A stretch of DNA of 64,000 nucleotides, taken from assembly GCA_000092065.1 (NCBI GenBank), contig CP000594.1; one strand, given 5' to 3'. Below the pieces are notes generated by a model that had not been told where the DNA came from, ran no database searches, and saw only the letters and a program-made list of their open reading frames with translations. Positions 1 through 64,000 of this stretch are shown here, in pieces (positions within the stretch are counted from its first letter, which is position 1; each line of letters starts with the position of its first letter). Origin of the DNA: Ostreococcus lucimarinus. Its lineage: Eukaryota. A program made the translations under genes and the position numbers.

Positions 1-3000
1 ACGCTGGCGCACGTAGAATACCGGGAGTCTGGCGGGGTGAAAGCGGCGGTAGCGAGAGAACGAGCGGCTCGCTTTGGCAAACGTCGCGTCGTCAGAGCAG
101 TCGTCGGTCTCGCGGGCGGTGGTGCGAAGAACACGGCAAAGGTATTGAAAGGGCTGTCGGCGCCGATTCGTGGTCTTGCTCGAGCAGTTAACAAACGCGA
201 CTCGACAGCATTATTAGTCGAGAGGCAAAAGCGTTTGCGAAAGTCGCAACCGGAAGAAGATGATGATTCAAACTGGCGAGAAAGTCTAGAGAATACGGTG
301 CAATTGAGCCAGCGAATGGTGGCTCTAGAAGAAGAAGCCGTGCACTCTTCGGTTGAGCTATCCGGAGTGGTGAATGTTGAAAAAGTATTAGTTTGCATGG
401 TTGATGACGAGGTTGACAATCCAATCGGTGAGCAGGAGATTTTTAGAATAGGTGTCCATGAAGTCAGTTTGGGAACGCTGCGAGGTTCTGGACGACGAGA
501 ACAACGCGTTTCTATCCGCCGATTGGCGATCGTAAGCCCGGAAGGGACACTACTCGATTCCAGTAAGACCACTGATAATGAAGAGAGAGCGACCTCTCTC
601 GATCGTTCACAAGTTGCGTTATGGGACAAGGCGTCCGAGTGTAACGCGGTGCAATTGCAAATAGTCAAAGGCGATGTCGAGACAGAAGAAGATATCTTCA
701 TAAAGTTTCAGATGAGGCAGTCGATCGTGCACTTATTGCGAGAGCCTTTAGATAGAGTGGCGCGAGTGGCTGTGCGACACAAAGTGACGACGGCATATCT
801 CGAATCTTTCATTTACGACGATGAAGCGAAACAGCGCAATCACACACACTCCATCGAAAAGCAGGCAGATGAGTTCAAAATCAGACCAAGAGTGCGATTA
901 GACGCGCGAGTTCACGGTCCCGTGATTATTTTGGATGGCGACGGCGTAAACTTACGCATAGACCTTGGTACAACGGTAATTGAGTCTATGACGCCAGTTT
1001 CAGCTGGCATCGAGAGCTCACTAGCAAAAGAACACAATGTTTTCTCATTTCAATGCACAGGATTCCAAGTCGGATTTATCGACGATGAATGGGATACGAA
1101 TTCGAACCGACCTGTGGAAGATGAACAGATAATACTTCCGCTGTTGAGTGCACCGTCGTCAAACACCGTCGTGATTCAAAATTTGAATGCCGCATCCGAT
1201 GCGCCGAATCTCAAGGTGCACTCAAAGTTCAGCGCCATTGATATTTCGGTTTCTCCTGTGCGAGTGTTTAAGATCCGTTCTTTGGTCAAGGCATTGAAGC
1301 CAACAACGTCCATAAGTGAGGAACACGTCGCCGCGGTTGTCACCGAAAACGAGGTCCGAGTGCTGCTGCTGCAATTGGATGAAAGCGGCGAAGTGTGTTG
1401 GATACCGGCGACGATATCGTTGCAAAACAATAGTTCTATGGATATTAGAACGATTAATGGGCTCAAAAGTCGAACAATTCACATCAACCTCATGGAAAGC
1501 AACGGGGCGAGCAAATTGCGAAGTGACATTTGCGCGAAACTCTCCTTGCACAAGGACGTACTCACTATCGGTGAAACTGTGCATTCTTTGGACGAGTTAA
1601 TGATTTCAGCTATGTCGGATGATAGTCTCAGCGTGATGTTTGATATTGACGATGATGATGCGAGATCTCGCGACACGGTCCTGTTCGATGCATGGTACGC
1701 ACGGATTAACGGCGTCGCTCGCGAAAATATCACTAGGCTGACAAATGCTGCAAAGAACGGCAAGCTGTCGAAGACTCAAGTGATTTTAAGTGTCGGCGCC
1801 GAAAAGCTGTCTGTTCATGTTTTTGCACCTCTCAAAGCACATCCATCCGAAGATGATTCCGCTGTGATAAATGACGAATCAGATTCTGAACGAGCGCTCG
1901 CAAGCCTTTGTTTCGACGAGCTCAACTACGACTCGTCGTTGGCTCGTACCGTGAAAGTCCATCATATAAAAGCAAACTCACTCGTTTTGTACGACAGATA
2001 TGCAAGTGAAGGTCTTGGACGCGAGTGCATCGCCGGAATTGGAGGACAGGGCTCCGGTCAACCCCTACTTACAGTCACGGTCGCCGTTCGCCATCAGAGC
2101 GATCCCCAATATTGCGGATTGGACAAGCTGATCGAAGTCGACATTCACAAAGAGTTAGTGATGAATATTCGTCGGCCCACGCTCCTTGCATTGATCTCGT
2201 TGAGATTCAGACTGCGTCCACCCGGTTTCAAGATTATTAAGATCATGCCTGATGTATCGTCGCGCATCATGATTTCTGGCAAGCTCGTAAAACGGATCAA
2301 ACGCGAGATACGCGTGAACGTTGCGGCAGTGACTGCGAATGGCTTTTATGATCACGACAAAGAGATGGATGTTCCTGTGCTAGTGTTGCGTGCCGAAGAT
2401 TCGTATTGGAGCACCATTATCAGTCCTCCAACACGTGAAACAAGCGTAAGCGTTGGCACCATAAAACTTGCGACGGGACAGATGCAAGCTCGGGGCGCTT
2501 GGAATCTACAACCTTCACCCGAGTCGAGCTCAAACATCATACTTTTACGTAATGACGTGTACGACAGAGGAGAAGAATTAGACGGGGCCGATGTGTCGTG
2601 GGAGATCGAGCTCGGAAATTTGGACATAGTTATGACTCCTGAGATGAAGGAAATTGGATCGTGGTTCGCATTCTTTCGTCAAATAAGACCTGATCATATT
2701 GAAAAGTACGTCCACCCATGTGCACGACCTCGAGCTGGATTTCAAGTGCTCAAATCCCGTCTCTTGATCAAGATGGACGATCAAAGGATCACCTTGCCCG
2801 TCGCCCTCAGCGAGGGCGAGTCAAATCACGACGTCGTCATCAACTCAGGATGTGTAGAAATCACCAGATCATTTTCTTCGAAAGCAATCAATGAAGCGCA
2901 TTCAATATTTTGGCAAACAACGGCATTGAGCGTGTCAGAGTTTGAAGTAAGTGTCATCTCATTTGCGGAGAAGCGGAGAGAAAGCGTTTCTAAAATTACG

Positions 3001-6000
3001 CAGAAGCCGTTTGGTGTGAAATTGTCTTTGCGGAAGAGAATTGACAGTGGCCCCGCAATCGTGAATGAACTCGATGATAAGAACAAAATCAGAGTGCAGC
3101 CTATTTTCCTCGACTTATCCGGTAGCGAATTTCGATGTATCCACGATTCCATCAAGAACATTCAGTTGAGTAAAGTTCGGCCGAACGTCAAAGTGGAAAA
3201 TCCTATCAGATGGGGTAGCGTCGGACCGCTCCCTGTTTCAGACGTGCTCGCGCCGGCATCGTTGAAGTCGATGGAATTGAGCGTTATTCTGAGCAGCGCA
3301 AAACTCCGCGTCTTCCGGCTACCGATGCAAAGTCGTCCCCTCTCAACGATAAAGGTAGTTGGCGTCGACGTGTTTGTCGTAAAAAACTTGAATCGCAAGT
3401 CTGGAATCAATCTCGACGCTACCGTGGATATGATTGGCGTCGACGATAATTCTCGACAATCCCAGAACCTTAAAGTCAAGCACGTTCTCTATGCGGGTTC
3501 TCCGAAATTACCATTGCTTCATTTGACGCTCGGTGTGAATGATGACAGCACGCGCCTGCGAATTTCGCTACAGCATGTAGAAGTATTGCTGCGTGTGGGA
3601 ATCATTTTGGATACCATACGGACTTTCGCACCTCGAAAATTTGGAGGGGTCTTTTTAGCCAGTACGATTCTTCCTCAAGACATTAAGTGCGTGCACGGCA
3701 GTGACTTCCATCTCGATAAGGATGTCACTCTGACGAAAAGTACGAGACTGCTGGCCGACGATCCCAAAATTGTTGCTGGCAAATATGTGCTGCGCGGAGG
3801 TGGACATACCATAAAATTCGCCGATGGCAAAGGAGCGATCATTCGTCATTATTCCCATGGCTCTCGACGCAAGACGATGCCACGCATTATTATCGGTCAT
3901 GGCGCAACGCTGAAGATTGAAAACGTCACCTTCAATTGTACACGCTCAACATTGTCAAGGTTTATCAAAATGATGCCCGGCGGTAGTTACTCCCTCGGTA
4001 AGAGTGTTTCCTTTGACGAGACCGAAGAAGAGTTGATACCGGTTCACGATGGTCTTGTTGAAAGCACACCAGTTATTGATGCCGCAACAAAGCGTGCAGA
4101 AGAAGGACCAGGGCGAAGAATGAAGGAAATTAAAAAGAAACCGCTGTTGGTCGAGGTGGATGTGTCATGCGTACATATAGTCATCGGTGAAGAATTGAGA
4201 GCTGATCAGATCAACTTGATGTTTGGAGTCGATGTGGCAATAATTCGGGACGAAGAATTGAACACGACGGGAACTTATCAGCTACTTCGTCTTCGTACGA
4301 AGGACACTATGAAACCACCGCTTCTGGAACCAGCAAGCGTGACAATGCACGTTGTATCGCGTGATGGCGGCACCACAACTTGCACGGGGTGTGTGACACC
4401 TATCAAGATGCAGTTGAGTCCCAACAGGATTTGTATCTTGAAGAATTTCACGGAACGTATTGAGCGATCATTTGCAATTGCGCCCATCTTGCAAACCGGC
4501 GTGTATTCGTGTGTCTGGGCAGGACATGCAACCACTTTAACAAAAAAAGTAACTGAGGCGGGTGTGCTCCGACAAAATCAAGCCGGTAGCAATACTTCCT
4601 ACTCTATCTGGAGACCCGTTGCTCCACCTGGTTACGCCATACTATCTGATGTCGTGAAGTCTGAAGGAGGAGCTCCTGAAACGCAAGTTTTGATCGTTCG
4701 GGATGCGCCCGCTCTGTGCACGTTGCCAGAGAGATTTGAGAAAGTCAAAGGCACCGCAAATCCTTGCCTGTGGCGCCCGATCGCACCGACGGGTTTCGTG
4801 AGCTTAGGCGATATTGCGTCAGTATCGGATGCGGATGAACCGTCGCTGGACGTCGTCCGGTGTATTCGAGAAGAGCTCGTGACGAACATCGGTCAAGCGT
4901 CTACACTCGCAAACTTTCGCTTGTACGGAGATTTCAGTCAATCGAATACAACGTTGTGGCAAATGAATAACAGAGTCCGCGGATTCGTGGTGGTCTCGAA
5001 GTCGAATATTCGGCCTTACGCGTACGACATTCGCTCCCCTCCTGGATTTCAACGCAAAGTTTCGACGGGAACCAAGGAGAAGATAAAGCTGCAGGAAAAG
5101 GAGTGCGAGTGTGCCACCGCGGTGAATTTCAAAAAGATTGGCATGGCACAAAACGCGAAGTCAACTGTTGGGTTTTGGGAAGTCATTCCGCCTACGGGTT
5201 ATGTATCCACCGGACACTGCATGAGTGTGGGCAAACTTCCGCCTTTAAGCAGTAGAGTGTTCGCGGACGATAAACGTACTTTTCGACAACCAGAGTCATA
5301 TGAAAAAGTTGCTTCAGCGCGTACGTACGGCACCACACAGCGTTTGACAATTTGGAAACCAGTGCCATGCGCCGGGTTTGTGAGCGTCGGGTTTGTTGTC
5401 ACCACTGAAGATAACGAGCCTTCTGTGAATGACTCGATCGTCTGCGTCCGAGCAGAATTGGTATCTTACATGCATCAAAGGAACTGGACTACAGACAACT
5501 CTGTTTGGACAGTTGACGAAAATGCTACAGACACCACGCACTTCTGGATCACAAATGATCACACGAAAAATTTCGTTATGAGTGTTTTGACGACTGGCAT
5601 GACGCCCGATTTCGGCTTTGATATCGGCTTCCTAGAAAGCTCTTCGTTAAGGGGGCAAGTACAAATGCCAAATTTCATTATGAAATTCGACGTGCCTCTT
5701 GTGAGCGTCGGACTCTCATTTGAAAGATTGTTTCGCAACCAGATGCTCTTCTTGCTTCGATTGGAAAAAACGAAGTTGAGTTGTACGAAAACGTCGAAAT
5801 TGAATCTGTCGTTAGATTCTTCGCTGTCTCTCCTGCATAGAAATACGCGACTGGGATACAGTCTAGAACCCATTGTGGCGCCGTGGAAGTTTTCGGTTCT
5901 GTTGGATGACTCAAAAAATGATGTTTCGGGCGTGAATCCCGCGGGGTTGGACATGTTCATTGAAAGTAAAAAGAAGATTGAGATAATCGTCAATCAAGCC

Positions 6001-9000
6001 TCCATAGTTGACGCAGTGGATGCCGTGATGCAGTTTAAGAAACCACGCGACAAAAACTCAAAAATTGCACATTTGTTGGCTTACGAAGCCGTGCAAAACA
6101 ACGTCATTGTGAATTCCACGGGACGCGACTTATGGGTTCGCGAACTGAATGGCAATATACAAGAAGTACCGCCTGGAAATAGCATTTCGCATTTGGTACA
6201 TGCCGCTGAAACCGAAGCAAATTCTGGATTCGAGAGTGCATCAAATGAGCAGACGATGCGCGGTATGACTGACGTCGTTGATGACATGAATCATCACGGT
6301 GACGAACAGCTCATTATCGCATACCTGATGATGGATATCGTGGCAATTGACTCGTTGGATGACTGGCTTTACCCCCGCATAACTTTCAAGATTTGGGATG
6401 AGGCTTTGCAGGGTCATCGTACCGATCCATTACCCATCGGCGTTACGCGCGGCTCAGCAAAGTTACCGATCCCTCATCCTTTTTTCCATCGCGATAGTGA
6501 TAGCGAGTTCATCAACAATGACGATATCACCATTATCGTCGAAATTTCTCATATTGGGCCAAATGGCGAAACATTGAGCTTCAGTGGTGACTTTGAAGCT
6601 CCAATCGAACAACAACGCGGTGGATGGATTGGCGGTAAAACTGGAAGCTGGATAGACTGTGCTGCAGGCAATGGTGACTCCGTGAGAATTAAGCTGCGCG
6701 CTCGAGTGGTGGAAGGTTTGAATGCGACGCCAGTCACAGAAACGGTAGAGTTGTATCAACTCTTAAAGAGTCCGCAGAAAACGATTATCAAGAGTAAATT
6801 ACAAGTTGAATCACCACCTCTCATCGTGTGTCGTACGAATGACATGGTGAAGCAATGGTGGACAAGAGATCATCAGCAAAGTAAAAGTGCCCTAAGTGCT
6901 TGGAAGCCGCACGTCCCATCGACGTATGAACTCGAGACGAGATATAAGTTTTGTTCGAGTAGAGCTGAAAACGAGTATAAACTCGTACCTTTTGGGACCA
7001 TCCTCTTGCCCGGCCTCATCGCGCCTCGCAGTGCGCTCATGGCAGTTGTCTTAGAACATAATTCAGATCAGCGGGCACCGACTGCTTTTCCCTCGGGGTT
7101 CGAAAATATTTGGACGAGCGATAAAAATGATGTCTCATTTTGGAAGCCCATTGCACCAGACGGTTACGTTGCAGTTGGTAACGTGGTTGCGGCGAGCGCC
7201 GAAATGCCTTCCACCGATTGCGTCGTTTGTGTTCGCGAGGATTTGACAAAACTTGCAGAAGTGCCTCCGGATGTTGCATGGAAATCGAACAGACGATTTC
7301 GCAATAATGATGAAAGAGAATTGGCGCTTATTCAAAACGGCCAACTGAGTACTGGTGGATGGTCGTTCTTGAAGGAGAAAATCAAGCGCACGAGTCCAGG
7401 CGTGATTTCGAACGTCATTCCATCTATGCATAGACTTAATGACAGGATGTGCATTCATTCTTTGGATGACGAAGGTATTCGCGAGTTTTGGATCGATAAC
7501 CGCACTCATATAGATCATATAAAGCAAGAATTACAAGCTGGAGAGTCAATTCTCGCCATTTCGTTTTCTCCTTCCGGGCCGTTTGAGCAAGTGCGTCTTA
7601 ATCTAGGCGCTTCACACGTTGTTCGTCACAAGACTCACGATTTAGTCTTTGACAGTCAAAAGGGGCATCTTTTGAGCTATGTTTCGTGCGAAAACGAAAC
7701 AGATTCTGATATATTCGTTGATGTTCATCCAGCTATGAAGAGAGAACTCACGACTTCTAATTTGGACATATCTCTGAGTGAGAAGTATGAGTCGCCGAGC
7801 GATGTCGCGGATATAGAAGTATTTGAATCGGAACGATATTACCCGTTGAGAGGATGGCGTGCTCCAAAAGACGCTATCGTAAAAGCTCGTTATAGCAGGC
7901 ATAAAAGTGGACGAGGTTCGCAAAAACGGTTTCCAGACGTCAAAGCTCCAAAAGGTTTCAGATTTGAAGGACCGTGGGAGCTCGACAAACCACCAAATCT
8001 GGTGAATGACGACGGTTGGGCGTACGGTGCTATTTGGCTAAGGAAGTGGCCACCGCCTCGTGGATCAGACAAAAGTAAAGGTCGTGCAACCCGTCGCCGA
8101 CGATGGTTTCGTCGTGTCGTTCGATTGAAATCAGCTGAAGAAATTGAATCGCGCGTTTCCCTTCATAACATGAAGCGAGATTTCATCGAAGATTGGCACG
8201 GCACGTTGGCGGTACACGGACGTCTTACGCTACCTTCTTGTTCACGAACCGAGTCCTACATGTTGGCGTTACGCACGGGGGCTGACGTCGCATCAATTAC
8301 CGCTCCGTCGTTTACCGAGAGAGATGACGCGCTGGATATTCGTGACGTGTTATCAGAGCAAGGCAACTGTGCGCTTGCTTACAACAACCTGCACGATCAC
8401 TTTCTTTTGGTCAAAGAAGAATTGTCGAATGATGTGCAAAGTAGCGCGATAGGTGCTATTCCAGGCGTCAAGATTCGTGTCGTTGCCCCTGTTCACGTTG
8501 TCTCATTGATGGATTGTCCGTCGCAAGTTGTTTTGTACGCCAATGGCGAAGAAAGAATTGCCATGCATCTTGCCGCGAACGAAACGAAACGTATCACGGC
8601 GATCGATGCAAACTGTGATACAATAGAGGTGCTCGTGTCTTTGTTCGAAGATTATCTCAGCCTTAGTAACGACAGGCCGCTGCGTCTAGATGTCACCCCG
8701 GCTGGAAGTCCACCGGCGCCACAGGTAAACTGGTTGAACATCAAAGGCTATCCGTATGTGGTTTCTATGCTGTTGATGGAGACGTGTAGAACTAGAATGG
8801 CGGGTGATAAATTCAACGATGATCCTTCGCAGCATCTCTTGAGTCTGACGTATCGCAATGTGCTGATGGTTACAAATGCATCACCGATCGACATTAAGTG
8901 TTTGGCGTGGGTCGCTGGCACAAGTACGACAAACGCGCACATAGATGCATACGTTGGGGTACCCAAAGGCGAGTCGCAACCTGCCATGTTTCTGAAATCG

Positions 9001-11901
9001 AGTGCGAAAACCCTCGCCAAAGTTTCGAGCAAAGAATTTGTGCTCGGTTTTTGTATCGATTCGTCTCCAGTACTAGTGAAAATTTCACCAAGTTCTGAGC
9101 CCGTGATGTTTACGCTTATGACAGCAAGTGGGGACGAACTTGCCTTTCAATGTTCCGTAGTATTATGGGAGGGTCAAAACACCAACGCCGCGACATGGCC
9201 AACGCTTGAAGTTGTTTTACAACCCGTGCTCGTGGCGATCAACTTGACTCGAATTCCTCTCGCGATTCGCTCAAACACTATGGAACACAAGATACTCGAG
9301 CCAGGTTCATATCCCACGCCGTTTTCTTTGGATATTAAGTCTTCGAAAAGCGTAGACGAAGTTGAAGCCGTGCTTAATCAAGCCGCGATTCAAATAGCGG
9401 ATATGTCGTGTCATTCGGAAGGAAAAGATATACTTTGGAGTTCGCCGCTGCAGAATTTGGTGCGCTATTCTGGAGCGATGTGGAGCATCCCACAAGGTGC
9501 CTCCCCCTTGGCGGATGAAATTAATGCATTTAGAAGACTTGGAGGTATCGACGAGTCTGGCGAAAACGTAAATTTCAAGGCACCTATCATCGTTCAGTTT
9601 CTTGTCGAGCGCGGTGAGCACGGTTGCTTCAGGGTCTTTTTTAGGGGGGGCGACGGAGCATCTCTGCAGAAGGCGCCAATCATGATCAAAAACCATTTGC
9701 ACGAACCTTTACTCATTCGACAAGTGAAAGCGAACGACTTTGAGGACGTAGAAAAGAAGTCGGTGCAAAAGTCCACCGTGCGACTACTGCAAGGTATTAA
9801 GAAAGCCTCACACGGCGTAGGACAGTCTTTTGCAATTCGCCCGTTCTCAGCGATATCTTGGGCGTGGAGCGTCCCAGGTATTCCTATGAGATTGGACAAC
9901 TTGAAAAAACAGGAGCTCGAGGCAAACGCCGCGGAGCTCGCATTTCGAAAGCGGAAATTTTTGGAGATATCGAACAATACAGGGGATCACGTCATCATAG
10001 AGATAAACGCGTTCAGCTCGCGATTCAAGGGTTTCATGCACCTCGGCGACATGCAATTTGGAGAACTAGGCAAGCGCACGTTACAGGCAACGATTATTGG
10101 TGAATGGCGTGACGCATCGTTCGTGATCTTCGTGGTTGATAAAACGATAACGTTTGACAACTTTTCTTTCACGACTGAAATGACGAATCAAGCGAAAGCA
10201 TTGACGTTGTACGCGCGGCAGCAAGAAACGCACATCTCTGTCAATTTGGCTGGCTTCTCCGTAACAATCATCGATCGCCTCCGCGACTCATTCGTCGAGT
10301 TATTCCATCTCACGATCGACGACGTGATGATCAGGCACGGAATCAACTTAATCAACAGCAGTTCTGTCTATAGTTATCTCAGAATTGGTGCACTGCAGAT
10401 AGATTTTAGCACGCATGACGCAAGCTATCCAGTCTTCGTTTGGCACGACCCGGCGGACGGGCACTTGCTTGAAGCGTACGCTACTTTGAGTATGAATTCT
10501 CATATCGGTGGTGACTCGATCGATGTTTATCACGTCCAACTAACGACAACGAAGAAAGGCCTCGTGATTCGCGCCGGTGAAGATCTCGTCTGGACAATCT
10601 TGAACTTTTGCAGACTCCTCCAAACGCAACTTCCACAACGCAACGCTTCAGCAGGTTCCGCCATCGCGCCACGCGAAACGTTTGTTGGAAAGCAAACCTC
10701 ACAAGATAGTTTGCTGAATATCGCCACTTTATACGTGGAACCGACATCTTTTGTTGTCACGTTTGCTCCAAATTCCGATATCCGACCTGCAGACGCCGAC
10801 GCTCGGATGATCGCCGCGTTGACGTTTGCAAGTTTACAGCGCCTGCATTTGGTGCTCAACAAATTTGATAAATTCGATGAGAGCATACTTCGTTCGAATT
10901 TGATTCGCGAATTCCGAAACTATTTCAAGTCACAAATGATAGCGCAAACGCTCAGTGTCATGACATCGATGCACACGCTGACAAACGTTTCCACGGGTCT
11001 AGATGCAGTGAGCAAGGCGGTCGAAACCGGCTTCGGCGTACTCGCGCCTTCTCGTACGGCGCCTTTGGCTCGTTTGCCATCTTCTGTCGTCGGCCGAGGA
11101 AGCAGAAGCGACGGTCAGGGCAACTTTGCGAAAAGTGTATTCGTTGGTCTGAAACGACTGGGGGGTGGTATTTCTAAGGGAATTATCGGCCTTTTCGTCA
11201 GCCCTGTAAAAGGTTGCATGGAAGGCGGCGTCGTGGGCGGGTGTAAAGGATGCGCTCGAGGCGTCGCCGACTTGGTAGCTAAACCGACCGCTGGCGCGTT
11301 AGCTCTCGCCTCAAAGACGGTCGAAGGCGTAGCCAATGCCGCTAAAGGCGTACAGACTGCCGCGTGGGACATCATCACCACGAATAATGTCTCAAAAGCG
11401 TGCATTAAACGCCTCCCCATCGCCGTGCGATCGGATGGCATCATTCGAAGATGGGATGCGCACGACGCGTTGGGTGTTTATTGCATGCGCACATGCGTCG
11501 TGTCCAGTCGAACACTGGGCATTTCTTACTGTCCGGGCGTGAAAGACTCATTCTCCTCGATGCATGACATTTTCGGTGAATATTTGTTGCTTGTCACCGA
11601 CAAGCGCGCGTTGTGCGTTCGGACGCCGGAGATGGACGGGGCCATGCCGGCGCGCGCGCCGACTTGCGCGTGGTACATCTCTTGGAGTGATGTGAGCTCG
11701 ATATGGATCGAAAACTCTGTGATCATAAAGTTGCAGATGAACGTCACGAGTGAGGGCGACACTTCCAACCTGGGTGCGCAGAAGCGTGAAACCGAATCTT
11801 GTTTTTCGATTCGCGCTAGAGCCCAAGACGAGGCGGCGAACATCGAAGCCGCGATGCGTCAAAGCTGGAACGCCTACCTGGATACAACAGAAGAAGAATA
11901 G
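1..11901 (+). CDS. VPS13-like bridge-like lipid transfer protein, C-terminal >3954 aa. The N-terminus lies upstream of the window. Single exon.
   Basis: Reading frame is open from nt 1 with no stop before the listed GTG at 37. The C-terminal glycine-rich G-x-x-G...KP-x-x-G-x-x-D/A-x-AS-x-T-x-EG-x-x-N stretch (translated ~11150-11350) matches the VPS13/ATG_C signature. Size fits VPS13. Five repeats of W-x-P-x-x-P-x-G-[YF]-x-x-x-G-[DH]...C-[IV]-R-x-[ED]-L (Vps62/DUF946-like) at ~4596-4720, 4765-4885, 5170-5265, 5345-5465, 7140-7255. Confidence 0.7.
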   Translation, partial: TLAHVEYRESGGVKAAVARERAARFGKRRVVRAVVGLAGGGAKNTAKVLKGLSAPIRGLARAVNKRDSTALLVERQKRLRKSQPEEDDDSNWRESLENTVQLSQRMVALEEEAVHSSVELSGVVNVEKVLVCMVDDEVDNPIGEQEIFRIGVHEVSLGTLRGSGRREQRVSIRRLAIVSPEGTLLDSSKTTDNEERATSLDRSQVALWDKASECNAVQLQIVKGDVETEEDIFIKFQMRQSIVHLLREPLDRVARVAVRHKVTTAYLESFIYDDEAKQRNHTHSIEKQADEFKIRPRVRLDARVHGPVIILDGDGVNLRIDLGTTVIESMTPVSAGIESSLAKEHNVFSFQCTGFQVGFIDDEWDTNSNRPVEDEQIILPLLSAPSSNTVVIQNLNAASDAPNLKVHSKFSAIDISVSPVRVFKIRSLVKALKPTTSISEEHVAAVVTENEVRVLLLQLDESGEVCWIPATISLQNNSSMDIRTINGLKSRTIHINLMESNGASKLRSDICAKLSLHKDVLTIGETVHSLDELMISAMSDDSLSVMFDIDDDDARSRDTVLFDAWYARINGVARENITRLTNAAKNGKLSKTQVILSVGAEKLSVHVFAPLKAHPSEDDSAVINDESDSERALASLCFDELNYDSSLARTVKVHHIKANSLVLYDRYASEGLGRECIAGIGGQGSGQPLLTVTVAVRHQSDPQYCGLDKLIEVDIHKELVMNIRRPTLLALISLRFRLRPPGFKIIKIMPDVSSRIMISGKLVKRIKREIRVNVAAVTANGFYDHDKEMDVPVLVLRAEDSYWSTIISPPTRETSVSVGTIKLATGQMQARGAWNLQPSPESSSNIILLRNDVYDRGEELDGADVSWEIELGNLDIVMTPEMKEIGSWFAFFRQIRPDHIEKYVHPCARPRAGFQVLKSRLLIKMDDQRITLPVALSEGESNHDVVINSGCVEITRSFSSKAINEAHSIFWQTTALSVSEFEVSVISFAEKRRESVSKITQKPFGVKLSLRKRIDSGPAIVNELDDKNKIRVQPIFLDLSGSEFRCIHDSIKNIQLSKVRPNVKVENPIRWGSVGPLPVSDVLAPASLKSMELSVILSSAKLRVFRLPMQSRPLSTIKVVGVDVFVVKNLNRKSGINLDATVDMIGVDDNSRQSQNLKVKHVLYAGSPKLPLLHLTLGVNDDSTRLRISLQHVEVLLRVGIILDTIRTFAPRKFGGVFLASTILPQDIKCVHGSDFHLDKDVTLTKSTRLLADDPKIVAGKYVLRGGGHTIKFADGKGAIIRHYSHGSRRKTMPRIIIGHGATLKIENVTFNCTRSTLSRFIKMMPGGSYSLGKSVSFDETEEELIPVHDGLVESTPVIDAATKRAEEGPGRRMKEIKKKPLLVEVDVSCVHIVIGEELRADQINLMFGVDVAIIRDEELNTTGTYQLLRLRTKDTMKPPLLEPASVTMHVVSRDGGTTTCTGCVTPIKMQLSPNRICILKNFTERIERSFAIAPILQTGVYSCVWAGHATTLTKKVTEAGVLRQNQAGSNTSYSIWRPVAPPGYAILSDVVKSEGGAPETQVLIVRDAPALCTLPERFEKVKGTANPCLWRPIAPTGFVSLGDIASVSDADEPSLDVVRCIREELVTNIGQASTLANFRLYGDFSQSNTTLWQMNNRVRGFVVVSKSNIRPYAYDIRSPPGFQRKVSTGTKEKIKLQEKECECATAVNFKKIGMAQNAKSTVGFWEVIPPTGYVSTGHCMSVGKLPPLSSRVFADDKRTFRQPESYEKVASARTYGTTQRLTIWKPVPCAGFVSVGFVVTTEDNEPSVNDSIVCVRAELVSYMHQRNWTTDNSVWTVDENATDTTHFWITNDHTKNFVMSVLTTGMTPDFGFDIGFLESSSLRGQVQMPNFIMKFDVPLVSVGLSFERLFRNQMLFLLRLEKTKLSCTKTSKLNLSLDSSLSLLHRNTRLGYSLEPIVAPWKFSVLLDDSKNDVSGVNPAGLDMFIESKKKIEIIVNQASIVDAVDAVMQFKKPRDKNSKIAHLLAYEAVQNNVIVNSTGRDLWVRELNGNIQEVPPGNSISHLVHAAETEANSGFESASNEQTMRGMTDVVDDMNHHGDEQLIIAYLMMDIVAIDSLDDWLYPRITFKIWDEALQGHRTDPLPIGVTRGSAKLPIPHPFFHRDSDSEFINNDDITIIVEISHIGPNGETLSFSGDFEAPIEQQRGGWIGGKTGSWIDCAAGNGDSVRIKLRARVVEGLNATPVTETVELYQLLKSPQKTIIKSKLQVESPPLIVCRTNDMVKQWWTRDHQQSKSALSAWKPHVPSTYELETRYKFCSSRAENEYKLVPFGTILLPGLIAPRSALMAVVLEHNSDQRAPTAFPSGFENIWTSDKNDVSFWKPIAPDGYVAVGNVVAASAEMPSTDCVVCVREDLTKLAEVPPDVAWKSNRRFRNNDERELALIQNGQLSTGGWSFLKEKIKRTSPGVISNVIPSMHRLNDRMCIHSLDDEGIREFWIDNRTHIDHIKQELQAGESILAISFSPSGPFEQVRLNLGASHVVRHKTHDLVFDSQKGHLLSYVSCENETDSDIFVDVHPAMKRELTTSNLDISLSEKYESPSDVADIEVFESERYYPLRGWRAPKDAIVKARYSRHKSGRGSQKRFPDVKAPKGFRFEGPWELDKPPNLVNDDGWAYGAIWLRKWPPPRGSDKSKGRATRRRRWFRRVVRLKSAEEIESRVSLHNMKRDFIEDWHGTLAVHGRLTLPSCSRTESYMLALRTGADVASITAPSFTERDDALDIRDVLSEQGNCALAYNNLHDHFLLVKEELSNDVQSSAIGAIPGVKIRVVAPVHVVSLMDCPSQVVLYANGEERIAMHLAANETKRITAIDANCDTIEVLVSLFEDYLSLSNDRPLRLDVTPAGSPPAPQVNWLNIKGYPYVVSMLLMETCRTRMAGDKFNDDPSQHLLSLTYRNVLMVTNASPIDIKCLAWVAGTSTTNAHIDAYVGVPKGESQPAMFLKSSAKTLAKVSSKEFVLGFCIDSSPVLVKISPSSEPVMFTLMTASGDELAFQCSVVLWEGQNTNAATWPTLEVVLQPVLVAINLTRIPLAIRSNTMEHKILEPGSYPTPFSLDIKSSKSVDEVEAVLNQAAIQIADMSCHSEGKDILWSSPLQNLVRYSGAMWSIPQGASPLADEINAFRRLGGIDESGENVNFKAPIIVQFLVERGEHGCFRVFFRGGDGASLQKAPIMIKNHLHEPLLIRQVKANDFEDVEKKSVQKSTVRLLQGIKKASHGVGQSFAIRPFSAISWAWSVPGIPMRLDNLKKQELEANAAELAFRKRKFLEISNNTGDHVIIEINAFSSRFKGFMHLGDMQFGELGKRTLQATIIGEWRDASFVIFVVDKTITFDNFSFTTEMTNQAKALTLYARQQETHISVNLAGFSVTIIDRLRDSFVELFHLTIDDVMIRHGINLINSSSVYSYLRIGALQIDFSTHDASYPVFVWHDPADGHLLEAYATLSMNSHIGGDSIDVYHVQLTTTKKGLVIRAGEDLVWTILNFCRLLQTQLPQRNASAGSAIAPRETFVGKQTSQDSLLNIATLYVEPTSFVVTFAPNSDIRPADADARMIAALTFASLQRLHLVLNKFDKFDESILRSNLIREFRNYFKSQMIAQTLSVMTSMHTLTNVSTGLDAVSKAVETGFGVLAPSRTAPLARLPSSVVGRGSRSDGQGNFAKSVFVGLKRLGGGISKGIIGLFVSPVKGCMEGGVVGGCKGCARGVADLVAKPTAGALALASKTVEGVANAAKGVQTAAWDIITTNNVSKACIKRLPIAVRSDGIIRRWDAHDALGVYCMRTCVVSSRTLGISYCPGVKDSFSSMHDIFGEYLLLVTDKRALCVRTPEMDGAMPARAPTCAWYISWSDVSSIWIENSVIIKLQMNVTSEGDTSNLGAQKRETESCFSIRARAQDEAANIEAAMRQSWNAYLDTTEEE

Positions 11902-11951
11902 AATCACAATTAATGATAGTACTAGCAGTAATTCGCAGTGCGCGCGCCGCG

Positions 11952-12653
11952 TCAACGCCCTAACCCAATCTTTTTCAACAGCGATTTTGATTCGCTCGCG
12001 AGCGCCAACCTCTCCGTGAGCTCGTCAATCTCCTCCTCCGTGAGCTCCGTCTTCACCTGATCGCCGTCCGGCGATTTCCCTTGTATCTTACGCACGAGAT
12101 AAATGATGGAATCCCGCTCGTCGTTCGCCTTACGCAGTCGCTCTTGAAGACTTTCCAACAGTTGCGTCTCCCGTTCGTCCGTCGGCGCTCGCGCCTCCCT
12201 CGACCCATCTCCCCGCTCATCCCGCGCCTTCGTCTCGCGCGTCGCCACCATCTCCATCGCATCGTTCGCGCCTCCGCGCCTCGCGCTCCCTCCGTCGTCC
12301 GCGCGCGCCGCCGCGCCTCGCGCGCCGCCGAACCATCCGAATCCGCGTCTCCCCCTCGCCTCCATCGCCGCCGCCCGCGCCGCCTCCCGCGCCGCCTCCC
12401 GCGCCCGTATCCTCGCCTCGATCCGATCCCCGATCGACTGCCCCCCCCGCTCGCCGAACACGTCGATGTACGACGCGTACCACGCCCGCGGCGCCGCGCA
12501 CAGCGTCATCAACCCGAGCGTCATCCACGCGATGCACGCCCTCGCCCGTCGCGTCCCGCGCTCGTGCGTCGCCCGCGCGTGTTGCGGCGTCACCTGCGCG
12601 TGTCTCGTCGGCGCCCGCGCGTCGCGCTCGCGTCGCTCGACGCGCGCGCGCAT
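11952..12653 (-). CDS. Hypothetical protein with an N-terminal hydrophobic segment and a C-terminal coiled-coil. The true start is probably the internal ATG near 12521.
   Basis: ORF whose C-terminal ~100 aa (RETQLLESLQERLRKANDERDSIIYLVRKIQ...EEEIDELTERLALASESKSLLKKIGL) have normal protein-like composition. Upstream part is R/A/G-rich and may be non-coding. No family recognised. Confidence 0.35.
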   Translation of the reverse strand: MRARVERRERDARAPTRHAQVTPQHARATHERGTRRARACIAWMTLGLMTLCAAPRAWYASYIDVFGERGGQSIGDRIEARIRAREAAREAARAAAMEARGRRGFGWFGGARGAAARADDGGSARRGGANDAMEMVATRETKARDERGDGSREARAPTDERETQLLESLQERLRKANDERDSIIYLVRKIQGKSPDGDQVKTELTEEEIDELTERLALASESKSLLKKIGLGR

Positions 12654-13060
12654 GTTTTCTTCGATTCGGCGCGACGTCGAGTGGCGCGCGTCGCGTCACT
12701 TCGCGCCATGTCGCTTCGACTCCGCTTCGCCGGCCGCGGCGTCGGCGGCGCGGACGACGCGCGCGAGCGCGCGAGCGACGATCGCGTCTCCTTCGGCGTT
12801 TTGCGGCTGTGCGTCGGTCGAGGGACGTTCGCGCGGTGGAAGAGCGTGCTCTTGCACTTTAATCCGGAATCCGCGAGCGTCGTCGCGCGCGGACGCGCGA
12901 ACGCGCAGAAGCGCGCGGTCGAGGTGCGACGAGCGAGCGCGCGACGCGCGACGAACGAACGCGCGACGCGACGAGCGAACGCGCGACGGCGCGCTGACGA
13001 TGCGGGCGAAAACTTTAAATCGATGCACTTCATTCGCAGGAACGGTTATCGCCGTTTTCG

Positions 13061-13915
13061 ATGTCGATGACGTTTGAGACGCGAGAGGCGTGCGATGCGG
13101 ATCGAATCGTCGAGGCGCTGGCGCGCGTGGTGGTGGACGACGGCGCGCTGGGCGCGGAGGGGGAGACGCCGAGCGATTTTGAGGCGCGCGTGACGACGAT
13201 GAAGGCGGACGTGGCGGCGCAACTGGACGAGGCGAAGAAAATGTACGAAGAGAGGGCGAGGACGGGAGGCGCGCCGCGACGATTGACGCTGCGAGAGATG
13301 GATAGGAAGATGAGCTTCAGGGACGTCGCGAACGCGGTACGCGCGGACGCGGGAGCGTTCAATTGGTACCTGGTTCGCGGAGACGCGAACGGCGCTTCGG
13401 AGGTGTTTAACGCCGGCGGCGGGAGCTTGGACGAGATGAAGAAATCGTTGGCGTCCGACGAGGTGTTTTTCGGGCTTCTGCGCATGGGTTTCGGGCGCGG
13501 CGCGTTTCGGCGCGTGAAGCACATATTCATTCACTGGTCCGGCGCCGACGTCAATCCTTTGAAACGCGGCCAACACAACGCGAATGAGGAGGCGATTCGC
13601 AAACTCGTCGGACCGGTGAATCTGAGCCACTTCGCGACTGAGATGGATGAGATGAATCTAAACGATTTACTCGACAAGGTGAAAACTAAGGTGGTGCTGG
13701 ACGGCGAGGCAATCGACGATGTGGAAGATCTGTTCAGTTTGGAATCGTACATGGTTTCGTGCGAAGACGACGCCGAGGCGATGAAGCGTGAATTTCCCGA
13801 CGCGATACGTGAAGGCGACGGCGAGGAAGACGAGCAAGAACCAACGTTTGAAGAGGCTTTGGAGTCCGTGCGGGATAAGTCTCAGCCGTACAATTGGATG
13901 TTGTGCACGCTTTAA
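13061..13915 (+). CDS. ADF-H (actin-depolymerising-factor homology) domain protein of the coactosin/drebrin/Abp1 type, with an acidic C-terminal tail.
   Basis: ATG at 13061. The segment FNWYLVRGDANG...GGGSLDEM...VFFGLLRMGFGRGAFRRVKHIFIHWSGADVNPLKRGQHNANEEAIRKL matches ADF-H domain conservation (NW-l-Y, GGG-l-El, KFvfI-W-Ge-v-l-rg). Confidence 0.6.
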   Translation: MSMTFETREACDADRIVEALARVVVDDGALGAEGETPSDFEARVTTMKADVAAQLDEAKKMYEERARTGGAPRRLTLREMDRKMSFRDVANAVRADAGAFNWYLVRGDANGASEVFNAGGGSLDEMKKSLASDEVFFGLLRMGFGRGAFRRVKHIFIHWSGADVNPLKRGQHNANEEAIRKLVGPVNLSHFATEMDEMNLNDLLDKVKTKVVLDGEAIDDVEDLFSLESYMVSCEDDAEAMKREFPDAIREGDGEEDEQEPTFEEALESVRDKSQPYNWMLCTL

Positions 13916-13954
13916 AGCCGGCGTTCTCTCCATAGCGACGCAAGGTACCGTAGT

Positions 13955-13959
13955 TTGTA
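13955..13959 (+). promoter_or_regulatory. TGTAA candidate poly(A) signal of the green-algal type, in the 88-nt gap between convergent genes.
   Basis: TGTAA lies 40 nt after the stop of the ADF-H gene and is followed by the (AAAGTT)x3 repeat at 13972-13989. TGTAA is the canonical polyadenylation signal in chlorophyte algae. Confidence 0.4.
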
Positions 13960-14002
13960 AAACAATTGAATAAAAGTTAAAGTTAAAGTTGTTGTCACAT
14001 TT

Positions 14003-17000
14003 CTAAACTTCGCGCTTCGACTTCTTGCCGCGTAAGATTCCCGCCGCCTTTGCTGATTTCACGACGCCACCAAGCTGCGCGCGAGCGGCAACTTTTTTGC
14101 TATTGCGTCGATTCAAAAGTTTTGGATCAAGCGGCCAATACGCGTACGGCTCGAGCTTGGTTTGCTTCGAGTAGACGTCACCAGTCGTCTTACCCTTCGC
14201 CTTGTACAAATCAGCGCTGTGGCGCTCGTGCGTCGTGCGCTGCCGTTTGACACCGTTGGAATTGTGCGTACCAACCGTACGCGAAGACTTGCCGGTAGCA
14301 TTCGTCCGCGCGGTGGCGGCGCCTCGCGATTTACCAGTTTTGGACGTGTAACGTGAGCGACCGCCTTCAGACGCGTTGTCTTCCTCTTCTTCGCGTCGAC
14401 GCTTCGCGCCTTCGCTCTCTTCAACAATCATGAGCTTGCCATCAGCGCCCGTACGGTAGCCACTGTCATCGTCATCGTCTTCGAACTTCACACGACGACG
14501 TTCTCCTTGCGGTAGCATCGATCGGCGCATGGCGCTATCGTCCAACAAATCAAGCGGGGCGTCGCCGGAAGCAGGAAGTCGTGCACCGCCCGTCGCGCGC
14601 TTCGCAGCCGCGGCTGCGGCGGAACGAGGACCCTCGCCACCACCTCGTCTAGAGGCTGGGGCAAAAGATCCTCCATCACGACCTCCGCGTCCACTTCTGC
14701 GCGATCGGCCGTCGTCGCTGTCGTCGCCCTCGTCGTCGCTGAAAATGTCGCCGTCGCGCCATTCTGAACGTCTCGCCGTTCGCGTGGACTTGGCGCCGTG
14801 TTCACTACCTGCAACGGACGATTTCTTCTTCTTTTCTAATCGTGTCTCCTCGCGCTTGATGTGCGCGATAAGTGCCATGTGTTCTTTTGGCATGCTCGCT
14901 TCGACGACTTCGTAACCACAACGTTTGCACATGCGTTCCAACACGACACGCACCTTGAGCTTGAAGCGATTCTTCGAATCTTCCGACCAATGCAACAGCG
15001 CTGGGACAAGTCGCGGAAGTTCGGCGGCGAGATCTTGTTGAGGTAGACGCACGACGACAACCTTCACGAAGCCGAGGCACGACTTGACCACTTCGCGAGA
15101 TTTTCCTTCGAGCAACGCGCACACTGCCGGTAAGAGTTCAGGAACGGTGGACACGAGCGCAGAGGAAAATTCGTAGAGCAAACGAGCGAGAGCCATGATG
15201 GTGGCCGATTGCATCTGAGGTGACGAGCCGACGATGCCAGCGAGCACGGTGAGGAAAAATCGTCGAACGCCCACACCCATTTGCTCAGTCTCCATCGCCT
15301 CGTCGTCCTCCTCCTCTGTAGCCGCGCCGAGCCAGGCGGCGACGCCTGCGTTACCAGAGCGCGCAACTCCGCGTGCCGCTTCTGCATTCTTGCGCTCGAT
15401 TGATCGTGGAATGCTTATCAAGAGCTGATACGCCAGCGTGCGCGTGCGCGCGTTGGTTTCTTTTGTGGCGAGAATGAGTTCGGAGAGAAGCACAGTGAGC
15501 GATCCAGTTTCGGCGATGCTCCCGGCACCGTCGCCGCCTTCCTCAGCGTCCGCCGCAGCGTCGCGTTCTTGAAGCGCTGGTAAAATCTTACCGATAACTT
15601 TCAATCGATACCGTCGCGCCGATGGTAAGCAACAATCAACGCCAGAAACGAGGAGCTCTTCGATTTCCGCCGCGCGCGGTTCAAGCCACTTCCCGTCTTG
15701 TGCCTCGCACAGCTCGTTGAGCAACTTGTATGCGCGCTTTTGAATCACACTTTCCTTCTCCAGACACGCGGGTTTGGCAATTTTGTAAACCATTTCCAAG
15801 CCCTGATCGTCCAAGCCGGAAACGAGCGCGAAGACGAGATCCATGAAGGTGCACCTTCGTGCGGTCTTGTCGTCTCCGCCCTCCACCAAAGCGTCCGGCG
15901 CGCCCGGATCGTCCGCGGTCACTTTGACGAGTTTGCGCAGTACAGTCCTGAAGAAGCCGCCCAACTGCGCTTGATCGGTCACTTTTGCAAATGCACCGAT
16001 TGTATGCGACAGCTCACCACGTCGTGACGTCGGTGACGAAACGAAGAGATTAAAAAGAATGGGCAAAAAGTTCCGAGCGTACTTGCTCACCGCCGCGAGC
16101 TGCGCTTCGGCGATATCAACCGTGAAAGTCGCGGGCATTTGATCATCGTTGGGCTCACCCGCGGCGATTGTGGACGCACCGTCACCGGCTTCGTCGTCAT
16201 CGTCGACTTCGTACACACCAGCGCCGATTCTTCCTTGACGAATCAAGCGCTTCAAGCCTTCGCAAATGGGCCCTTGCAAATCGATTCTCGAACTCAACGC
16301 ATTGCCTAAATCCTTGGCAATCAACGGAAACGCGTCCGAGGCGTCGCTCGGCCAATTAGCAAACGCTGGAAACAGGCTCCAAAGTGCGTGCTCGGCGGCA
16401 CCGCAGCGCTGCGCTTCGTACGAACTTTGAGAGTTTCGCGCGTGCTCGGCGCGAGCGCCCAACGCGCGCGCTTGCGGCAAAATGGCGTCAGCAAAAAATC
16501 CCATATTCGCTCCAACCAAACCAGAGCGCAACAACGGCACGAGCCAAAGTCGTCCAGTCTCTTGACTCGCTGCATTCATGACGTCTTGCTCGTCCACTTC
16601 CATGCCGTCTCCGTCGCCTTGACGGTTAGCGAGCTCGGCGTCGATGGCTTCTTCGAGTTTTAACGGAAGCGACGCGAGCACCTGCTCAGGACCTATGGCT
16701 TGAATCGCCGCCGTGATGCAGTCTTGCAGCTGTTGTTTGCACATCAACTCGCTCGCGTGCTCGCCCATCTCGCCGAGCGCGTTCAAAGTACCAGCCAAGA
16801 TTGGCCCGGACGCGGGACCAAGGCGCATGAACGCGCATGTGGCGACGGGAATGGAAACAGCCCACGCGCCGCGATAGCGGAACCCGATCGCGGACTCAAT
16901 GCTCGACGCCACGGACATCAACGTCGTCGGTTTGGACGGCGCGGACTTCCCCGCCGCTCGCGCAGATGCAATAGCCTTGATCCCTTCTTGCACCATACCG

Positions 17001-18226
17001 GAATCGATGCATGAGCGCACGAGCGAAATCAACGCTTCGGCGACCTCGGTCGCAACGCCCTCATGAGGCGACGCGAAGAGCTTCACGAGGGAATGAAACG
17101 TCGTCGGCAACGCTTTTGCAGAGGCTTGCGCGTCGATGGCGTGGAGCTTACACTGCGCGCGAGAGAGCAAGCGCGCCAAAGAAATCACCATCGTCGGCGC
17201 CGTGTTCAAGTTCGCATTCGCCACGGCGGCGATGGGCGCCATCAGCCCTACGATCGTGTCCGCGCTCACGCCTTCGCTGCCGTCATCGGCATCCATCGTG
17301 GGCGAATTTGCGAGCGCCAGAAGCGCTTCCGTGGCGTGTTGCGTGAGCAAAGGCTCATCCAAATCCAATAATCCCGCGCACGCATCCGCGCACGCCCCGC
17401 ACGCGGGTTCGGCGAGTTCGGGCAACAAAACCTTCATCGCGCCGAGCATGTACAGCGCCTCCGTCGCCGCCGCCGTCGCGCGCGCGCGAGCATCTTTCGC
17501 ACCCGCCGCACCTCGCGCCTTTTGCATCTCCGCCGCCGCGCGTTCGGGCGCCTCGCCAATCTTTCTCGCGAACGCCGCCGTCATCTCCCCGTACGCCGCC
17601 GCGCGCGCCGCGTCCCCACGCACCCTTCGCACGACGTCTCCCAGCGCGTGCACCGCCGCCTTCCGCACCTTTGGCCTTCCATCGATCGACAGATTCAACG
17701 TCGCCTGAAACGCGCGCTTCCCGTGTTTCTCGCTCGTCTCTCCTCCCGACTCGCCCTTCGTCGTCGCCGCCGCCGCCGCGCACGACGCCAACAATCTCGC
17801 CACGTGTCGCATGCTCTTCGGCGACCTCTCGCTCACCACTCGTCCGCATCCCATCACCACCTCGATCGTCCGCTCCATCTTCGCCCGTATCACGCGTCCA
17901 TCGACGTCCGCCGCCGCCTCGGCCGCGCACGCGCACACCGCCTCGAGCGCCTCCAGCGCGTCCTCGCTCCCGTCCGTCCCCGCCCGCGCGCTCGCCCGCT
18001 CCAGCGCCCCGAACGCCGCCGCGAACACCGACGTCGCGTTCACTCGCATGTCTCCCTCCGCGATCGCGCGCTCGACCGCGTCGCACGCGCGCACGACGCG
18101 CGCCGAGCTCGCGCTCGCGCTTCGTCCGTGCGCGCGCCGCAACCGCTCGAGCGCGCCCTCGGGCGTCGCGCGCGCGTCGCGCGCGTCCGCGGTCGGGCGC
18201 GCGTCGTCGTCATCGCTCGACGCCAT
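14003..18226 (-). CDS. RRP12: RRP12-like HEAT-repeat pre-ribosome nuclear export factor, about 1407 aa.
   Basis: The C-terminal region (KNRFKLKVRVVLERMCKRCGYEVVEASMPKEHMALIAHIKREETRLEKKKK), followed by an acidic/basic tail, matches the RRP12 C-terminus. Long HEAT-like repeats lie upstream. Start is placed at the ATG at 18226 (MASSDDDD), not the GC-rich extension to 18439. Confidence 0.7.
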   Translation of the reverse strand: MASSDDDDARPTADARDARATPEGALERLRRAHGRSASASSARVVRACDAVERAIAEGDMRVNATSVFAAAFGALERASARAGTDGSEDALEALEAVCACAAEAAADVDGRVIRAKMERTIEVVMGCGRVVSERSPKSMRHVARLLASCAAAAATTKGESGGETSEKHGKRAFQATLNLSIDGRPKVRKAAVHALGDVVRRVRGDAARAAAYGEMTAAFARKIGEAPERAAAEMQKARGAAGAKDARARATAAATEALYMLGAMKVLLPELAEPACGACADACAGLLDLDEPLLTQHATEALLALANSPTMDADDGSEGVSADTIVGLMAPIAAVANANLNTAPTMVISLARLLSRAQCKLHAIDAQASAKALPTTFHSLVKLFASPHEGVATEVAEALISLVRSCIDSGMVQEGIKAIASARAAGKSAPSKPTTLMSVASSIESAIGFRYRGAWAVSIPVATCAFMRLGPASGPILAGTLNALGEMGEHASELMCKQQLQDCITAAIQAIGPEQVLASLPLKLEEAIDAELANRQGDGDGMEVDEQDVMNAASQETGRLWLVPLLRSGLVGANMGFFADAILPQARALGARAEHARNSQSSYEAQRCGAAEHALWSLFPAFANWPSDASDAFPLIAKDLGNALSSRIDLQGPICEGLKRLIRQGRIGAGVYEVDDDDEAGDGASTIAAGEPNDDQMPATFTVDIAEAQLAAVSKYARNFLPILFNLFVSSPTSRRGELSHTIGAFAKVTDQAQLGGFFRTVLRKLVKVTADDPGAPDALVEGGDDKTARRCTFMDLVFALVSGLDDQGLEMVYKIAKPACLEKESVIQKRAYKLLNELCEAQDGKWLEPRAAEIEELLVSGVDCCLPSARRYRLKVIGKILPALQERDAAADAEEGGDGAGSIAETGSLTVLLSELILATKETNARTRTLAYQLLISIPRSIERKNAEAARGVARSGNAGVAAWLGAATEEEDDEAMETEQMGVGVRRFFLTVLAGIVGSSPQMQSATIMALARLLYEFSSALVSTVPELLPAVCALLEGKSREVVKSCLGFVKVVVVRLPQQDLAAELPRLVPALLHWSEDSKNRFKLKVRVVLERMCKRCGYEVVEASMPKEHMALIAHIKREETRLEKKKKSSVAGSEHGAKSTRTARRSEWRDGDIFSDDEGDDSDDGRSRRSGRGGRDGGSFAPASRRGGGEGPRSAAAAAAKRATGGARLPASGDAPLDLLDDSAMRRSMLPQGERRRVKFEDDDDDSGYRTGADGKLMIVEESEGAKRRREEEEDNASEGGRSRYTSKTGKSRGAATARTNATGKSSRTVGTHNSNGVKRQRTTHERHSADLYKAKGKTTGDVYSKQTKLEPYAYWPLDPKLLNRRNSKKVAARAQLGGVVKSAKAAGILRGKKSKREV

Positions 18227-18805
18227 CGCGTCGAGCGCGTCGAGCGCGTCGAGCGTCGGCGCGCGCGCGAATGGCGTCGCGCGCGCGTGGCGGCGGATGG
18301 CGGCGATCGACGTCGCGCGCTCGATCCGACGCCGTTCGCGCGGCGCGCGCGGAGGGGCGCGCGCGAGCGTTTTTATCGGCGAGTCCGTCCGCGCGACGAC
18401 GCGCGATGACTCGCGTCGCGTCCACGCGCGACGATTCATTCATTCGTGCATTCATTCACGGTTCGCTGGCTACCGCTAACGCGCGCGCCGGCGCTGGCTA
18501 TCGCCGATGCGCGCGACGACGCGCGCGCGATCACGCGCCCTCGAGCGTCGCCGCGCGCGCCTCGCGCACGGCGCCCGCGAAGGCGTAGAACTGCGCGACG
18601 CTCATCTCCATCTGCTCGAACCAACGCCCGTCTCGCGCGTCGTCGTCGCTTCGCGCGTCGTCGTCCTCGAGCGTCAGCCTGACGACGACGCGCGAGACGC
18701 CGCTGGCGTTCGTCTCGCTCGTGCTCGCGGTCACGGCGAGGCGCCAGGCGAGATCGACGCACCGCGGCGGCATGGAGTGCGGCGCGCGCGGGACACCGCG
18801 ACGCG

Positions 18806-19816
18806 ATGGCGAACCCGTTCGCGACGCTCGACGGCGACGCGCGCGGCGACGACGGGCGAGACGACGGCGAGAGTGGCGACGCGGCGCGCGGCGCGCGCGC
18901 GGCGACGGCGGCGACGCGCGCGAGACGGACGACGACGACGACGACGAGGGCGGCGAAGAAGCGCGAGACGGCGGCGCGGCGAGCCGAGGCGGAGGCGATG
19001 CGCGCGCGCGCGCACGCGGCGATGGCGATGGAAAAACGAGAGGACGATCGTTGGGGGAAGGTGGCGAAGGGATCGGGAATCGCGAGGAAGGCGGCGAAGG
19101 AGATGGCGAAGACGATGACGACGACGGCGGCGAGGGACGACGACGACGCGACTGGAGAGACGACGACGGAGACGACGGAGACGACGGAGACGACGACGAC
19201 GACGAGTGATGCGATGGCGAAGGTGAGTGAGGTGTTCTGGCACACGTTCGAGGACACGGGGGCGTCGTGTTGGTGCGTGCGAGTGGAGGACGAGGACGGC
19301 GAGTCGACGACGATGTCGATTACGAAATCCGTGCCTCGCGCGAGAAAAATTCCGAGCGATGGGGGCGAACGACCGGTGTTGGTGAGCGGCGAGATTCGAC
19401 TATTACTCGCTGAGTGGGACGATCGCACGCGCATCGATCGAGCGAGGCGCGCGAAGGCGAAATTGAAGGCGGCCAAGGCGGCGGCCAAGGCGGCCGCGGA
19501 GGCGGCCGAGGCGCCGGCCGAGGCGCCGGCCGAGGCGCCGGCGGTCGAGACATCGCCCGCGCCGGTGGCGGAGACGCTGTCCGCGGCACCGCCTGATTTC
19601 GGCGCGACGCGTAGAGCGCCGCCGCCCGGGTTCGAAAAACCTGCGTTTCGAGTCGTGCACGTGCCGGTTGTCGATCCTGCTGTCGAGGCGAGGCAACGCG
19701 AGCTCGAGGCGCAAGTCGCGGCGTTGCAAGCGCAACTCGCCGCACAGCAGATGATGCAACAGACGACGTACGCGCCACCGCCGCCAAGCTTTTCGGGAGG
19801 ATCATCGATCTGGTAA
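18806..19816 (+). CDS. Hypothetical low-complexity protein, rich in D/E/R/A/T with coiled-coil Ala-Gln stretches.
   Basis: ATG-initiated 336-aa ORF with internal tandem repeats (ETT x3, AEAP x3). Contains a non-repetitive core (VSEVFWHTFEDTGASCWCVRVEDEDGESTTMSITKSV). Sits between two minus-strand genes. No family recognised. Confidence 0.35.
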   Translation: MANPFATLDGDARGDDGRDDGESGDAARGARAATAATRARRTTTTTTRAAKKRETAARRAEAEAMRARAHAAMAMEKREDDRWGKVAKGSGIARKAAKEMAKTMTTTAARDDDDATGETTTETTETTETTTTTSDAMAKVSEVFWHTFEDTGASCWCVRVEDEDGESTTMSITKSVPRARKIPSDGGERPVLVSGEIRLLLAEWDDRTRIDRARRAKAKLKAAKAAAKAAAEAAEAPAEAPAEAPAVETSPAPVAETLSAAPPDFGATRRAPPPGFEKPAFRVVHVPVVDPAVEARQRELEAQVAALQAQLAAQQMMQQTTYAPPPPSFSGGSSIW

Positions 19817-19891
19817 CTCGTTATTTGTTCGTTGTAATTGTCACATTGACAAATCTAGCAAACGCGAGCGCAAAATAATCTACAAATAATC

Positions 19892-20344
19892 TCAAGACGA
19901 TTCTTCGTCGTCGCAACGCTGGAACTCGAGCTTCATCTTTCGAGGCGCGGGCCACGTAGAGATAGCCGCCATAACGACGTCGAACGACTCTCCACGAGTG
20001 GAAAATCTGATTTGCTCTTCGCCTTTTTTAACGCTCACTCCGCCGTAGTCCATTTCGCTGTTGAACACGATCGCCGACGTAGCGATTAATCTATCACCCA
20101 CGCTAATCAGGCCGCTCTGCTCGGCCGCACCGCCGGGCACGAGTTCTTCGACAAAAATATTTCCATTTTTATCGTTCGCCAGAAACATGCCGAGCGGTTT
20201 CTTCAGTTCCACCGCGTATCTCGCGCATCCCGGGGGAACCGGTTCGTCGTCCGCCGCCGCCGCGCGGCGGCGGGTGAGCCGACGCCGAGACGGTCCCGCG
20301 CGCGGCGTCGCGACGGCGCAACGAATGGCAGCACTCGTTGTCAT
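19892..20344 (-). CDS. Small PDZ-domain protein with a chloroplast-transit-like N-terminus.
   Basis: ATG at 20344. N-terminus MTTSAAIRCAVATPRAGPSRRRLTRRRAAAA is S/T/A/R-rich. PDZ-like core: YAVELKKPLGMFLANDKNGNIFVEELVPGGAAEQSGLISVGDRLIATSAIVF. Confidence 0.6.
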   Translation of the reverse strand: MTTSAAIRCAVATPRAGPSRRRLTRRRAAAADDEPVPPGCARYAVELKKPLGMFLANDKNGNIFVEELVPGGAAEQSGLISVGDRLIATSAIVFNSEMDYGGVSVKKGEEQIRFSTRGESFDVVMAAISTWPAPRKMKLEFQRCDDEESS

Positions 20345-21545
20345 CTGCGTTCGAAAATAAGAAGCGAAAAAGTGAAAATGTCAGTCTTCGTCCGCTCGCT
20401 CGTTCATCGTCTCAGAGAGTATGGTCACAAAATATCCACATTGGGTATTCGGTAAAGTTTTTGGGTTAAGGTTTTCATCTTCCTTGACGACGGCGCGATT
20501 GAAGTCGAAGAAAAACGAACGTCGAGAACGACGACGACGACGACGGATGTAGCAGGGGTTCTAGAGGCCGTTAGTCATGGACAGACACGAAGCCCGCTTT
20601 ACCCAAGCGTCACTCTACGGGCGTCTTCTGACGCGTCCGCGAATCTTTGAATCGCGGCGCGCACGTTCGAGATAAATCTCGCACCCAACATCGATCGAAA
20701 AGTAAAATGAATCCATTCAGCGGCGTGTCAGTGTTTCGTGAATCTTTTCACCGCGCCGAAACGCTCTAAAGGTGTCCTAAGATATATTGACGAAGTCATC
20801 ACCCACACCGCCGAAACGGCGAGAAAAACCAAACAAACAAACCAACGATCGCGTCAGGAATCAAAAATGATTTCGTTTCAAAGGAAGCCACTGAACACGG
20901 AGTCCTCAATTGAACTATGCCTTGATTCGAGCATCACCCGCGTCGTCGTCCGTCGTCTTCGTCGTCTTCGTCGTCGCTCGACGAGAGAAAAATCCACCCG
21001 CCGCTCGCGCGCGTTTCCAAGCCTCAGCTTAACGAGATTCACAAGTTTGATCGTCACCGAAATCAGATGGTACGGACAAGTGTGTCTCATCATCGGCTTC
21101 GCGCGCGCGACGGGCGGTCGCGCGTTTTCGTTTATCCGGCTAGCGTTCCGGCGTCGCGGGACCGGCCCGCGCGCCTCGCTCACGGTTCGCCGCGTCTCGC
21201 GCGTCGCTCGCGCTCTCGCGCCCGTCCCGAGAGACGCGCGCTCGATCGCGTGCGTCATCGCTCGACGGTGGTTTATCTCGGCGCGACCGAGCGCTGCGCG
21301 CGTCATGAGCGGGACGCGGCAGTGACTCTAGAGTGGATCGGCCTCTCGCGTTCTCGCGCGTCGCGTCGTCGTCGTCGTCGTCGTCGTCCTCGTCGCGTCG
21401 CGTCGCGTCGTCGCGCACCTCGTCGCGCGTCTCTCGCGCGCGCGTCTCGCGTTCGCGCGCGCTCGCGTCGCGCGGTGCGGTCGGGTCCGATTCGCCGCCG
21501 CCGCCGCACACCGCGACGCCGCGTCGACGCGCCGCGACGACGCGC

Positions 21546-22580
21546 ATGGAGACGGACGCCGACACCGGACGGGTGCGCGTGAAACCTGCGCTCGAGGCCG
21601 TGCGCGCGCACGACGGCCCGCTCGAGATCGATCTCGGGACGCTGCGCGTCGTCGACGCCGCGCCGCTCGATGTCACCGCCGCCGACTCGGGCGAGGCGGA
21701 GGCGCACGCGCGCGAGCGCGCGCGAGACGTCCTCCAGCGCCTGGTCGCGGAGTTGTTCGCGCTGCCGAGCGAAACGGACGCGCACGGACGGTTCGCGCAG
21801 TTGCCCGAACCGACGACGACGTTCCCGAGGCTGCGCGCGTTGCCCCCGAGCGAGGCGCCGCTGACGAAGTGGGAAAAGTTCGCGAAGGAGAAGGGGATCA
21901 AGAAACGGAAGCGAAGCAAGGAGGTGTTCGATGAGAAGACGGATGAATGGAAACGGCGGTATGGGTATCAACGCGCGAGGGACGGGAACGATGTCATCAT
22001 CGCGCCGGGGAAGATGACGGACGTGCCGGGGAAGACGGAGGACCCGTTTACGCGCGAGGAGCGAGAGAAACGGGAACGGACGTTGAAGAATCGAGAGAAA
22101 CAAGATAAGAATTTGATGAACGCGGTGGCGGAGAAGGGTGCGAAGGCGTTACCGCCGACGCTGCGATTGGCGGTGACTGGTAAGAAGGACTCCGTGGGGA
22201 GCGGGAAGCTAGGGAAACGGGAGATGAAGGACGTGGCGGCGCGCGTCTCGCACTCCACGGCGTCGGTCGGCAAATTCAACGCCCCAGTGCCGGGAGACGA
22301 TAAGGTCAAGGTTCGCGGCAAGCGACGTCAGTTTGCGAGCGTGACGGATATGGATTCTGAGCGTAAGAAGAGCTCGGAAATCATCGATAAGTTGCTCGCG
22401 AAGGAGAAGCGCGGCGGCGTCGTCGACGTCAACGCGGCGGCGCGGAAGATTCAGCAAGAGAAGGAAAAGGCGAACCGCGTGAGCAAGCGCAAGAAGGCTG
22501 ACGGCGAGAGTAAGGAGCGGGCGTCCGGTAAGCGAGGGAAACCATCCGCAGCCGGAGGCGCTCGCGCGAAGAAGAAGTGA
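21546..22580 (+). CDS. RRS1: RRS1 ribosome biogenesis regulatory protein homolog.
   Basis: LPEPTTTFPRLRALPPSEAPLTKWEKFAKEKGIKKRKRSKEVFDEKTDEWKRRYGYQRARDG and TASVGKF motifs match RRS1. The first ATG is at 21546 (METDADTG...). The listed start at 21333 is a GTG. Confidence 0.8.
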   Translation: METDADTGRVRVKPALEAVRAHDGPLEIDLGTLRVVDAAPLDVTAADSGEAEAHARERARDVLQRLVAELFALPSETDAHGRFAQLPEPTTTFPRLRALPPSEAPLTKWEKFAKEKGIKKRKRSKEVFDEKTDEWKRRYGYQRARDGNDVIIAPGKMTDVPGKTEDPFTREEREKRERTLKNREKQDKNLMNAVAEKGAKALPPTLRLAVTGKKDSVGSGKLGKREMKDVAARVSHSTASVGKFNAPVPGDDKVKVRGKRRQFASVTDMDSERKKSSEIIDKLLAKEKRGGVVDVNAAARKIQQEKEKANRVSKRKKADGESKERASGKRGKPSAAGGARAKKK

Positions 22581-22739
22581 TTAGATTGTGATATAACCAA
22601 ACGACGACACGACGTTAAAGAACCGTAACAAACATCGCGAGTACATGTCGCGACCCGGGGCGACCACGACTTATGTTCCCTCGTATAGTTGCGTCTTCTC
22701 ATAGTGATTTGAAGTCGTAAAGTATGAAAAAAGTTGGTG

Positions 22740-22837
22740 ATCAACAGGTCCGGAGTTCGATTCTCCGAGGCCCCTACGACAGACCCATACCTAGGGCACT
22801 CGGGGTCTTAGCTCAGTGGTAGAGCGGTTGACTGCAG
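22740..22837 (+). tRNA. Circularly permuted tRNA-Cys(GCA) gene. The 3' half (22740-22775) lies upstream, then a 26-nt linker (22776-22801), then the 5' half (22802-22837).
   Basis: 5' half GGGGTCTTAGCTCAGTGGTAGAGCGGTTGACTGCAG carries the acceptor 5' strand, a D-arm with the A box, the anticodon stem 5' strand, and CUGCAG of the anticodon loop. The upstream 3' half ATCAACAGGTCCGGAGTTCGATTCTCCGAGGCCCCT carries anticodon stem 3' strand TCAAC, T-arm CGGAG-TTCGATT-CTCCG with the B box, acceptor 3' strand AGGCCCC and discriminator T. The joined halves give a canonical cloverleaf nearly identical to animal and plant tRNA-Cys-GCA. The junction is at position 37/38. Confidence 0.85.
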
Positions 22838-22971
22838 TTAAAAACCATTTCTTTTTTGGACGTTTCTCGTCTCGACGCGTTTAGGGCACTCGGGGTCTTA
22901 GCTCAGTGGTAGAGCGGTTGACTGCAGTTAAAAACCATTTCTTTTTTGGACGTTTCTCGTCTCGACGCGTA
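22792..22971 (+). repeat. Perfect 90-bp tandem duplication. Each unit holds the tRNA-Cys 5' half plus the T6 terminator. The second unit (5' half at 22892-22927) has no 3' half in front of it.
   Basis: The unit tagggcactcggggtcttagctcagtggtagagcggttgactgcagttaaaaaccatttcttttttggacgtttctcgtctcgacgcgt occurs twice, back to back. Confidence 0.9.
22852..22857 (+). terminator. T6 RNA polymerase III terminator directly after the 5' half of the permuted tRNA-Cys. A second T6 at 22942-22947 follows the duplicated copy.
   Basis: TTTTTT lies 15 nt downstream of the 5' half, as expected for a permuted tRNA transcription unit. Confidence 0.6.
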
Positions 22972-23067
22972 ACGCGATAGACGTGCGCGCGCCGACGTGT
23001 CTTCGTGATGTCTTCGTCTAAATCAGCACTTCACTTTTTATCACAATAGTTGACGACGACGACGCGT

Positions 23068-24864
23068 CTATTTCTTCGCGACGACTTGCGCGAAGCTCAC
23101 TTTGACCTTCTTCGCCGCCGCGGTCTCCGTCCCCGCGTGTAAATCATCGTTGAGCGAGTCCAATTGCGTGATTGAATCGTCTTCTTGCATTTCTTTGCGT
23201 TTGCGAGCCGCCTTCGTATCGTCTCCCAGGGGCAAAGGTTTCTCTTCGGAGATTTTCTTTTCCTCGTCCTCCGCGCTCGCCGCTTTCTTCTCCTTCTCCG
23301 GCGCGTAGATGTCCTTGACGTAGCCGTCGATTTCTTCTTTCACGAAGCTCGGTAAATCCTTGCGCTTCAAATATTTGACGTTCGCCTGCATCCCGGGTAC
23401 CCAGTTCGATTCCCCAGTCGCGCGATCCATCCACGACGTCACAGTCATTTGGAACTGCTCCACCGCGGGATTCAAGTTGAGCGAAACCTTCTCCTCCTTC
23501 TTCTTCAGGCTCGAAGGAAATAACCCCAAGAACAGCGTGACGTGCGAGTTTTCGTCCTTCTCCGGATCTTTGTACCTCGACGTGCCGGGATGCGCAAGCA
23601 TTTGCCCTCCCGTGGCGTTTTCGATGCCTTGGATTAAAAGCTTGATTCGCGAGCCGACCCAACCTTCCCACTTCTTAAAGTCATCTTCGTTCTTGGCCGA
23701 GATGGTAACCATCAAATAATGCTTGTATTTTTCTAAAAAGTTCAACGAACACCACAGCTGCTCCCACTTCGCGGTGTTTAAAAGAATCATCTTGGTCACT
23801 TCCTTGCCGCGCTTGAACTCGGCTTTGAGCACCTCGAGCGTGCTGACGCTCACGTTGAACGTAGAGTTTTGCGCCGGATACGCCGGAGTTAAGATTTTCA
23901 TCAACTGATATCGCTCTGCCTTGTTCACACGCTCGTCCCACACTCGCATCCCGGGTAAGCCTTCGTCGACGATGGGTACGAGCATCACCGGCGTCGTCCA
24001 TTGCCACGCCGACCATAGTTGGAAAAAGCTGTACACGAGCATGGAAGGTGCGGCGTTGGGGTACAACTGACACACGCGCGCTACTAAAATCGCCAGGTTT
24101 ACGCCACCGAAAAACCCGACGACGTTGCTATACACCCCGCGCCGCTGCGCCCACAGACGCAACGTGCGAAGCGCCACTCGAAACGCGTCGTGGTTTGGCA
24201 CGACGCGCAACAACTGATCCGCCACGCGACAACCATTCAGGGATTTCACCCCTGGGTCGTCCAAATTCATCATCACCGACGTCTGACACACGTCTAAGTC
24301 CTCTGGCACGTGCGTGTACGACGGTAAGCTCGTGTACGCCATATCTATTTCAAAACCTCTAAACACGAGTTTGATTTCTGGCACGATGGCGTCGCGCACG
24401 GGCACGATGCTCTCCGTTCCAGGGTGTTTCCGCATCACGTCATAAAACGACCCTTCGTAATCATTCTCATCCCATCCAAAGAAATCCTCCTCTCGGCTCA
24501 GATGTCTCGGCCCGAGGCACAGCGTATCGATATCCGCAGCCGGTCCGTGCACGCCCAATCTATAGCTCCCAAACGTGTACAAGTTACACGACGGCCGCAT
24601 ATCCTCTGTGATCCCCTTTCGCTCGCTCGCCGCCAGCACCCAGTCTTGCAACAACGCGTTTATCTCCCCCAGCACCTCCTCGCGTCGCACGCACTCGTCC
24701 GCGTCTTCGTACACGTCCTCTTCCCGCAGTTTGTCATCGAGCGCCTTGCTCAACTTTTCGTCGAACGCCGTCGGCATCTCGTTCGACATCACGCGATTCA
24801 GCGCCTCCGCGGACGCCGACTGGGTCATGACCGACGGTGCGGAGGGCGTCTGCGCGCCGATCAT
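23068..24864 (-). CDS. PAP: Nuclear poly(A) polymerase.
   Basis: Nucleotidyltransferase motif YTFGSYRLGVHGPAADIDTLCLGPRH. PAP central domain and C-terminal RNA-binding region. ATG at 24864. Confidence 0.85.
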   Translation of the reverse strand: MIGAQTPSAPSVMTQSASAEALNRVMSNEMPTAFDEKLSKALDDKLREEDVYEDADECVRREEVLGEINALLQDWVLAASERKGITEDMRPSCNLYTFGSYRLGVHGPAADIDTLCLGPRHLSREEDFFGWDENDYEGSFYDVMRKHPGTESIVPVRDAIVPEIKLVFRGFEIDMAYTSLPSYTHVPEDLDVCQTSVMMNLDDPGVKSLNGCRVADQLLRVVPNHDAFRVALRTLRLWAQRRGVYSNVVGFFGGVNLAILVARVCQLYPNAAPSMLVYSFFQLWSAWQWTTPVMLVPIVDEGLPGMRVWDERVNKAERYQLMKILTPAYPAQNSTFNVSVSTLEVLKAEFKRGKEVTKMILLNTAKWEQLWCSLNFLEKYKHYLMVTISAKNEDDFKKWEGWVGSRIKLLIQGIENATGGQMLAHPGTSRYKDPEKDENSHVTLFLGLFPSSLKKKEEKVSLNLNPAVEQFQMTVTSWMDRATGESNWVPGMQANVKYLKRKDLPSFVKEEIDGYVKDIYAPEKEKKAASAEDEEKKISEEKPLPLGDDTKAARKRKEMQEDDSITQLDSLNDDLHAGTETAAAKKVKVSFAQVVAKK

Positions 24865-24991
24865 GATCGCGGGCGACGACGCGCGCGCGTCGATCGCGTC
24901 GGAGTGTGAAGTCGGGCGCGATTAATTTCGACGGCGCGACCGTATTTCGCGGCGCGCGCGCGCGCGTTCGTTCGCGCGCGATTCGGTTTCG

Positions 24992-25883
24992 ATGCTCGGG
25001 ACTCAATCTCGCGGTCACGCCGCGGGCGATCGCAAGAGCGCGCTCGTGCGCTACGGACTCGTGGCGATCGCGTTGATGAATGTCGGTGTCGAATTGATTA
25101 AGATGTACTTTGGAACGAGCGCGCGCGGCGTGGAGGGGCGATACGGACGCGTGCGCGCGGAGGTGGCGTCGGTAAATCATCGCACGTCGTCGCTCGAGCG
25201 GACGATGCCGCGCGCGGATGCGCTGGCGCCCGAGGTGGAGGAGACGCGGGCCGAAACGGCGGCGGCGACGGCGCTGGCGCCCGAGGTGGAGGAGACGACG
25301 ACGCCGGCGAACGTTCGGCGGCGAGAGAGAGAGTGCGGTTCGCCCGCCGTCGATGGCTACGCGCACGTAAATTTGACGTGCTTGGCGATGAGTGCGACGG
25401 CGAGAGAATTCGCTCACGCGTCGGCGAGCGGGCGCGAGAAGTTGCGAGCGCACATCGAAGAACACGCGTCGTACGACGGCGTGGCGGTTCGTTGGGGAAT
25501 CCATCACACGACGGAAACCGCGGAGGAGTGCGGTGAGCGGTGCAAAGAACACGTGGTAAAGCCGGACGGAATCGGTGCAGAAGTTTTGCCGTGCAACGTG
25601 TTCGTTTGGCCGTCCCAAAGACGTCGGTGAGGGCGGTTGCTTTGAACCAGACGCGCACCAGCACTTCGCGGGCGACTGTTGGCTCAAGTTTAGCGAGACT
25701 CCGGAGAACGTCGAGGTGAACCAGCGAGGGGCCAACGACGCACCTGGGTTCGTGAATAAGGATGGAAAGACGTTCGCCGAGCGACACGCGAACGCGCCGA
25801 AATTAGTCCATTGGTCGAGCGGCGTGCTGCTTCCGGAATCGATGACAGCTTCGAGCACGCTCGGGCCGCGCGCAACGTGGTAG
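24992..25883 (+). CDS. Hypothetical signal-anchor (type II-like) membrane protein. The coding frame switches from frame 2 to frame 0 near 25600-25630, by an intron or an indel.
   Basis: Two consecutive ORFs (24992-25630 and 25575-25883) overlap in different frames. The N-terminal TM is LVRYGLVAIALMNVGVELIKMYFG. A tandem 48-bp repeat encodes ALAPEVEET twice. One candidate intron is 25627-25693 (GTGAGG...TTTAG, 67 nt). Confidence 0.4.
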
Positions 25884-25927
25884 ACATGTAGAAAATTTGT
25901 TGTTATACATATACTTGTACACTTTGA

Positions 25928-26548
25928 TTACTGTACGCGGGCCATCCAGTTTGCAGGCGGTGACCAGGTTGTCACCGCCGCATGGTGATCTCTCTGGTCT
26001 TTAGGTGGGCAAGGCCCCATAGCCAAAAACTTCAAAGAACTACTATATTCCAGCGTGTCCAGTGCTTCCACATTGCGAAGCTTTTCGTCATCTCTTTTTT
26101 CCACCAACACGCAGAATTCATTTACTTCCACTGCCCAGGCCTGGCCGGTGTTTCTTTCTATTTTGTACATGCCGGCTCTGCATTGGAGGCCCATATTGAA
26201 AAGCTTAGCCTCGTTGACTTGCTAACAAACTTTCTCAAATGCCTCTACCATTTTCGGCGGTGTGCAACCCACCGGGAAGCGTATAGCAGACCAGCATCGG
26301 ATCGTTTCACAAATGGGCCACCCCCCCATGTCCTTCAGTGCGCCGTTCAAGATATCTACAAGCTCGATCGCCACGGGTGAGTTTCTCGACCAATCTGGGT
26401 CACGGGCACGCATGTAGAGAGGCGACGGCGCATGGGTTTTCAGCAGGGGGGCGATGCGCCAGGACGTGAAGTCGTGTTTCCCCTGAACTTGAAGAACTGC
26501 GAGCAGGTCGGGGTGATAGAATGCTGGGGTGCTCAGGCAACAACCCAT
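25928..26548 (-). CDS. Hypothetical protein with an N-terminal MGCCLS motif (consensus for N-myristoylation plus palmitoylation). The reading frame is interrupted by one in-frame TAG at 26222-26224.
   Basis: ATG at 26548. A TATA box (TATATAAAG on the minus strand, 26687-26695) lies ~140 nt upstream. The same frame continues after the TAG into ORF 25928-26194. No family recognised. Confidence 0.35.
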
Positions 26549-26686
26549 GATGCGCTGTGTTTCTTTTCTCGGCCACGCGCGCGTTTTCTTTTGTCCGCCT
26601 CTCTCTCGCGCGCGCGTCGTCGAGTGATGCTGGTGCCGCTCGTGACGGATTTAAGGGCGTGAACACCCGCGTGTAAAAGCAGACAC

Positions 26687-26695
26687 TTTATATAG
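26687..26695 (-). promoter_or_regulatory. TATA box for the MGCCLS gene.
   Basis: TATATAAAG on the minus strand, about 140 nt upstream of the ATG at 26548. Confidence 0.4.
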
Positions 26696-26756
26696 CACTT
26701 TGGGAGGTTAAAAGGTGTCCCAAAGTCTCATACATTGGCCTATACTTTGGCAACAT

Positions 26757-26794
26757 CCCGCGCTTTGATTACTGTACAGTAATCAAAGCGCGGG
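26757..26794. promoter_or_regulatory. Perfect 38-bp palindrome cccgcgctttgattactgt|acagtaatcaaagcgcggg in the ~340-bp divergent promoter between the MGCCLS gene and the 2OG-oxygenase/DOMON gene.
   Basis: Exact reverse-complement symmetry. Its 15-nt core ctttgattactgtac recurs at 25922-25936, followed there by gcggg. Confidence 0.5.
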
Positions 26795-26889
26795 ATACCG
26801 TGGAATGGACTCGGAAAAACCTCTAGAAGTTCGGCGGCGCCATTCCGCGCGCGATCTCAGCGGGCGAGCGTGATCACCAACGTGGACCG

Positions 26890-28959
26890 ATGAGGCACCG
26901 ATCGTACCGTGTATGCAATGGACGCACGCTCGCACTCATCGCGCTCGTCGTGCTTGTCGCACGCACGCAGCGCGTCTTCGCTTCGCCGACCGACGAGCGA
27001 AGATTCTGGACGCCCACTGTCGTCGCCGTGGACGACGGCGTCGGTTCGAAGATCCGACGCATGGGAAACGATGTGGAGAAATCGAAGTCTTTCGTGTTTG
27101 AGAACACGGTAGCGGAATCGCTGACAAGAGATGGCGTCGTCGCGGTGCGAGTGCGAGGCTTGAACGAAGCAAAGACACAGAGCGCAAAACTCTTCATGGA
27201 TTGCGCGCGGGTTACGGATAATGTTGCAGTAGAAGAGTACGACGATGGATCCAGGCGCGTGACGCTCGCCACGACGACGAAGCAGAGGGGGAGTGGTTTC
27301 GGGGAACCCACGTCCAAAGCATGTAAGAAGTTCGAGGTCACGACGAAAATGCTTCGCGCGAAAGTTTCTGTGGCCGAACAAGCAATCACGGACGTGTTTC
27401 AGAGCAAGTTTTCAGATCTGAGTGAATTTGCGAACGGGGTACTGATGCAGGGAGAGAACGGCGAGACCTATAAAACTTTCTCGGAAGTATTGAAAGACTG
27501 CGAGCACCTTGAACATTTTCACGGCTACACGATTTCACCACAACAAAAATTGAAGAATAGTAAAGTGCGGACGATCGAAGAGCACACGGATCAAGGTCTA
27601 CTCATCGCATTCGTCCCGGCCATAATTGTCGATGCAGTGACGGGAAGGCGCGATAAGTTTTCCTCAACCGGCGATTTTTATATGACGCTTCCTGGGCATC
27701 GCAAGGTGCTTCTCCATTTTGACACGCTTCCAGACGATGTCGTTATTTTTATGCTGGGTCAAGCAATCGAGCAACAAATCACTCCCAAACTTGCAAACGG
27801 CCTTGAGCTTCACGCTGTACCACACGCAATGGATATGCCCAATCTTAAATCTAATCAGTTCAGATTTTGGTATGGGCGAATGTTCCTCCCACCTGAGAAT
27901 GCCTTGGACGAAAGCCATGGTCTCTCTTTTGGGACAGTGCGCGCTAACATCATCGAAGATTTCGCACGTGGGCTGAAGACATCCGTGGGATGTGGTCGTG
28001 AGCTCCTCTCCGTGGCAGGGAGCGGTTCATGCGCTAGCAACCAGATATGGTGCTGGATGCGATGCATGAATCACTCAGCGCCGGCGAGCAATCCACTCAC
28101 ATGCAGGACGGGTCATAGTGTCCAATGTTTGAGCCAAAGACTGGAAGTCTGGACGGATGCCGACAGTCATGGTGATTATAATCCTGGATGCACCGACGAG
28201 ACCAACGAGACAAAGCCCGTCACCGATCCACCGACCATCCCAGCTCGAGCAGCCTCTTGTACAGATGGAAACGCCTGGGAAACTTTTTTGAACCACTCCG
28301 AATATGAAAACAGCTTGGAGCTGTTACAAGATAAGTTATATTTACTCTGGACTGTTCAAAATGGTAAGTTAAAAGCCCGAGTTGCCTTCAATGGCAAGAT
28401 TGGTTGGTTTGCTCTCGGCATCAAAAACCTAGGAGGGAAACACAACGGGATGAACGGGGCGAACATCGTCATGGGCGTCCACGACCCTCATCCAATGGGT
28501 CACGACAGCAATTTCGGTTCTCCTTATGTTGGAAAGAGCAGTGCGAAACAATACAAAATCCACGATCATTCTTCTGCTTTTCGACATTGGAATGACACTG
28601 CTGACGTTGCCTCACCCTTCGTGAGTTCGACGACGTTCAATTCATGTTTCAGTTGTATGCGTTTCGAGACGGCCTCGATACGGGGCGAGGCTCTGAATCT
28701 CACCTCTGGTATTAATGAACTCATCTGGGCTGCTCATGATGGCACTTACCTCAAAGGCTACCATGAAGTACAAGGATTCGATCGGAGAGATGCACGCGGG
28801 CATCTCACGCTTGACCTGACGCGAAATTACGGTCGTGTAACGTGCGGCTTCTCAAGAGGCTGGGCTGCGGCGAGTCAAACATGTGCTTTTTCGGCAGCAA
28901 GCACTCCTTCAGCGATAGTTTCTATATCCATTGCTGTCATTGCAATCCTCGTTATGTGA
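26890..28959 (+). CDS. Secreted, membrane-anchored fusion of a 2-oxoglutarate/Fe(II)-dioxygenase-like domain and a DOMON domain. Has a signal peptide and a C-terminal hydrophobic tail (GPI or TM).
   Basis: Signal peptide MRHRSYRVCNGRTLALIALVVLVARTQRVFA. H-x-D...H motif (EEHTDQGLLIAF ... LELHAVPHA) typical of 2OG-Fe(II) oxygenases. C-terminal DOMON-like region (LYLLWTVQNGKLKARVAFNGKIGWFALGIKN...LIWAAHDG). C-terminal tail AIVSISIAVIAILVM. Confidence 0.6.
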   Translation: MRHRSYRVCNGRTLALIALVVLVARTQRVFASPTDERRFWTPTVVAVDDGVGSKIRRMGNDVEKSKSFVFENTVAESLTRDGVVAVRVRGLNEAKTQSAKLFMDCARVTDNVAVEEYDDGSRRVTLATTTKQRGSGFGEPTSKACKKFEVTTKMLRAKVSVAEQAITDVFQSKFSDLSEFANGVLMQGENGETYKTFSEVLKDCEHLEHFHGYTISPQQKLKNSKVRTIEEHTDQGLLIAFVPAIIVDAVTGRRDKFSSTGDFYMTLPGHRKVLLHFDTLPDDVVIFMLGQAIEQQITPKLANGLELHAVPHAMDMPNLKSNQFRFWYGRMFLPPENALDESHGLSFGTVRANIIEDFARGLKTSVGCGRELLSVAGSGSCASNQIWCWMRCMNHSAPASNPLTCRTGHSVQCLSQRLEVWTDADSHGDYNPGCTDETNETKPVTDPPTIPARAASCTDGNAWETFLNHSEYENSLELLQDKLYLLWTVQNGKLKARVAFNGKIGWFALGIKNLGGKHNGMNGANIVMGVHDPHPMGHDSNFGSPYVGKSSAKQYKIHDHSSAFRHWNDTADVASPFVSSTTFNSCFSCMRFETASIRGEALNLTSGINELIWAAHDGTYLKGYHEVQGFDRRDARGHLTLDLTRNYGRVTCGFSRGWAAASQTCAFSAASTPSAIVSISIAVIAILVM

Positions 28960-29210
28960 CGCGGAAGTTTGCATTCTTCACGATCTTTCAATCGACACCC
29001 GAAACAGTCTGAGCACGCACCGACAGTCACGCCGTTGTAGGTCCCGGCGTGATAACAGAACTCTTCGCTTGATGCGAGTGCGTTCGTGCTCGCGTACGCA
29101 CTCGAAACGGTGCAGTCGGCGTGAGAGAAACACACGTCGCCCGGGTCCGCGCGCGCGGTGTGCGCGACGGCGAGAGCGAAAACGAACGGCACGAGGAGGT
29201 TCTGAAACAT
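28875..29210 (-). CDS. Candidate small secreted cysteine-rich protein. Its 3' end overlaps the C-terminal coding sequence of the convergent oxygenase/DOMON gene by 85 nt.
   Basis: ATG at 29210. Signal peptide MFQNLLVPFVFALAVAHTARA, then 8 Cys in ~70 aa. Could be spurious. Confidence 0.25.
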   Translation of the reverse strand: MFQNLLVPFVFALAVAHTARADPGDVCFSHADCTVSSAYASTNALASSEEFCYHAGTYNGVTVGACSDCFGCRLKDREECKLPRHITRIAMTAMDIETIAEGVLAAEKAHV

Positions 29211-29345
29211 TTTTGGTGTGGGTTTAGCTCGCGAAAAAGTTTCAGCGAGGCTTGACGTGCGCCGCAAAGTGAGGTTCGGAGATCCGGAGATCCGCCGGTT
29301 GACGCCCCGCGGGGCGTGTGTGCCAGCCCGTAGGGTTTAGGGGAT

Positions 29346-29437
29346 CGGACATATGGAGCCTCACTATTAAGACACACTGTCATATATATTAATGGATTTA
29401 TGACAGTGTGTCTTAATAGTGAGGCTCCATATGTCCG
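29346..29437. repeat. Hairpin-forming inverted repeat: perfect 39-bp arms (29346-29384 and 29399-29437) around a 14-nt AT loop. Imperfect arm extensions reach ~29300-29466 (shared ccccgcggggcg).
   Basis: cggacatatggagcctcactattaagacacactgtcata and its exact reverse complement. Confidence 0.85.
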
Positions 29438-29703
29438 ACCGCGGGCACACATCCCCGCGGGGCGCCAGCAGGGTCAGGTCGCAATTTTGCGTTTTCCCGC
29501 TCAGCCTTCACTAGAAACGTGTCTAAACCGGCCACTTTTTAAATCTTGTTTTTTGCTAGGTTTTTACTGTCTCCGGGTCTCGGAGGAATCGCGTGGAGTG
29601 ACCGGTTATGGGTTTAGTGGTTGGAGGTCCTGTGAGGAACTTTCTCTCCGTCACTTTTTTTCCATTTTTGAAAAAAAAAACGTCACATGTAAACTTTATA
29701 AAT

Positions 29704-29729
29704 AAACCTATAACCTATAACCTATAACC
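29704..29729 (+). repeat. (AACCTAT)n heptamer microsatellite, about 3.7 copies.
   Basis: aacctataacctataacctataacct. Confidence 0.8.
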
Positions 29730-29862
29730 TTGAAGGTTGAAATTTCTTAAGACCCGGGGTCCGCTGTTAAGGGGGGTCGGAACGCACAGAGAAATCGGGC
29801 TCGTCGTCCTGTGTATCAGCAGTCCTGTAGTAGGAAGTCATTTTTTGCTGTTTTGGGCATCC

Positions 29863-30172
29863 CTTGCGTTCAGAGATTCCATTCTGAAGAAATCTTAAGC
29901 GAGGGCACCAAAAACTCAAGGTCTCAACGGTCGCACGCTTCAGACTAGTTACATCTTCTGTACCTCCAAGCAGCGAAGTGCTCCTGTGTGTCAGGTTTGT
30001 CTCACCAAACACCGAGATCTTCGAGAAGACGAACACGTTCCGCTGAGAGTTTGCACGTGCACCTGTCTTCCTTTGCCTGATTTGTGAGCCATCACCCCAG
30101 ATTTGAATGTGGCGTATCTTATCGCGACACTCTCGCTTAAGATCTCTTCAGAATGGAATCTCTGAACGCAAG
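29863..30172. mobile_element. MITE-like 310-bp element bounded by 41-bp terminal inverted repeats with one mismatch. It is nested inside an imperfect outer inverted-repeat pair (29793-29829 and 30313-30357).
   Basis: TIR-L cttgcgttcagagattccattctgaagaaatcttaagcgag at 29863-29903. TIR-R at 30132-30172 is its reverse complement (a/g mismatch). No internal ORF. The surrounding context is an AT-rich, low-complexity intergenic region. Confidence 0.5.
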
Positions 30173-30996
30173 CCGTGGATGTATTAAACTGTGAACGAGG
30201 CTAGTCATGGTTCGATTTTTTGGATTACAAGTGTAGGTCTACTTTTACGTTTCGTGGACTCCGCTTGAGTCGGCCGATGTCACCACGTCAGGTGTTTCGA
30301 GTGCACTAGAGACGTGACCGCCGATACACAGGACGTCGAGCTCGGCGTGCCTGATTTCACGACTCGGTGACCATGGTTTGAAACCGAAATGACCATCGGC
30401 TTCAGGCCCAGGCGCGGCCGCAATGCTACTTTAAACTTAATATATTTTTTTTGAAAAAAGAGTAGTAAGAGTAATAAAAATAAACTTTTTTTTTGAGTTG
30501 GGGCACCCCAACATGATAAAACCGCACATCGCGGCGAGCCATGCGCGACCATCAATTTGATGTCATGTCTAGTCAGGCTCTCGTGGTAAAAACGTAAGAT
30601 GTGCTTATTACAGCATATGCCAATTGCGCAGTAAATCTCGAAGGACGACATCAAACATATCACAGAGCGCGCGCTTCACACCGTACAACACCATCTAAGG
30701 TACTTTCGACCGACGTTTTAGGCAATTTTGACTCGCCGACTGGTCTTTTCCAGTTGTGACGTCAGATTCGATACGATACTGGGTTACGATGCGTTGAGTT
30801 GGACTGTAGAGGCCTGTACCCTTACATGCACATCTTCCATGGAGCGCTGGAGAAAAGGCATTGTTGCATAATTATTGTCAAAATATAGATATTTTAATTT
30901 GACGCCACCATTATTAACTTTAAAATCAAGCCAGATCGCGACGACACTGAACATTTGAATGTGTATTCACACTTGAGAGACACTGGTTTCGGCAAC

Positions 30997-31980
30997 TCAC
31001 GATCGAGTACCGAAGACAAAATTAGCGCACTTTTTTCTATCATCTGCAGAATGCGAGTTTGGCGCATTTTTTACTGCGTCGCAGTGTTTCTTAGCCGCTT
31101 TGCACTGTTTGGAGCAGACATGCGGACATGCTGCCACCCAGGTTGGGTTGGAACATAGATGGCGCCTGCCTTCCGGCTTGCCGCAGCCCCGCGGAATCGA
31201 TTCACAGGGAGCCATGTTGGGTAGATCAGGCGTTTCCCAGACGGTACCAGAGATACCATCGAAACCTGGGCACGTGTAATCGTCACTCAGAGTACAGCCA
31301 GTCGCCGCCGAGCCTTGACAAGATCTTTTCCAACCACCCAAACGCCTATGGCCCTTTGTACGCTTTTGGCAAGTACCCGTCGACACGTTGTACGCTTGTT
31401 TAGCTTCCTTAGTATCAAACGAGTGACACACGCATGAATCAATCAGTGGCAAAGCGCGGACCTGTACGGCCGGCTCATGCTCGCACGCCCAACACGAGTG
31501 TCCTCCAATACTGATCCCGAACCGCTGGCGCATCTCTGACGCGCAGACTTTCGCGCGTTCCTCCTCGTTGAGCTCCATTCCCGCGCAGGCACAAGCGCAC
31601 TGTGCACGCGACCACTCCACTCCATCTGTCGCACCAACATAACCTCTCATATCATTCTCCAGTTGGGCGTGTTGGTCGTGGCATATTCTCGCACACGCCG
31701 CGAATGTCTTCATAGATTCTGGTAGTCCGTAGTGCACCGCGGCCTGGGACACCGCGTCGTCATCCATGAGTTTCCACCCCGTGACCCCCGAGCTCACTGG
31801 CCGCCGCCGCCGCCCGAGCTCACTTGACGGTGCATCCAAATCACCGCCCGCATCGCCTGGGTCCGTCGCCACCGCCGTGAACGGCGCATCCGCGTCAACG
31901 CCCGCGGCGACGTTCAGCGCCGCGGCCCCCACGAACAGCGCCAACGTCAAAGGTGACACACATTGCCTTCGAAACCCCAT
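30997..31980 (-). CDS. Secreted cysteine-rich hypothetical protein, about 327 aa.
   Basis: ATG at 31980 (MGFRRQCVSPLTLALFVGAAALNVAAGVDA, a signal peptide). About 30 Cys in clustered patterns in the C-terminal half. The listed ORF starts further upstream at a non-ATG codon. Confidence 0.45.
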   Translation of the reverse strand: MGFRRQCVSPLTLALFVGAAALNVAAGVDADAPFTAVATDPGDAGGDLDAPSSELGRRRRPVSSGVTGWKLMDDDAVSQAAVHYGLPESMKTFAACARICHDQHAQLENDMRGYVGATDGVEWSRAQCACACAGMELNEEERAKVCASEMRQRFGISIGGHSCWACEHEPAVQVRALPLIDSCVCHSFDTKEAKQAYNVSTGTCQKRTKGHRRLGGWKRSCQGSAATGCTLSDDYTCPGFDGISGTVWETPDLPNMAPCESIPRGCGKPEGRRHLCSNPTWVAACPHVCSKQCKAAKKHCDAVKNAPNSHSADDRKKCANFVFGTRS

Positions 31981-32270
31981 CCCGCGCGCGCGATCTGCTT
32001 TTTCGTCCACGCGGCGTCCACTCGCGAACGCGCGGATACCGTTCGCTCTCTCAGCGCCCTCCACGTCCGATCGGTTCGGAAGTGACGCGCGCGCGCAGAA
32101 TAGTTTCGCGTCACAACGCAATTATTCATTCCCGTGTTGATTTTATTCTATTCCAGGGGGTATGGGTATAGAGTTTACAGTGCCTTCGTACGAGATATTT
32201 CCCAACACCCTTTAGTACCAAAACCTAATTGCGTATCTTCCCTCACTTTCCGACGTCACGCGCGCACGCG

Positions 32271-35200
32271 ATGACGTCGGCGACGCCGAAACGACGGCGC
32301 GCGCGCAGATTTTTGTATGCGTTCGGAGGACCGACACTCTTATTTAACCTCATGCGCGTGTTTGCCATGTCCGGGCTCGTGGCAACAATTACAATGTCAA
32401 CAGCCGCGGGCGCCGCCCACGGTGGAGGTGCGAGCATGGACGAGGGACCGGCGCAAATGCATTATATGCCTGATCGATTTCGCAGCCTCGCGGGCGGCGG
32501 CTGGCTTACTATCTCATCGAGAGACGTGCACAAGAGCCTGATGCCCATGCCTGGGATGCGCGGTGGCGGGGAAGGCGCGAATGAGTCAGCAGTAAGTGGC
32601 AGCGCGATGAAGGACGAGGTGAAGATCGATCTGGCCCACGGTGACCCAGACGGTGAGCGATCGTGCGATCTCGTGCATTACAAGTCATCCTCGAATGAGT
32701 TGGTGTGTTCACCACGTGCGGTGGATTGCTGTTTGGACGGACTCACGGCGCAGGAGCTCGCCAGCGTAAGCGATGGGTGCCCGTCGGTGAGACCAGAGCT
32801 GAACGTCGAGGTCAACGGTCAGCGATTGACGTGGGGCAGCGCTGGTAGAAATGGAAGGGACACGCTCACGGACGAAAGTCTCAAAGTGAGCCATGGGCAG
32901 ACGCCGACGATCGTGGCGGTCGAGCCGGCTGAGGTTCGTCCCGGTGAGTTGATCACGGTGTACGGACGAACGTGCTTTGGCGATGTTTGGAAGAAAGATG
33001 AAGATGATGGTTCGTCTCTACGTGATGATCCCGACGCACTGCGAGATCTATTCTCGGTTGAAGCGAGCGCAAGAGAGGATCCGCGCCAAGAAATTGGATT
33101 GGAAAAGTCTCTCTACAAGGTGCTCATCGGTGACCTACCGTGCGAGGTTCGAGATCCACTCACAAACAGGTACTACCGATCCGAGCGCGGCGATGGTCCA
33201 TACACAGCCCACCGGCAAACAGAGTGTGGACCCGTTAACGGTTGGTTTCAGTGCCGTGTACCCCAAGACATCGATTCCGGTCTTCATCTACTTCATTACG
33301 AGACGTACACCAGAGGCAATGCTGTGATCCTGTCTGAGGCGCTCAGATGGAATGCATCGGACGCGTCCAAGGGCTACGTGCTGTCAGTGGTTGATGATAA
33401 GTCGGAAGATGAAGATCCACCGCGTGTTTATAACATAACGCAGCTCTCGAAGGATGAGTCCAAACAGCGACTCCTTGTTGAGGGTGCGTCTCTTGATGCG
33501 CCAAATATCGTCGTCGAGCTTGACGGGGAGCGCTGTGGTGGAAAAAAGGTTGTGTCCAGATCTGGCATCGAGGTTGAATGCTCAGGTTCAGCTGGAGCGA
33601 GCTCGCAGTATCACTACGGCCCCCCCGCGTGGCTGCGTGAAGACTGGGTGTTCAAGGACAAGAATAATAAGTTTGTCGGTGGCAAAGCGTGGTCTAACGC
33701 TCTCCACGTTTTGAAGCAGCGTGGAGAAAGGTACAACCCTCTCGCCGACGAAGTCATGGACGCTTTAAGCTCGGCATTGGCAACGAATGGCATTGTCCGC
33801 GGGTACAAGATCGAGAAAGTTCAACAGTATCTCACGAGCCCATCGGTTGGATCACCATATGTTGAGGCAACTAGCGGCATGAAAGCGGCGCACGCCGGAC
33901 TCATCCGTCACCGAAGGATACGGAATGCTGTGTTTGAACGTGTAAGCGGAGTCATCACCGCCAAAGCAAACGGGCGAATGCGCGTGGCGATCGCCAATGC
34001 GGCGGGCAATAACATGGTGCTTCGTGTGCGACATGTTTCCGACAACTTAAATGTATTCAAACCTTGGTTGTTAGTTTCCAAATTTTGCGGCACCAGATAC
34101 AGCAGACAAAACATTTATCGATACGGCTTTTCACAGTGGTTCAGTGTTCGTGGTAACGAAAAATACTATATGGAATTTCTGATGAACTTGGACCCCAGAT
34201 ACTTGCACAATTTCGGGGGATTCGATGTTAAGATGGAATTTTCCTACGACGCGGGTAATCCTGCGGGATCAATTGGGCAACTTACGCACACGACAACGCC
34301 TCACGTGCCCAAACGAGCGCATGGTGGCGATTACGTCGTGCGCTTTAGCGGCGCTTCGAAAACTGCGATCAGATTCGCTCATAATGCAACTTCTTCAAGA
34401 AGCAATTTTGAGTGGAAACTCTTCAGTGGCGGCAAGACCATCGAGTTCAATACGAAGAATTGGTTGCATGCACGCGAACACGTGCGGAAAGTTAGAGACG
34501 CTCTGCGATGGGCTAACTGTACCGCGCTGCCTGAAGACTCAAAGATGTGGGACGCGGACTCGACCCATTCTTCGCACCCATTCGACGTCGAGAATCGATG
34601 GCTCATGGTGCGTGATACGCAGACCTTCAAAGAGCCCACCACAGATTGGAACTTCATATGGCAACGTCGCATGGGCGGATTCAGAGGCGCGTCGATCGAC
34701 TGGAGTACCTCGTACTGTTCGACACACAGTCAAAAATTTGATTTGTCGTCACTACCCCCAGGAAGAGTCATCACTCCTTCTTCTCATTTCGACGTACCTG
34801 CATCTTCTCGTGCGACGACGAATAAGTTTCTGAACTTTGCCTACAAAGTCACTCCGGGTACGCGAGCGACCTTGTTACTTCGTCTAAAGTACCGAAGCGG
34901 TAATCGGGACATATCGACCACGTGCGCGGTTCTCCTCACCCATGAACAAGCGACTGGGAACGTGAAGAACTTCGATCACCCAGCGTGTGTGGACCTTCGA
35001 AGCGTCTTCAAGGATGATGGAGAGTGGCACTTTATTTCATTCGATTGGCGAACTGCGTTGGCCGGTGGTGAGTATGCCCCGAGTTATTTGGGCGAGGCTA
35101 TGTTCCCGCATAAAGTGCAAGTTCAACTCGATGGTATCGGTGTCGGCGCGCAGAGATTCCTCGGCAAGTGTCCGAATAAACAGCGCTTAGCGGAAATGTA

Positions 35201-38200
35201 TGTCGGTGATGAAGGAAGTGAACTGCGCGGTTACCTCTGGTTGGATAGCGTTTCTGTGACACAGGAACGCTACTCTCCTCAACGAGTCGAGACGCCCTCT
35301 GCACAGCTCGGAGGTATGCAAGAAGGCGTTCACGCAATCACAGATATTGAATATTCGGTCATCAGCCGAAGCGATGGCTCTAAGTGCAAATCGCTGTCGG
35401 ACTGTGATATCATCGTGAGCCTGCGTCAGGTGAAGAGATGCATTGATGCGCAGTCGCGAGGCGATTTCAATATTTCGCCGATGGTGATGTCACAGACGAG
35501 TCCAAACCCGCAACCCGCGACGGTCTCGTGTGGTCGTCACTATGCAGCGAACTGCTCGACTTGTCCGTGGAAGGTGTCCGCGGAAGGTGTCCGTGGAAGG
35601 TGGATGGGCTGGAAATATTGCAATGGTGCGTGCGAATGGAGATGGCACGGGCGTATCAATGCAGGTGGCACGTGCGTGTCAAAGCCAGCTCCAACTCCTC
35701 CGGCAATAACAGTCACGGATCGTACTTCTTCAACACGTGGAACCGTCACTGCACAGATCACAGGGGGGACGATGACGCAATTTTCCACCTCTGCCAATTC
35801 ATCTGAAGTGCAGGACGCATTACGTCATGTCCTCGGAGCGCACGACGGAGGCTTCGTGGTGAGTCCAAGCATGGATTTGTTTGATGCGTGCGGTGTGAGC
35901 GCTCATCGCATGCGCGTTGCGCATGCGAGCGATCTCGAATCGATCCAAGCGCGGTACAAAGAAGTCGTCAATGGTGTGCCCCTGGGAATGCTACCGAAAT
36001 CTTCCCGAGGCCGCACTGCGGAAAATGACGCAGGTCTCCTTAATATAACTGTGAATGTCTCAGGCGGCCTCGCTGAGATAGTCGCGACAGACGAGTCGAG
36101 CGATTTCATCGGTATGGTGCCCCTGGACACGAGAACAGATCTCGATGTGCGCGCCTTGATTCGCGGTGGCGACGCCGTGTTGGCGACGGCTGTTGTGACG
36201 GATGGCGACACAGTCGTACCATGTTCTGTCTCACCTGACCGTATGTCTGCGACTGGCTTCAAACAAGTTCCGAACGGGCAGGCATTCGTTGGCGATGCTT
36301 CTTGCCACATCATTGTGCCACACGAGGAAGTTGCATCTGACGCGACCGTGCACGCTCCGACGGAGTTGAATCAGGATGGTTTTCCCTCACTCGGTGAGTC
36401 CGTGAGTCAATCGAGTCCGACAGACCAGAAACGTCGACGGGACGTCGAAACTATCCGTCGGCGCAGCATGTCAAACTCGCTAAAATTTCCTGGCCATGAT
36501 ACCTGGGCAAAACGAGATCTATCGATGAGTAGATCCGATCTTGGACGATTAACAGTCACAGTGGTTGGTTTTGGTGCGCGTGTGCACAACGGCGCCGCGC
36601 ACCGTAGAGCTGCGAATCACGCGCGGAAACTGTTGAAAACGGAACTCGTCGCGAAGGATGCAGGTCAGGGGAGTCTCAACAATACGAAAAGCAAGTATGA
36701 ATTTCCGGCGGGCGCGGGTCGATTCAGTGATCCATCGACGTGGGGTCCTCGGGGAGTGCCGGACCAAAACTCGACGGATATGCTCTTTATTCCTGCCGGT
36801 TTCAATCTTACTCTGGATGTCGCCGATACGTACTTCCGCGTGTGGGTGATTGAGGGGCACCTAAATTTCCAACGGGGCATGAACATCACGATGCAAGCAG
36901 AAATGATCGTCATCAACGGCGACGACGCACACTTTAGCATTGGGAGTGAAACACGTCCCTTTGAAGATCAGGCGAATATCATCATGCACGGTCACTGGCG
37001 ATCCCTCGGCTTGCCCAAATATGGGGTGAAGTGCATCTCACTGACGAGCGGACGATTAACATTCTATGGTCAGCACGTCACGCCTTGGATGGAACTGGCC
37101 ACTACGGCTTCAGCTAACGCAAACGTTATTTCCGTCAGAAGCAAGGAAGGCAAGACTCCAGATCTCGCCGGATGGAAACCGGGTGCGAGTATTGTGGTGA
37201 CGTCAACCTCTTACGGGGACAGGAGATGTCGGCAAAACCGTACAGACGACTGTCAACCCGAGGAGCGCGTTATTGAATCTGTCACTCCTAGAGGCAACTT
37301 TGCGGACATAACTCTCGATCGACCGTTGAAGTATGAACATTTGGGTGAATCCGTGAATGTGGCGGGAAGCCCCCGCGGGGCTACGATTGAGCGTCGTGCT
37401 GAAGTAATGCTTCTCACGAGAAATATCAACGTGCGCGGCACGACTGAACACAATGGGTATAAGCTCGTCGGCTTTGGCGCGCACACTATGATGATGTCTG
37501 GTCAAATGGTGTTGAAAAATGTTGAATTCGGCCCAAACGTCGGACAGGCCTTCCAACTGGGTCGGTATGCCATCCACTACCACACGCCCAATGAAAAGAT
37601 GTTCAAATATGGTTTGACAGCCTCAAATGACCCGAGGATGCAGGGCGCAGACCAGCGCTTGAGTCGTGTGGAGGGAGTCTCGGTCCACCAATCAAACAAC
37701 CGTGCGATCGCGGTGCATGGTTGTTATCGACTGAACATCATTAACAACGTCGCGTACAACATCTTGGGACATGGGATGTTCGTTGAAGATGGTGTGGAAA
37801 TGTGGAACCTCTTCAAGGACAACGTTGTTTCTCTAGTGCATCGCTCTTTCTCTCTTTTGAACACTGATCAAACACCTGCAGCGTTTTGGATATCGAACGC
37901 TAACAATTTCTTCATCGGTAATCGAGTGTCATCGAGTAATCATCATGGATATTGGTTTGACCCACCAGGAGGACCTACCGGACCGTCGTCGCGAACGCTC
38001 ACGGGGCCTTTGGAAATCCAAAAATTAAGCACTCGGAAGGTACCGCTCGGCCAGTTTGAAAATAACAGAGCCCACTCGAATGGCCACTCCGGACTTTGGA
38101 TTGATCAAATAAACACGGTCTTGCAGCAAGGCGGCAGGCTCAGAATGTACATGGTCGGTACCCACGTATGGAACAATGGAATCAACGGTTTCGGAATGAT

Positions 38201-41200
38201 TACCGGCGTTGGGCATCTACAGATTGTGAATACGTTTGCCATGGGCAACGGGATTGACATCATGTATATCAAGTCGACTGGTGCGACGTGGGCGATGCCG
38301 ACGAATGGTTGGTCCGGTAACTTGGTGTACAACGCCACCCTTCGCGGTGACCCGAAACGCAATACCCAGGCAATCGGCTGTCCGCACGGCGGATGGGTAA
38401 CATTTAACGATATCCTCATTAGTGGCTATCAAAGTAGGTTGCCCCCAATACACCACTGCGCTGTGTGTCCGGGTTTCAAAGGCGGCATGGAAGTTCGTTT
38501 CATGAATATGAAATTCGTCGACAGTGATACAAGGCGGCTCCGCGGTGGTTCAACATCTCGACCGCGCGTATTCTGGAACGGGTACAACTCCAACCTTTTG
38601 CTCGACGTGGATGGGACCCTGAGTGGATCGCCAGGTCCACGATGGGCGCATTCAGTCAAGGGCGCCAGTGATGATCCCAGGAACCGGCCGACGGGTCATT
38701 TTCCGCCAGAACACTGCACCCTCAATGATCACATCGGAGGTGTTGTTTGCGACGCCAACACTGTGTCGTTGCGAGAGGTGCAGTGGCGCCGTATCAAGCC
38801 CATGACCCTTATACCCATGGCGATGCAGACAGCACCTGATCAAAATGCAGGGCAAGTGAACTTTTATCATTACGACCATATCGAGCGACGTTTCAATTGG
38901 CGTACGACATTGGTTATGGTTAAAAGTCCGAACGCGAAGCCATACATCCATAACTTTACGTTTAAGTTTAAAACATGGCAAATTGATGACCCGGACGCTT
39001 GGTACATGGAGGTCCGTGAGCTTCAGCCCAATGAATGGGCTATAATGCGATTCCCCACACTCCGCAATCCGTGGCGTTGGAACTTGAATTCAAGAATACC
39101 GACGGTCACATTGAATAACTACAATCAAAGTGATTATAGTTTCAATGAGAGCAAGGCCATCACCACCACGAGCAACGAATGGCTGAGTTGGAAAAATCAC
39201 AAGTTCGGCGACCACACATACCTACCCGTTGTGGAGACAAGGGATGTTAATGTAAAGCCAGATCCAGGGCTGCTCGATATCATGATATCTGGCAAGCGCG
39301 AACAAGGATGGACACAATCGTACGCCCTCGGTGCCAACTATGATGGCGCGCGTGAAGATATGCCCGTCTGCACCACTTCATGCGGAAGCTCGGCAAAGTC
39401 AACATGTGGCATGAAACGCTACAACTGCAGACCGGGCGACAAGAAACGATGTTTGCCGATGGAAAAGCCTGCAAACTGCTTCGACAATCGACCTATACCC
39501 GAGGTAGATCCCGAGCCTAAAACTTTTTCCTGGTGCGACTCAAACGAAGTTTGGTCTCCGCCGGCATTCGGGGATGACGTCATGATCAAGGCTGGTTGGA
39601 CGGTCATCTTAGATGAAACCTGTCTGGTGACCAACATAACTAGACACGTGGATTTATATGGGTCCCTGTTGCTTCGTGATCCAGGCGCTGGTAAAACCAT
39701 CAAGTTCCGAGCGCAGACCATCCACGTCGCGGCTGGGATTGGATACCTCGAAGCTGGTGACCAGGATGATCCGATATCGAATGGCGACGTTCGTATCGAG
39801 CTTTATGGGAACAGATTTTCTAACGCTCGAATGGGCTACGGTATGGAGACAAAGTACATCGCCGTTCTCGGACACCTCAGCCTCGTCGGAAAGGCGAGCG
39901 TGGAGCAAACGTGGTCGACGCTTAGAAGCGATGCGCCCGCGGGAAGCAGTACAATTGAAACGACAGCCTGTGGCGGTTGGAATACTGGCGACACGCTCAT
40001 GATTGGTGGCGCTATGCACAATTGGACCGGGATCAAGCATGCTTGGTTTTTGAGCGCGGAGCGCTGTGATATTTCCTCCATAGCAGTTGCGAGCGAAGGT
40101 TGCGTCATACGGTGTACTTCCAGCTTCAACTACACGCACTCAGGCCCGGCCCAAAAGCACGAGGTCAGTTTTGGTGGAATGCCAGTGACTCTCATGCATA
40201 GGCGCTCTCCAGGTGGGCGCGTGCAGGTAGTTGGCATGGAAGACAAAAACAAGGCACTGGCAGAGCAGCACTATGGTGCTGTTATTACTATCCTGAAACC
40301 GAAAAAGAAAGGCTATGACGCAAAATTGGCTAAGAGATTCAAGATAGAACTCAAGACGCCCGAGCGCATGCAAGCGGCAACTGAAAGCATGAAACATGAT
40401 CCCCCGCCTGAATGCCACCGCAGACAAGGTTCGGCTGTGATCGTCAATGTCAACTTTGCGCATTGCGGTCAGCGGCACTCTAGTCGCGCGTGTGTTTCTT
40501 TTGCCGCCGGTATTGGCGCTGAGTATCGAGCTACGTTCGCAGAAACGACATCGATGGCACTCGTTGCGAACAACACATTTGCGGACGCCTACAATTTTGC
40601 CGTGAGCGCAGCAGGAGATGGAATTATTATAGAGAATAACGCCATCGCACAAACCTATCACGGTGGATTCGAGGTCTCTGGTGCGAACAACACAATGTCT
40701 AATAACGCAGCTGTTCGATTATTCGACGATGTTAGTGATTACTTTCACGACATTGGGTCGGTTGGTTTCAAGTTGTCGGGATCAGGGAAATGGTATACTA
40801 ACGTCGTCGCCTCCGTGCAGTACACTGGGTTTAAAATTCCTGGATATCCGTGCGAAATGATGACTCCAGACGTGGAGGATGAGGGTTTAGACGTTCGCGC
40901 TGTGACCACCGTTCCCGCCGAACCTACAATGCGTGACCTTCGCGCGTATGGTGGCATGGTAGGCGTGAATCTGCGGGGCGGGCGTACTCGGATGGTCACA
41001 CGTGAACCGGTGGAGGCCTACGCGCCGCTCGAGTGTCGCCAATGGAGCGACTTCGAGATTCGTTCAATGGTTTGGTACGGCGTAACCACGTTTGGTCAGG
41101 GAAAAACGTCTATTGTGTTGAAAAACTTTAATATTTGGGACACCGGACTTGGTTTCGCGCTGTGGATGGTCAACGGTGGCTCAGCCGCAGGTTCGAGCAG

Positions 41201-42095
41201 CGAGCGAGGGCATTTCGCAGAAATCAGTGACACGACGATAATCGGTTCTGCAAGTCGATGTAGAAACGACGGCATTGGGTTTCCCGCGTTTTACTTAACG
41301 GCAGAACCGTACCGGCCGGATCAAGGAGTGAAAACGCCATCGCGCTTTGGTGGAACGACGCTAAGAAACATAAGGTTTCGCGATTTCGGCGCATGTGAAA
41401 AGAAAGGCGTTCGTCAAGTTCGTCAAAAGAATTACGCATTGGTGAACGCCATGAACCGTGGGCGATACGCGTGGGTTTACTACGACAACGCGAACCCCGT
41501 GCGATCTTCTGGCTTGAGCTTTAAGGGTGTACCATTCGAAAACAGGTTACTCATGATCCATCCAAGCTGGGGTCGAATAGGCAATGGGAAATGGGGCTGT
41601 GCCCAAATGTACTGCGACGGACATCGCAACACGTTTGTGATGGATGAGGACGGTTCGCTGCTCGGTGATAACGCCGCATTCGGGACCATCTTGCCCGAAA
41701 ACGAGATTGGTTGGTTCAAGAAACTGGCCTATATCGATCCGCTCAGCCGTGACATTCTTGAAGATTTGGTTCCATTCACACACCAGTGGCTGCCCAACGG
41801 TACCAAACTGACGCCCATGCGAGGGAAGCTCTACGACGAGCCAGGCCATCTCAAAATGGGCTGTCGAAAGGAGGCTTCATGGCAGGCGTGGCTCTGTCCC
41901 GAACACAGGCACAGGCAAATAATCCACGAAAGTTTGGACGGCGATCACACGAAGAGGCGCATCTCCCCAACTTCTGTTCTCACAGAGCTACCATCTCAGA
42001 GCAAGCGTTTCATGTCTCTGTACACTGGGCCTGCGAAATACGGAGGAAACTCCTCGACCGAGGGCAATAACATCCAAGCGCTCGATCGAGGCTAG
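32271..42095 (+). CDS. Giant PKHD1/fibrocystin-TMEM2/CEMIP-like cell-surface protein, about 3274 aa, single exon. N-terminal signal anchor, IPT/TIG domains, two G8 domains and two blocks of PbH1 parallel-beta-helix repeats.
   Basis: IPT/TIG-like segments (~32895-33330 and 33420-33600). G8 domain 1 at ~36700-37080 (W-G-P-RGVP...PFEDQANIIMHG...YGVKCISLTSGRLTFYG) and G8 domain 2 at ~39520-39900 (FSWCDSNEVWSPPAFGDDVMIKAGWTVILDE...). PbH1-like repeats at ~37440-38350 and ~40500-41300 (NNVAYNILGHGMFVEDG..., NNTFADAYNFAVSAAGDGIIIENNAIAQTYHGGFEVSGANNTMSNNAAV). First ATG at 32271. The listed start at 32229 is TTG. Confidence 0.75.
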   Translation: MTSATPKRRRARRFLYAFGGPTLLFNLMRVFAMSGLVATITMSTAAGAAHGGGASMDEGPAQMHYMPDRFRSLAGGGWLTISSRDVHKSLMPMPGMRGGGEGANESAVSGSAMKDEVKIDLAHGDPDGERSCDLVHYKSSSNELVCSPRAVDCCLDGLTAQELASVSDGCPSVRPELNVEVNGQRLTWGSAGRNGRDTLTDESLKVSHGQTPTIVAVEPAEVRPGELITVYGRTCFGDVWKKDEDDGSSLRDDPDALRDLFSVEASAREDPRQEIGLEKSLYKVLIGDLPCEVRDPLTNRYYRSERGDGPYTAHRQTECGPVNGWFQCRVPQDIDSGLHLLHYETYTRGNAVILSEALRWNASDASKGYVLSVVDDKSEDEDPPRVYNITQLSKDESKQRLLVEGASLDAPNIVVELDGERCGGKKVVSRSGIEVECSGSAGASSQYHYGPPAWLREDWVFKDKNNKFVGGKAWSNALHVLKQRGERYNPLADEVMDALSSALATNGIVRGYKIEKVQQYLTSPSVGSPYVEATSGMKAAHAGLIRHRRIRNAVFERVSGVITAKANGRMRVAIANAAGNNMVLRVRHVSDNLNVFKPWLLVSKFCGTRYSRQNIYRYGFSQWFSVRGNEKYYMEFLMNLDPRYLHNFGGFDVKMEFSYDAGNPAGSIGQLTHTTTPHVPKRAHGGDYVVRFSGASKTAIRFAHNATSSRSNFEWKLFSGGKTIEFNTKNWLHAREHVRKVRDALRWANCTALPEDSKMWDADSTHSSHPFDVENRWLMVRDTQTFKEPTTDWNFIWQRRMGGFRGASIDWSTSYCSTHSQKFDLSSLPPGRVITPSSHFDVPASSRATTNKFLNFAYKVTPGTRATLLLRLKYRSGNRDISTTCAVLLTHEQATGNVKNFDHPACVDLRSVFKDDGEWHFISFDWRTALAGGEYAPSYLGEAMFPHKVQVQLDGIGVGAQRFLGKCPNKQRLAEMYVGDEGSELRGYLWLDSVSVTQERYSPQRVETPSAQLGGMQEGVHAITDIEYSVISRSDGSKCKSLSDCDIIVSLRQVKRCIDAQSRGDFNISPMVMSQTSPNPQPATVSCGRHYAANCSTCPWKVSAEGVRGRWMGWKYCNGACEWRWHGRINAGGTCVSKPAPTPPAITVTDRTSSTRGTVTAQITGGTMTQFSTSANSSEVQDALRHVLGAHDGGFVVSPSMDLFDACGVSAHRMRVAHASDLESIQARYKEVVNGVPLGMLPKSSRGRTAENDAGLLNITVNVSGGLAEIVATDESSDFIGMVPLDTRTDLDVRALIRGGDAVLATAVVTDGDTVVPCSVSPDRMSATGFKQVPNGQAFVGDASCHIIVPHEEVASDATVHAPTELNQDGFPSLGESVSQSSPTDQKRRRDVETIRRRSMSNSLKFPGHDTWAKRDLSMSRSDLGRLTVTVVGFGARVHNGAAHRRAANHARKLLKTELVAKDAGQGSLNNTKSKYEFPAGAGRFSDPSTWGPRGVPDQNSTDMLFIPAGFNLTLDVADTYFRVWVIEGHLNFQRGMNITMQAEMIVINGDDAHFSIGSETRPFEDQANIIMHGHWRSLGLPKYGVKCISLTSGRLTFYGQHVTPWMELATTASANANVISVRSKEGKTPDLAGWKPGASIVVTSTSYGDRRCRQNRTDDCQPEERVIESVTPRGNFADITLDRPLKYEHLGESVNVAGSPRGATIERRAEVMLLTRNINVRGTTEHNGYKLVGFGAHTMMMSGQMVLKNVEFGPNVGQAFQLGRYAIHYHTPNEKMFKYGLTASNDPRMQGADQRLSRVEGVSVHQSNNRAIAVHGCYRLNIINNVAYNILGHGMFVEDGVEMWNLFKDNVVSLVHRSFSLLNTDQTPAAFWISNANNFFIGNRVSSSNHHGYWFDPPGGPTGPSSRTLTGPLEIQKLSTRKVPLGQFENNRAHSNGHSGLWIDQINTVLQQGGRLRMYMVGTHVWNNGINGFGMITGVGHLQIVNTFAMGNGIDIMYIKSTGATWAMPTNGWSGNLVYNATLRGDPKRNTQAIGCPHGGWVTFNDILISGYQSRLPPIHHCAVCPGFKGGMEVRFMNMKFVDSDTRRLRGGSTSRPRVFWNGYNSNLLLDVDGTLSGSPGPRWAHSVKGASDDPRNRPTGHFPPEHCTLNDHIGGVVCDANTVSLREVQWRRIKPMTLIPMAMQTAPDQNAGQVNFYHYDHIERRFNWRTTLVMVKSPNAKPYIHNFTFKFKTWQIDDPDAWYMEVRELQPNEWAIMRFPTLRNPWRWNLNSRIPTVTLNNYNQSDYSFNESKAITTTSNEWLSWKNHKFGDHTYLPVVETRDVNVKPDPGLLDIMISGKREQGWTQSYALGANYDGAREDMPVCTTSCGSSAKSTCGMKRYNCRPGDKKRCLPMEKPANCFDNRPIPEVDPEPKTFSWCDSNEVWSPPAFGDDVMIKAGWTVILDETCLVTNITRHVDLYGSLLLRDPGAGKTIKFRAQTIHVAAGIGYLEAGDQDDPISNGDVRIELYGNRFSNARMGYGMETKYIAVLGHLSLVGKASVEQTWSTLRSDAPAGSSTIETTACGGWNTGDTLMIGGAMHNWTGIKHAWFLSAERCDISSIAVASEGCVIRCTSSFNYTHSGPAQKHEVSFGGMPVTLMHRRSPGGRVQVVGMEDKNKALAEQHYGAVITILKPKKKGYDAKLAKRFKIELKTPERMQAATESMKHDPPPECHRRQGSAVIVNVNFAHCGQRHSSRACVSFAAGIGAEYRATFAETTSMALVANNTFADAYNFAVSAAGDGIIIENNAIAQTYHGGFEVSGANNTMSNNAAVRLFDDVSDYFHDIGSVGFKLSGSGKWYTNVVASVQYTGFKIPGYPCEMMTPDVEDEGLDVRAVTTVPAEPTMRDLRAYGGMVGVNLRGGRTRMVTREPVEAYAPLECRQWSDFEIRSMVWYGVTTFGQGKTSIVLKNFNIWDTGLGFALWMVNGGSAAGSSSERGHFAEISDTTIIGSASRCRNDGIGFPAFYLTAEPYRPDQGVKTPSRFGGTTLRNIRFRDFGACEKKGVRQVRQKNYALVNAMNRGRYAWVYYDNANPVRSSGLSFKGVPFENRLLMIHPSWGRIGNGKWGCAQMYCDGHRNTFVMDEDGSLLGDNAAFGTILPENEIGWFKKLAYIDPLSRDILEDLVPFTHQWLPNGTKLTPMRGKLYDEPGHLKMGCRKEASWQAWLCPEHRHRQIIHESLDGDHTKRRISPTSVLTELPSQSKRFMSLYTGPAKYGGNSSTEGNNIQALDRG

Positions 42096-43349
42096 GAGCT
42101 CGAGCGCTTGTTCCACCGCGGCGTCTCCGATGGCGTGCACGGCGATCTGAAGACCCGCTGCGTCCGCGAGAGTGGCTTGCTTGCGCAAAATTTTCTCTCT
42201 TTTACCTCTGGGGTACATCAAATGTCCAGACGTCGACCCGTCGTCTAGATACGGCGCCATCATCGCCGCGGTTCGCCCGCCCAAGCTACCGTCGAGAAAC
42301 GCCTTGACGCCGCCCAATCGAACCCGAGAAGCCGCGGTCTCATTCTCTCGCGTCCAACCACTGTTCCACGCGACGTGGGATTGAACGCTTGCCCAGTCCC
42401 CGAGTGGCATGTACGACGTGATGCGAATCGGAAGGTCGCCGACCGCGTCCCATCGCTCGAGCGTCTCAAAATCTTCCCAGAGCTGCGCGTATCCATCCGC
42501 GCCCGCCACCAAGCTCTCGATGTCCCCGAAATCACCCACGGTCGTGATTCCTTTACTGAGTAAGTACTCAAACGCCCGTTTAAACGCTTCATCGCGCTCG
42601 CTCCGCGACCGCTTCGGCACCGCGTTCGACATCGCCGCCGTGGCCAACTCCTTTAGAATCCCAGTCGGCGCCCCCTCGTCGTCCAACTCCACGATCCCAC
42701 CCGCGATCACCGTCTTCGCGCCCGTGATCTTCGCGATTTCCAACGCCGCCTCGCTCGCGAATCCGACGTGTCCGCACGTCCGCGTGACCCACACCTTCGC
42801 TCCGACGAATCGTTCGTCGCCGCGCGTCCACGCGTTCGACGGCGTCTCGCCGCCCCACGACGTCTCGTCCCAACCGTGTCCCAGCACCCATTTTTCCTTC
42901 CCAGCGTCGATCGCTCGCGCGAGGGTCTCTATGAACTCTTCTTTGGACCGCACGCCTCGCAGATCGAGCGCGTCGAGCGCGAATCCGCCCGTGACGACGT
43001 GCGCGTGCGCGTCGACGAAGCCGCTTCGCAGCGCGCGCCCGCCGCAGTCCAACACGACGCCGAATCTCGTCGACGGAACGTCTTCGACGGCGATGATTCG
43101 CCCGTGTCGGGATACCGTGATGTCTTTGATCGCGCCCGCGTCGCCGACGGCGCAGTTCGCGAACGTGGTGACGTCGGCGTCGCGTTCGGCGTCGGTCGAG
43201 TGATGACGCGCGCGAGCTGGACCGGTGGTTTTAGCGCCGTAGCCGAGCGGGCAGGCGGAGAATCGAGCCTCGAACGCGGGCCAGGCGATCGCGAGGAGTG
43301 CGCTCGCGATTGCGAGGGCGAACGCGACGTCGCGGGGGGTCCATCGCAT
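41988..43349 (-). CDS. Amidohydrolase-3 family (YtcJ/LAF3-like) metal-dependent hydrolase with an N-terminal TM anchor. Apparently truncated C-terminally, possibly a pseudogene.
   Basis: ATG at 43349. TM MRWTPRDVAFALAIASALLAIAW. H-x-H metal site (VDAHAHVV), LGHGWDETSW, and ...IAVHAIGDAAVEQALELLAS. After HAIGD, about 40 aa remain and they overlap the 3' end of the PKHD1-like gene. The expected ~150-aa C-terminal part of the fold (RIEH..., GSD, final metal ligands) is absent. Confidence 0.5.
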   Translation of the reverse strand: MRWTPRDVAFALAIASALLAIAWPAFEARFSACPLGYGAKTTGPARARHHSTDAERDADVTTFANCAVGDAGAIKDITVSRHGRIIAVEDVPSTRFGVVLDCGGRALRSGFVDAHAHVVTGGFALDALDLRGVRSKEEFIETLARAIDAGKEKWVLGHGWDETSWGGETPSNAWTRGDERFVGAKVWVTRTCGHVGFASEAALEIAKITGAKTVIAGGIVELDDEGAPTGILKELATAAMSNAVPKRSRSERDEAFKRAFEYLLSKGITTVGDFGDIESLVAGADGYAQLWEDFETLERWDAVGDLPIRITSYMPLGDWASVQSHVAWNSGWTRENETAASRVRLGGVKAFLDGSLGGRTAAMMAPYLDDGSTSGHLMYPRGKREKILRKQATLADAAGLQIAVHAIGDAAVEQALELLASIERLDVIALGRGVSSVFRRPSVQRHETLALRW

Positions 43350-43479
43350 GGCGCGGGAGCGCGCGCGAGGCGGACGCTGACGCGAGGAGCGGCGAGCGGG
43401 CGCGTGGCGGCGGCGGCGGTATGATTACATGAATGCCTGCGTGCTGGACGATCGGTGGTCGTCGTGAACGCGAGACGCT

Positions 43480-45918
43480 CTATTTGTTGTTGCTTTCGGC
43501 TTCGGAAATTTTTCTGAGAGCCTCCTTTTGAGACGCGTCGAACGCGTGCTGCATGTCTCGCTCGTTCCAACGCAAACATCTTCGAAGCGAATTGATGAAA
43601 TCGCCCGTTTGATCGGCGTAGTTGATGGTGGGAATCGGGTATTGGCTCATGCGGACGAACACGGAATCCCCGCTCTCGAGCTCGCAGCGATCGCGGCCGT
43701 CGAAGGAGACCCAGGCGGAACATCGAGCGTCTTGCGCAACGCGTAGCTCGATTTCGACGCTGTCGGGGAAAATGACGGGTCGGAAAGACAGCGTGTGTGG
43801 GCAAATCGGAGTCATCAAGATTGCTGGAACGTTCGGGTGCACCATCGAACCTCCAGCGGACACGCTGTAAGCAGTGGAACCGGTGGCGGTGGCGACAATG
43901 ACGCCGTCGGCTTGAATAGTCGTGATGAGTTCTCCGCGATCGTACGCCTCAATTTGAGATAAATACGGACTTGGACCTCGATCAACGAGCAACTCATTCA
44001 AGACGGTGATCTTTTTCGTGAATTCGCCCGTTCCACCGCTTCCGATCTTGTCCTTTGCCTTGACCAGTGTACACTCGAGACGCATGCGAAGCGTAATCGG
44101 CACGCCTCCTTGGATGTTCACCACGGGCTTCCCTCGTCCGATGGATTGAAGCAAGCTCGAAGCCATTTCGTCCGATGGGTGGCTTGTCAAAAACCCGAGC
44201 GAGCCGAAATGGAACCCGAGAAGCGGCGGCACTGGCCCTTGGAATAACTTGCTCGCGTGCAGGATGACGCCGTCACCGCCCAAACACACGATGATATCAG
44301 TTGTACCCCAGTCCTCTTGAGGGATGATGCCGTCCACTTTGCGCAGTTTTTCGGCATTTTTTAAAACTACCGCTCTGTGCAGGGTGTCTTCGAGGATGTC
44401 TGCGTTCGCCAATTCATCCATGACGTCTTCGTCGAGGACGACGGTGATCCCCATCGTCATCATCGCGTGCGCGATCTCTATGAGTTCTGGCAGCAGGCCA
44501 AAGCCAATCTTCTTCAGTAAGAAAACACGCCGCGGTTGTTGACGCCATACCAATATCAATTGTTGCGTGCTCGGGTGAGATATCTTCAGTTCCCGGTTCT
44601 CGACGAGCTCGCGCGTGCACGAGAAACCGTCGGTTCGAATTATGTACATATCCGGAGCGTCCGTCAGAGAGCTGTGTTCGCCAACGACAATTTCTTCCCC
44701 GTTTGCAGTACTATCGAATTCATGATCCGCGATAAACTTTTCTCCGTTGAATGTCTTGTTATTCAACTTCGCGGCGTACTCGCGAACAAACGCCTCCTGT
44801 GCGATCGATCCGAAGTCGCACACGAGCGATTCAGCCGAGAGCGCCTCGTCGACGTCCATTCCTTGGTGCACACGCCAGCACGCGACGAGTGATCCGGTCC
44901 GTCCAATTCCAGCTTTACAGTGCACCAGGATCGGTCGCATCTTGTCATCGTTTACAGTCTCGATGAATCGTTTCACATCCTCCTCCGTCGGCGGCTCCAT
45001 GTCGGGAATCGGTATGTGTACGATGTTGAGCGCGCTCGCGCCGAACGTCCCTTGGCCCGAGCCTCCCCCGAACGCTTGTAGCCACTGGTTATCTCTATCG
45101 CTCCCGCGCAAATCGATGACAGTTTTGAAGTTGTTGCGAACCAGCCAAGCTCGACCTTCCGCGGTGGGCTGCCCTCCTCGATAATACGCCGCAGCGCTCT
45201 CGTCGCCAACTTCGGTGACGATTTGCAAGTTTGGGATCGCCGTTCCGCTCGGCGCGTTCGGCGCGCGTAATCGCGGATGCACCAAGTCCAGCGACGCGCT
45301 TCGAAGCGCCTCGAAGCGATGCCGCACCGTTACCGAGCATCCGCCGATCTCTTCGCACGACTGTTCCAGTATCACTCGCAACTCCCACAGCGCCGTGCGA
45401 AGACGCGACAACTCCTTACTTCGCAAGTTGTTACTGAACCTCCCGGCGACTTCCGCGGCGGACGCGTACACGACCATCCTCCCCAACGCCTCCGTCACCT
45501 CTCCCGAGCATGAAGCGAGCGTGTTATTCGAAAAGTCCACCTCGCACTCCGCCGATAAGACGTCGGCGAACGACGCCAGCACCGCGCGTTCTAATTGCGC
45601 CGCCAACTGCGGCAACGGGACGTAACTCTGATCCGAGGTCGAAGGAAACTCCACGACATCTCCCTTTTCCTGTTTCTTCGCCCCGGTATCGACCGACGGG
45701 AACATTTCAGACTCTGAAATCGCGCGTCGCTCGCCGCCGCCTCGACCTCGCGACGCGTCCCGCGCGTTCGGGCGCGCACCTCCGAAGGCCGAGCGCCGTC
45801 CGGGCAAATGCGCGCGCCGCGCCGTCACTGTGCATACATTAGACCGTTCACGCGCGAGTTTCGTCGTCGACGACGCGCTGACGCGCGATGCCGCGGCGAT
45901 CATCGTCCCGCTCGCCAT
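43480..45918 (-). CDS. NADK: NAD kinase with an N-terminal plant/fungal atypical dual-specificity phosphatase (PFA-DSP/Tyr_Pase_2)-like domain and a transit-peptide-like N-terminus.
   Basis: NAD kinase motifs GGDGVIL, NE..VDRG, DGVIVATATGSTAYSVSAGGSMVHP in the C-terminal third. Upstream C-x5-R phosphatase P-loop ILVHCKAGIGRTGSLVACWRV (pattern HCK-G--RTG-LV-C-R as in PFA-DSP/Siw14-type enzymes). ATG at 45918 (MASGTMIAAASRVSASSTTK...). Confidence 0.75.
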   Translation of the reverse strand: MASGTMIAAASRVSASSTTKLARERSNVCTVTARRAHLPGRRSAFGGARPNARDASRGRGGGERRAISESEMFPSVDTGAKKQEKGDVVEFPSTSDQSYVPLPQLAAQLERAVLASFADVLSAECEVDFSNNTLASCSGEVTEALGRMVVYASAAEVAGRFSNNLRSKELSRLRTALWELRVILEQSCEEIGGCSVTVRHRFEALRSASLDLVHPRLRAPNAPSGTAIPNLQIVTEVGDESAAAYYRGGQPTAEGRAWLVRNNFKTVIDLRGSDRDNQWLQAFGGGSGQGTFGASALNIVHIPIPDMEPPTEEDVKRFIETVNDDKMRPILVHCKAGIGRTGSLVACWRVHQGMDVDEALSAESLVCDFGSIAQEAFVREYAAKLNNKTFNGEKFIADHEFDSTANGEEIVVGEHSSLTDAPDMYIIRTDGFSCTRELVENRELKISHPSTQQLILVWRQQPRRVFLLKKIGFGLLPELIEIAHAMMTMGITVVLDEDVMDELANADILEDTLHRAVVLKNAEKLRKVDGIIPQEDWGTTDIIVCLGGDGVILHASKLFQGPVPPLLGFHFGSLGFLTSHPSDEMASSLLQSIGRGKPVVNIQGGVPITLRMRLECTLVKAKDKIGSGGTGEFTKKITVLNELLVDRGPSPYLSQIEAYDRGELITTIQADGVIVATATGSTAYSVSAGGSMVHPNVPAILMTPICPHTLSFRPVIFPDSVEIELRVAQDARCSAWVSFDGRDRCELESGDSVFVRMSQYPIPTINYADQTGDFINSLRRCLRWNERDMQHAFDASQKEALRKISEAESNNK

Positions 45919-46608
45919 CCCTCGTCACCGGGCGCCGCACACGATTCCCGCGCGCTCGCGCGTCCGCGGGACTCGCGAGACCTCGCGACGGGCGCGAACG
46001 ATGCTCTCGCGCTCGTTCCACGCGCTCTTCCGGCGATCGCGGCGTGCGCGTGCGTCGACGCGCGCGCGTGTGCGCCCGGGCGCGACGCGACGGCGAAGCG
46101 CGAAAACGCCCTCGCGCGCGTCGCGACGCCCAGCTTCGCGAAACCGAAACGTCCGAACCTTTAAGCGCCGTCATCGCAATCTACTCGAAGCACGATCAGT
46201 GTCGCGAACCACACCATCGATCGAACGCGCGACGAGCACCGCTTCGCGAAACATGAAACCGATCGACCCACCGTCAGGTTCACGAACCTGCAAGCCCCGA
46301 ACCCGCGCGCGGGTTCGATTCGACATCAACGAACCTCGCGCGGTTCAGCGAACCTTCGATCGGGTGACAAAAATAGCATCCCGAATGATGCGCGCCATCG
46401 TGGATCGCGGAATGGATGTCCGATCGAAAAAATACGACCGCGATCCCACGGATGCGTGGGTGTGCGAACATCGATATCGATATCATCGATGACCGGGGTT
46501 TCGATCGTTTCGTCGCCCCGTCCGCGATCGCGCGCGCGGGCCCGGTCGCGCGCGCGATTGCGATTACAAGGGGCCTCCCGACGCGTCGCATCGCGACGCG
46601 CGCACGCC

Positions 46609-47959
46609 ATGGCCCTCTCTCTCGCGCAGGTCGCGCCCGCGGCGCAGGTGCGTCGCGTCTCGCACCGTCGCGCGCGTCGCGCGCGTCTCTCGGCGTCGCG
46701 AACGCGCGCGCGTCGTCGCGAACGGCGGCATCGCTCGGCATCGGATAGGATGGCCATCGGCGCGTCGTCGCGGGTCGACGCGCGACCGGGACGCGACGAC
46801 GCGCGACGTCGACGGAGGGCGAGAGAAAAATCGACGACCGCGGACGCGCGGGTGACTGACGAGAGGTTTCGCGGCGCAGTTTTCTTCGCGTAAGCGCGTC
46901 TGCGGCGCGCCGGCGGCGGCGTCCCGGACGCGCGTCGTCGTCCCGCGGGCTCGAGCGGTCGCGGCGCGCGCGAGCGGAGAGAAGAAGTCGGTGTTGATCG
47001 TGAACACGAATGGTGGCGGACACGCGAACATCGGGTTCTGGCTGGCGAAGACGCTGGCGGGGGCTGGGCACGACGTGACGATGAACGTCGTCGGCGCCGA
47101 GGACGATAAGAAGATGGCCAAGACTCCGTTCTCGTTGTTCGATGAGATTCGAGGGATGGGTGTGAAGACGGTGTGGGCGAACCCCGATGAAGTGGCGTCC
47201 AAGCATGCCGGGGCGAAGTTCGACGTGGTCGTCGATAACAACGGTAAGGACATGGACACCGTTGGTCCGGTGGCGGATTTCGCCGTCGCCGCGGGGGCGT
47301 CGCAGTTCTTGTTCGTCTCGAGCGCGGGTATCTACAAGCCCACGCCGTGCCCGCCGCACGTCGAGGGCGATGCCGTGAAGGAGACGAGCGGCCACGCCGT
47401 CGTCGAGGCGCACTTGAAGACGTTGCCGTTGAAGATGAGCTCTTTCCGCCCGCAATACTTGACGGGATACGGATCGAACAAGGACTGCGAGGAGTGGTTC
47501 TTCGATCGCGCCGTGCGCGGCCGACCGATCTTGGTCCCGGGCTCGGGTGATCAGCTCTCGTCGGTGACGCACGCCGAAGATTTGGCCACCATGATCGCCG
47601 CCGCCGTCGGCAACGACGCCGCCGCTGGGGAAATCTTCAACTGCGTGACGACGAAAGCCGTCACGCTGAACGGCATGGCGGAACTTTGCGCCAAGGCTGC
47701 GGGCGTCGAACCGAACGTGATCAACTACGACCCGAAGGATGTCCCGGATGTCGAAGTTAAGAAGGCGTTCCCGTTCCGCCCGATCCACTTCTACAGCTCC
47801 AGCGCCAAGGCGCAAGCCGTGCTCGGCTGGTCGCCCAAGCACCCGGATTTGGCCGCCGAGCTCAAGGAACGCTTCGCGTACTACAAGTCCATCGGACGCG
47901 ATAAGAAGGAGATGTCGTTCGAAACCGACGACAAAATTCTCGCCGCGATCGGCAAGTAA
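46609..47959 (+). CDS. CSP41: CSP41-type chloroplast stem-loop-binding protein (NAD-dependent epimerase/dehydratase fold). Two exons: 46609-46647 and 46880-47959, with a 232-nt GC-rich intron at 46648-46879.
   Basis: The mature part (KKSVLIVNTNGGGHANIGFWLAKTLAGAGHDV...) has no in-frame ATG. The listed start at 46991 is GTG. A transit-peptide-like ATG exon (MALSLAQVAPAAQ) lies upstream in another frame. Donor CAG|GTGCGT at 46648. Branch-like ACTGAC 22 nt before the acceptor GCGCAG| at 46879. Splicing restores a continuous ~50-aa R/A/S-rich transit peptide. Confidence 0.6.
46648..46879 (+). other. Predicted spliceosomal intron of the CSP41 gene (232 nt, GTGCGT...CTGAC...CAG).
   Basis: See the CSP41 CDS entry. 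The frame change from 1 to 2 is exactly compensated. Confidence 0.5.
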
Positions 47960-48043
47960 ATAGCGAGCTTGATTTTATATTAAACGAACATATTGAACGT
48001 GCAACGCGAGCTAAAACGTACAGTACACGGATCGGCGACGTCG

Positions 48044-49222
48044 TCATCGGTTTGGAACTTGGGAGAAACCACCTAGAAAGTTGAGCGCCAAATTCTTCGC
48101 CGAGTCCGCCGTCAGGGATTGTATTTCACGATCCAAGTGCGCGCGATGCGTCGCCCGCGGACTGGCGTAGGCGTAACTCGCGTGTCGAAGCGTGACCTCG
48201 ACCCCTCGCGTCAACGACTCGTACGCCTCGCCGAGATCGGAATCTTTGAACCTTTCTAACTCATCCATATCACCGTCGATGATGTGCCAATGCTCGCCCG
48301 GACGCGCGGTGGTGGCGATGAGATTCGCCGCGGCGAGCGAGCGCGAGGCAAAGTTTTCGGTCGGGATCACGCAGACCCCGTAACCGTCGACGTCTTCGGC
48401 GACTTCGAAACCGTTTTCTCTAAATATTTCGCGGCACCTCTCCACCGCGCGTCCGCGCGAATTCAAGACGAACACCTTGCTCCCGCGCGCCAGCGCGGCG
48501 TGCAAGAGCGGTTTCAGGTCCTCGTACACGACCTGCTCGCCCGCGCTCGTCCCCGGCTCGCCGTCCGCCGTCGTCTCCATCCGACGCGCGTCCACCGACG
48601 CTTGCAAACCCGCCGGCATCATCCGTCGCCCGTCCCACCCGACGCTCGACTCCACCTCCTCCCCCCACTTCAACACGCTCATCAACTTTATCTCCGGCCA
48701 GCTCGACACGATCTCGTCCACCGTCAACGGCCTCGTTCTTCGCTCGAACCGCTGCTCGTTTGAAAACACCGGCCCCGGCCGCCCGCCGCTCGTCGTCCGC
48801 CCGCCGATGATCGCCTCGTCCGCGATCACCCGCACCATCACCACCGCCTCGCACGACGTCGACTCCGCGATCGCTCGTCGCATCGTTCGCATCGCCTCGA
48901 CGTACGACGACGCGTCTCCCGGGACGTGCTCCGGCCAGCGCTCGCGCGCCACCGCGTGGCTCACCCTCGTCATCTCCACCGTCGCGTCCACGACGGCGTC
49001 GTACGCGAACAGCACGACGTCGCGCGACCGCTCGATGGCGTCGTCGTCGCTCGCGTCGCTCGCGTCCGCCGCGCGTCGCGCGACGCGTCGGCGTCGCGCC
49101 GACGCCGACGCCGATGTCCCGCTCGATCGCGTCGCGCGGTCGCGCGCGCCTCGCGCGGTCGCGGTCGCGCGCGCGCGCGGCTCCGGACGCGCGCGCGACG
49201 CGTCGATCGCCCGCGCGTCCAT
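48044..49222 (-). CDS. Hypothetical organelle-targeted protein, weakly HAD-hydrolase-like, about 392 aa.
   Basis: ATG at 49222 (MDARAIDASRARPEP..., a transit-peptide-like run). Core with protein-like composition (VVLFAYDAVVDATVEM ... KVFVLNSRGRAVERCREIFRENGFEV ... HIIDGDMDEL). The upstream part of the listed ORF (to 50206) is GC-rich antisense of the neighbouring gene. Confidence 0.4.
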   Translation of the reverse strand: MDARAIDASRARPEPRARATATARGARDRATRSSGTSASASARRRRVARRAADASDASDDDAIERSRDVVLFAYDAVVDATVEMTRVSHAVARERWPEHVPGDASSYVEAMRTMRRAIAESTSCEAVVMVRVIADEAIIGGRTTSGGRPGPVFSNEQRFERRTRPLTVDEIVSSWPEIKLMSVLKWGEEVESSVGWDGRRMMPAGLQASVDARRMETTADGEPGTSAGEQVVYEDLKPLLHAALARGSKVFVLNSRGRAVERCREIFRENGFEVAEDVDGYGVCVIPTENFASRSLAAANLIATTARPGEHWHIIDGDMDELERFKDSDLGEAYESLTRGVEVTLRHASYAYASPRATHRAHLDREIQSLTADSAKNLALNFLGGFSQVPNR

Positions 49223-49282
49223 GGCGCGCGCGCGTGTCGCGCCGCGCGCCGCGACGACGCTCGGAGGGACGCGGGACGCGCG

Positions 49283-50761
49283 ATGCGACGAAAAGATATT
49301 TTGTTTCGCGCCGGACGCCGCGAGCGTTTTAATCGCGCGACACACTCGTCGTCGCGCGGCCGATTCGGGACGCGCGCGACGCCGCGGGGCGCGACGTTGC
49401 GCGGAAAAACATATCGAAGATCGATCTCGCACGGCGGCATACGCGCGTACGGCGCGCGAGGCGTCGCGAGACGGGACGACGATGGGGAATCGCGCGAGGC
49501 GAGCGTTTCTGAAGACGAGACGACGCGCGGGACGGGGGGGTGGACGCCGCGCGCGCGCGAGGATTTCGGGACGTCGGGAGGGGCGTTTCCGGAGATTAAC
49601 GTCGTGCAGTTCGTGGACGCGGAAGACGGGGCGCCGGTGAGTTGTTTTGGGATGGATTACGAGACGCTGCGGCGGCGCGCGGCGGAGGCGGCGTTCGACG
49701 AGACGTCGACGACGCCCGAGTATCGTGGGTTTTTGAATCACGCGAGACGGTGCGTCGATGGGAGCGGAAAGATCGACTGGGGTTCGGTGACGCGCGTGGG
49801 GGGGCTGGCTGGGTCGAGAGAGGTGCGGCGGGCGCGCGGGGTGGACCCTCGGGACGTCGAGGCGGCGTGTTTGCGAGGCGAAGGCGAACCTTTGATCGTC
49901 GAGGACGGAGGGAAAGATTGGGCCAAGTGGGATTTTGAAACGCTTCAAAACGAAATCGGTGATTTTGAGGTGTTGTGTAACGATCGAGCGCCCGCGCGGC
50001 GACGAGAGATCGATGGATCCAAGCAGCGGTCGCACCTGATTCCGTTTCGGGCGTACGCCGACTACGTACGAAAGCGCGACGGCGTCGCCGGCACAGTCTT
50101 TGACGATCGCCGCACGCCGTTTTATGCAAACGGCATGCGCGTATTCAGCGAGTGCAAGCGCGCCGACGCCCTCTCGCGGGCGTTTCCACGACCTTATTTC
50201 ACGCACGAGTGCGATAATACGGAGACGCTGCTCATGGCGACAACGAACGAGCTCGGGTCGATACTCAAATTTGACTCGGAAATCGCGCTCAGAATGCGTG
50301 ACAGCGTCTCAAAATCGCTCGACAAGATGTTTGTCGGGCCTCGAGGCGCACTCACGCGCCTTCATTACGACGCCGGGGACGCTCACGGTTGGCTGGGACA
50401 GGTCGAGGGGCGGAAGCTCTTCGTGTTTTATCCGCCCAGCGCGTCGCCGATGCTTTATCCGATTGAAGACTCGCACGCCAGCGTCGATCCACTGGAGCCA
50501 GACTACGATCGATTTCCACTATTTCGCGAAGCGCAATCGCGCGCGCGAGTGTGCGTGCTGAATCCGGGAGAAGTCGTACTGTGTCCTCGACGATGGTGGC
50601 ACTACGCCGTGGCCCTGGACACTAGCGTCACGGTTATGAGGAATTGGTACAACGTCAATACCAACGCCCAGGCGTTGGTCGAGCAGATATGCTCCACGAT
50701 TAAACAAACAGTAGACAATAGAGCGAAAGGATCCGTGCCTCGAAACGAAGCGTCTCGATGA
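49283..50761 (+). CDS. JmjC/cupin-domain protein (JMJD/HSPBAP1/TYW5-like hydroxylase family).
   Basis: JmjC core LHYDAGDAHGWLGQVEGRKLFVFYPP...VDP..PDYDRFPLFREA...VLNPGEVVLCPRRWWHYAVALDTSVTV. First ATG at 49283. The listed start at 48926 is GTG. The start is uncertain: an internal M at ~49649 is also possible. Confidence 0.6.
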   Translation: MRRKDILFRAGRRERFNRATHSSSRGRFGTRATPRGATLRGKTYRRSISHGGIRAYGARGVARRDDDGESREASVSEDETTRGTGGWTPRAREDFGTSGGAFPEINVVQFVDAEDGAPVSCFGMDYETLRRRAAEAAFDETSTTPEYRGFLNHARRCVDGSGKIDWGSVTRVGGLAGSREVRRARGVDPRDVEAACLRGEGEPLIVEDGGKDWAKWDFETLQNEIGDFEVLCNDRAPARRREIDGSKQRSHLIPFRAYADYVRKRDGVAGTVFDDRRTPFYANGMRVFSECKRADALSRAFPRPYFTHECDNTETLLMATTNELGSILKFDSEIALRMRDSVSKSLDKMFVGPRGALTRLHYDAGDAHGWLGQVEGRKLFVFYPPSASPMLYPIEDSHASVDPLEPDYDRFPLFREAQSRARVCVLNPGEVVLCPRRWWHYAVALDTSVTVMRNWYNVNTNAQALVEQICSTIKQTVDNRAKGSVPRNEASR

Positions 50762-50994
50762 AGATACGTCGCGGCGCTAGTCGGTGAATTCGCTCGCTCG
50801 CGCGTCGCGTCGTTTACGGATGAATGGAATCGAAAGATTAAAAGCCTATGGTAATTAATCAGCAGCGATACACGTGCGCTTGAGCGTCGTCCGCGCTTAA
50901 TGCTTGAACACCCGCTCGCGTGCGGCGAAAACTCGCGGCGAAAGAGATGATATTCGTCGTACAAACGAACGACTCGAACGACTCGCTCGAGCGT

Positions 50995-51735
50995 CTACGC
51001 CGAGAACAACTCCTCCAAAGTCATGTCCCGCATCTTGGCCACTTCCTTGAACGTTCGCATCTCGTTCAACCCCGCAACGACCGCCCGCGCATTATTCAAC
51101 GGGTTCGAGCTTCCGAGCTGTTTCGCGAAGCAATTCTTATAGCCCGCCAGCTCCAAAACCGTGCGGCACGCGCCCCCCGCGATGACCCCCGTCCCCGGGC
51201 TCGCCGGGCGCAGCATCACCACCGCGCCGCCCTTCCCCTTCACCGTCACTCGATGCGGGAACGTGTCCCCTTTAGTTATCGGCGCTCGCTTCGCGCTCTT
51301 TCGCGCATCGCTCGCCGCCTTCGTCACCGCGATTTGCACCTCCTTCGCCTTCTGGCACCCGACGCCAACCAAACCCTTGCCGTCGCCCACGACCACGGTG
51401 GCGCGGAAGCTCATCTGCGACCCGCCCTTGGTGATTTTCGTGACGCGCGACACCTGGACGACGGACTCTTGCATCCCGTCGTCCTCCTTGCCGCCGCGAC
51501 CGCGGCCTCGGCCGCCGCGACCACCGCGTCCGCCGCCGCGCCCGCCGCGCGCGCGCGGGGTCTCGGACTCGCCTTCGACTGCCGACGCGTCTGCGTCGTC
51601 GCCGGCGCGCGCGACCGTCGCCGTGCGCCGCGGGGCGACGGCGACAATTTTATCGCATCGGTTCGCGCGGCTCGGGAGGCGCGCGGACGCCGCGCGAGAC
51701 GCGGGCGCGGCGGTGAGGGCGATGGAGGCCATCAT
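50995..51735 (-). CDS. RPS5: Plastid 30S ribosomal protein S5 (uS5c), nuclear-encoded with a transit peptide.
   Basis: Gly-Arg-rich linker, then [62 protein letters not shown]...[34 protein letters not shown], a canonical S5 double-psi fold sequence. ATG at 51735. Confidence 0.85.
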
Positions 51736-52055
51736 GATTCGCGGCGCGACGTCGATGGTTGAATCGACGCGTGGAAGCGCGCGTGGGCGGCGGTCGTCCG
51801 GGCGTGCGGTGGGCGCGCGACGAAACGATCGACGGTGCGCGTCGAGCGTGCGCGAGCGGCGACGATGGCGTCGCGGTGTGCGGCGCGGCGGCGGCGACGT
51901 TCGAGGGCGAGGGCGAGAGAAACCCTATTGCTCCTTCAGGGTAGAGATGGGGTGGCGACCGACCGCGTGTGGGTAAACAGTGATAAATCGACGCGATCAG
52001 GACGCCGCGGCGCGCGCGAGTCGCTCGAAAAGGCGCGCGGGGATCGATCACAACG

Positions 52056-53363
52056 TTAATCGCGACCGGAATCGCGCGCGGCGTTCCGGATTTCGGTGCT
52101 ACTGACGTCGACGCGAAAAGACGGGAGGGCGGCGAAGAGGTCGGCGGCGCGGCGCGCGGCGGCGGCGGCGAGGACGTCGGCGGCGGGGACGAAGGCGCGA
52201 GAGACGCGGTCGACGCGGCCGGCGACGAGGAAATCGCACGCGTTGGCTCGGATTTCGTTGAGGGATTCGTCGAGGGCGGCGTCGGAGCCGGCGTATTTGG
52301 GGTCGAGGAGACGCGCGGCGGTGTCGGCGCCGACGACGAAGGCGGCGCCGGGGGCGGCGCGGGTCTTGTCCACGAAGAGTGGGGTTTTGGTGAGTAAACA
52401 CACCGTGCCGGGGGTGGAGAACTGCTCGAGTCGACGCATGATCTCGTCTATGGAGAGCGTCCCCTTGTCGGCGTTCGTGACGCCGATTTCGTACGCGCCG
52501 AGCGCGCCCGGGGGCTTTGTCGCCGTCGCCGCGGCGAGCAAGTCGCGGTGGCCGTCGTGCAAAGGGTTGAACGACCCACTCAACACGACGTTCGCACGCG
52601 TGGCGCCCACTGCGGTGAGCACGCCCCCCGTGAATTCCAAAATCATCGGCGCCGCGGTGGTGGCACCGCTCGTCGACGAGTCGTCCTCCGCCAACCACCG
52701 CTCGACGACGGCGCGAGCGTCGCTCGCGTTTGCGTACGCCGAATCCTCCATCGTCGTCACCGAAACCTCGTCGAACTCGCGTTCGCTCAGAACTTCTCGC
52801 ACTAAATCTACACCCGCGTCCGCGTCCGCGTCATCGACGCTCCGCCTCGCTTCCTCGTACAGCGCTCGCAACACCAACCGCGACGCGCAGCCCTCCTCGT
52901 CGAACCGCGAGCGCCCGCTCGTCTTCTCCAATCGCATCTCGTACGTCGTCATCCGCCCCAGCGTCTTCGCCGCCACGAAACATCTGTGGTCGCCTCGTTT
53001 GACGACGTCCTCCGTCGTCAGCGCGCACGTCGCGCCGAGGCCCGTCGTCGCTCGCGCGTCGCTCGCCGACGCCGTCGCTCGCGAGCTTCCGTGTCGCACC
53101 GCCCTCGCGTACGCCGCGCTCGCCAGCGCCTCCGCGACTTCCCGCGAGCAGTACGATTCCACGTCATCGTCCGTCGCCCTCCCGAGCGTCTCGAGCGCGC
53201 TCTCGCGCGCGTACGGCACGCGCGCGTCCAATAAAGTGTTCGAGCACCTCGGGACGCTCGTCAGCCACCCGAGCGCGCGCGCCCCGCCGCCCGTGACGTG
53301 CAGCACCGCCCTGACCTTGCTCGCGTGGATCGTCTCCACGATGGCGCGGATTCCGGGCTCCAT
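52056..53363 (-). CDS. Two-domain NAD-biosynthesis protein: N-terminal CinA-C/PncC-like domain fused to a C-terminal nicotinate/nicotinamide mononucleotide adenylyltransferase (NadD/NMNAT) domain.
   Basis: N-terminal LHVTGGGARALGWLTSVPRCSNTLLDARVPYARESALETLG resembles the CinA-C core (ESCTGG...GsS...V.YsneAK..lGV), but the conserved Cys is replaced. C-terminal GSFNPLHDGH plus ISSTEIRNA match the adenylyltransferase (H-x-G-H) signature. ATG at 53363. Confidence 0.65.
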   Translation of the reverse strand: MEPGIRAIVETIHASKVRAVLHVTGGGARALGWLTSVPRCSNTLLDARVPYARESALETLGRATDDDVESYCSREVAEALASAAYARAVRHGSSRATASASDARATTGLGATCALTTEDVVKRGDHRCFVAAKTLGRMTTYEMRLEKTSGRSRFDEEGCASRLVLRALYEEARRSVDDADADAGVDLVREVLSEREFDEVSVTTMEDSAYANASDARAVVERWLAEDDSSTSGATTAAPMILEFTGGVLTAVGATRANVVLSGSFNPLHDGHRDLLAAATATKPPGALGAYEIGVTNADKGTLSIDEIMRRLEQFSTPGTVCLLTKTPLFVDKTRAAPGAAFVVGADTAARLLDPKYAGSDAALDESLNEIRANACDFLVAGRVDRVSRAFVPAADVLAAAAARRAADLFAALPSFRVDVSSTEIRNAARDSGRD

Positions 53364-53905
53364 CGGCGCGCGCGCGACGCGGCGTCGCGCGGTGAAGTGC
53401 GACAGCGCGTCCCGGTCGTTCGTTCAAACGTTCGCGTCACACGTCGACGCGACGACGCGCTCGATCGCGCGCGCGCTCGCGAGCTCGAACGCAGGCGCGC
53501 ATCGCGCGGTCGTCGACGCATGCGCGCGAGGCGAACGGGCGCGGCGGCGGCGAACGAGGACGACGCGCGATTGGCCAAGTATCTCGTCGTGAACGCGGAA
53601 AACGTCGCGCACAACGCGCGAGTGAGCGCGCGAGTGTTCACGTACCTGAGCATCGTGTCCGGAATCGCGATCGGCGCGCTCGGATACACCGGAGTGCGAG
53701 GGTTCGCGGCGCACGGGGTGTTTATGCTGGCGAGCGCGTGCGCGGTGGCGGCGAGCAAGTGCGAGGGACGACCGACGAGTTTCTTTCCGTCCGTCGATAA
53801 GGTGTTCCTGGACGGACCGAACGCTGGATTGCCGACGTTTGTGTTGTTTTGGACGCTGTCGTATAATTGCTGGCACTTGTTTTAGACGGTCGGAGGAGAG
53901 GGATC

Positions 53906-56035
53906 ATGAACACGGCGGCGCTGGTGAAGCGACAGCGGCGACCGGTGACGTATTCGCTTCCGCAGCCCGAGTACGCGAACAAGCACGTCGGTGGGGTGAA
54001 CGCGGTGGACTTGGGAGGAGAGGGATCCGATAGCATATTCACCGGTGGGCGCGATGGGACGGTTCGGATGTGGGATCTGTCGGCGGGGATGCCAGCGTGC
54101 GCGCGGCGGTTTGAAGGTCACGGCGGGTGGGTGAACGACGTCGCGAGAGTGTCGAGCACACATTTGGCGAGCGCTTCTAGCGATCACACCGTGCGGCTGT
54201 GGGATATAAGTGAAGGATCGATGTCGTCGTCTTGCGCGGTGGCTTTGCAGGGACACACAGATTACGTCATGGCGTTGGCGTGCGCGTCGGAACGCTTGGA
54301 AGGAAAGTTTGCTTCGGGCGGGCTCAATCGCGAGATTTTCTTGTGGGACATCGAGCGATGTCTCGCGATCAATGCCGCGCCGTCGTATCTAAGCGTGAAG
54401 AATGATGGATGCGTCACCGCGCTGGGGGGCTCGAAGGAGTCCATCTACGCTTTGGGTATGGATGGGACTGGAAACTTGCTCGTCTCCGGCGGTACCGAGC
54501 TCGCGCTTCGCGTGTGGGACACGCGGAGCGCTCAAAAGGAAGGCAAACTCAAGGGACACACAGACAATGTTCGAGCAATCGTCGTCGACACGGATGGTAA
54601 AAAGTGCGTCACAGCGTCGAGCGATAGAACGATTCGTGTTTGGGACATTGGCGAGCAGCGATGCGTGCAGACGTTTGCGGGCATGCACACCGGGTCAATT
54701 TGGGCGCTCGCGTGCAACCGCGATTTCACTCGTGTATACTCGGGAGGTATCGATGCCCGGATATGCGTCACGTCGTTGCGTGATAGGAAAAGTAGTTTAG
54801 TCGCGAACGAATCGGCGGCTATTTTAAAGCTGCGCCTAGACGAGTCAACGCGCGCGAGCGGTTTCGCCGCGCACTCGTCGGACGGCGACTTGTGGACCGC
54901 CACTGCGTCGCGGTCGATCAAGCGCTGGCCGACGATCATCCCGGGCGAAGATGGCTCATCAGCGAACGTAGAAGACTCTCATGGAACGCCGACGAGCACC
55001 TCGTTCTCGCGTCGCGCCGCTGGATCGAGTCTTTTGCGGCAGCCGGGAACGTGGTTCGACGTCGGTTCGCCCGGGGCATTTTCGTTCGGCGGCACGACGC
55101 CGCGAAAGTTCGATAACTGGGGCGATCCGCACGATCGTGAGCCCCAGGACTTAGTGCCGTCGATGGAGATTATCGGTGTGAGCCCGATCGTTCGTCACAG
55201 CGTGCTGAAGAACAAGATGGAGGTGTTGACGCAAGACTCCATGGGTGCCATCGCGCTGTGGGACGTGTCGCGATCGACCCCAATACGCACGTTCGACGGC
55301 GTCACCGATGGATCAGACTTCGAAATTTTACTCGAAAATGAAAGTTTGAATCCAGATGTCGTCGTTCCATCGTGGTTTACCTGCAACACTCGTAGTGGTT
55401 CGCTCGCCATCACGCTCTCGCCAAGTTCGGCGTTCAACGCCGAGGCGTACGCGAGCGATCTGGGTATCGCTGACGCCGCGCCGGACGAGCGAAGAAATTT
55501 AGGTGTCGAAATCATTCGACTATTGATGGATGAGTGGGTAGAAAAATTTACGTCGTCGAAACCTCCGCGATCAACGAAACGGGCGTTCGCCGAGCCGCTC
55601 CCGAGCGAGTGTGCGGTTTCGTTCGCGCACCCCATCGACGACAGCGGTCGCGTGTGCGTCAAGATTCGCGAAGACTTCTCGGGCACACCCACCGAGCGTG
55701 AGTTGCTTCCCAAATGGTTCGCCGATCACGCCCTGAATCAAGCGCCCGAGCCGGAATCTCCAAAGATCAGTTTCCGCCTCGCCCCTCGCGCAGGCTCGGG
55801 TCTCGCTGAAATTTCCCCCGCGAGCGTCTCGGCGCCCAAGATTCTCGGCGCTCAGAAGATTCGCGAATACATCGCACAGAAGTTAGACGAAACAGATGGC
55901 GGAACGAGCACCGATGCCAGCGCGCTCGCGCTCTGGTGCGCCGGCCAACCCGTGCCGTCGTCGGCCACGCTCGCCGCCGCGCTCGCGCGCGTCTGGAAAA
56001 AATCGCCCCCGATCGAGCTCGAGTACTCCAACTAG
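53906..56035 (+). CDS. WDR48: WDR48/UAF1-like WD40-repeat protein (deubiquitinase activator family).
   Basis: N-terminal WD40 blades align closely with WDR48 (GGRDGTVRMWDL..., SASSDHTVRLWDI..., GGLNREIFLWDI..., GHTDNVRAIVVDTDGKKCVTASSDRTIRVWDI..., VYSGGIDARI). ATG at 53906. The listed start is TTG. Confidence 0.8.
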   Translation: MNTAALVKRQRRPVTYSLPQPEYANKHVGGVNAVDLGGEGSDSIFTGGRDGTVRMWDLSAGMPACARRFEGHGGWVNDVARVSSTHLASASSDHTVRLWDISEGSMSSSCAVALQGHTDYVMALACASERLEGKFASGGLNREIFLWDIERCLAINAAPSYLSVKNDGCVTALGGSKESIYALGMDGTGNLLVSGGTELALRVWDTRSAQKEGKLKGHTDNVRAIVVDTDGKKCVTASSDRTIRVWDIGEQRCVQTFAGMHTGSIWALACNRDFTRVYSGGIDARICVTSLRDRKSSLVANESAAILKLRLDESTRASGFAAHSSDGDLWTATASRSIKRWPTIIPGEDGSSANVEDSHGTPTSTSFSRRAAGSSLLRQPGTWFDVGSPGAFSFGGTTPRKFDNWGDPHDREPQDLVPSMEIIGVSPIVRHSVLKNKMEVLTQDSMGAIALWDVSRSTPIRTFDGVTDGSDFEILLENESLNPDVVVPSWFTCNTRSGSLAITLSPSSAFNAEAYASDLGIADAAPDERRNLGVEIIRLLMDEWVEKFTSSKPPRSTKRAFAEPLPSECAVSFAHPIDDSGRVCVKIREDFSGTPTERELLPKWFADHALNQAPEPESPKISFRLAPRAGSGLAEISPASVSAPKILGAQKIREYIAQKLDETDGGTSTDASALALWCAGQPVPSSATLAAALARVWKKSPPIELEYSN

Positions 56036-56078
56036 CCGCGATCGCAACGTTCATCGTCGCGCCTGTTGTCATCTCCAC

Positions 56079-56089
56079 AAAAAAAAATT
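56079..56089 (-). terminator. Poly-T RNA polymerase III terminator (T9 run on the minus strand) immediately 3' of tRNA-Ser.
   Basis: aaaaaaaaatt on the plus strand, directly abutting the tRNA 3' end. Confidence 0.7.
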
Positions 56090-56171
56090 CGCATTCGGCA
56101 GGATTTGAACCTACGCACGGAGACCGTATTCGATTTCTAGTCGAACCCCTTAACCACTCGGGCACGAATGC
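56090..56171 (-). tRNA. tRNA-Ser(AGA), type II with a long variable arm.
   Basis: Minus-strand GCATTCGTGCCCGAGTGGTTAAGGGGTTCGACTAGAAATCGAATACGGTCTCCGTGCGTAGGTTCAAATCCTGCCGAATGCG. Acceptor stem 7 bp perfect. Anticodon loop CUAGAAA. Close to animal tRNA-Ser-AGA. Confidence 0.9.
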
Positions 56172-56977
56172 TCGTCGCGGACGCCGCGCGCTTCGACACA
56201 TGGTCAAATCACACATTAAATACGTCGCACACACACCTAAAAAAACATAAACTTCAATCTCAGACCCCCGACGCGATCGCGCGACGCGTGTTACAGGTTT
56301 TTCCCGATCCCCCTCGATCGCGCGCCGACGTCACGCGATCGCGTCGCCGCGCGGTCGATCGATCGCCGATCGCCGTCGTCGAACCTCGCCGCGTCGATCG
56401 ATGATCACGCGCGGACGATGCGGTGAGGTTCGACGCCCGCGCGGGCGCGTCGATCGCGAATATTCTCGAGACGTCGGGCCGCCGCGCGCACTTTACTTTA
56501 CGTCGCGTGGTCGAACGACACACAGCAGGTGCGCGAGCGATGCGAGCGCGCGTGACCGAGACGCGCGCGCGCGGGAAATATTCCGCCGCGCGTTCGCGCG
56601 CGCGGAGGCGCGGCGCGGCGCGGGATCGGGGCGAACGGACGCGCGATGGGACGCGCGCGCGATGATGATCCGTCCGCGGCGGCGGGTTATCTTGACGCGT
56701 GGCGTCGCGCGCGACGCGAATATGTCGGGGCTCGCGCGGTAATACCGCGCGGGAAATCGCGTGCGTCGATCCTGCGCGTCCGTGGGGGATGTCGCGGCGC
56801 GATCGCGCGGTGGGATGGGAAGATGTTGAAGATCTTGGATTTTTGGGACGAGGCGCGGGTGACGGCGCGCGGCGGCGCGGACGTCGAGGCGAAACGAACG
56901 AACCGGAAGACTGACGACGGCGAACGCGCTGAAAACGAGCAGTAAACCGCACATCAACACACTCCACAGACATAAAT

Positions 56978-58141
56978 ATGGGATTTCTTTTCACTTCCGA
57001 ATCCGTGAACGAGGGTCACCCGGATAAGCTCGCGGATCAAATCTCCGACGGCATCTTGGATGCGTGCCTCGCGCAAGATCCGGATTCCAAGGTTGCGTGC
57101 GAGACCGCGACGAAGACCAACATGGTGATGGTTTTCGGTGAAATCACGACCAAGGCCAAGGTTGACTACGAAGCCGTCGTGCGCCAAGTGTGCCGCGACG
57201 TCGGTTTCATCTCTGATGAAACCGGCTTGGACGGTAACAAGTGCCGCGTGCTCGTCGAGTTGCACGACCAATCCCCGGACATTGGTCAAGGTGTGCACGG
57301 TATGGGCACCAAGTCCGATGAAGACATCGGTGCGGGTGACCAAGGTCACATGTTTGGCTACGCCACGGATGAAACTCCGGAACTCATGCCGTTGACGCAC
57401 GTTTTGGCCACCAAGCTCGGTCACCGCCTCACCGTCGTCCGCAAGGATGGTACGTGCCCGTGGGTGCTCCCGGATGGTAAGACGCAAGTCACCATCGAGT
57501 ACGAAAACGAAGGCGGCGCCATGGTGCCGAAGCGCGTGCACACCATCTTGATCTCCACCCAACACATCGAGGGCGTGACGAACGAGAAGATCGCCGAGGA
57601 TCTCATGAACGAAGTCATCAAGAAGGTTGTCCCGGAAAAGTACTTGGACGCCGACACCATCTTCCACTTGAACCCGTCTGGACGTTTCGTCATCGGTGGC
57701 CCGCACGGTGACGCCGGTTTGACCGGTCGTAAGATTATCATCGACACCTACGGTGGCTGGGGCGCGCACGGCGGTGGCGCCTTCTCCGGTAAGGACCCGA
57801 CCAAGGTCGACCGCTCTGGCGCGTACATCTCCCGCCAAGCGGCCAAGTCCGTCGTCGCCGCGGGTCTCGCGCGCCGATGCTTGTTCCAAATCTCCTACGC
57901 CATCGGCGTCGCCGAGCCGTTGTCCGTGCACGTCGACACCTACGGCACCGGTAAGATTCCGGATTCCGAAATCCTCGCCAAGGTCAAGGCCGCGTTCGAT
58001 TTCCGTCCGGGCATGATGGGCAAGGCGCTCGACCTCAAGCGCGGCGGTAACAAGCGTTACCAAACCACCGCCGCCTACGGTCACTTCGGCCGCGATGAAG
58101 ACCTCGACATCTTCACCTGGGAAAAGGTCGTCCCGCTCTAA
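56978..58141 (+). CDS. MAT: S-adenosylmethionine synthetase (methionine adenosyltransferase).
   Basis: [31 protein letters not shown]...GEITTKA...[12 protein letters not shown]..., a full-length canonical MAT. ATG at 56978. Confidence 0.95.
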
Positions 58142-58398
58142 GATAAAGTAACGAAGCCGTCGGCGCGGCGCGTCTCCTCGCGCGCGGCGTCGTCCCGACC
58201 CCGCGCGCGCGTCGTCCCCGCGCCGCACACGTTTGTCAAATTTTTAGACGGCGAGCATTTCGCTGTCCGACGGAACAGTCGGAATCATCACTAGACGAGT
58301 CGTAAGGATATTATTACGTTGTGAGGAGAGCCACCGTATAGAGCACTCGCGCCTTCGCGCATTCATGCATTCGCTCGCGTCACGCCGCGCCTCGGGCG

Positions 58399-59193
58399 AT
58401 GCCCGCGCGCGCGTCCGCGCCGCCTCGTCCCGCCGCGCGCGCGCGTCGCCCTCGCGCGCCGCGCCGCGCGTCGCGCGTCCCGCGCGCGTCCCCCCTCGAC
58501 CGCATCGATCCCGCCGCCGTCGTCGCCCGCCTCGCCGAGGCCGCGCTCGCCTCGCCGCTCGTCCTCAAGCGCTGCGACGACGTCCGCGTCGTCGTCGACG
58601 CCGACCTCGCGCGCGCGCTCGCGCTCGGCGAGCTCGGCGGCGCGCGCGTGCGCGGCCGCGGCTGGTCGAGCCCGCGCGACTTGACCGCGCGCGACGTCGA
58701 GCTCGTCGCGCGCGACGTCCGCGTCGACTGGAGCGCGGCGATGGCGATGCGAGGGGTGGTGCTCACGCGACCGGCGCGCGGCGAGGCGCGCCTGACGCTC
58801 GACGGGAGGGATTTCGAGAATTTCTTGAGGCACCCGCTGGCGAGACGCGCGGCGCGCGACGAAGCGTTCGAGTTCGAGCGAGGCGACGTCGCGAGCGACG
58901 ACGACGACGGGTACCTGGAGTGCGACGTGGTGATGCGAGACGGCGGCGCGCGGCGAACGGTGCGAATGCGACCGGGAGAGGGATCGACGGTTCGCGCGAC
59001 GTCGCGCGGCGACGGGGACGAGACGCTCGAGCGCGCGTTGGAGACGTTTTTCGAGCGACTCGTCCTCGATTTAGACGGCACGGAGCTGCGGTATCGCGAC
59101 ATGACGATCGACGCGCGCGCGACGGCGCCGACGGTGACGTTCGAGCTCGATCTGTGCGTCAAAAGGTTTCCGTCGCCCGGGATACGGTTTTAG
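58399..59193 (+). CDS. Hypothetical protein with an R/A-rich organelle-targeting-like N-terminus.
   Basis: ATG-initiated 264-aa ORF. The C-terminal two thirds have normal composition (DFENFLRHPLA...GYLECDVVMRDGGARRTVRMRPGEGSTVRATSRGDGDETLERALETFFERLVLDLDGTELRYRDMTIDA...). No family recognised. Confidence 0.35.
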   Translation: MPARASAPPRPAARARRPRAPRRASRVPRASPLDRIDPAAVVARLAEAALASPLVLKRCDDVRVVVDADLARALALGELGGARVRGRGWSSPRDLTARDVELVARDVRVDWSAAMAMRGVVLTRPARGEARLTLDGRDFENFLRHPLARRAARDEAFEFERGDVASDDDDGYLECDVVMRDGGARRTVRMRPGEGSTVRATSRGDGDETLERALETFFERLVLDLDGTELRYRDMTIDARATAPTVTFELDLCVKRFPSPGIRF

Positions 59194-59749
59194 CTCGCGT
59201 TCTCTCGCTCGCGCGCGAGACGCGCGCCTCTAATTCTAGCTCTACACATCTAGTTCGCGTTTTCCGGCGCCCGCGTTCGCCTCGACGCCTCCCTCGTCAC
59301 CGCCCGCATCGCGCTCGGCGGCCACAGCACCGCGGCGATCCGTCCTCGAAGCGCCCCCGTCGGCGTCTCGCCCGCGTCGCCGTCGTCTCGCGCGTCGCGT
59401 CCTCGCCATCCCGCGTCCGCTCGCAGCGCGCACGTCCCTCGCGAGGGCCCTCGCACGGCGTCGACGCGCTGAATCACGATGCCGTCGCCGTCGCGCGCGC
59501 GCACGGCGACGACGTCTCCCGCGTCGATCGCGCCGCGCGCGACGCTCGCGCGGTCGCACCACACCACCACCGCCTCGAACGCGTCGCGCGCGTCGCTCGA
59601 CGCGCTCGCGCGCCGCGCGAGCGCGCGCTCGGGCGCGCCGACGCGGTCGCCGACGACGGCGCCGAGCGCGAGCGCGAGCGCGCCGTCGCGCGCGACGCGC
59701 CGAAGCGTCATGCTCTGCCGCGCCGTCCCGGTCGCACTTCGCGACGCGC

Positions 59750-61018
59750 ATGCGCGACGCGCGGCGCCGCGCGCGCGCGCCGCGCGCGCGAATCGTCGCG
59801 GCGCTCGCGCTCGCGCTCGTCGCGGCGCGCGCGCGCGCGGGACGCGCGCGCGAGGCGACGGGACGCGCGAACGATGGCGACGACGTCGCGGCGCTGCGCG
59901 ACGCGCTGCCGAGCGACGGCGCGACGCTGAGCGAACTGTTCAGGTGGTCGATCGAGGCGGGACACCCGCGCGCGTCGAGCGACGCCGACGATCGGGCGCG
60001 CGGCGACGCGGGTCGGGCGGAGGGTTGGCGCGCGAGGGCGCGCGCGGCGCTCGCGCGAGCGACGGGACGACGCGACGACGGCGCGAGCGCGGTCGACGCG
60101 ATCGACGACGACGAGGGCGCGGAAGCGGAAGCGGGACGGTCGAAGACGGTGGATTCGATCGAGTCGAGGAAGAGGGAGGTGCGGGAGGCGCTGGACGCGA
60201 TGGCGGCGGCGCCGAGTCCGCACGCGCTCGCGCGAGAGTGCGGCGAAGTGGTGAGGGACGCGCGTAAGAATGAAACCAAGGCGCGAAGGGTGCGCGCGCT
60301 GGAGATTTTGTACGATTTGGTGGCGCCGATCGAGTTGGCGAACGATTTGGATAAGCTCGGGGTGGCGGAGGCGCTGATCGGGGCGCTGAGGGACGAGGAC
60401 GAGGACGTGGCGAGCGCGGCGGCGAGCGCGCTCGCGGCGGCGGCGTCGAATAACGTCGTCGTGCAGGGGATCATTCACGAGAGACGAGGGTTCGATGCGC
60501 TTTTAGAGCTCGTGTCGTCGCCCGCGACGCCCGCGGAGGTGCGTCATAAGTCGTTGTGGGTGCTCGGGATGTGCGCGCGGACGCACGAGGCGTCGCGCGC
60601 CGACTTTTTCGCCGCGGGCGGCGCCGGCGTGTTGGCTGATATTTTGTCTCCGAAAACGCCGGTCAAGACGCGCACGCGCGCGATGGTCTTATTCGGCGAC
60701 TTAGTTCTCATCGACGGCGTCGCGGACGCGATGTTTGCCGACGTAAAAGTCGCGAAATCCTTACTCGAGGACGTCGTCGCGAGCGCGCTCGACGCCGACG
60801 CCTCGCTCGACGCGCGCGAGAAAGCGATCGGCGCGCTTCTCGCCGCGCGCGAGCGCGGCCCTGAGATCGTGCGACATACGCTCGACGGATTCAAGCGCGA
60901 TCTCTCGACGCTCGCCGACGCGTTCGACGCCGCGGCAAAGGCGGAGGACGACGACTCCGCCGCCGACATCAGTCGTCTCGCGCGCGCGTTGAGCGTCTCG
61001 CCAAGGGTTGAATTGTAG
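59750..61018 (+). CDS. Fes1/HspBP1/Sil1-family armadillo-repeat Hsp70 nucleotide-exchange factor. Possibly ER-luminal and Sil1-like, given the signal-peptide-like N-terminus.
   Basis: N-terminal LSELFRWSIEAG resembles the Fes1 N-terminal WSI motif. ARM-like repeats (LEILYDLVAPIELANDLDKLG, ALIGALRDEDEDVASAAASALAAAASNN, ALLELVSSPATPAEVRHKSLWVLGMCA). Hydrophobic N-terminus IVAALALALVAARARA. ATG at 59750. Confidence 0.5.
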   Translation: MRDARRRARAPRARIVAALALALVAARARAGRAREATGRANDGDDVAALRDALPSDGATLSELFRWSIEAGHPRASSDADDRARGDAGRAEGWRARARAALARATGRRDDGASAVDAIDDDEGAEAEAGRSKTVDSIESRKREVREALDAMAAAPSPHALARECGEVVRDARKNETKARRVRALEILYDLVAPIELANDLDKLGVAEALIGALRDEDEDVASAAASALAAAASNNVVVQGIIHERRGFDALLELVSSPATPAEVRHKSLWVLGMCARTHEASRADFFAAGGAGVLADILSPKTPVKTRTRAMVLFGDLVLIDGVADAMFADVKVAKSLLEDVVASALDADASLDAREKAIGALLAARERGPEIVRHTLDGFKRDLSTLADAFDAAAKAEDDDSAADISRLARALSVSPRVEL

Positions 61019-61164
61019 CGCGCGCGCGTTGAAATAGCATCCTCGTTCGTTGGTCATGTGGACTTCTTCATCATCACATTTCTACTAGTGTTAGATGGCG
61101 CCTCGCTCGCGTCGTCGATCTCGAAAGACCGCCTCCGCTCGCGCGCGCTCGCGCCTCGCCCCGC

Positions 61165-61917
61165 TCAGATGCGGTCGCGCGGCCCGACGACGGCCGGTTG
61201 CTGCGGGCCGACCGTGATCGGAAGCTTGGCGTCCTTCGCCCCCTTCACGCCGTACCCGACGGTCAACAAACCCGCGGAAACGGCCAAGAGCGAGTACACG
61301 GCCTCGCGTCGGCCCAAGCCTTGCGCCGCGTATTCGAAAAACGCCGCCTGTTGATCCGGGTATCGGCTCGACGCGTCGACGCCGTAGACGTCCCACGACC
61401 CCGTCGTCGCCTCGACGTCGGACAGATCGAAGTACACCGACTCATCGCCGTACTTCGCGTTCGTCTTCATCGCGCTGCATCGTTCGCAAACCACCGCGCG
61501 CGCCGTCAGTCCCTCGTCCCGCCGTCTCGCCCTCGCGCCCCGCTCGCTATCCGTCCCGATCGCGCCCCTCGCGCGCGTCTCCGCCCCTTTTCCGAACCCT
61601 CGTCGCCGCTCGCGCCGCGTCCCGCTCGCGTCGCGCGCGCGCGTCCTGGAGCGCGTCTCGCGCCCCTCGCACGCCCATCGTTCGCTCGCGTCGCGCGTCG
61701 TCGCGCGTCGCGTCGTCGTCCCGCGTCGCTCGAGATACGATCGCGATTCGCCCCTCGCGCGCCGCGCGTCGTTCGCGCGCGATCGCGCGTCGCGTCGCGT
61801 CACGCGCGGTCGATCGCGACGTCGCGGCACGCACCGTTCGCGTCGCGCGCGCGTCGAGCGCGGCGCGCGCACGGCGACGCCGGTGGCGAACGAGGTGGTC
61901 TTCGCGGTGGCGAACAT
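61165..61917 (-). CDS. PSAH: Photosystem I reaction centre subunit VI (PsaH) precursor. Two exons: 61917-61835 and 61474-61165, with a 360-nt GC-rich intron at 61475-61834.
   Basis: Exon 2 encodes KYGDESVYFDLSDVEATTGSWDVYGVDASSRYPDQQAAFFEYAAQG...LLTVGYGV...LPITVGPQQPAVVGPRD, which matches the plant PsaH mature protein ([32 protein letters not shown]...LPIKRGPQEPPKLGPRG). Exon 1 (ATG at 61917) encodes transit peptide MFATAKTTSFATGVAVRAPRSTRARRE. Donor GTGCGT. Branch-like ACTGAC 33 nt upstream of the acceptor TGCAG|. Confidence 0.6.
   Translation of the reverse strand: MFATAKTTSFATGVAVRAPRSTRARRERCVPRRRDRPRVTRRDARSRANDARRARGESRSYLERRGTTTRRATTRDASERWACEGRETRSRTRARDASGTRRERRRGFGKGAETRARGAIGTDSERGARARRRDEGLTARAVVCERCSAMKTNAKYGDESVYFDLSDVEATTGSWDVYGVDASSRYPDQQAAFFEYAAQGLGRREAVYSLLAVSAGLLTVGYGVKGAKDAKLPITVGPQQPAVVGPRDRI
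61475..61834 (-). other. Predicted spliceosomal intron of PsaH (360 nt, GTGCGT...CTGAC...CAG), rich in CGCGACG-type low-complexity sequence.
   Basis: Without splicing, the transit peptide and the mature PsaH are separated by ~120 codons of Arg-rich nonsense. Phase-2 exon junctions are compatible. Confidence 0.45.
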
Positions 61918-62165
61918 GGCGCGTCGGGGTGTGGCGACCGGGGATTCGTTTCTCCGTATTCGACGTCCATCGAACGCCATCATAGGGACGTCGATCGCGG
62001 TTTATCGCGATCCACGTGGATTCGGCGCGATCGCGTGTGGAATCGGGGGGACGCGCGATGGTATTATACGTCATCGAGGGGTATATAATGCGTCGAAGTT
62101 TTACTATATAGAGGAGCGCGATCGGTCGGACGGTCGGTCGGACGCGGTCGGTCGGACGGCGCGCG

Positions 62166-64000
62166 CTACGCGTCGTCGTCGTCGTCGTCGTCGGCGGCGG
62201 GGCGTCGGCCGGCGTGCGCGGCGTTGATCTCGCGAGCCTCGCGGCGGAGGGACTTGACGACGCGGCGGTCGGCGCGGGCGGCGCGGGCGTCGGAGAGCGC
62301 GCGCGCGGAGGCGCGCGACGGACGCTGCCAGGCGCTGCTTCGGCGCGCGGGCGCGCGGGACGGGGCGTGGGAGTGGCCGTGGGCGTGGGCGTGGACGCGA
62401 GACGCGTCGGTGGACGCGGCGTGGGAGTGGCCGTGGGCGCGCTGGGCGCGTTTTTGGGCCTTGGCTTTGGCGGCGTCGGCGGAGGCGGCGGTTTCGGCGA
62501 CGGCGAGGGCGCGGTCGGCCCAGGCGTAGGCGCTTTGCATCGCGGCCTGCGCGCCTTTGGTGGATTTGAGTTCGGTTTTGAACTCCTTTCGCGTCGACAC
62601 CGGAACGAGGGCGCCGGCGTGATCTTTAGTCGCGCCGGGCGGCGCGACGACGAAGTCGTTCGCCGAACGAACGTCGACGAAGACGTCGGAAGAACGCGCG
62701 TCGACGTCGGCCGCGGACGCCGCGTTCGCCCTCGTCGCGGCTTTGTTAATTTCGTCGACGCGAAGCGCGTTCACGTCGTCCAGCATGCGGCGTCGCGCGC
62801 CTTCGAGATCTGTAATCATGCGCGTCGGGTACGTCGATCCCAACTCGACGCCCGCGGCGTCGAGCTGCTTCGCCGACGCTTCCCACGGGCGGTGTCGCAG
62901 GTGCCCTTTCGGCAGCGCCGCGAGCTCTGGAATCCATCGAGCGATGCTCTCGCCTTCGGGGTCGTGCGCTCGAGAGGATCCATCTGGGGTCAACGAACCC
63001 GCGAAGACGTCCCACTGATCGAGTCCGCTCTTTCCCGCGTTTTGCCACATCATGGAATTGATCGCCAAGTCCGCGTCCACGAGAGTGTCGAGGAACCAAT
63101 CTGCGCCGTGCGTCCAATGAACGCCGCAGTAATCGACGAGAAACGTGGCCGCAATCATGCGTTCACTCTGATGCATCCATCCGGTGGCCCAAAGCCGGCG
63201 CATGCCCGCGTCCACGGTGGGGAAGCCCGTCGTTCCAGTTTGCCATCGATGAAGCGCAACGGCGGCTTCGTCGCCCTCCAACCAAGCCTTGCGATTCTCG
63301 TAGTGCCCACGCACGGACTTGGACGGTAACTCGGGCCAGTTGTGCAGTTGCCAGTACGCAAACTCTCGGCGATAGAGACGGTGCCAAAACACGCGAGAGA
63401 GCTTTTTGCCCTCCACCCCGTCGCTGCCCATCTTTTTCGTCGCCAATTCGTGGTAAATCTGCCGCGGCGATATCTGACCATGGCGTAAATACGGTGAAAG
63501 CGTGCTCACCGCGGCCGGAGCGACGATATCCGCTCTTCCGTGATCGTCCTCAAACTTCTCCAACCCCACCGAAGCGAAGTGCTCCCAAGTAGAGGCGGCG
63601 CCCGACTCCGACATCGTCCACTCCGCGCGAATCCCAGCCGCCCAGTCCAAGCGTTTATCTACGTCTGATACTATCCCTAATTCTTCTAACGACGCCGCGA
63701 ATCCGTGCTCGGGGCCTAAATCCACCACTCGCGCGCTCGCCGGCGCCGCGCGCGGCGCCCCCACTTTCCCTCCGAGCTTCTCCGCGGCGTGCACGAACGG
63801 CATGAGCGTGCCGAAAAAGTACTTTTCCCTCCTCAGATCGATCTGAATCTTCTCTGGCTCAAACAACAAGTACCCCGGCAAGCGCACGATCTCGCACGCG
63901 TCCCGCACGCTCGCCGCCGTCTCTTCGTCGTCCGCGTCCGCCGTCGGTTCGTACCGCCTCGACGCGAACGCGCGCGTCGCTCCCACTCCCCCGCACGCCG
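62166..64000 (-). CDS. CRY: Plant-type cryptochrome/photolyase, partial (the N-terminal ~150 aa lie beyond the window end). Has a C-terminal His-rich, poly-Asp extension.
   Basis: FAD-binding domain motifs LSPYLRHGQISPRQIY, RVFWHRLYRREFAYW, W..GTTGFPTVDAGMRRLWATGWMHQSERMIAATFLV, LVDADLAINSMMWQNAG, WEASAKQLDAAGVELGSTYP align with plant CRY/class-I CPD photolyase. The ORF is open to nt 64000. Confidence 0.85.
   Translation of the reverse strand, partial: ACGGVGATRAFASRRYEPTADADDEETAASVRDACEIVRLPGYLLFEPEKIQIDLRREKYFFGTLMPFVHAAEKLGGKVGAPRAAPASARVVDLGPEHGFAASLEELGIVSDVDKRLDWAAGIRAEWTMSESGAASTWEHFASVGLEKFEDDHGRADIVAPAAVSTLSPYLRHGQISPRQIYHELATKKMGSDGVEGKKLSRVFWHRLYRREFAYWQLHNWPELPSKSVRGHYENRKAWLEGDEAAVALHRWQTGTTGFPTVDAGMRRLWATGWMHQSERMIAATFLVDYCGVHWTHGADWFLDTLVDADLAINSMMWQNAGKSGLDQWDVFAGSLTPDGSSRAHDPEGESIARWIPELAALPKGHLRHRPWEASAKQLDAAGVELGSTYPTRMITDLEGARRRMLDDVNALRVDEINKAATRANAASAADVDARSSDVFVDVRSANDFVVAPPGATKDHAGALVPVSTRKEFKTELKSTKGAQAAMQSAYAWADRALAVAETAASADAAKAKAQKRAQRAHGHSHAASTDASRVHAHAHGHSHAPSRAPARRSSAWQRPSRASARALSDARAARADRRVVKSLRREAREINAAHAGRRPAADDDDDDDA

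Follow-up and report, generated by a model that had tools for sequence, protein, structure and literature searches.

Ostreococcus genomes are among the most compact eukaryotic ones, and to our knowledge repeats on their standard chromosomes have scarcely been described. In Bathycoccus prasinos, regular chromosomes carry low-GC cassettes of one to a few genes, which are present or absent among ocean metagenomes and whose borders are fixed across samples (Vannier et al. 2016, PMC5128809). In Ostreococcus mediterraneus, a 1,001-bp spacer that lacks ORFs and carries 225-bp inverted repeats occurs in six copies, on chromosomes 4, 7, 8, 9, and 10 and on the small outlier chromosome, and was put forward as a candidate non-autonomous transposon (PMC13390643).

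We analyzed a 64,000-nucleotide stretch of nuclear DNA (the window), whose proteins are those of O. lucimarinus CCE9901 (XP_001421431, XP_001421254), encoded on a chromosome of 708,927 bp. It resembles the Bathycoccus case in being from the Mamiellales and in carrying a low-GC block with fixed borders on an ordinary chromosome. By description, its positions 29596-30531 (936 bp) can be likened to the spacer of the sister species: both are about 1 kb long, lack an ORF, contain long inverted repeats (imperfect ones in the window), and are present in low copy on standard chromosomes. We consider it probable, if by no great measure, that the region from 29.3 to 30.5 kb is a gene-less patch made of what remains of heads and tails, as we call the two kinds of non-coding module that recur beside genes in O. 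lucimarinus-type genomes.

Inverted repeats of the patch

The repeats that the first-pass annotation had reported in this patch (Table 1) are real. Its 92-bp hairpin stands, with the inner arms corrected from a perfect 39 bp and the outer arms placed anew; the microsatellite and the outer imperfect pair were confirmed. Arm probes of 28-29 nt each had two matches in the 64-kb window, namely these sites, with none expected in shuffles. In quality, the hairpin and the pair of 41-nt repeats rank first among the inverted repeats listed for the window; the rest are 70-87% matches between tracts of low-complexity, GC-rich sequence. The patch had also been described as AT-rich, which holds only relative to its flanks (GC of 0.485 at 29300-30360 versus 0.62-0.65 in flanking core DNA), and as devoid of ORFs, which is true in substance: there are overlapping mechanical ORFs of 89-141 aa, none with a Pfam match. 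A 39-aa ORF at 29608-29727 was considered as the beginning of a plus-strand gene since lost, and rejected, as this stretch is tail sequence (R3) common to other loci.

Table 1. Features of the patch and of the surrounding island (positions in the window).
Feature	Position	Strand	Properties and basis
Low-GC island	25922-42095	.	GC 0.53 versus 0.62-0.65 in flanking core DNA
Perfect 42-bp palindrome, ATCCCGCGCTTTGATTACTG-TA-CAGTAATCAAAGCGCGGGAT	26757-26798	.	Junction; alternatives in wild contigs
5' flank of the minus-strand 111-aa gene at 28875-29210	29211-29344	-	Sequence and comparison with head motifs of other loci
Entire imperfect palindrome	29295-29472	.	Read as two facing h-type head modules
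Hairpin outer imperfect arms	29295-29314 and 29453-29472		20 nt, 85%
Hairpin inner arms	29345-29387 and 29396-29438		43 nt, 98% complementary, 8-nt spacer
h module (left arm and loop)	29345-29404	+	87% identity to L002 9755-9814
Putative inverted degenerate head promoter-like motif, AAATCTTGTTTTTTGCTAGGTTTTTACTGT	29541-29570	+	Sequence; weak alignment, score 31
Tail copy X, R3-like subtype	29596-30134	-	89% paralogue in cassette B; family alignment
(AACCTAT)x3.7 microsatellite	29705-29730		100% matches
Outer inverted pair	29796-29824 and 30316-30344		29 nt, 86%
Inverted pair (core S)	29863-29903 and 30132-30172		41 nt, 40/41 complementary, 228 nt between
Tail copy Y, R1 subtype	30132-30531	+	Alignment to other copies; opposite orientation to X

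The structure of the patch was reproduced in more than 20 independent metagenome contigs at 99.9-100% identity, and is thus not an assembly artefact. Apparent deletions of the hairpin center in L001 and L004 proved to be N masks, as are the N runs in some JGI contigs. Since every wild contig across the patch carries it in the same form, we regard it as old and stable there, and not visibly unstable now. Its ancestral gene-bearing state was not recovered. In wild populations, the low-GC island around it varies robustly.

A function of the hairpin or inverted pair itself, as a structured RNA, small-RNA precursor, replication origin, or centromere-type element, strikes us as very improbable. The predicted fold is indeed very stable (-80.5 kcal/mol for 29290-29480 as ssDNA, z = -14 versus shuffles), the center is AT-rich, and conservation in wild contigs is perfect; however, the flanking non-coding DNA is equally conserved, so that the conservation is not hairpin-specific, and the paralogues elsewhere are not hairpins. 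At gathering score, Rfam reported only a tRNA and snoR117, both elsewhere in the window, and similarity of the hairpin to miRNA families was sub-threshold and structure-only (19-46 bits versus gathering scores of 47-100).

Dispersed head and tail modules

In a metagenome scan, the 41-nt repeat proved to belong to a dispersed tail module, in which it forms the core (S). The scan matched 77 metagenome stretches, 3 by chance, leaving 74 true matches, a figure that reflects copy number per genome only indirectly; their flanks form 33 clusters on the interior (gene) side and 19 on the outer side. Homology around S falls stepwise on both sides, extending over 200-330 bp on one and 35-390 bp on the other. 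S usually lies just downstream of a gene, often a giant one: ORFs of more than 800 aa, from at least seven different genes, terminate 95-332 nt before S and run in its direction, and no such end lies on its outer side. The reference strain is linked in through a gene of the same chromosome that matches XP_001421296 at 100% identity: it has a head-TA-head arrangement upstream, and S with an R1 tail about 120 nt past its stop codon. The neighbors of S copies belong to clusters (at least 90% identity) with members on contigs of 681,234-1,145,847 bp. A tail would consist, in order from the stop codon, of a 3'-UTR-like interior, a core S of 41-60 nt, and one of the outer variants R1, R2, or R3. Many different pairings of interior with outer subtypes were found, a variety that chimeras of short-read assembly, or related species mixed in the samples, could have inflated.

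Heads, in turn, appear to be promoter-side modules, about 100-400 bp in size. The sequence at the outer end is TA-CAGTAATyTACCC...GCGGGATGA.TGGCATAAAT; next is a variable middle of h-type or C-type, succeeded by the motif AAACTCGATTTTTGCTAGGGTTTAG, from which it is 16-231 nt to the start codon of the gene. This motif was found in 14 contexts, 13 of which have a co-oriented ORF beginning with ATG within that downstream range, and head or h copies are present in at least eight further loci. The readable outer ends start with CAGTAAT after TA, even beside unrelated DNA (L073, L069, L086, and L079). Elsewhere heads meet at a TTACTG-TA-CAGTAA palindrome: natural head-TA-head palindromes are present in L116 and L120, and the junction core TTACTGTACAGTAA in L079, L105, L113/L115, and L116. 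Tandem duplications of the core occur, a 20-nt telomere-like insert sits exactly between two cores, and there are mini-units of 24-35 bp made up of nothing but two termini. In L105, the end of one tail, GCGGGATTACTG-TA, is a head terminus in inverted form; a matching tail-end terminus was found only there.

Both arms of the hairpin can be placed in the head family. The h copy in L002, which belongs to a cassette (B) of wild genomes, is located 52 nt before the start codon of a DUF285 giant gene, and comprises the left arm and loop only. Homology between the two stops at ...ATTTATGAC, where the window continues as an inverted copy; ATGAC, a 5-nt microhomology, is common to both sides of this switch point. 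Further h-like copies, 77-87% identical (L116, L045/L101, L112, L057, L113/L115, and L058), are likewise single-armed and not hairpins. The outer-arm sequence, CCCCGCGGGG.GTGTGTGCCAGCCC, is also present upstream of the h-like module in L115. A 20-nt stretch of the left arm (29325-29344) corresponds to 5 nt of the right arm, and telomere- or telo-box-like TAGGGTTTAGGGG lies at 29331-29343 (found by a search with AAACCCTA). To the left, at 29220-29245 in the 5' flank of the 111-aa gene, the promoter-like motif of heads is present in degenerate form. To the right, 29541-29570 looks like the remnant of a right-hand head, the match being weak and degenerate; it terminates in the junction-like TTACTGT (29564-29570), and no intact core exists within the patch. 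We propose that the hairpin represents two h-type heads placed head to head, as for divergent genes elsewhere, whose center of about 100 bp, expected to hold TTACTG-TA-CAGTAA, would have been lost, with the joint in the ATGAC microhomology.

The remaining repeats fall into two oppositely oriented tails. Tail X, oriented for a hypothetical minus-strand gene to its right, contains the microsatellite, the left copies of the outer repeat and of S, and a 3'-UTR-like interior at 29904-30134. Its first part, 29596-29716, is common to L062, L108, L077, L074, and L089 at 95-98%, and 29717-30134 corresponds to L002 982-1391 in cassette B. Tail Y contains the right copies of S and of the outer repeat; the end of R1 reads ...GCAATGCTAC at 30429, after which come an AT-rich stretch and a palindrome, TTGGGGCACCCCAA, at 30498-30511, and shared sequence stops at 30531. 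Between 41 and 26 other copies align with Y over +60 to +286, and about 20 to +390. Two contigs with alternative joins at S, L025 and L026, were considered as proof of haplotypes that break at the right S, and rejected, since they depart from the window only within the R1 repeat (30126-30444) and may be assembly chimeras.

The first-pass annotation had read these structures as non-autonomous transposons or foldback elements, with the S pair as the terminal inverted repeats (TIRs) of a 310-bp unit. That these are independent elements, a foldback of 92 bp and a MITE of 310 bp inside a larger one, each mobilized via its own TIRs, is in our judgment highly unlikely. The inverted repeats are long, near-perfect, and without coding capacity, the units are small, the arm sequences belong to multi-copy, transposon-like families, and the O. 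mediterraneus spacer offers a possible precedent (PMC13390643). However, the S repeats are not the ends of a mobile unit, for homology runs past them: the cassette B paralogue has the left "TIR," the interior, and 146 bp of flank to the left of that repeat, and stops at 30134, where the right "TIR" is just beginning; the latter is missing from it. The arms recur, but singly; the paired form was found in 2 of the 74 true matches (L049 and L106), both of which are this locus, and neither the whole unit in unrelated contexts nor the whole palindrome was found again. No target-site duplication borders the hairpin (GGGGA/CCGCG at 29345-29438), the 310-bp unit (CATCC/CCGTG at 29863-30172), or the outer pairs, and no insertion polymorphism was seen in the more than 20 wild contigs. 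Direct-repeat families are absent from 28800-30900, so the arms lack the subrepeats typical of foldback elements. What survives of the earlier reading is the non-coding, multi-copy nature of the sequences and their location in a variable part of a compact genome, not discrete MITEs or foldback elements.

Under the remnant reading, the 310-bp "element" would be minus-strand tail X abutting plus-strand tail Y, with the joint in a 7-9-nt similarity (GaCACTCTC), and the pair would be the leftover after deletion of one or more genes between two outward-facing tails. The module families and the way they face genes are shown, as are the breakpoints and, 2.5 kb from the patch, robust variability of cassettes. 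Judging from position and motif, heads may provide promoter function through the telo-box-like AAACCCTA element, and tails may provide 3'-end or termination signals. We infer that the modules, through their homology at dispersed sites and their palindromic junctions, favor breakage, ectopic recombination, and microhomology-mediated deletion, and that the inverted repeats are probably scars without a function of their own. The modules may have spread by recombination between homologous flanks, by a Tc1-like transposase, or by a site-specific recombinase.

The low-GC island and its variable junction

The island around the patch contains cassette A (a 148-aa gene), a 689-aa DOMON gene, the 111-aa gene, the gene-less patch, a 355-aa gene, and a giant G8/CEMIP gene, cut short at 42051 in the reference. 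Outside the cluster to which it belongs (at least 90% identity), the 689-aa protein has nearest relatives of at most 40% identity, and these are not syntenic. A 3,954-aa ORF of the window, considered as a DUF285/PARCEL gene, proved to be VPS13-like. With its GC of 0.47-0.53, and with a cassette present or absent among metagenomes at fixed borders, the island has the properties of a Mamiellales dispensable cassette; the inverted repeats themselves do not.

The junction at 26776, about 2.5 kb upstream of the patch, has at least six other left-hand sequences in wild contigs; the seven alternatives compared all end RATTACTGTA. The sequence shared at the junction (8-22 bp) falls well below the k-mer lengths given for the contigs (k119-k141), which makes it unlikely that the alternative joins are repeat chimeras. 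One alternative is the 9-kb DUF285 cassette B, which is missing from the reference, occurs with identical borders in at least 16 contigs, and holds paralogues of the patch's modules at both ends. The same 8 bp, TTACTGTA, flank it on both sides and are present once in the empty allele. It has a proper terminus at one end only, the other reading TCCGTATG....

Could heads and tails be the two ends of Tc1/mariner (IS630) cut-and-paste transposons with host genes as cargo? The patch would then consist of abutting or nested ends with internal deletions, and the palindromes would be pairs of termini sharing one TA. A TA beside CAGT is typical of Tc1-like elements, and the outer ends of heads, the abutting ends (...ATTACTG-TA-CAGTAAT...), the L105 tail end, and the mini-units all fit. 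Nevertheless, we think this explanation unlikely. No cognate transposase was found near the loci searched: a Sleeping Beauty protein query had no tblastn match in 997 kb of window and loci, and neither transposase nor integrase is among the Pfam families listed (25 of 84 for 85 neighboring ORFs, and island genes). Further, cassette B has its proper terminus at a single end, several sequences at one TA would need extreme target preference, and cargo of 7-12 kb is atypical of the superfamily. The TA and CAGT termini belong to heads and junctions outside the patch, and are absent from its own repeats.

Alternatively, the TTACTG-TA-CAGTAA palindrome with its CCCGC/GCGGG arms could be the site of a recombinase or homing-type endonuclease, at which cassettes are swapped as in integrons or Cryptons, the patch being decayed sites and cassette ends. 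The identical core at all seven alternative junctions and the 8 bp that bound cassette B agree with such a site, and the core duplications and telomere-like insert suggest breakage there. We hold it to be distinctly improbable, as no recombinase or endonuclease gene is among those same listed Pfam families near the copies, the patch lacks an intact core, and an 8-bp repeat is equally expected from target-site duplication or microhomology. A Helitron was rejected by eye, because the boundaries of cassette B never end in CTRR at any placement of the 8 bp, and the units end ...ATTACTG; an LTR element was rejected on its ends. A megablast of 28000-32000 against a phage collection found no match, and IMG/VR scans with the hairpin arm, S core, junction half-site, head terminus, and head motif returned zero matches each; a prasinovirus or other viral origin is accordingly not supported.

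The sequence RATTACTGTA-CAGTAAT is present at the seven alternative junctions and in at least five other loci. A bolder, and doubtful, proposal is that Ostreococcus has a dedicated cassette system, in which genes, many of them for lectin- or adhesin-like surface proteins of 2,000-4,000 aa (DUF285/PARCEL, G8-CEMIP, Tectonin-discoidin, and TSP1), lie between a portable promoter head and a terminator tail and move from locus to locus by exchange at TTACTG-TA-CAGTAA through a transposase or recombinase. If true, it would be a eukaryotic counterpart of gene shuffling by integrons and cargo transposons, and could diversify the cell surface in an arms race with prasinoviruses.

Comparison with known systems

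The structures that drew attention to this locus are thus not active MITEs, and probably have no function of their own. We regard them as by-products of dispersed head and tail modules that lie beside accessory genes, often giant and of surface type. If this holds, the modules offer a sequence handle on how the low-GC cassettes of Mamiellales are built, expressed, and exchanged. They also carry a warning for metagenomics, as short-read contigs break, or may mis-join, at such modules.

The Bathycoccus paper describes no border repeats, its text containing neither "repeat" nor "inverted" (PMC5128809). The locus reported here differs from those cassettes in its conserved head and tail modules, its palindromic core, and its cargo, which includes lectin- or adhesin-like proteins of 2,000-4,000 aa. 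Unlike the O. mediterraneus spacer, its arms are separately dispersed, and their paired form is unique to one locus.

With Tc1/mariner (IS630) elements and Stowaway MITEs the system shares TA beside CAGT ends, short TIRs, and non-coding derivatives; it differs in the lack of a transposase among the sequences searched, in its gene-sized units, and in having unlike ends, head versus tail. The patch's own inverted repeats lack both CAGTAAT termini and a TA duplication.

Surface-protein genes with conserved flanks are also known from parasites: the upstream types of Plasmodium var genes, and the 70-bp repeats and 3' elements of trypanosome VSG genes, serve expression and ectopic recombination. In contrast to var and VSG genes, those considered here give no evidence of switching or mutually exclusive expression, have differing domain architectures, and are interstitial, not subtelomeric, though telomere-like motifs occur in their heads. 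As in those families, however, large surface-protein genes that are unrelated or evolve fast share conserved non-coding blocks both upstream and downstream.

Inverted repeats of the gene-less patch and their paralogues

All four features that the first-pass annotation had described in the gene-less patch at 29.3-30.5 kb (a hairpin, a microsatellite, an inverted pair and an outer pair) are present, and the ORFs overlapping the patch are without a Pfam match, in keeping with its statement that the elements contain no ORF. The hairpin and the 41-nt pair are the two top-quality inverted repeats within the 64 kb; probes made from their arms gave no further match within the window (0 expected by chance). 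For the palindrome, the predicted folding energy is -80.5 kcal/mol (z = -14). The stretch recurs at 99.9-100% identity in more than 20 independent metagenome contigs, indicating that it is real and currently stable.

Features of the window and their coordinates
Feature	Position	Strand	Remarks
VPS13/Vps62-like ORF, 3,954 aa	37-11901		core gene; GC 0.49 (low)
Plant-type C/D-box snoRNA, snoR117	21019-21098	minus	43.4 bits (gathering score 42); fits O. lucimarinus origin
Hairpin, outer arms	29295-29314 and 29453-29472
Hairpin, inner arms	29345-29387 and 29396-29438		43 nt, 98%
Microsatellite (AACCTAT)3.7	29705-29730
Outer 29-nt pair	29796-29824 and 30316-30344		86%
41-nt inverted pair	29863-29903 and 30132-30172		40/41

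These features had been read as MITE-like or foldback elements. The patch is indeed repeat-derived and lies within a variable island, but its inverted repeats are not discrete mobile units: their paralogues are single-armed, and target-site duplications were found neither at the hairpin nor at the 310-bp unit. The paralogues, one for each structure, lie at the two ends of cassette B, a 9,039-bp insertion relative to the reference that is carried by many wild contigs and encodes a 2,740-aa DUF285/PARCEL protein. At one end, contig L002 982-1391 matched window 29717-30134 (89%), a match that takes in 146 bp of flank ahead of the left “TIR”, then the interior, and ends at 30134, only a few bases into the right “TIR”. 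At the other, L002 9755-9814 matched window 29345-29404 (87%), that is, the left arm and loop; past the loop, this copy of the h module diverges from the window and forms no hairpin. Because the paralogues run past the inverted repeats or stop inside them, the inverted repeats do not mark the limits of the repeated units.

Tail and head modules

The patch consists of inverted juxtapositions of two kinds of module, heads (on the promoter side of genes) and tails (after the stop codon), joined at microhomologies. The module families keep to one orientation with respect to genes and meet at a conserved core.

Tails were delimited by a single metagenome scan with the 20-nt core of their shared segment S (TCTTCAGAATNGAATCTCTG), which returned 77 stretches, three of them chance matches. 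Two inverted copies of S occurred, among the true matches, only in two contigs (L049 and L106), both representing the window's own locus. Many contigs end at S, as expected of assemblies, which break at repeats. Clustering of the sequences flanking S gave 33 groups for one side and 19 for the other; homology falls stepwise on one side (about 80 copies at S, 50 at -60 and 27 at -200), while the other has three main variants, R1 to R3, and interior and outer variants are paired in many combinations. The interior side is gene-proximal: ORFs of more than 800 aa, from at least seven different genes, run in the same orientation as S and stop 95-332 nt before it, and none ends likewise on the outer side. 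Among these large genes are DUF285, a pair of G8/CEMIP-discoidin-TSP1 genes and one Tectonin-discoidin gene; the remaining neighbours are ordinary and diverse, with no transposase among the Pfam families listed.

The flank structure of the S family and the side on which its genes lie identify window 29596-30134 as one minus-oriented tail (X, R3-like), of which 29596-29716 is common to five further loci at 95-98%. Window 30132-30531 is a second tail (Y, R1) in plus orientation. The “310-bp element” is no more than S and the interior of X abutting the S of Y, and the outer imperfect pair is the next conserved block of both tails. The two tails are joined within a short stretch of similar sequence, which reads GACACTCTC in the window, GACAATCTC in cassette B and AGCACTCTC in L026.

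Outward from the start codon, the cassette B gene has the motif CTAAACCCTAGCAAAAATCGAGTTT, the h module and then ...ATATTAATGGATTTATGAC TAGCATCCCGC...GGGGGTAAATTACTG-TA. The same plan, with a C-type middle, recurs in other cassettes at the junction and at loci elsewhere. Where readable, the outer end of a head begins CAGTAAT with TA in front, and a co-oriented ATG-ORF lies 16-231 nt downstream of the head motif in 13 of its 14 contexts. Between divergent genes, two heads join as ...ATTACTG-TA-CAGTAAT..., a long imperfect palindrome (L116, L115 and L120).

The arms of the window hairpin are head modules: both contain h and, nearer the gene, the block CCCCGCGGGG.GTGTGTGCC, which precedes h in L115 as well; the central part, junction included, is missing. 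Since homology to the cassette B head stops at ...GGATTTATGAC and the inverted arm starts ATGACAGTG..., the joint lies in a 5-nt microhomology. We read the hairpin as a probable head-to-head junction with its centre deleted; the same sequence would also result if one head had been duplicated locally in inverted orientation.

Variability of the island and dispersal of the modules

Cassette B, absent from the reference, is inserted at window 26769-26776, the centre (TGTACA) of a perfect 42-bp palindrome (26757-26798) that in wild contigs, including L002 (819-9907), is preceded by at least six other sequences. Seven alternative left-hand sequences were seen at 26776: A (the reference), B, B', C, C', D and E, all ending RATTACTGTA and abutting CAGTAATCAAAG. 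As the sequence common to these joins (8-22 bp) is shorter than the k-mers in the contig records (k119-k141), repeat chimeras are unlikely. What distinguishes B from B' (L001/L002, about 9843-9893, versus L035/L040) is a 20-nt telomere-like insert (AGGGTTTAGGGTTTTGGGTT) exactly between two tandem TTACTGTACAGTAAT cores. Both of these differences, the alternative left-hand sequences and the insert, are robust. Such an insert is the kind of event expected of break repair involving telomerase, and suggests that this took place here.

Elsewhere in the island, wild contigs have a 78-bp direct repeat (TTGGGAGG...CCCGCGCTTTGATTACTGTAC; L001 226-303) bracketing the 855-bp cassette A, and the reference is without 62 bp of it at 25916/25922; cassette A (96-98% identity) is more diverged than its surroundings (99.8%). 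The reference G8/CEMIP giant gene (32229-42095) is cut short at 42051 relative to wild contigs: L099, L113 and L115 match to that point, their ORF runs about 2 kb further, and there follow an S tail, a 217-aa gene and two heads separated by three tandem palindromic cores. In L025 and L026 the Y tail, on the side of the 355-aa gene, is joined precisely at the right-hand S to different DNA, which carries either ordinary genes or a G8/TSP1 giant gene; because every difference from the window falls within the R1 repeat (30126-30444), these contigs are not robust and could reflect either recombinant haplotypes or chimeric assembly.

Two window proteins, the poly(A) polymerase (23068-24864, minus strand) and the DOMON protein of 689 aa (26890-28959), have exactly the sequences of O. 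lucimarinus CCE9901 XP_001421431 and XP_001421254, both on one 708,927-bp chromosome, and the window's eukaryotic Pfam domains agree with this origin. Each of the two proteins has two NCBI accessions of identical sequence (XP_001421431/XP_001421465 and XP_001421254/XP_001421289), which could reflect either gene models entered twice or a segment duplicated in the reference. GC is patchy (0.62-0.65 in core stretches, 0.53 in the island at 25.9-42.1 kb, 0.485 in the patch); low GC is not confined to accessory cassettes, since the low-GC VPS13/Vps62-like ORF is a core gene. Outside the island, a perfect 90-bp x2 tandem repeat (22792-22970) with a tRNA-like stretch (GGGGTCTTAGCTCAGTGGTAGAGCGG...; no ARAGORN call) varies in length among wild contigs, and L013 runs on beyond 22993 into different genes (Zip, LHC).

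On the same chromosome, the 2,136-aa Tectonin-discoidin protein XP_001421296, encoded at 100% identity by six contigs (L120-L125), has a head-TA-head upstream and S (C variant) with an R1 tail about 120 nt past its stop codon. All six break a few hundred base pairs to each side of the gene, within these modules, showing that head and tail repeats fragment short-read assemblies. Genes beside other S copies form clusters of at least 90% identity with members on contigs of 681,234-1,145,847 bp, and on this indirect basis the families appear to be dispersed over several chromosomes.

Possible roles and comparison with known systems

Heads may act as promoters; the telo-box, AAACCCTA, is a known plant promoter element. 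Tails may supply 3' ends: in their interior, about 60-70 nt before S, lies TGTAA, which serves green algae as a poly(A) signal. Dispersed homology and palindromes could lead to ectopic exchange, breakage and deletion, and the inverted repeats as such would do nothing. A cognate transposase was sought, and no enzyme gene for module spread was found within about 1 Mb of related DNA; nor did IMG/VR scans with the arm, S core, junction half-site, head terminus and head motif give a viral link.

The main value of the finding lies in the module and junction system reached through it, not in the inverted repeats themselves. This architecture is not described in the literature searched by full text, which is not proof of novelty. 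The TA-CAGT ends are like those of Tc1/mariner elements, and the conserved core is reminiscent of a recombinase site. PARCEL/DUF285 genes are reported to differ in distribution among Ostreococcus chromosomes (PMC2996958), and O. mediterraneus has a 1-kb ORF-less spacer with 225-bp inverted repeats, present in six copies and possibly a non-autonomous transposon (PMC13390643). Bathycoccus has low-GC dispensable cassettes with fixed borders (PMC5128809), although these, unlike the cassettes here, were described without border repeats.

Follow-up and report, generated by a model that had tools for sequence, protein, structure and literature searches.

The locus studied here lies in a 64,000-nucleotide stretch of the Ostreococcus lucimarinus CCE9901 genome (the window) and encodes a giant G8 protein, which raises two questions: to which kind of protein it belongs, and whether the copy in the window is a complete gene. 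We find that the protein is an ordinary member of a known family, of a kind that had been annotated before and was known from reports on algae, and that the copy is truncated. The main new result is the incompleteness of this reference copy, at a junction with a truncated amidohydrolase gene.

The frame is open without interruption from 32229 to 42095 on the plus strand; the ATG lies at 32271 and the stop codon occupies 42093-42095, which gives a 9.8-kb ORF, intronless as described in the initial annotation. The ORF must be real, since about 3,280 stop-free codons at approximately 52% GC are beyond chance. It is already in the reference as XP_001421255.1 (UniProt A4S7D5, "G8 domain-containing protein"), which matches the window at 100% across 32271-41768. 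The reference model contains a doubtful 76-nt intron (41769-41844), which is probably spurious, and the exact 3,274-aa product of the window was absent from the databases in which it was looked up. For an orthologue pair (L024/L001), we obtained a dN/dS of 0.25 over the whole protein, 0.05-0.15 in the G8/beta-helix parts, and 0.17 for residues 3233-3600. A literature search returned nothing specific linking Ostreococcus to G8, fibrocystin or PKHD1.

The ORF indeed lies in an AT-richer block, with a GC content of 0.51-0.56 versus 0.59-0.73 downstream of 42 kb, and its GC3 is 0.57, compared to 0.68-0.77 in the neighbouring genes. The window holds another giant gene, VPS13-like, which is also a single low-GC ORF, and the GC of this core eukaryotic gene is lower still than that of the giant ORF. 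One long exon per gene is the rule in the O. lucimarinus genome, and neither the single giant exon nor its low GC, which had been called unusual, stands out there. Regarding the neighbours named initially, the secreted Cys-rich protein is present, whereas the DOMON protein appears only as a sub-threshold match (Table 1). A second Ostreococcus species keeps the 327-aa Cys-rich protein adjoining the giant G8 gene.

Domain organization of the giant ORF

Pfam detects two G8 stretches in the protein (E 6.5e-45) and supports the order G8, beta-helix, G8, beta-helix, so that the domain assignment stands, G8 and PbH1 being both found. The region of the first beta-helix gives the only match to a sequence in the PDB, that of TMEM2 (8c6i, residues 317-654; phmmer E 4e-25), and the distant orthologue P0265 shows two CEMIP_beta-hel stretches. 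Other CEMIP-family Pfam domains were not found in the protein, nor was PA14 (PF07691), a domain which occurs in a ciliate relative (P0006).

Table 1 Features of the giant G8 gene and its surroundings, with positions in the window.
Feature	Position	Strand	Remarks
Junction J1, perfect 42-nt palindrome	26755..26796		two copies of a 20-nt motif
Low-GC block, 15.3 kb	26767..42051		99.987% identical to wild contigs, 2 mismatches; wild flanks differ on both sides
669-aa protein, hydrophobic C-terminus	26950..28959	+	sub-threshold DOMON match, E 0.023
327-aa protein, signal peptide, many cysteines	30997..31980	-	divergently transcribed from the giant ORF
Giant ORF, 3,274 aa	32271..42095	+	5' 83% of a fibrocystin-L-like gene, 14 junction-derived codons and stop
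Basic stretch (KRRRARR), then moderately hydrophobic stretch	32271..32420	+	probable signal peptide; Kyte-Doolittle 19-residue maximum 1.61 at residue 22
Weak IPT/TIG-like traces, 2-3 degenerate modules	32457..33590	+	residues ~63-90, 212-345, 384-440
Lineage-restricted beta-rich ectodomain	33648..36710	+	residues ~460-1480; no Pfam match
G8 domain 1	36738..37100	+	residues 1490-1610; Pfam PF10162
CEMIP-type right-handed beta-helix 1	37470..38234	+	residues 1734-1988; PF24606 E 2e-43 (residues 1734-1942), PF13229
G8 domain 2	39555..39923	+	residues ~2429-2551; PF10162 E 2.4e-19 on segment
Beta-helix 2, weak	40542..40712	+	residues ~2758-2814; PF13229 E 3.3e-4 on segment
C-terminal ectodomain region kept with animal fibrocystin-L, first half	41484..42050	+	junction cuts through it
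29-nt filler at junction J2	42052..42080		matches neither the wild G8 gene nor the wild amidohydrolase gene
Convergent Amidohydro_3 gene lacking 3' ~171 codons	42081..43349	-	Pfam profile positions 2-296 of 472

The N-terminal part is different. An IPT/TIG array had been proposed, and we observe only weak traces at three N-terminal positions. The Pfam TIG profile (PF01833) gave nothing at E<=5 over residues 1-1480, while the same scan recovered 14 and 10 stretches in two true fibrocystin-L proteins used as positive control. A custom TIG profile scored 1-5 bits on the N-terminal region, hhalign aligned it to TIG with a probability of about 43% across 21-24 columns, and the matching stretch in orthologue P0265 scored 25 bits. 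AlphaFold2 models, computed with few homologues available, had a mean pLDDT of 37 for residues 55-470 and 41 for residues 460-1075, too low to be of use. Comparison of the alignment profile of the N-terminal region with the PDB sequences yielded chance matches only. The lineage-restricted region had 26 matches among 1.84 billion representative proteins, consisting of fragments from relatives and one full-length orthologue. On these sequence comparisons, the first ~1,450 residues are lineage-restricted. At the very N-terminus, the signal anchor proposed initially corresponds to a run of basic residues and, after it, a stretch of moderate hydrophobicity, which we read together as a probable signal peptide; P0265 begins with a canonical signal peptide.

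Relationship to fibrocystin-L and CEMIP/TMEM2

The best named database matches are animal fibrocystin-L and a ciliate protein and, together with the Pfam and phmmer results, they agree with the proposed kinship with fibrocystin-L and CEMIP/TMEM2. Fibrocystin-L from Holothuria and Palaemon shows collinear matches from the first G8 domain through the C-terminal ectodomain region (E 1e-33 to 8e-37). In this last region, residues 3045-3437 of an intact wild allele (P0012) match residues 3583-3957 of the Holothuria protein (P0004; phmmer E 7.6e-37), and the C-terminal ectodomain of P0012 matches residues 3650-3995 of P0005 (E 1.1e-33). The window copy retains only the first half of this region shared with fibrocystin-L.

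The intact algal protein resembles fibrocystin-L (PKHD1L1) in its giant size (3,917 aa versus about 4,200), in its type I topology (signal peptide, a single transmembrane helix near the C-terminus, very short tail), and in its two G8 and beta-helix modules, which stand in the same order and are followed by the conserved C-terminal ectodomain region. Nevertheless, fibrocystin-L has an array of 10-14 IPT/TIG domains and a PA14 domain, neither of which is detectable in the algal protein, where the ~1,450-residue lineage-restricted region takes their place. Further differences are the Pro-rich repeat stalk before the membrane in the intact algal form, a host devoid of cilia and stereocilia and, for the window copy, the missing anchor. 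Putative orthologues of fibrocystin-L have been reported from green algae to vertebrates (review, PMC13424714), and fibrocystin-L is presumed to be the ancestral member of the fibrocystin family.

Fibrocystin/polyductin (PKHD1) has the same G8/PbH1/G8/PbH1 core and a similar overall size (PMC13424714, Table 1), but its similarity to the algal protein is much weaker than that of fibrocystin-L (E 8.7e-7). Its cytoplasmic tail of 192 aa includes a signal for ciliary targeting, and the protein is considered specific to vertebrates (PMC13424714). CEMIP (KIAA1199) and CEMIP2/TMEM2 share with the algal protein a G8 domain followed by the CEMIP-type beta-helix, but they comprise one module in ~1,360-1,380 aa, with other accessory domains, instead of two modules in 3,274 aa (3,917 in the intact form). 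The anchor of TMEM2 is N-terminal, and hyaluronan, the substrate of CEMIP/TMEM2, is a polymer of the animal matrix. Bacterial G8 proteins of ~800 aa are 31-34% identical to the algal protein across G8 and beta-helix module 1; they are single-module proteins, devoid of the second module, the C-terminal fibrocystin-L region, the stalk and a eukaryotic-type anchor.

The truncated 3' end and the two junctions

An orthologue of 3,892-3,965 aa is present on more than 40 metagenome contigs. The wild alleles P0011 and P0012 belong to the same species (99.9% aa identity; 29 and 12 contigs) and, like P0001 and P0002, run ~650-690 aa beyond window position 42050, with an extension found nowhere in the window. 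This extension, of about 680 residues, holds Pro-rich repeats and the sole strong transmembrane segment (residues 3873-3894), followed by a 23-aa tail. In the intact wild allele (3,917 aa), the helix is preceded by a Cys-rich stretch and six SSPRPDVPAPVP repeats, which together are likely to form an extended stalk. The window leaves the wild orthologues at 42051 and its ORF stops 14 codons later; a signal-like N-terminal segment is present and a C-terminal hydrophobic segment is absent. The window copy is incomplete, lacking half of the conserved domain, the stalk and the membrane anchor. An intron at 42051 was rejected as an explanation: the break shows no GT, the window does not contain the missing exon, and the ORF is continuous in a 181-kb genomic contig.

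Outside the species, P0265 is a full-length orthologue with 38% identity, indicating that the gene is old in the lineage, and an 89-92%-identical orthologue sits in a normal high-GC housekeeping context.

The break belongs to a junction, J2 (42051-42081), on the other side of which lies a convergent amidohydrolase gene. The wild amidohydrolase gene encodes 594 aa, and ten wild contigs (L007-L013, L033-L035) diverge from the window at exactly 42081. The filler between the two genes has no second copy within the window or in any locus examined. A mechanical ORF (41988..43349) reads through the junction; its product was also absent from the databases on exact look-up. The 27-mer spanning J2 was absent from the JGI metagenomes in a scan run without a wild-type-junction control. 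The initial annotation had considered that the ORF might be an assembly chimera, and its 3' end is indeed made by a junction common to no wild contig of the same species, all of which continue past 42051; a rearrangement specific to the strain would produce it, as would a join made during assembly. We note that J2 truncates two genes, the giant G8 gene and the amidohydrolase gene.

At the other end of the low-GC block, the 20-nt motif of J1 is found as a single copy at each of the two wild loci joined in the window, and the G8 block is inverted at this palindromic motif with respect to the wild contigs, in which the G8 gene shares the strand of PAP at a distance of about 27 kb. We rejected a terminal repeat of the Tc1/mariner type (TA + CAGT...) at J1, the ~80-nt repeats of the PAP-adjacent element being direct and not inverted. 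The gene is located in a low-GC, rearrangement-prone segment beside primase-polymerase-type genes.

Origin of the truncated copy and function of the intact protein

The window carries a truncated copy of the gene for what is probably a giant type I surface protein of the fibrocystin-L kind, and this copy probably lies at the joint of a tandem duplication. The intact protein consists of a probable signal peptide, a beta-rich lineage-restricted region of ~1,450 residues holding at most a few degenerate modules of IPT/TIG type, two CEMIP/TMEM2-type G8 and right-handed beta-helix modules, the C-terminal ectodomain region shared with fibrocystin-L, and finally the Cys-rich stretch, the six repeats, the transmembrane helix and a 23-residue basic tail. 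The window gene is broken at 42051 and joined through the 29-base filler to the 5' part of the convergent amidohydrolase gene; J2 would be the new joint left in the CCE9901 reference by a tandem segmental duplication of ~143 kb.

Such a duplication is suggested by the way in which the flanks are ordered and oriented when compared with a 271-kb wild contig, and by duplicate reference proteins. Wild contig Ga0527078_0209 has the amidohydrolase/NADK block ~128 kb left of the PAP block and similarly oriented, whereas the window order is PAP block, G8 block, amidohydrolase block, a tail-to-head arrangement. The reference proteome contains the 327-aa protein twice in identical form (ABO99726.1 and ABO99760.1), as well as an amidohydrolase, ABO99695.1, which shows 100% identity with the window amidohydrolase over its first 324 residues and has the C-terminal 161 residues missing from the window. 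Homologues of the wild genes that follow the intact G8 gene, a zf-CCHC protein (A4S7K6) and a 636-aa protein (A4S7K7), are on the same 708,927-bp reference chromosome, ~70 accessions after A4S7D5. From these protein accessions, whose order in GenBank is only roughly positional, we infer the 143-kb periodicity and predict that the chromosome also carries a second, intact G8 copy at a distance of ~140 kb. The duplication alone would leave J1 unexplained; an inversion would also be needed, since the wild G8 gene is on the PAP strand, ~27 kb away. The truncated copy would then be a recent and most likely non-functional by-product, at best secreted. A chimeric clone or a finishing error could produce the same local picture as a duplication. 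Two simpler events were rejected: a deletion between neighbouring convergent genes, as wild contigs place them ~128-143 kb apart in reversed order, and an insertion that placed the block within the amidohydrolase gene, as neither the 3' part of that gene nor the genes downstream of it occur in the window.

The joint is in no wild contig, more than 40 of which continue the G8 gene and 10 the amidohydrolase gene, the junction was not found in the JGI metagenomes, both genes are cut in the middle of a domain, and the duplicated proteins are 100% identical, as if reads had been used twice. All of this would fit an assembly or cloning chimera, in which case the strain would have one intact 3,917-aa gene and the end of the window ORF would not be biological. 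Nevertheless, the joint consists of 29 bases of unique filler and not of a shared repeat, a pattern usual for end-joining repair but not for the false overlap of an assembler; moreover, assemblers collapse perfect duplications and do not make them, and both intact and truncated amidohydrolase loci are in the reference proteome. We regard a chimera as unlikely. It is also very improbable that the ORF in its truncated state encodes a working secreted form specific to the strain, such as a shed glycan-binding factor or a decoy, even if it keeps the signal peptide and both G8/beta-helix modules, meets an in-frame stop 14 codons past the joint, and shows no decay, with 2 mismatches in 15.3 kb relative to wild contigs. 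This near-identity implies a very recent event, so that the intact frame is uninformative on selection; in addition, the region interrupted by the cut is conserved between algae and animals and is under purifying selection (dN/dS 0.17, residues 3233-3600), and no wild contig carries the form.

The gene itself might have come from elsewhere. The ~800-aa bacterial G8 proteins (Actinomycetota, Gemmatimonadales, Marinimicrobium) match module 1 with 31-34% identity and 133-181 bits, and the GC of the gene is below that of its neighbours, which would be compatible with G8/beta-helix modules acquired horizontally from bacteria, the protein being then a polysaccharide lyase or hydrolase and no relative of fibrocystin. 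Yet eukaryotic TIG-bearing fragments and the ciliate protein score higher (205-217 bits), the fibrocystin-L match is collinear across two modules and a C-terminal region that the bacterial proteins lack, the 38% full-length and 89-92% orthologues, the latter in a housekeeping context, imply a long residence in the lineage, and the VPS13-like core eukaryotic gene has an even lower GC; a bacterial origin is hardly tenable. Equally doubtful to us is a gene carried as cargo by a large mobile or virus-derived low-GC element, which would account for the differing contexts and the inversion. The wild O. lucimarinus gene is inside a stretch of 30 kb or more with uniformly low GC, which also carries Prim-Pol, DUF5906, zf-CCHC/GIY-YIG and Peptidase_S74 genes, the flanks of the block differ in the reference, and a short repeated motif makes up the palindrome at J1. 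However, the other Ostreococcus species has the gene pair amid housekeeping genes and no such neighbours, viral contigs of IMG/VR contain no relatives of Prim-Pol or of the G8 core, and the presumed terminal inverted repeats beside PAP proved to be direct repeats.

For the intact protein, we infer from its domain families a membrane-anchored, carbohydrate-binding and possibly glycan-cleaving protein that would act as coat, adhesion molecule or receptor on a naked cell surface. The ciliary or scale-remodelling role proposed initially is inapplicable, O. lucimarinus having, to our knowledge, no flagella, scales or wall. That a cilium-free cell keeps an intact relative of fibrocystin-L under purifying selection argues that the ancestral role of the ectodomain was not ciliary. 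One might even imagine, improbable as we consider it, that the protein is the main outward coat or receptor of the naked cell, for example a determinant of virus attachment or mating adhesion, and that the locus is a hot spot of structural variation through that role; if true, the ancestral function of the fibrocystin ectodomain could be sought in a minimal system that has no cilia. The case for a role in cleaving polysaccharides is weaker than had been implied, as the closest solved structure is the TMEM2 ectodomain, for which hyaluronidase activity of the soluble form was undetectable in vitro and an active site could not be assigned (PMC10206443).

Overall, little changes for the family, the gene being already public as a G8 domain protein and green-algal fibrocystin-L-like proteins being in the literature. 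For comparative or structural work, the 3,917-aa form is preferable to the CCE9901 gene model, a truncated copy devoid of stalk and anchor.

The truncated gene and its intact form

The gene considered here (G8 gene) codes for a giant fibrocystin-L-like protein and lies in a stop-free run of a length that cannot arise by chance; the start proposed in the initial annotation is the first ATG of this run, giving a product of 3,274 aa. The gene was already annotated on a 708,927-bp reference chromosome as XP_001421255.1 / ABO99548.1, "predicted protein [Ostreococcus lucimarinus CCE9901]", and its product is named "G8 domain-containing protein" in UniProt (A4S7D5); no paper on it in Ostreococcus was found in literature searches. 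XP_001421255.1 is 100% identical to the window product over 32271-41768; beyond this the model has a GT..AG intron of 76 nt and a terminal exon of 25 aa that ends in another frame at 41919. This intron is probably a modelling artefact, since the corresponding stretch is translated straight through, in frame, in all wild orthologues.

The wild orthologues, found on metagenome contigs, are longer. The cluster representatives P0001 (3,892 aa) and P0002 (3,965 aa) and cluster members at 99.9% identity, among them P0011 and P0012 (3,917 aa each, on 29 and 12 contigs), continue for ~650-690 residues past window position 42050, and this extension is encoded nowhere in the 64-kb window. An intron is ruled out as the explanation of the break, because the gene is one continuous ORF in a 181-kb genomic contig of a second Ostreococcus species. 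The absent part holds the second half of the conserved region of fibrocystin-L type, a stretch rich in cysteines, six copies of the SSPRPDVPAPVP repeat and a basic coiled stretch, along with a 23-residue tail and the one strong transmembrane segment of the protein (residues 3873-3894). The intact product is thus a type I membrane protein, as fibrocystin-L is, and the window copy lacks a membrane anchor. Selection on the gene is purifying (dN/dS 0.25 overall), also in the absent part (0.17 for residues 3233-3600). A distant full-length orthologue, P0265, also carries PPNTGESTPT repeats and ends directly in a hydrophobic stretch, without a cytoplasmic tail; its sequence suggests attachment by a GPI-type anchor instead of a transmembrane helix.

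Coordinates of features in the window and of their wild counterparts
Feature	Window	Strand	Wild contig
VPS13-like ORF	37-11901	+	
Repeat-flanked segment between PAP and J1	25845-26777		L043 8049-8984
Segment shared with wild contigs	26767-42051		
Left junction J1	26776		
MITE-like elements	29345-29438, 29863-30172		L024 21820-21882 (copy of the second)
Stop-free run	32229-42095	+	
First ATG of the G8 gene	32271	+	
Site of the extra ~390 nt in the second species	37621-37623		L001 15147-15539
Annotated intron	41769-41844		
Right junction J2	42051-42081		
tRNA-Ser (AGA)	56090-56171	-	
Low-GC DNA around the wild G8 gene			L024 1-4400, 21800-29618

Domains, kinship and likely role

The two G8 and beta-helix modules described initially were recovered by Pfam: G8 was found twice (E 6.5e-45), a CEMIP-type beta-helix was matched strongly once (E 2e-43), and Beta_helix was matched C-terminal to each G8 domain. 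The proposed kinship with fibrocystin-L and TMEM2 also holds: the best named database matches are animal fibrocystin-L and one ciliate protein, and the TMEM2 ectodomain (8c6i) is the only solved structure similar in sequence (E 4e-25). Putative fibrocystin-L orthologues span green algae to vertebrates according to a 2026 review (PMC13424714), and the G8 gene product is a new, divergent representative of this already known kind of protein, truncated in the window. In the second species, ~390 additional nt (about 130 codons) separate the first G8 domain from the beta-helix.

Many bacterial G8 proteins of ~800 aa show 31-34% identity to the G8/beta-helix core alone. Phmmer alignments with fibrocystin-L are collinear, module 1 matching module 1 and the second G8 pairing weakly with the second G8, and residues 3045-3437 of P0012, located after the second beta-helix, match residues ~3583-3995 of fibrocystin-L from Holothuria (E 8e-37) and Palaemon (E 1e-33). 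The bacterial proteins lack this last region, which favours shared eukaryotic descent over a borrowed bacterial module.

The IPT/TIG domains of the initial annotation did not withstand the Pfam scan. Neither TIG nor PA14 was detected in the N-terminal 1,480 residues, even at E<=5, whereas the identical scan, as positive control, found 14 and 10 TIG stretches in two true fibrocystin-L relatives. A custom TIG profile and hhalign gave weak but consistent signals at three N-terminal positions. An exhaustive search of 1.84 billion representatives with residues 180-1379 returned only 26 proteins, fragments of close relatives plus the full-length P0265 (4,370 aa, 38% identity over its whole length), in which the stretch corresponding to window residues ~384-440 has a TIG score of 25 bits. 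For the N-terminal region, where two AlphaFold predictions reached a pLDDT of only 37 and 41, the evidence allows at most 2-3 degenerate IPT/TIG-like modules.

By analogy with its family, the intact protein most likely binds carbohydrate and serves as a coat, adhesion or receptor protein, kept at a distance from the membrane by a Pro-rich stalk. The ciliary or scale-remodelling role put forward earlier is inapplicable, since Ostreococcus has, to our knowledge, no flagella, scales or wall. The suggested polysaccharide cleavage is possible but unsupported. In the soluble TMEM2 ectodomain, no activity was detected and no active site could be assigned (PMC10206443).

Probable rearrangement around the gene

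At the start of J2, the junction between the G8 gene and the amidohydrolase gene, the window departs from all G8-bearing contigs, and at its end it meets all contigs with a convergent Amidohydro_3 gene. The 29-base filler matches neither side and occurs nowhere else in the sequences compared; JGI metagenomes contain no match to a 27-mer spanning J2. Truncation also affects the amidohydrolase gene, which covers Pfam profile positions 2-296 of 472 (the wild gene codes for 594 aa). Unrelated housekeeping genes come after the intact gene in ten wild contigs (identity 99.2-99.8%, three of them 271-300 kb long).

Wild contig Ga0527078_0209 (271 kb) contains both flanks, oriented as in the window, with the amidohydrolase/NADK block ~128 kb left of the poly(A) polymerase (PAP) block. 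The window order, PAP, G8, then amidohydrolase block, is tail-to-head relative to this contig. Such an order is characteristic of tandem duplication, here with a unit of about 143 kb, which is the likely origin of the rearrangement. Several reference entries fit: ABO99695.1, which is identical to the window amidohydrolase over its first 324 residues, has the C-terminal 161 residues missing from that copy, the 327-aa neighbour of the G8 gene has two identical proteome entries, and the same chromosome carries, at a distance of about 70 accessions, homologues of genes that follow the intact G8 gene. An assembly chimera, considered initially for the ORF, is a live rival at J2, which no wild contig follows, whether G8-bearing or amidohydrolase-bearing, but the unique filler points to a genuine repair joint. 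Those who work with the reference genome should take note of the rearrangement, which is no new kind of biology.

On the left, the G8-containing segment is 99.987% identical to wild contigs whose flanks differ. J1, where PAP-bearing contigs diverge, lies in the middle of a perfect 42-nt palindrome formed by two copies of a 20-nt motif that occur singly at the two wild loci joined here. As the wild G8 gene is on the PAP strand, about 27 kb from PAP, the block is also inverted in the reference. Direct repeats of ~80 nt, 87% identical to each other, flank the ~0.9 kb between PAP and J1; the outer repeat terminates in the 20-nt motif. Wild locus L059 has an older, diverged form of the head-to-head motif found at J1. 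Two MITE-like palindromic elements separate the 669-aa and 327-aa genes, one with 43-nt arms and an 8-nt loop, the other with arms of 41 nt separated by 228 nt; wild contigs carry a 93%-similar copy of the second immediately downstream of their intact G8 gene.

Genomic setting

The neighbours are as first described: one protein, of 327 aa, is rich in cysteines and has a signal peptide, and the other, of 669 aa, has a hydrophobic C-terminus and matches DOMON below threshold (E 0.023). The second Ostreococcus species keeps the divergent arrangement of the G8 and 327-aa genes, a hint that the two share a role. The block is indeed AT-richer (GC 0.51-0.56 vs 0.59-0.73 downstream of 42 kb; GC3 0.57 in the G8 gene vs 0.68-0.77 in neighbouring genes). 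This is not special to the G8 gene: low GC accompanies giant genes here, since the lowest GC of the window (0.47-0.49; GC3 0.51) belongs to another giant single ORF. This ORF (3,954 aa), so called VPS13-like from Vps62, VPS13_C and weak Pex24p matches, may begin left of the window edge. The remaining genes, mostly single ORFs, are ordinary eukaryotic housekeeping genes, which include, with the VPS13-like one, RRP12, RRS1, PAP, NAD kinase (NADK), a WD40 protein and photolyase; a single tRNA gene is present.

In wild O. lucimarinus, the DNA around the G8 gene is uniformly low in GC (0.47-0.59) over 30 kb or more and carries genes for a coiled-coil Peptidase_S74, an aspartic protease, Prim-Pol, and zf-CCHC with a weak match to GIY-YIG. 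Two queries from this stretch, Prim-Pol and the G8 core, had no relatives in IMG/VR. The region right of PAP differs among wild strains (L043-L052, L058, L059), some contigs having a giant DUF285 gene (>2,600 aa, coiled-coil C-terminus) and others DUF5906 and small genes, followed by Prim-Pol, 395-aa and 643-aa genes and the G8 gene.

What the first reader, a model, noticed from the sequence alone, without database searches (positions are those of the whole stretch)
41988..42120. Amidohydrolase gene loses homology exactly at the boundary of the AT-rich island, with 108-nt convergent coding overlap
The minus-strand amidohydrolase-3 gene reads well through H-x-H and HAIGD. Its remaining ~40 residues (ELLASIERLDV...) coincide with the last codons of the plus-strand PKHD1-like gene, and the usual C-terminal third of the fold is missing. 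The break point is within a few nucleotides of the PKHD1-like gene stop (42093-42095) and of the composition shift. This is what an insertion or rearrangement that clipped the 3' end of the amidohydrolase gene would produce. The alternative is a missed 3' exon.
Basis: inference. Interest (0 to 1): 0.6.

Follow-up and report, generated by a model that had tools for sequence, protein, structure and literature searches.

The report
Tandem duplication junction clipping two genes
The spot where the amidohydrolase gene "loses homology" is the head-to-tail joint of a recent tandem duplication of about 143 kb in an Ostreococcus lucimarinus chromosome; the joint cut the 3' ends off one copy each of two converging genes, which is an ordinary kind of structural variant.

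Summary
The minus-strand Amidohydro_3 ORF (41988-43349) matches full-length, intronless 593-598-aa orthologues only to codon 423 (window 42081). It lacks the last 175 residues, and these are encoded nowhere in the window.

The plus-strand G8/CEMIP ("PKHD1-like") ORF is also truncated. Native copies on natural contigs are identical up to 42051 and then continue for about 684 more residues to a membrane anchor. Between the two breakpoints lie 29 nt of filler (42052-42080). The 108-nt "coding overlap" is just each broken ORF reading on to the next chance stop.

None of 20 natural contigs that cross either breakpoint carries the joint. Six window proteins each have two identical entries in O. lucimarinus CCE9901, and their order fits a head-to-tail repeat. 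The intact amidohydrolase is a single entry ahead of copy 1, and the genes downstream of native G8 are single entries after copy 2.

A natural TARA scaffold places the window's left part 143,029 bp to the right of its right part. This is therefore the novel junction of a direct tandem duplication of about 143 kb. It is not an inserted AT-rich island and not a missed exon. Interest is low to moderate.

The parts
1..42051 (.). Distal end of duplication copy 1. Gene order: VPS13-like, cofilin-like, RRP12, COMM, RRS1, PAP, 689-aa DOMON-annotated gene, 355-aa gene, G8/CEMIP gene.
   Evidence: Syntenic at 99.5-100% identity with natural contigs L005-L020 and L031-L033. On natural TARA scaffold_46 this block lies 143,029 bp to the right of the block at 42081-64000.
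32229..42051 (+). Truncated copy of the giant G8 / CEMIP beta-helix ('PKHD1-like') gene, native part only. It lacks about 684 C-terminal residues, including the Cys-rich region, the PSSPRPDVPAPV repeats, the coiled coil and the transmembrane anchor.
   Evidence: Pfam finds two G8 domains plus CEMIP_beta-hel. Native gene calls are 3869-3870 aa. L031-L034 align up to exactly 42051 and then diverge. The native C-terminus was translated. Homologue P0153 also continues to a transmembrane anchor.
42052..42080 (.). 29-nt filler at the joint, CCTCGACCGAGGGCAATAACATCCAAGCG. It matches neither parent locus.
   Evidence: Alignments. It is unique in the window, absent from the 34 loci fetched when one search was run, and absent from viral contigs. 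Its first 12 nt are an 11/12 copy of the palindrome CCTCGATCGAGG that spans the native amidohydrolase breakpoint, which is not significant (shuffle P=0.14).
42081..43349 (-). Truncated copy of the YtcJ/LAF3-type Amidohydro_3 gene, codons 1-423. It keeps its own upstream region, the HxH motif, the Lys in GVKAFLDGS and the HAIGD motif. It lacks RIEH, GSDWP and the rest of the barrel.
   Evidence: It is 100% identical over residues 100-423 to the intact CCE9901 copy XP_001421402. Sixteen natural contigs stop aligning at exactly 42081.
41988..42080 (-). Read-through tail of the broken amidohydrolase ORF: 30 unrelated codons (RLDVIALGRGVSSVFRRPSVQRHETLALRW) plus a stop. It is read from the filler and then antisense to the G8 gene.
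42052..42095 (+). Read-through tail of the broken G8 ORF: 14 unrelated codons (SSTEGNNIQALDRG) plus a stop. It is read from the filler and then antisense to the amidohydrolase.
   Evidence: The native sequence reads ...KYGGN|WAGKITRH....
42075..42111 (.). 11-nt inverted repeat, CAAGCGCTCGA ... TCGAGCGCTTG, joining the last 6 nt of the filler to amidohydrolase sequence. It is a possible trace of snap-back (templated) synthesis at the broken end.
   Evidence: k-mer search. Single-strand DNA fold gives -20.7 kcal/mol, z=-3.1, with 0 of 200 shuffles as stable. The mechanism is inference only.
42081..64000 (.). Proximal start of duplication copy 2. Gene order: truncated amidohydrolase, PTP-NAD kinase, epimerase-like, Cupin_8, plastid rpS5, NMNAT-like, EMC6, WD40, SAM synthetase, LmeA, Fes1, PsaH ....
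   Evidence: Colinear at 99.5-99.8% identity with L001, L021, L022 and L035-L044. Paired CCE9901 accessions for rpS5, NMNAT and SAMS.

Best explanation
The site is the novel head-to-tail junction of a recent direct tandem duplication of about 143 kb on the 708,927-bp chromosome of Ostreococcus lucimarinus (CCE9901-type genome).

In the unduplicated chromosome the order is: amidohydrolase(-), NADK, rpS5, SAMS, about 100 kb, VPS13-like, RRP12, PAP, DOMON, G8(+), a 643-aa gene, a 490-aa gene. One break fell inside the amidohydrolase gene after codon 423. The other fell about 143 kb away, inside the G8/CEMIP gene about 684 codons before its stop. The distal broken end (G8) was joined to the proximal broken end (amidohydrolase) by end-joining, with 29 nt of filler.

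The result is: intact amidohydrolase, copy 1, [G8 truncated | filler | amidohydrolase truncated], copy 2, intact G8. The two clipped genes at the joint keep their promoters. Each reads through the joint to the next chance stop, which produces the 108-nt apparent convergent overlap.

The clipped amidohydrolase lacks strands beta6-beta8 with two metal ligands, so it is most likely a dead chimeric pseudogene. The clipped G8 protein lacks its membrane anchor.

Shown: both truncations, the exact breakpoints, the filler, the ancestral order and distance, and the paired identical genes. Inferred: the end-joining mechanism, loss of function, and that the duplication exists in the living strain rather than only in the assembly.
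For: 1. **Amidohydrolase side.** Pfam covers only positions 2-296 of 472. The full-length forms P0001, P0003 and P0123 are 585-598 aa. The C-terminal 175 aa are absent from the window. Sixteen independent natural contigs are colinear up to exactly 42081 and then continue into the normal C-terminus and a convergent 332-413-aa gene.
2. **G8 side.** Four natural contigs are 96.6-100% identical up to exactly 42051 and then continue. The native product is 3869-3870 aa, and the native tail ends in a transmembrane anchor.
3. **Duplicated genes.** Window proteins are exact matches to CCE9901 proteins that each carry two accessions: SAMS ABO99518/99553, cofilin-like 99542/99578, DOMON 99547/99582, rpS5 99699/99730, NMNAT 99700/99731, PAP 99724/99758. 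The intact amidohydrolase (99695), the 643-aa gene (99583) and the 490-aa gene (99584) are single. The per-strand numbering gives the order amidohydrolase, unit, unit, 643 aa, 490 aa, with both copies on the same strand.
4. **Ancestral order and distance.** Natural TARA scaffold_46 holds SAMS and RRP12 in the window's orientation but in swapped order. The coordinate offsets differ by 143,029 bp.
5. **Recency.** The truncated copy is 100% identical to the intact CCE9901 copy over 324 aa.
6. **No collapsed repeat in the window.** The window has no internal repeat of 100 bp or more.
Against: - The CCE9901 chromosome sequence itself could not be read with these tools. The two-copy structure rests on paired accession numbers and their order, not on an alignment of the two copies.
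- No read-depth data and no independent junction-spanning sequence were available. The chimeric 453-aa product and its tail are not in the protein and contig collections. Both are weak tests.
- The intact G8 gene in copy 2 has no accession between ABO99582 and ABO99583, so its presence there is inferred.
- The templated-filler signature is not statistically secure (P=0.14).
Confidence: 0.85

Rival explanations
1. Assembly or cloning artefact. A chimeric clone or read joined the G8 gene to the amidohydrolase gene, and the reference assembly wrongly laid out a duplicated block.
For: None of 20 natural contigs carries the joint. No gene product with the chimeric tail is on record. Both genes are broken at the joint, as in a chimera.
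Against: Assemblers collapse identical repeats rather than invent a second 143-kb copy. The annotation has two full, ordered sets of identical genes. The joint has 29 nt of unique filler rather than a shared repeat, so it is not an overlap-driven misjoin. The two breakpoints lie in the orientation and order that a direct tandem duplication predicts.
Confidence: 0.08
2. Insertion of a foreign or mobile AT-rich island that clipped the amidohydrolase gene.
For: GC drops from about 0.62 to about 0.53 at the site. The gene is cut exactly there.
Against: The left flank is native chromosomal DNA, syntenic on many natural contigs with housekeeping genes. Its terminal gene is itself truncated. The other half of the amidohydrolase is not in the 42 kb to the left. 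The same left-flank genes lie 143 kb to the right of the amidohydrolase locus in an unduplicated scaffold. The lower GC is a property of the giant G8 gene wherever it occurs.
Confidence: 0.02
3. A missed intron with a downstream 3' exon, or trans-splicing, completes the amidohydrolase.
For: A full-length 598-aa form, 99.8% identical over the shared 423 residues, exists in public data.
Against: That form is encoded by an uninterrupted ORF on genomic contigs colinear with the window. There is no donor site at the break. The missing 175 aa are absent from all frames of the window. The sequence after the break is filler followed by antisense G8.
Confidence: 0.01
4. A non-duplicative rearrangement, either a large deletion or a translocation/relocation between the two genes, without a second copy.
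For: Two broken genes joined with filler would also result from a deletion or a translocation.
Against: About 9 kb downstream of the native G8 breakpoint and about 10 kb downstream of the native amidohydrolase breakpoint share nothing, which rules out a small deletion. A deletion between convergent neighbours needs G8 to the left of the amidohydrolase, but the natural scaffold puts it 143 kb to the right. Six genes are present twice, and an intact amidohydrolase persists.
Confidence: 0.04

Closest known systems
Novel junctions of large direct tandem (segmental) duplications, as described for copy-number variants in yeast, Caenorhabditis elegans, Plasmodium and humans, including chimeric or truncated genes at the joint
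   Same: The distal breakpoint is joined head-to-tail to the proximal breakpoint. Both genes cut by the breakpoints are truncated at the joint, and intact copies remain at the outer edges. There is short filler and no long homology at the joint. The two copies are identical, meaning the event is recent. The variant is strain-specific.
   Different: The unit, about 143 kb, is roughly a quarter of the inferred ancestral chromosome of about 566 kb in a 13-Mb genome. The duplication lies on a standard chromosome, not on one of the outlier chromosomes.
Large duplications in laboratory Ostreococcus tauri (80 kb on chromosome 19, 30 kb on chromosome 2; PMC4378021) and the 'accordion' small outlier chromosome (PMC7112755)
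   Same: Large copy-number changes arising within strains or cultures of the same genus.
   Different: Those lie on the outlier chromosomes (chromosomes 2 and 19). This one lies on a standard high-GC chromosome and spans ordinary housekeeping genes. No link to virus resistance is shown here.
YtcJ / LAF3-type Amidohydro_3 metal-dependent hydrolases (PDB 3ICJ, 3IGH)
   Same: The N-terminal 423 residues align with the family, including HxH, the Lys in VK(A/L)F.DGSLG and HAIGD.
   Different: This copy lacks profile positions of about 297-472, including RIEH and GSD. It therefore cannot form the complete barrel or metal site. The full-length paralogue in the same genome is the real family member.
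G8-domain / CEMIP beta-helix membrane proteins (fibrocystin / PKHD1-like, CEMIP/TMEM2)
   Same: Two G8 domains and a CEMIP-type right-handed beta-helix. The native form is a giant type I membrane protein.
   Different: The copy at the joint lacks about 684 C-terminal residues and the anchor. Sequence relatives are almost confined to marine picoeukaryote data.

Membership tests
Direct tandem segmental duplication (novel junction) | Each flank of the joint is colinear with a single-copy locus in unduplicated relatives, right up to a sharp breakpoint. | tested here: met
   Sixteen contigs stop at 42081 and four contigs stop at 42051. All of them continue with other sequence.
Direct tandem segmental duplication (novel junction) | The locus on the left of the joint lies downstream (distal) of the locus on the right in the ancestral chromosome, in the same orientation. 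| tested here: met
   On TARA scaffold_46 the coordinate offsets are -35,362 for the right part and +107,667 for the left part, in the same orientation. The unit is therefore 143,029 bp.
Direct tandem segmental duplication (novel junction) | Genes between the breakpoints are present twice in the same genome, in the same order and on the same strand. | tested here: met
   Six of six tested window proteins have two identical CCE9901 accessions, and their per-strand order is consistent. This is indirect evidence: the DNA of the two copies was not aligned.
Direct tandem segmental duplication (novel junction) | Intact copies of the two broken genes persist at the outer edges of the repeat. | tested here: inconclusive
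   The intact amidohydrolase, XP_001421402 / ABO99695, precedes rpS5 copy 1. The intact G8 in copy 2 is not annotated. Only its downstream neighbours, ABO99583 and ABO99584, follow DOMON copy 2.
Direct tandem segmental duplication (novel junction) | Twofold read depth over the unit, and reads spanning the joint. | not testable with these tools
   No read data were accessible. The CCE9901 runs SRR847306-SRR847308 are named in 10.1101/2025.04.21.649811.
Amidohydro_3 (YtcJ/LAF3-type) hydrolase, functional member | Complete (beta/alpha)8 barrel with all metal ligands: HxH, Lys, His (beta5), His (beta6), Asp (beta8). | tested here: not met
   The Pfam match covers only positions 2-296 of 472. RFRIEH and GGSDWP are present in P0001 and P0129 but absent here. 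The assignment of these motifs as ligands comes from general knowledge of the amidohydrolase superfamily.
G8 / CEMIP beta-helix membrane protein, full-length | G8 domains plus beta-helix plus a C-terminal membrane anchor. | tested here: not met
   The domains are present. The anchor and about 684 aa are missing relative to native L032.
Theta-type (templated) end-joining scar | Filler copied from sequence next to the break, with priming microhomology. | tested here: inconclusive
   An 11-nt inverted repeat includes 6 nt of filler (hairpin z=-3.1). The first 12 nt of the filler are an 11/12 copy of the breakpoint palindrome, but shuffle P=0.14. About 9-11 nt of the filler remain unexplained.
Mobile-element or foreign-island insertion | A bounded element with terminal repeats or target-site duplication, with the interrupted gene's other half at the far end. 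| tested here: not met
   The left flank is native syntenic DNA. The other half of the gene is absent from the window. No repeats were found.

The most novel reading that the evidence does not exclude
The duplication of about 143 kb, roughly a quarter of the ancestral chromosome and about 65-70 genes, is a very recent event private to strain CCE9901. It may have arisen or been selected in culture.

Its joint would preserve a multi-part templated filler, which would be the first sequence-level evidence for theta-type end-joining in Mamiellales. It would also express a new anchorless, possibly secreted, form of a giant G8 surface protein next to a promoter-bearing amidohydrolase stub, with the two transcribed into each other.

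If real in the living strain, every dosage-sensitive or paralogue-counting analysis done on the O. lucimarinus reference is affected for these genes.
Probability: 0.15. Interest if true: 0.45.

Novelty: new member of a known kind. Interest (0 to 1): 0.3.

Why it matters
- **Annotation.** The result explains an apparent gene decay and "island boundary" as a duplication scar. It flags two ORFs, the 453-aa amidohydrolase stub and the roughly 3,260-aa anchorless G8 protein, as junction artefacts rather than genes with unusual architecture.
- **Gene counts in the reference.** About 65-70 gene models in the O. lucimarinus reference exist as identical pairs because of one event. This matters for gene-family counts, orthology tables, read mapping (multi-mapping over 286 kb) and expression or methylation analyses on this reference.
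- **Genome plasticity.** Large copy-number changes in Ostreococcus are not confined to the outlier chromosomes.
- **Otherwise ordinary.** Apart from these points it is a standard structural variant.

Tried and rejected
- **Missing C-terminus.** I looked for the missing 175 aa in all frames of the window and found none.
- **Exact chimeric product.** An exact-product look-up of the 453-aa chimeric ORF found nothing on record. A look-up of the CCE9901 partial model P0129 also found nothing. The CCE9901 chromosome itself is not retrievable with these tools.
- **Chimeric tail search.** A homology search with the 46-aa chimeric tail returned nothing, but only one candidate was scored, so this is a weak test.
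- **G8 C-terminus search.** A homology search with the C-terminal 799 aa of the G8 ORF returned only two distant proteins, although near-identical native genes exist on contigs.
- **Small-deletion hypothesis.** Rejected. The sequences downstream of the two native breakpoints share nothing, and the ancestral order is wrong for a deletion.
- **Origin of the filler.** No copy was found in the window, in the 34 loci fetched when one search was run, or in viral contigs. Similarity to the flanks is not significant.
- **Literature.** Six full-text searches and several paper look-ups found no description of this duplication. The genome paper (Palenik et al. 2007, PMC1863510) is not held, so prior description cannot be excluded.
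- **Outlier-chromosome idea.** I first thought the window might be a Micromonas or an outlier-chromosome (BOC/SOC) boundary. I rejected this once the cluster members named O. lucimarinus and placed the locus on a standard 709-kb chromosome.
Full report
**The observation**

The minus-strand ORF at 41988-43349 encodes 453 aa. It matches Pfam Amidohydro_3 with E=2e-48, but only over profile positions 2-296 of 472. It aligns with the solved YtcJ-like hydrolases 3IGH and 3ICJ through HxH, VK.F.DGSLG and HAIGD, and the alignment then stops. The plus-strand 3288-aa ORF (32229-42095) ends at 42093-42095, so the two ORFs overlap by 108 nt. GC rises from about 0.53 to 0.60-0.68 across the site.

**The amidohydrolase is truncated, not spliced**

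A homology search found full-length relatives of 585-598 aa. One of them, P0001, is 99.8% identical over the shared 423 residues. They read ...ELLASIE-AANGERSLRRFRIEHSQHL...GGSDWP..., whereas the window reads ...ELLASIE-RLDVIALGRG...LRW*.

tblastn of P0001 against the window matches residues 1-423 (43349-42081). It finds nothing for residues 424-598 in any frame.

On genomic contigs the gene is one uninterrupted ORF. It is preceded by the PTP-NAD kinase gene and followed by a convergent 332-413-aa gene. At the DNA level, sixteen independent natural contigs (91.9-99.8% identity) all stop aligning at exactly window 42081. All of them continue for at least about 0.5 kb with the normal 3' part of the gene. 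This rules out a missed exon.

**The plus-strand gene is truncated too**

The giant ORF has two G8 domains and a CEMIP-type beta-helix. A 47%-identical relative, P0121/P0153, aligns up to 17 residues before the window ORF's stop. It then continues for about 295-690 residues to a transmembrane anchor.

Natural contigs carrying the window's 689-aa upstream gene have G8 gene calls of 3869-3870 aa. Four JGI metagenome contigs that contain the 3' part (L031-L034) are 96.6-100% identical to the window up to exactly 42051 and then diverge. The native continuation encodes 684 more residues: a Cys-rich region, PSSPRPDVPAPV repeats, a coiled coil, a membrane anchor and a short tail.

**Anatomy of the joint**

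| Window coordinates | Content |
|---|---|
| up to 42051 | G8 gene, native sequence |
| 42052-42080 | 29-nt filler, CCTCGACCGAGGGCAATAACATCCAAGCG |
| 42081 rightwards | amidohydrolase sequence |

The filler occurs nowhere else in the window, in the 34 loci fetched when one search was run, or in IMG/VR. Each broken ORF reads through the joint to a chance stop. The G8 ORF gains 14 new codons and the amidohydrolase ORF gains 30. This creates the 108-nt overlap.

Two features hint at templated repair:
- The last 6 nt of the filler complete an 11-nt inverted repeat with 42101-42111. The hairpin has z=-3.1, and 0 of 200 shuffles fold as well.
- The first 12 nt are an 11/12 copy of the palindrome CCTCGATCGAGG that spans the native amidohydrolase breakpoint. 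A shuffle test gives only P=0.14.

I treat this as suggestive only.

**What kind of rearrangement**

The left flank is ordinary nuclear DNA. It holds a VPS13-like gene, a cofilin-like gene, RRP12, RRS1, poly(A) polymerase (PAP), a 689-aa gene that UniRef names as DOMON-domain-containing, a 355-aa gene and the G8 gene. It is syntenic at 99.5-100% identity with many natural contigs. It is therefore not a foreign island.

A small deletion is excluded, because the sequences downstream of the two native breakpoints do not overlap.

Cluster look-ups identify the organism as Ostreococcus lucimarinus. They also show that six of six tested window proteins are exact matches to CCE9901 proteins that each carry two accessions on the 708,927-bp chromosome:

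| Protein | CCE9901 accessions |
|---|---|
| SAM synthetase (SAMS) | ABO99518 / ABO99553 |
| cofilin-like | ABO99542 / ABO99578 |
| DOMON | ABO99547 / ABO99582 |
| plastid rpS5 | ABO99699 / ABO99730 |
| NMNAT-like | ABO99700 / ABO99731 |
| PAP | ABO99724 / ABO99758 |

Three entries are single: the intact amidohydrolase (ABO99695 / XP_001421402, 'partial', with the normal C-terminus), and the two genes that follow native G8 (ABO99583 and ABO99584).

Accession numbers run separately for each strand. Both series give the same order: amidohydrolase, [rpS5, NMNAT, SAMS ... cofilin, PAP, DOMON], [rpS5, NMNAT, SAMS ... cofilin, PAP, DOMON], 643 aa, 490 aa. Both copies of each gene are on the same strand. 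The window (cofilin, PAP, DOMON | rpS5, NMNAT, SAMS) is the middle of this arrangement.

**Direct test of the ancestral order**

One natural scaffold (TARA_SAMEA2619467 scaffold_46, 130,345 bp) carries both SAMS and RRP12 in the window's orientation. Scaffold position 20,635 corresponds to window 55,997. Scaffold position 127,106 corresponds to window 19,439.

The two offsets (-35,362 and +107,667) differ by 143,029 bp. In the unduplicated chromosome the window's left part therefore lies 143 kb to the right of its right part. This is exactly what a head-to-tail tandem duplication predicts, with a unit of about 143 kb.

The unit holds about 31-36 gene models per strand by accession spacing. The two copies occupy about 286 kb of the 709-kb chromosome.

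The truncated amidohydrolase is 100% identical to the intact copy over 324 residues. None of the 20 natural contigs that cross a breakpoint has the joint. The event is therefore recent and strain-specific.

**Consequences (inferred)**

The amidohydrolase stub keeps its upstream region. It lacks the part of the barrel that carries the RIEH histidine and the GSD aspartate, so it should be inactive. The intact paralogue supplies the function.

The G8 stub keeps its promoter and N-terminus but lacks the anchor. Neither stub has its native 3' end, so the two would be transcribed into each other.

**Caveats**

- I could not read the CCE9901 chromosome or any reads. The duplicate structure rests on accession pairs plus the natural-scaffold geometry.
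- An assembly or cloning artefact remains possible at about 8%. It is disfavoured because assemblers collapse rather than create identical 143-kb repeats, and because the joint is a unique filler-bearing sequence rather than a repeat-mediated overlap.
- I found no paper describing the duplication. The original genome paper is not held, so the duplication may have been noted there.

**Verdict**

The site is the novel junction of a large, recent tandem duplication. This is a known kind of event, and it has practical consequences for use of this reference genome. Interest is 0.3.

Noticed in passing
window 26755-26796 (centre 26769-26776); L014:841-9879 and equivalents in L005-L020: The window has a perfect palindrome of about 42 nt, ATCCCGCGCTTTGATTACTGTACAGTAATCAAAGCGCGGGAT. 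In every natural contig examined, a cassette of several kb (about 9 kb in L014) sits in its centre. The cassette carries a giant and highly variable DUF285 gene (one ORF of 1440-2740 aa, or split into two or three smaller ORFs). TTACTGTA is repeated at both cassette ends. The window lacks the cassette entirely.
   Followed up: partly
L014:9830-9870 (right end of the DUF285 cassette): Plant-type telomere-like repeats (TTTAGGGTTTAGGGTTTTGGG) lie interstitially at the cassette boundary, right next to the palindrome half-site.
   Followed up: no
window 29717-30134: A 410-bp segment is 88.9% identical to a segment inside the DUF285 cassette of natural contigs (for example L014:982-1391). It is a dispersed repeat flanking the variable region.
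   Followed up: no
window 37-11901 and 32229-42051: The two giant genes are markedly GC-poorer than their neighbours on this standard chromosome. The VPS13-like gene (at least 3954 aa) is about 48% GC and the G8/CEMIP gene about 52%, against 60-75% for the neighbours. The 'AT-rich island' impression comes from this gene-level heterogeneity.
   Followed up: partly
L007 (ENA ERZ27294995 k141_451290), beyond window-equivalent 22993: One natural contig leaves the window's synteny just past the PAP gene. PAP is followed there by Zip, LHC, DNA_pol_A_exo1, choline-transporter and TPT genes instead of RRS1. This is either another natural rearrangement or a chimeric metagenome contig.
   Followed up: no
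about 8-9 kb beyond the amidohydrolase 3' end in L036, L038, L039, L041, L042 and L044 (contig ends): Six independent assemblies end their contigs at nearly the same place, about 8-9 kb past the amidohydrolase. Contigs also tend to end at the DUF285 cassette. This suggests another repeat or hypervariable spot there.
   Followed up: no
window 43480-45918 (-): The neighbouring gene is a fusion of a dual-specificity phosphatase-like (PTP-NADK) domain with NAD kinase (812 aa). On the contig from the closest related lineage (L002) it is called as two overlapping ORFs.
   Followed up: no
The word-indexed protein search missed near-identical 3869-aa G8 proteins that are demonstrably present on JGI and ENA contigs. 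Negative results from that tool for giant proteins or short queries should not be read as absence.
   Followed up: yes

Follow-up and report, generated by a model that had tools for sequence, protein, structure and literature searches.

An ordinary, conserved, promoter-proximal intron follows a 13-codon first exon in the CSP41 gene of Ostreococcus lucimarinus

Features of the window

The window (the whole stretch of 64,000 nt that was analysed) is part of a 708,927-bp chromosome of Ostreococcus lucimarinus CCE9901. Besides the CSP41 gene that is the subject of this work (46609-47959, plus strand), it carries two giant uninterrupted ORFs, both on the plus strand. One of them (37-11901) encodes at least 3954 aa with Vps62 and VPS13_C domains and runs off the start of the window; the other (32229-42095) encodes 3288 aa with G8 and CEMIP beta-helix domains. 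These two giant genes have a GC content of only 47-52%. For the rest, non-coding DNA (introns and spacers) has 70-76% GC versus about 60-66% for coding DNA (e.g., 12001-13000, 18001-19000 and 58001-60000). A tRNA-Ser(AGA) gene is located on the minus strand (56090-56171). On the same strand, a GC-rich spacer contains a match to the C/D-box snoRNA snoR117 (21019-21098) that scores 43.4 bits, the gathering score being 42.

The ORF for SAM synthetase is identical to XP_001421225.1. Ahead of its coding sequence (56978-58141, plus strand) lies a GC-rich segment of 414 nt (56529-56942) that is likely to be a 5'-UTR intron of this gene. It reads cagcag/GTGCGCGA at its 5' border, includes GACTGACG (56909-56916), closes with GAGCAG and ends 35 nt before the ATG. 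Two prokaryote-style calls from a related lineage (P0146 and P0148) translate the branch motif as protein ('PETDDW...'). The minus strand also carries the gene of a 150-aa PDZ-domain protein (19892-20344) that is identical to XP_001421430.1. Just upstream of it (20345-20386), AGACTGACA, a T-rich tract and a CAG acceptor abutting the ATG look like the 3' end of a second 5'-UTR intron, for which there is one donor candidate (GTGCGCG at 20664).

Structure and product of the CSP41 gene

The coding sequence of CSP41 is carried by two exons on the plus strand. Coding exon 1 (46609-46647) consists of an ATG and 12 further codons, translated as MALSLAQVAPAAQ. Its start codon (46609-46611) has G at both -3 and +4, and the stretch just upstream (46562-46608) contains no ATG. 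Directly after codon 13, GTGCGTCG begins at 46648 and opens a spliceosomal GT-AG intron of 232 nt (46648-46879, phase 0, 73% GC), with GT at 46648-46649 and AG at 46878-46879. The 5' splice site GTGCGTC (46648-46654) matches the species consensus GTGCGTG at six of seven positions, and the branch-point motif GACTGACG (46854-46861), with ACTGAC at 46855-46860, is an exact match to the published extended motif. The presumed branch adenosine is 46859, 20 nt from the last intron base. The intron closes with GCGCAG at 46879; the 3' splice site CAG (46877-46879) is the first AG more than 6 nt downstream of this adenosine. From coding exon 2 (46880-47959, stop codon included) come the remainder of the presequence (FSSRKRVCGAP...ARASGEKKS) and the complete epimerase/SDR domain of CSP41a type.

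Exons 1 and 2 are read in different genomic frames, as 232 mod 3 is 1. In the main frame, a TGA (46853-46855) precedes the open stretch, and there is no in-frame ATG, GTG or TTG ahead of the GTG at 46991, which is the start given in the ORF list. The first in-frame ATG follows only at 47081, past the NTNGGGHANIGF nucleotide-binding motif. Read without splicing from the ATG at 46609, the message runs into a TAA (46891-46893) after 94 unrelated residues. Splicing is therefore obligatory, as the unspliced ATG frame ends early and there is no usable ATG before the nucleotide-binding motif. An earlier note on this DNA had proposed the same layout, i.e., a main ORF that lacks an ATG and is listed from a GTG, a 13-codon ATG exon in another frame and, between them, a GC-rich intron of 232 nt spelled GTGCGT...ACTGAC...GCGCAG, and each of these elements is present where it had placed them.

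Joining 46647 to 46880 gives a single ORF of 372 codons that is homologous throughout. The spliced protein matches Pfam PF01370 (epimerase/SDR domain, E = 1.2e-7), and its nearest named relatives are plant CSP41a proteins (55-60% identity, 87-99% coverage, E about 1e-117 to 1e-124). Judged by these matches, the gene product is a CSP41a-type epimerase/SDR. Fifty residues precede VLIVNTNGGG, which bears out the continuous N-terminal extension of about 50 aa that had been expected after splicing. These 50 residues include 14 Ala, 7 Arg, 6 Ser, 6 Val and a single acidic residue, a composition typical of green-algal presequences. The extension is a putative chloroplast transit peptide, and the protein is presumably imported into the chloroplast. 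A literature search on CSP41 in Ostreococcus returned nothing relevant.

The CSP41 intron is almost certainly a canonical U2-type intron in a nuclear gene for a chloroplast CSP41a-type protein. The minor class was considered and rejected: a U12-type intron needs the donor [AG]TATCCTT and the branch site TCCTTAAC, whereas GTGCGTCG and GACTGACG are found here. A structured or functional RNA inside the intron was likewise ruled out. A search of the intron against Rfam gave nothing at E <= 1, and its folding does not differ unusually from that of shuffled sequence (z = -0.47, compared with +0.57 for the intron of PsaH).

Transcript evidence for splicing

UniRef100_A0A7R9SZ60 ('Ostreococcus sp.'), already public, is identical at every residue to the 372-aa spliced product. 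Furthermore, four Logan run assemblies and one JGI data set provided five intron-less contigs of 1.1-1.8 kb (L006-L010). The exact 50-nt junction of exons 1 and 2 is present in every one of them, and neither intron border in any. Their source samples, environmental or other, are of the species to which CCE9901 belongs. The splice is thus the one that had been predicted, and these contigs show both the exon borders and the removal of the intron from RNA.

Adaptor sequence from cDNA synthesis is present in one of the five contigs (L009). The 5' end of L009 consists of a Nextera mosaic end followed by GTACATGGG, which we take to be the 3' end of the template-switching oligo used in Smart-seq chemistry; from CATCGCGACG onwards the contig is colinear with the window. 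After the adaptor, it reads CATCGCGACGCGCGCACGCC and then ATG. The combination of a Nextera end and a template-switch oligo end indicates that L009 is cDNA. It places an mRNA 5' end near 46589-46590, about 20 nt upstream of the CSP41 ATG, which gives a 5' UTR with a minimal extent of 46589-46608. The leader of L006 is colinear further upstream with a few mismatches, about 45 nt before the ATG and at least to about 46572. At their 3' ends, the contigs stop at 47979 (L008), 47999 (L009) and 48618 (L006), and the minimal extent of the 3' UTR is 47960-47999. Beyond CSP41, L006 and L007 extend into the 3' portion of the convergently oriented neighbour (47960-48618), which suggests overlapping convergent transcripts or assembly merging in a very compact genome.

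All five intron-less contigs have a synonymous C-to-T change (GCT) at 46614. The same variant is found in the metagenomic contigs L011, L013 and L014 (85-170 kb), which bear the intron and show 0-1 mismatch over 410 nt. More generally, the intron is kept in L011-L014 (72-170 kb), with 0-1 mismatch. Since the 46614 haplotype occurs together with the intron in L011, L013 and L014, contigs L006-L010 correspond to processed RNA and not to intron-less alleles.

Conservation of the intron in relatives

Conservation of the intron is shown by two further Ostreococcus lineages known from metagenomes. The CSP41 protein of the first one (L001) has 93% aa identity to that of the window and its gene is syntenic, with NAD kinase and cupin genes as neighbours; that of the second one (L005) has 89% aa identity. 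Both lineages have an ATG exon of 13 or 12 codons at the same spot as exon 1 of CSP41, followed by a GTACGC or GTACGT donor. Their introns (244 nt) have otherwise diverged, but CGACTGACG and the CAG acceptor are conserved, and this acceptor directly adjoins the conserved [FL][SA]SRKRVCGA. Furthermore, the annotated CSP41 gene of Bathycoccus prasinos (GCA_964199565.1) has a 281-nt phase-0 intron after codon 11. In the Micromonas pusilla model, the first CSP41 intron is located elsewhere, after about residue 32. The presence of the intron in three Ostreococcus lineages and in Bathycoccus implies that it is at least as old as the Bathycoccaceae.

Two further points, taken together, are possible but doubtful: that the GenBank/JGI annotation of CCE9901 lacks the correct exon 1 of CSP41, and that the mini-exon and its promoter-proximal intron have been kept throughout the history of the Bathycoccaceae. 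If the latter is true, they have been retained despite a strong pressure on these genomes to lose non-coding DNA. The intron might also have some effect on the expression of the gene.

Alternative explanations

Could the locus be expressed without any splicing, the long ORF alone being translated from a non-AUG codon (CTG 46856 or GTG 46991) or from the internal ATG at 47081? Prokaryote-style callers yield such a model (322, 319 and 292 aa) on hundreds of contigs, and L005 does have an in-frame ATG 21 nt upstream of the acceptor. However, this ATG is conserved neither in the window nor in L001, the cDNA contigs carry the spliced form with the upstream ATG as their first AUG, and the mini-exon is conserved as far as Bathycoccus. 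Moreover, a start at 47081 would lose the NTNGGGHANIGF motif and a start at 46991 the whole presequence. Hence, we give next to no credit to expression without splicing. It is also very improbable that the intron-less contigs are genomic DNA from strains that have lost the intron, or a processed retro-copy, and not mRNA. L006 and L007 do behave like genomic contigs in running past CSP41 into the convergent neighbour, but overlapping convergent transcripts are documented for O. lucimarinus, and the template-switch and Nextera sequences of L009 lie directly at a plausible transcription start. In L008, the leader is preceded by unrelated sequence, which is typical of chimeric transcript assembly. 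Furthermore, the intron-less contigs are all shorter than 2 kb, whereas the 322-aa call of the unspliced locus is found in 486 collection blocks, on contigs of up to about 337 kb. The four contigs with this call that were examined (L011-L014) keep the intron, three of them (L011, L013 and L014) together with the very SNP haplotype of the intron-less contigs.

Another alternative concerns the origin of the intron, which might be a recent mobile 'introner' like those of Micromonas, with the 10-nt repeat CGCGGCGCAG as target-site duplication. The direct repeat is real, one copy being at the end of exon 1 (46638-46647) and the other at the end of the intron (46870-46879), both on the plus strand, the exon 2 alignment reaches 10 nt into the intron, and a BLAST search of the intron against the window returns many weak matches in other GC-rich non-coding stretches. 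These matches are nevertheless short, 70-85% identical, on both strands and of CGCG-type low complexity, so that no element copies are involved. In the metagenome collection, a 30-mer taken from mid-intron hits nothing but the orthologous CSP41 locus (six contigs, one copy each, at the same offsets). Moreover, the intron is old, being common to three Ostreococcus lineages and, within one codon, to Bathycoccus. The CGCGGCGCAG repeat is absent from L001 and L005 and therefore probably arose by chance in CG-rich sequence. The BLAST search of the window and the 30-mer scan of the metagenomes rule out a mobile-element origin, whose probability we regard as negligible.

With an ordinary, spliced intron as the retained explanation, expression of the gene proceeds as follows. 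The transcript begins some 20-45 nt ahead of the start codon at 46609, and the first exon holds only this short leader and 13 codons. The spliceosome pairs with the strong, species-typical donor GTGCGTC and presumably with the branch site GACTGACG; it then uses as acceptor the first suitable AG, 20 nt beyond the presumed branch adenosine, and joins codon 13 (Q) to codon 14 (F). A 372-aa precursor results, the first 50 residues or so of which would serve as chloroplast presequence.

ORF-based gene calling and public annotation

The earlier note had also held that ORF-based calling misses the intron, and calls that lack exon 1 are indeed widespread in the public collection. The truncated 322-aa call that starts at GTG 46991 is present on 328 contigs and a 319-aa call on 228 contigs, while a Val-initial 322-aa version (P0124) is found on 130 contigs and versions of 292 and 294 aa on two and six contigs, respectively. 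The representative of the 90% cluster (P0001) has its start at an intronic TTG of the related lineage and includes the branch site in translation ('...RLT...'). Exact look-ups of six alternative CSP41 models returned prokaryote-style calls only, none of them from NCBI nr. The sources listed for the correct 372-aa protein are UniRef, JGI/IMG and Logan, and it is not flagged in NCBI nr. In the gene-position index, neither PsaH nor the ORF of the adjacent NAD kinase had an exact match.

An ENA metagenome protein of 318 aa (P0003) agrees fully with the CSP41 of the window up to ...DVEVKK and then continues with the C-terminus of a Micromonas-like homologue; it looks like a chimeric metagenome assembly. 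The ORF of plastid ribosomal protein uS5 (50995-51735, minus strand) encodes 246 aa with a presequence, and the reference protein in the same 90% cluster (XP_001421406.1) has 159 aa. Given this difference in length, the reference annotation seems to be N-terminally truncated there.

Bacterial-style callers applied to metagenome DNA of picoeukaryotes systematically remove the targeting peptides of CSP41-like genes. As regards biology, the CSP41 case is a further example of a conserved promoter-proximal intron with the strict splice signals of Ostreococcus, and it involves no new mechanism. Its main value is for quality control of annotation and of metagenome gene calling.

Splice signals and published consensus

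For O. lucimarinus introns outside chromosome 2, Irimia and Roy (2008, PLoS Genet 4:e1000148, PMC2483917) reported the atypical donor consensus GTGCGTG. Among the EST-confirmed introns of this class, they found ACTGAC in 87% and GACTGACG in 66.5%. The mean intron length of the species is 187-188 nt, to which the 232 nt of the CSP41 intron are close. The intron grammar that the earlier note had recognized in this genome is thus genuine and, as it matches this consensus, had already been published. The CSP41 intron is an ordinary, conserved, promoter-proximal intron that was already known in this sense, its splice signals having been described in 2008 and its spliced product being public.

Within the window, the motifs taken singly occur at about chance frequency: GACTGACG is not enriched (4 observed, 3.85 expected), and AGGTGCGT is found four times for 1.87 expected. 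Since such motifs are about as frequent as chance would have them in a GC-rich window, their counts are not proof, which comes instead from arrangement, frame, conservation and cDNA. A regular-expression scan for donor, branch site and acceptor over the window was too noisy for an intron tally; anchoring on ACTGAC yielded four credible introns at 5' ends. The same anchor pointed to the likely 5'-UTR introns of the SAM synthetase and PDZ genes.

A second instance of the same signals is provided by the intron of PsaH (61475-61834, minus strand; 360 nt, 76% GC, phase 2). It lies between exons at 61917-61835 (83 nt) and 61474-61165 in minus-strand reading. Splicing gives exactly the protein XP_001421408.1 (psaH of O. 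lucimarinus CCE9901), and the reference annotation includes the intron. The recurrence of the GTGCGT donor and of the CTGAC branch motif, which had been noticed there before, is confirmed by the order GTGCGTG, GACTGACG and CAG along 61834-61475.

Comparison with known introns and proteins

The CSP41 and PsaH introns are alike in their donor hexamer, in GACTGACG and in their high GC content (73% and 76%, respectively). Both are located in the presequence-coding 5' end of nuclear genes for chloroplast proteins. They differ in phase (0 versus 2 in PsaH), in length (232 versus 360 nt), in the distance from the branch adenosine to the 3' splice site (20 versus 31 nt) and in the size of exon 1 (39 versus 83 nt). 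As a class, the non-chromosome-2 introns of O. lucimarinus (Irimia and Roy 2008; Lanier et al. 2008, PLoS One 3:e2171) share with the CSP41 intron the GT-AG borders and GACTGACG near the 3' splice site. The CSP41 intron differs from this class solely in position 7 of the donor (C instead of G). Like other members, it sits in a gene for a chloroplast protein that is probably highly expressed.

The first CSP41 intron of Bathycoccus prasinos resembles that of Ostreococcus in being a phase-0 intron after a mini-exon, one codon away from the Ostreococcus position, and its donor is GTGCGC. Downstream of it, the motif [RF]FS.[KR][KR].C.G is common to the CSP41 proteins of both genera. However, the Bathycoccus intron is AT-rich (41% GC) and has no CTRAC motif near its 3' end.

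Plant CSP41a, i.e., chloroplast stem-loop binding protein of 41 kDa a, to which the algal protein is likened by its sequence, has the same epimerase/SDR fold and an N-terminal extension, with 55-60% identity over about 90% of the protein. Its precursor has about 400-410 aa, and the algal one is shorter (372 aa).

Finally, the introner elements of Micromonas (Simmons et al. 2015, MBE 32:2219) are, like the CSP41 intron, Mamiellales introns that ORF-based callers miss, and the short direct repeat that flanks the CSP41 intron in the window is a further likeness. Introners are nevertheless lineage-specific and repeated by the hundreds, whereas the CSP41 intron is single-copy in the window and in the metagenome collection and is conserved across genera.
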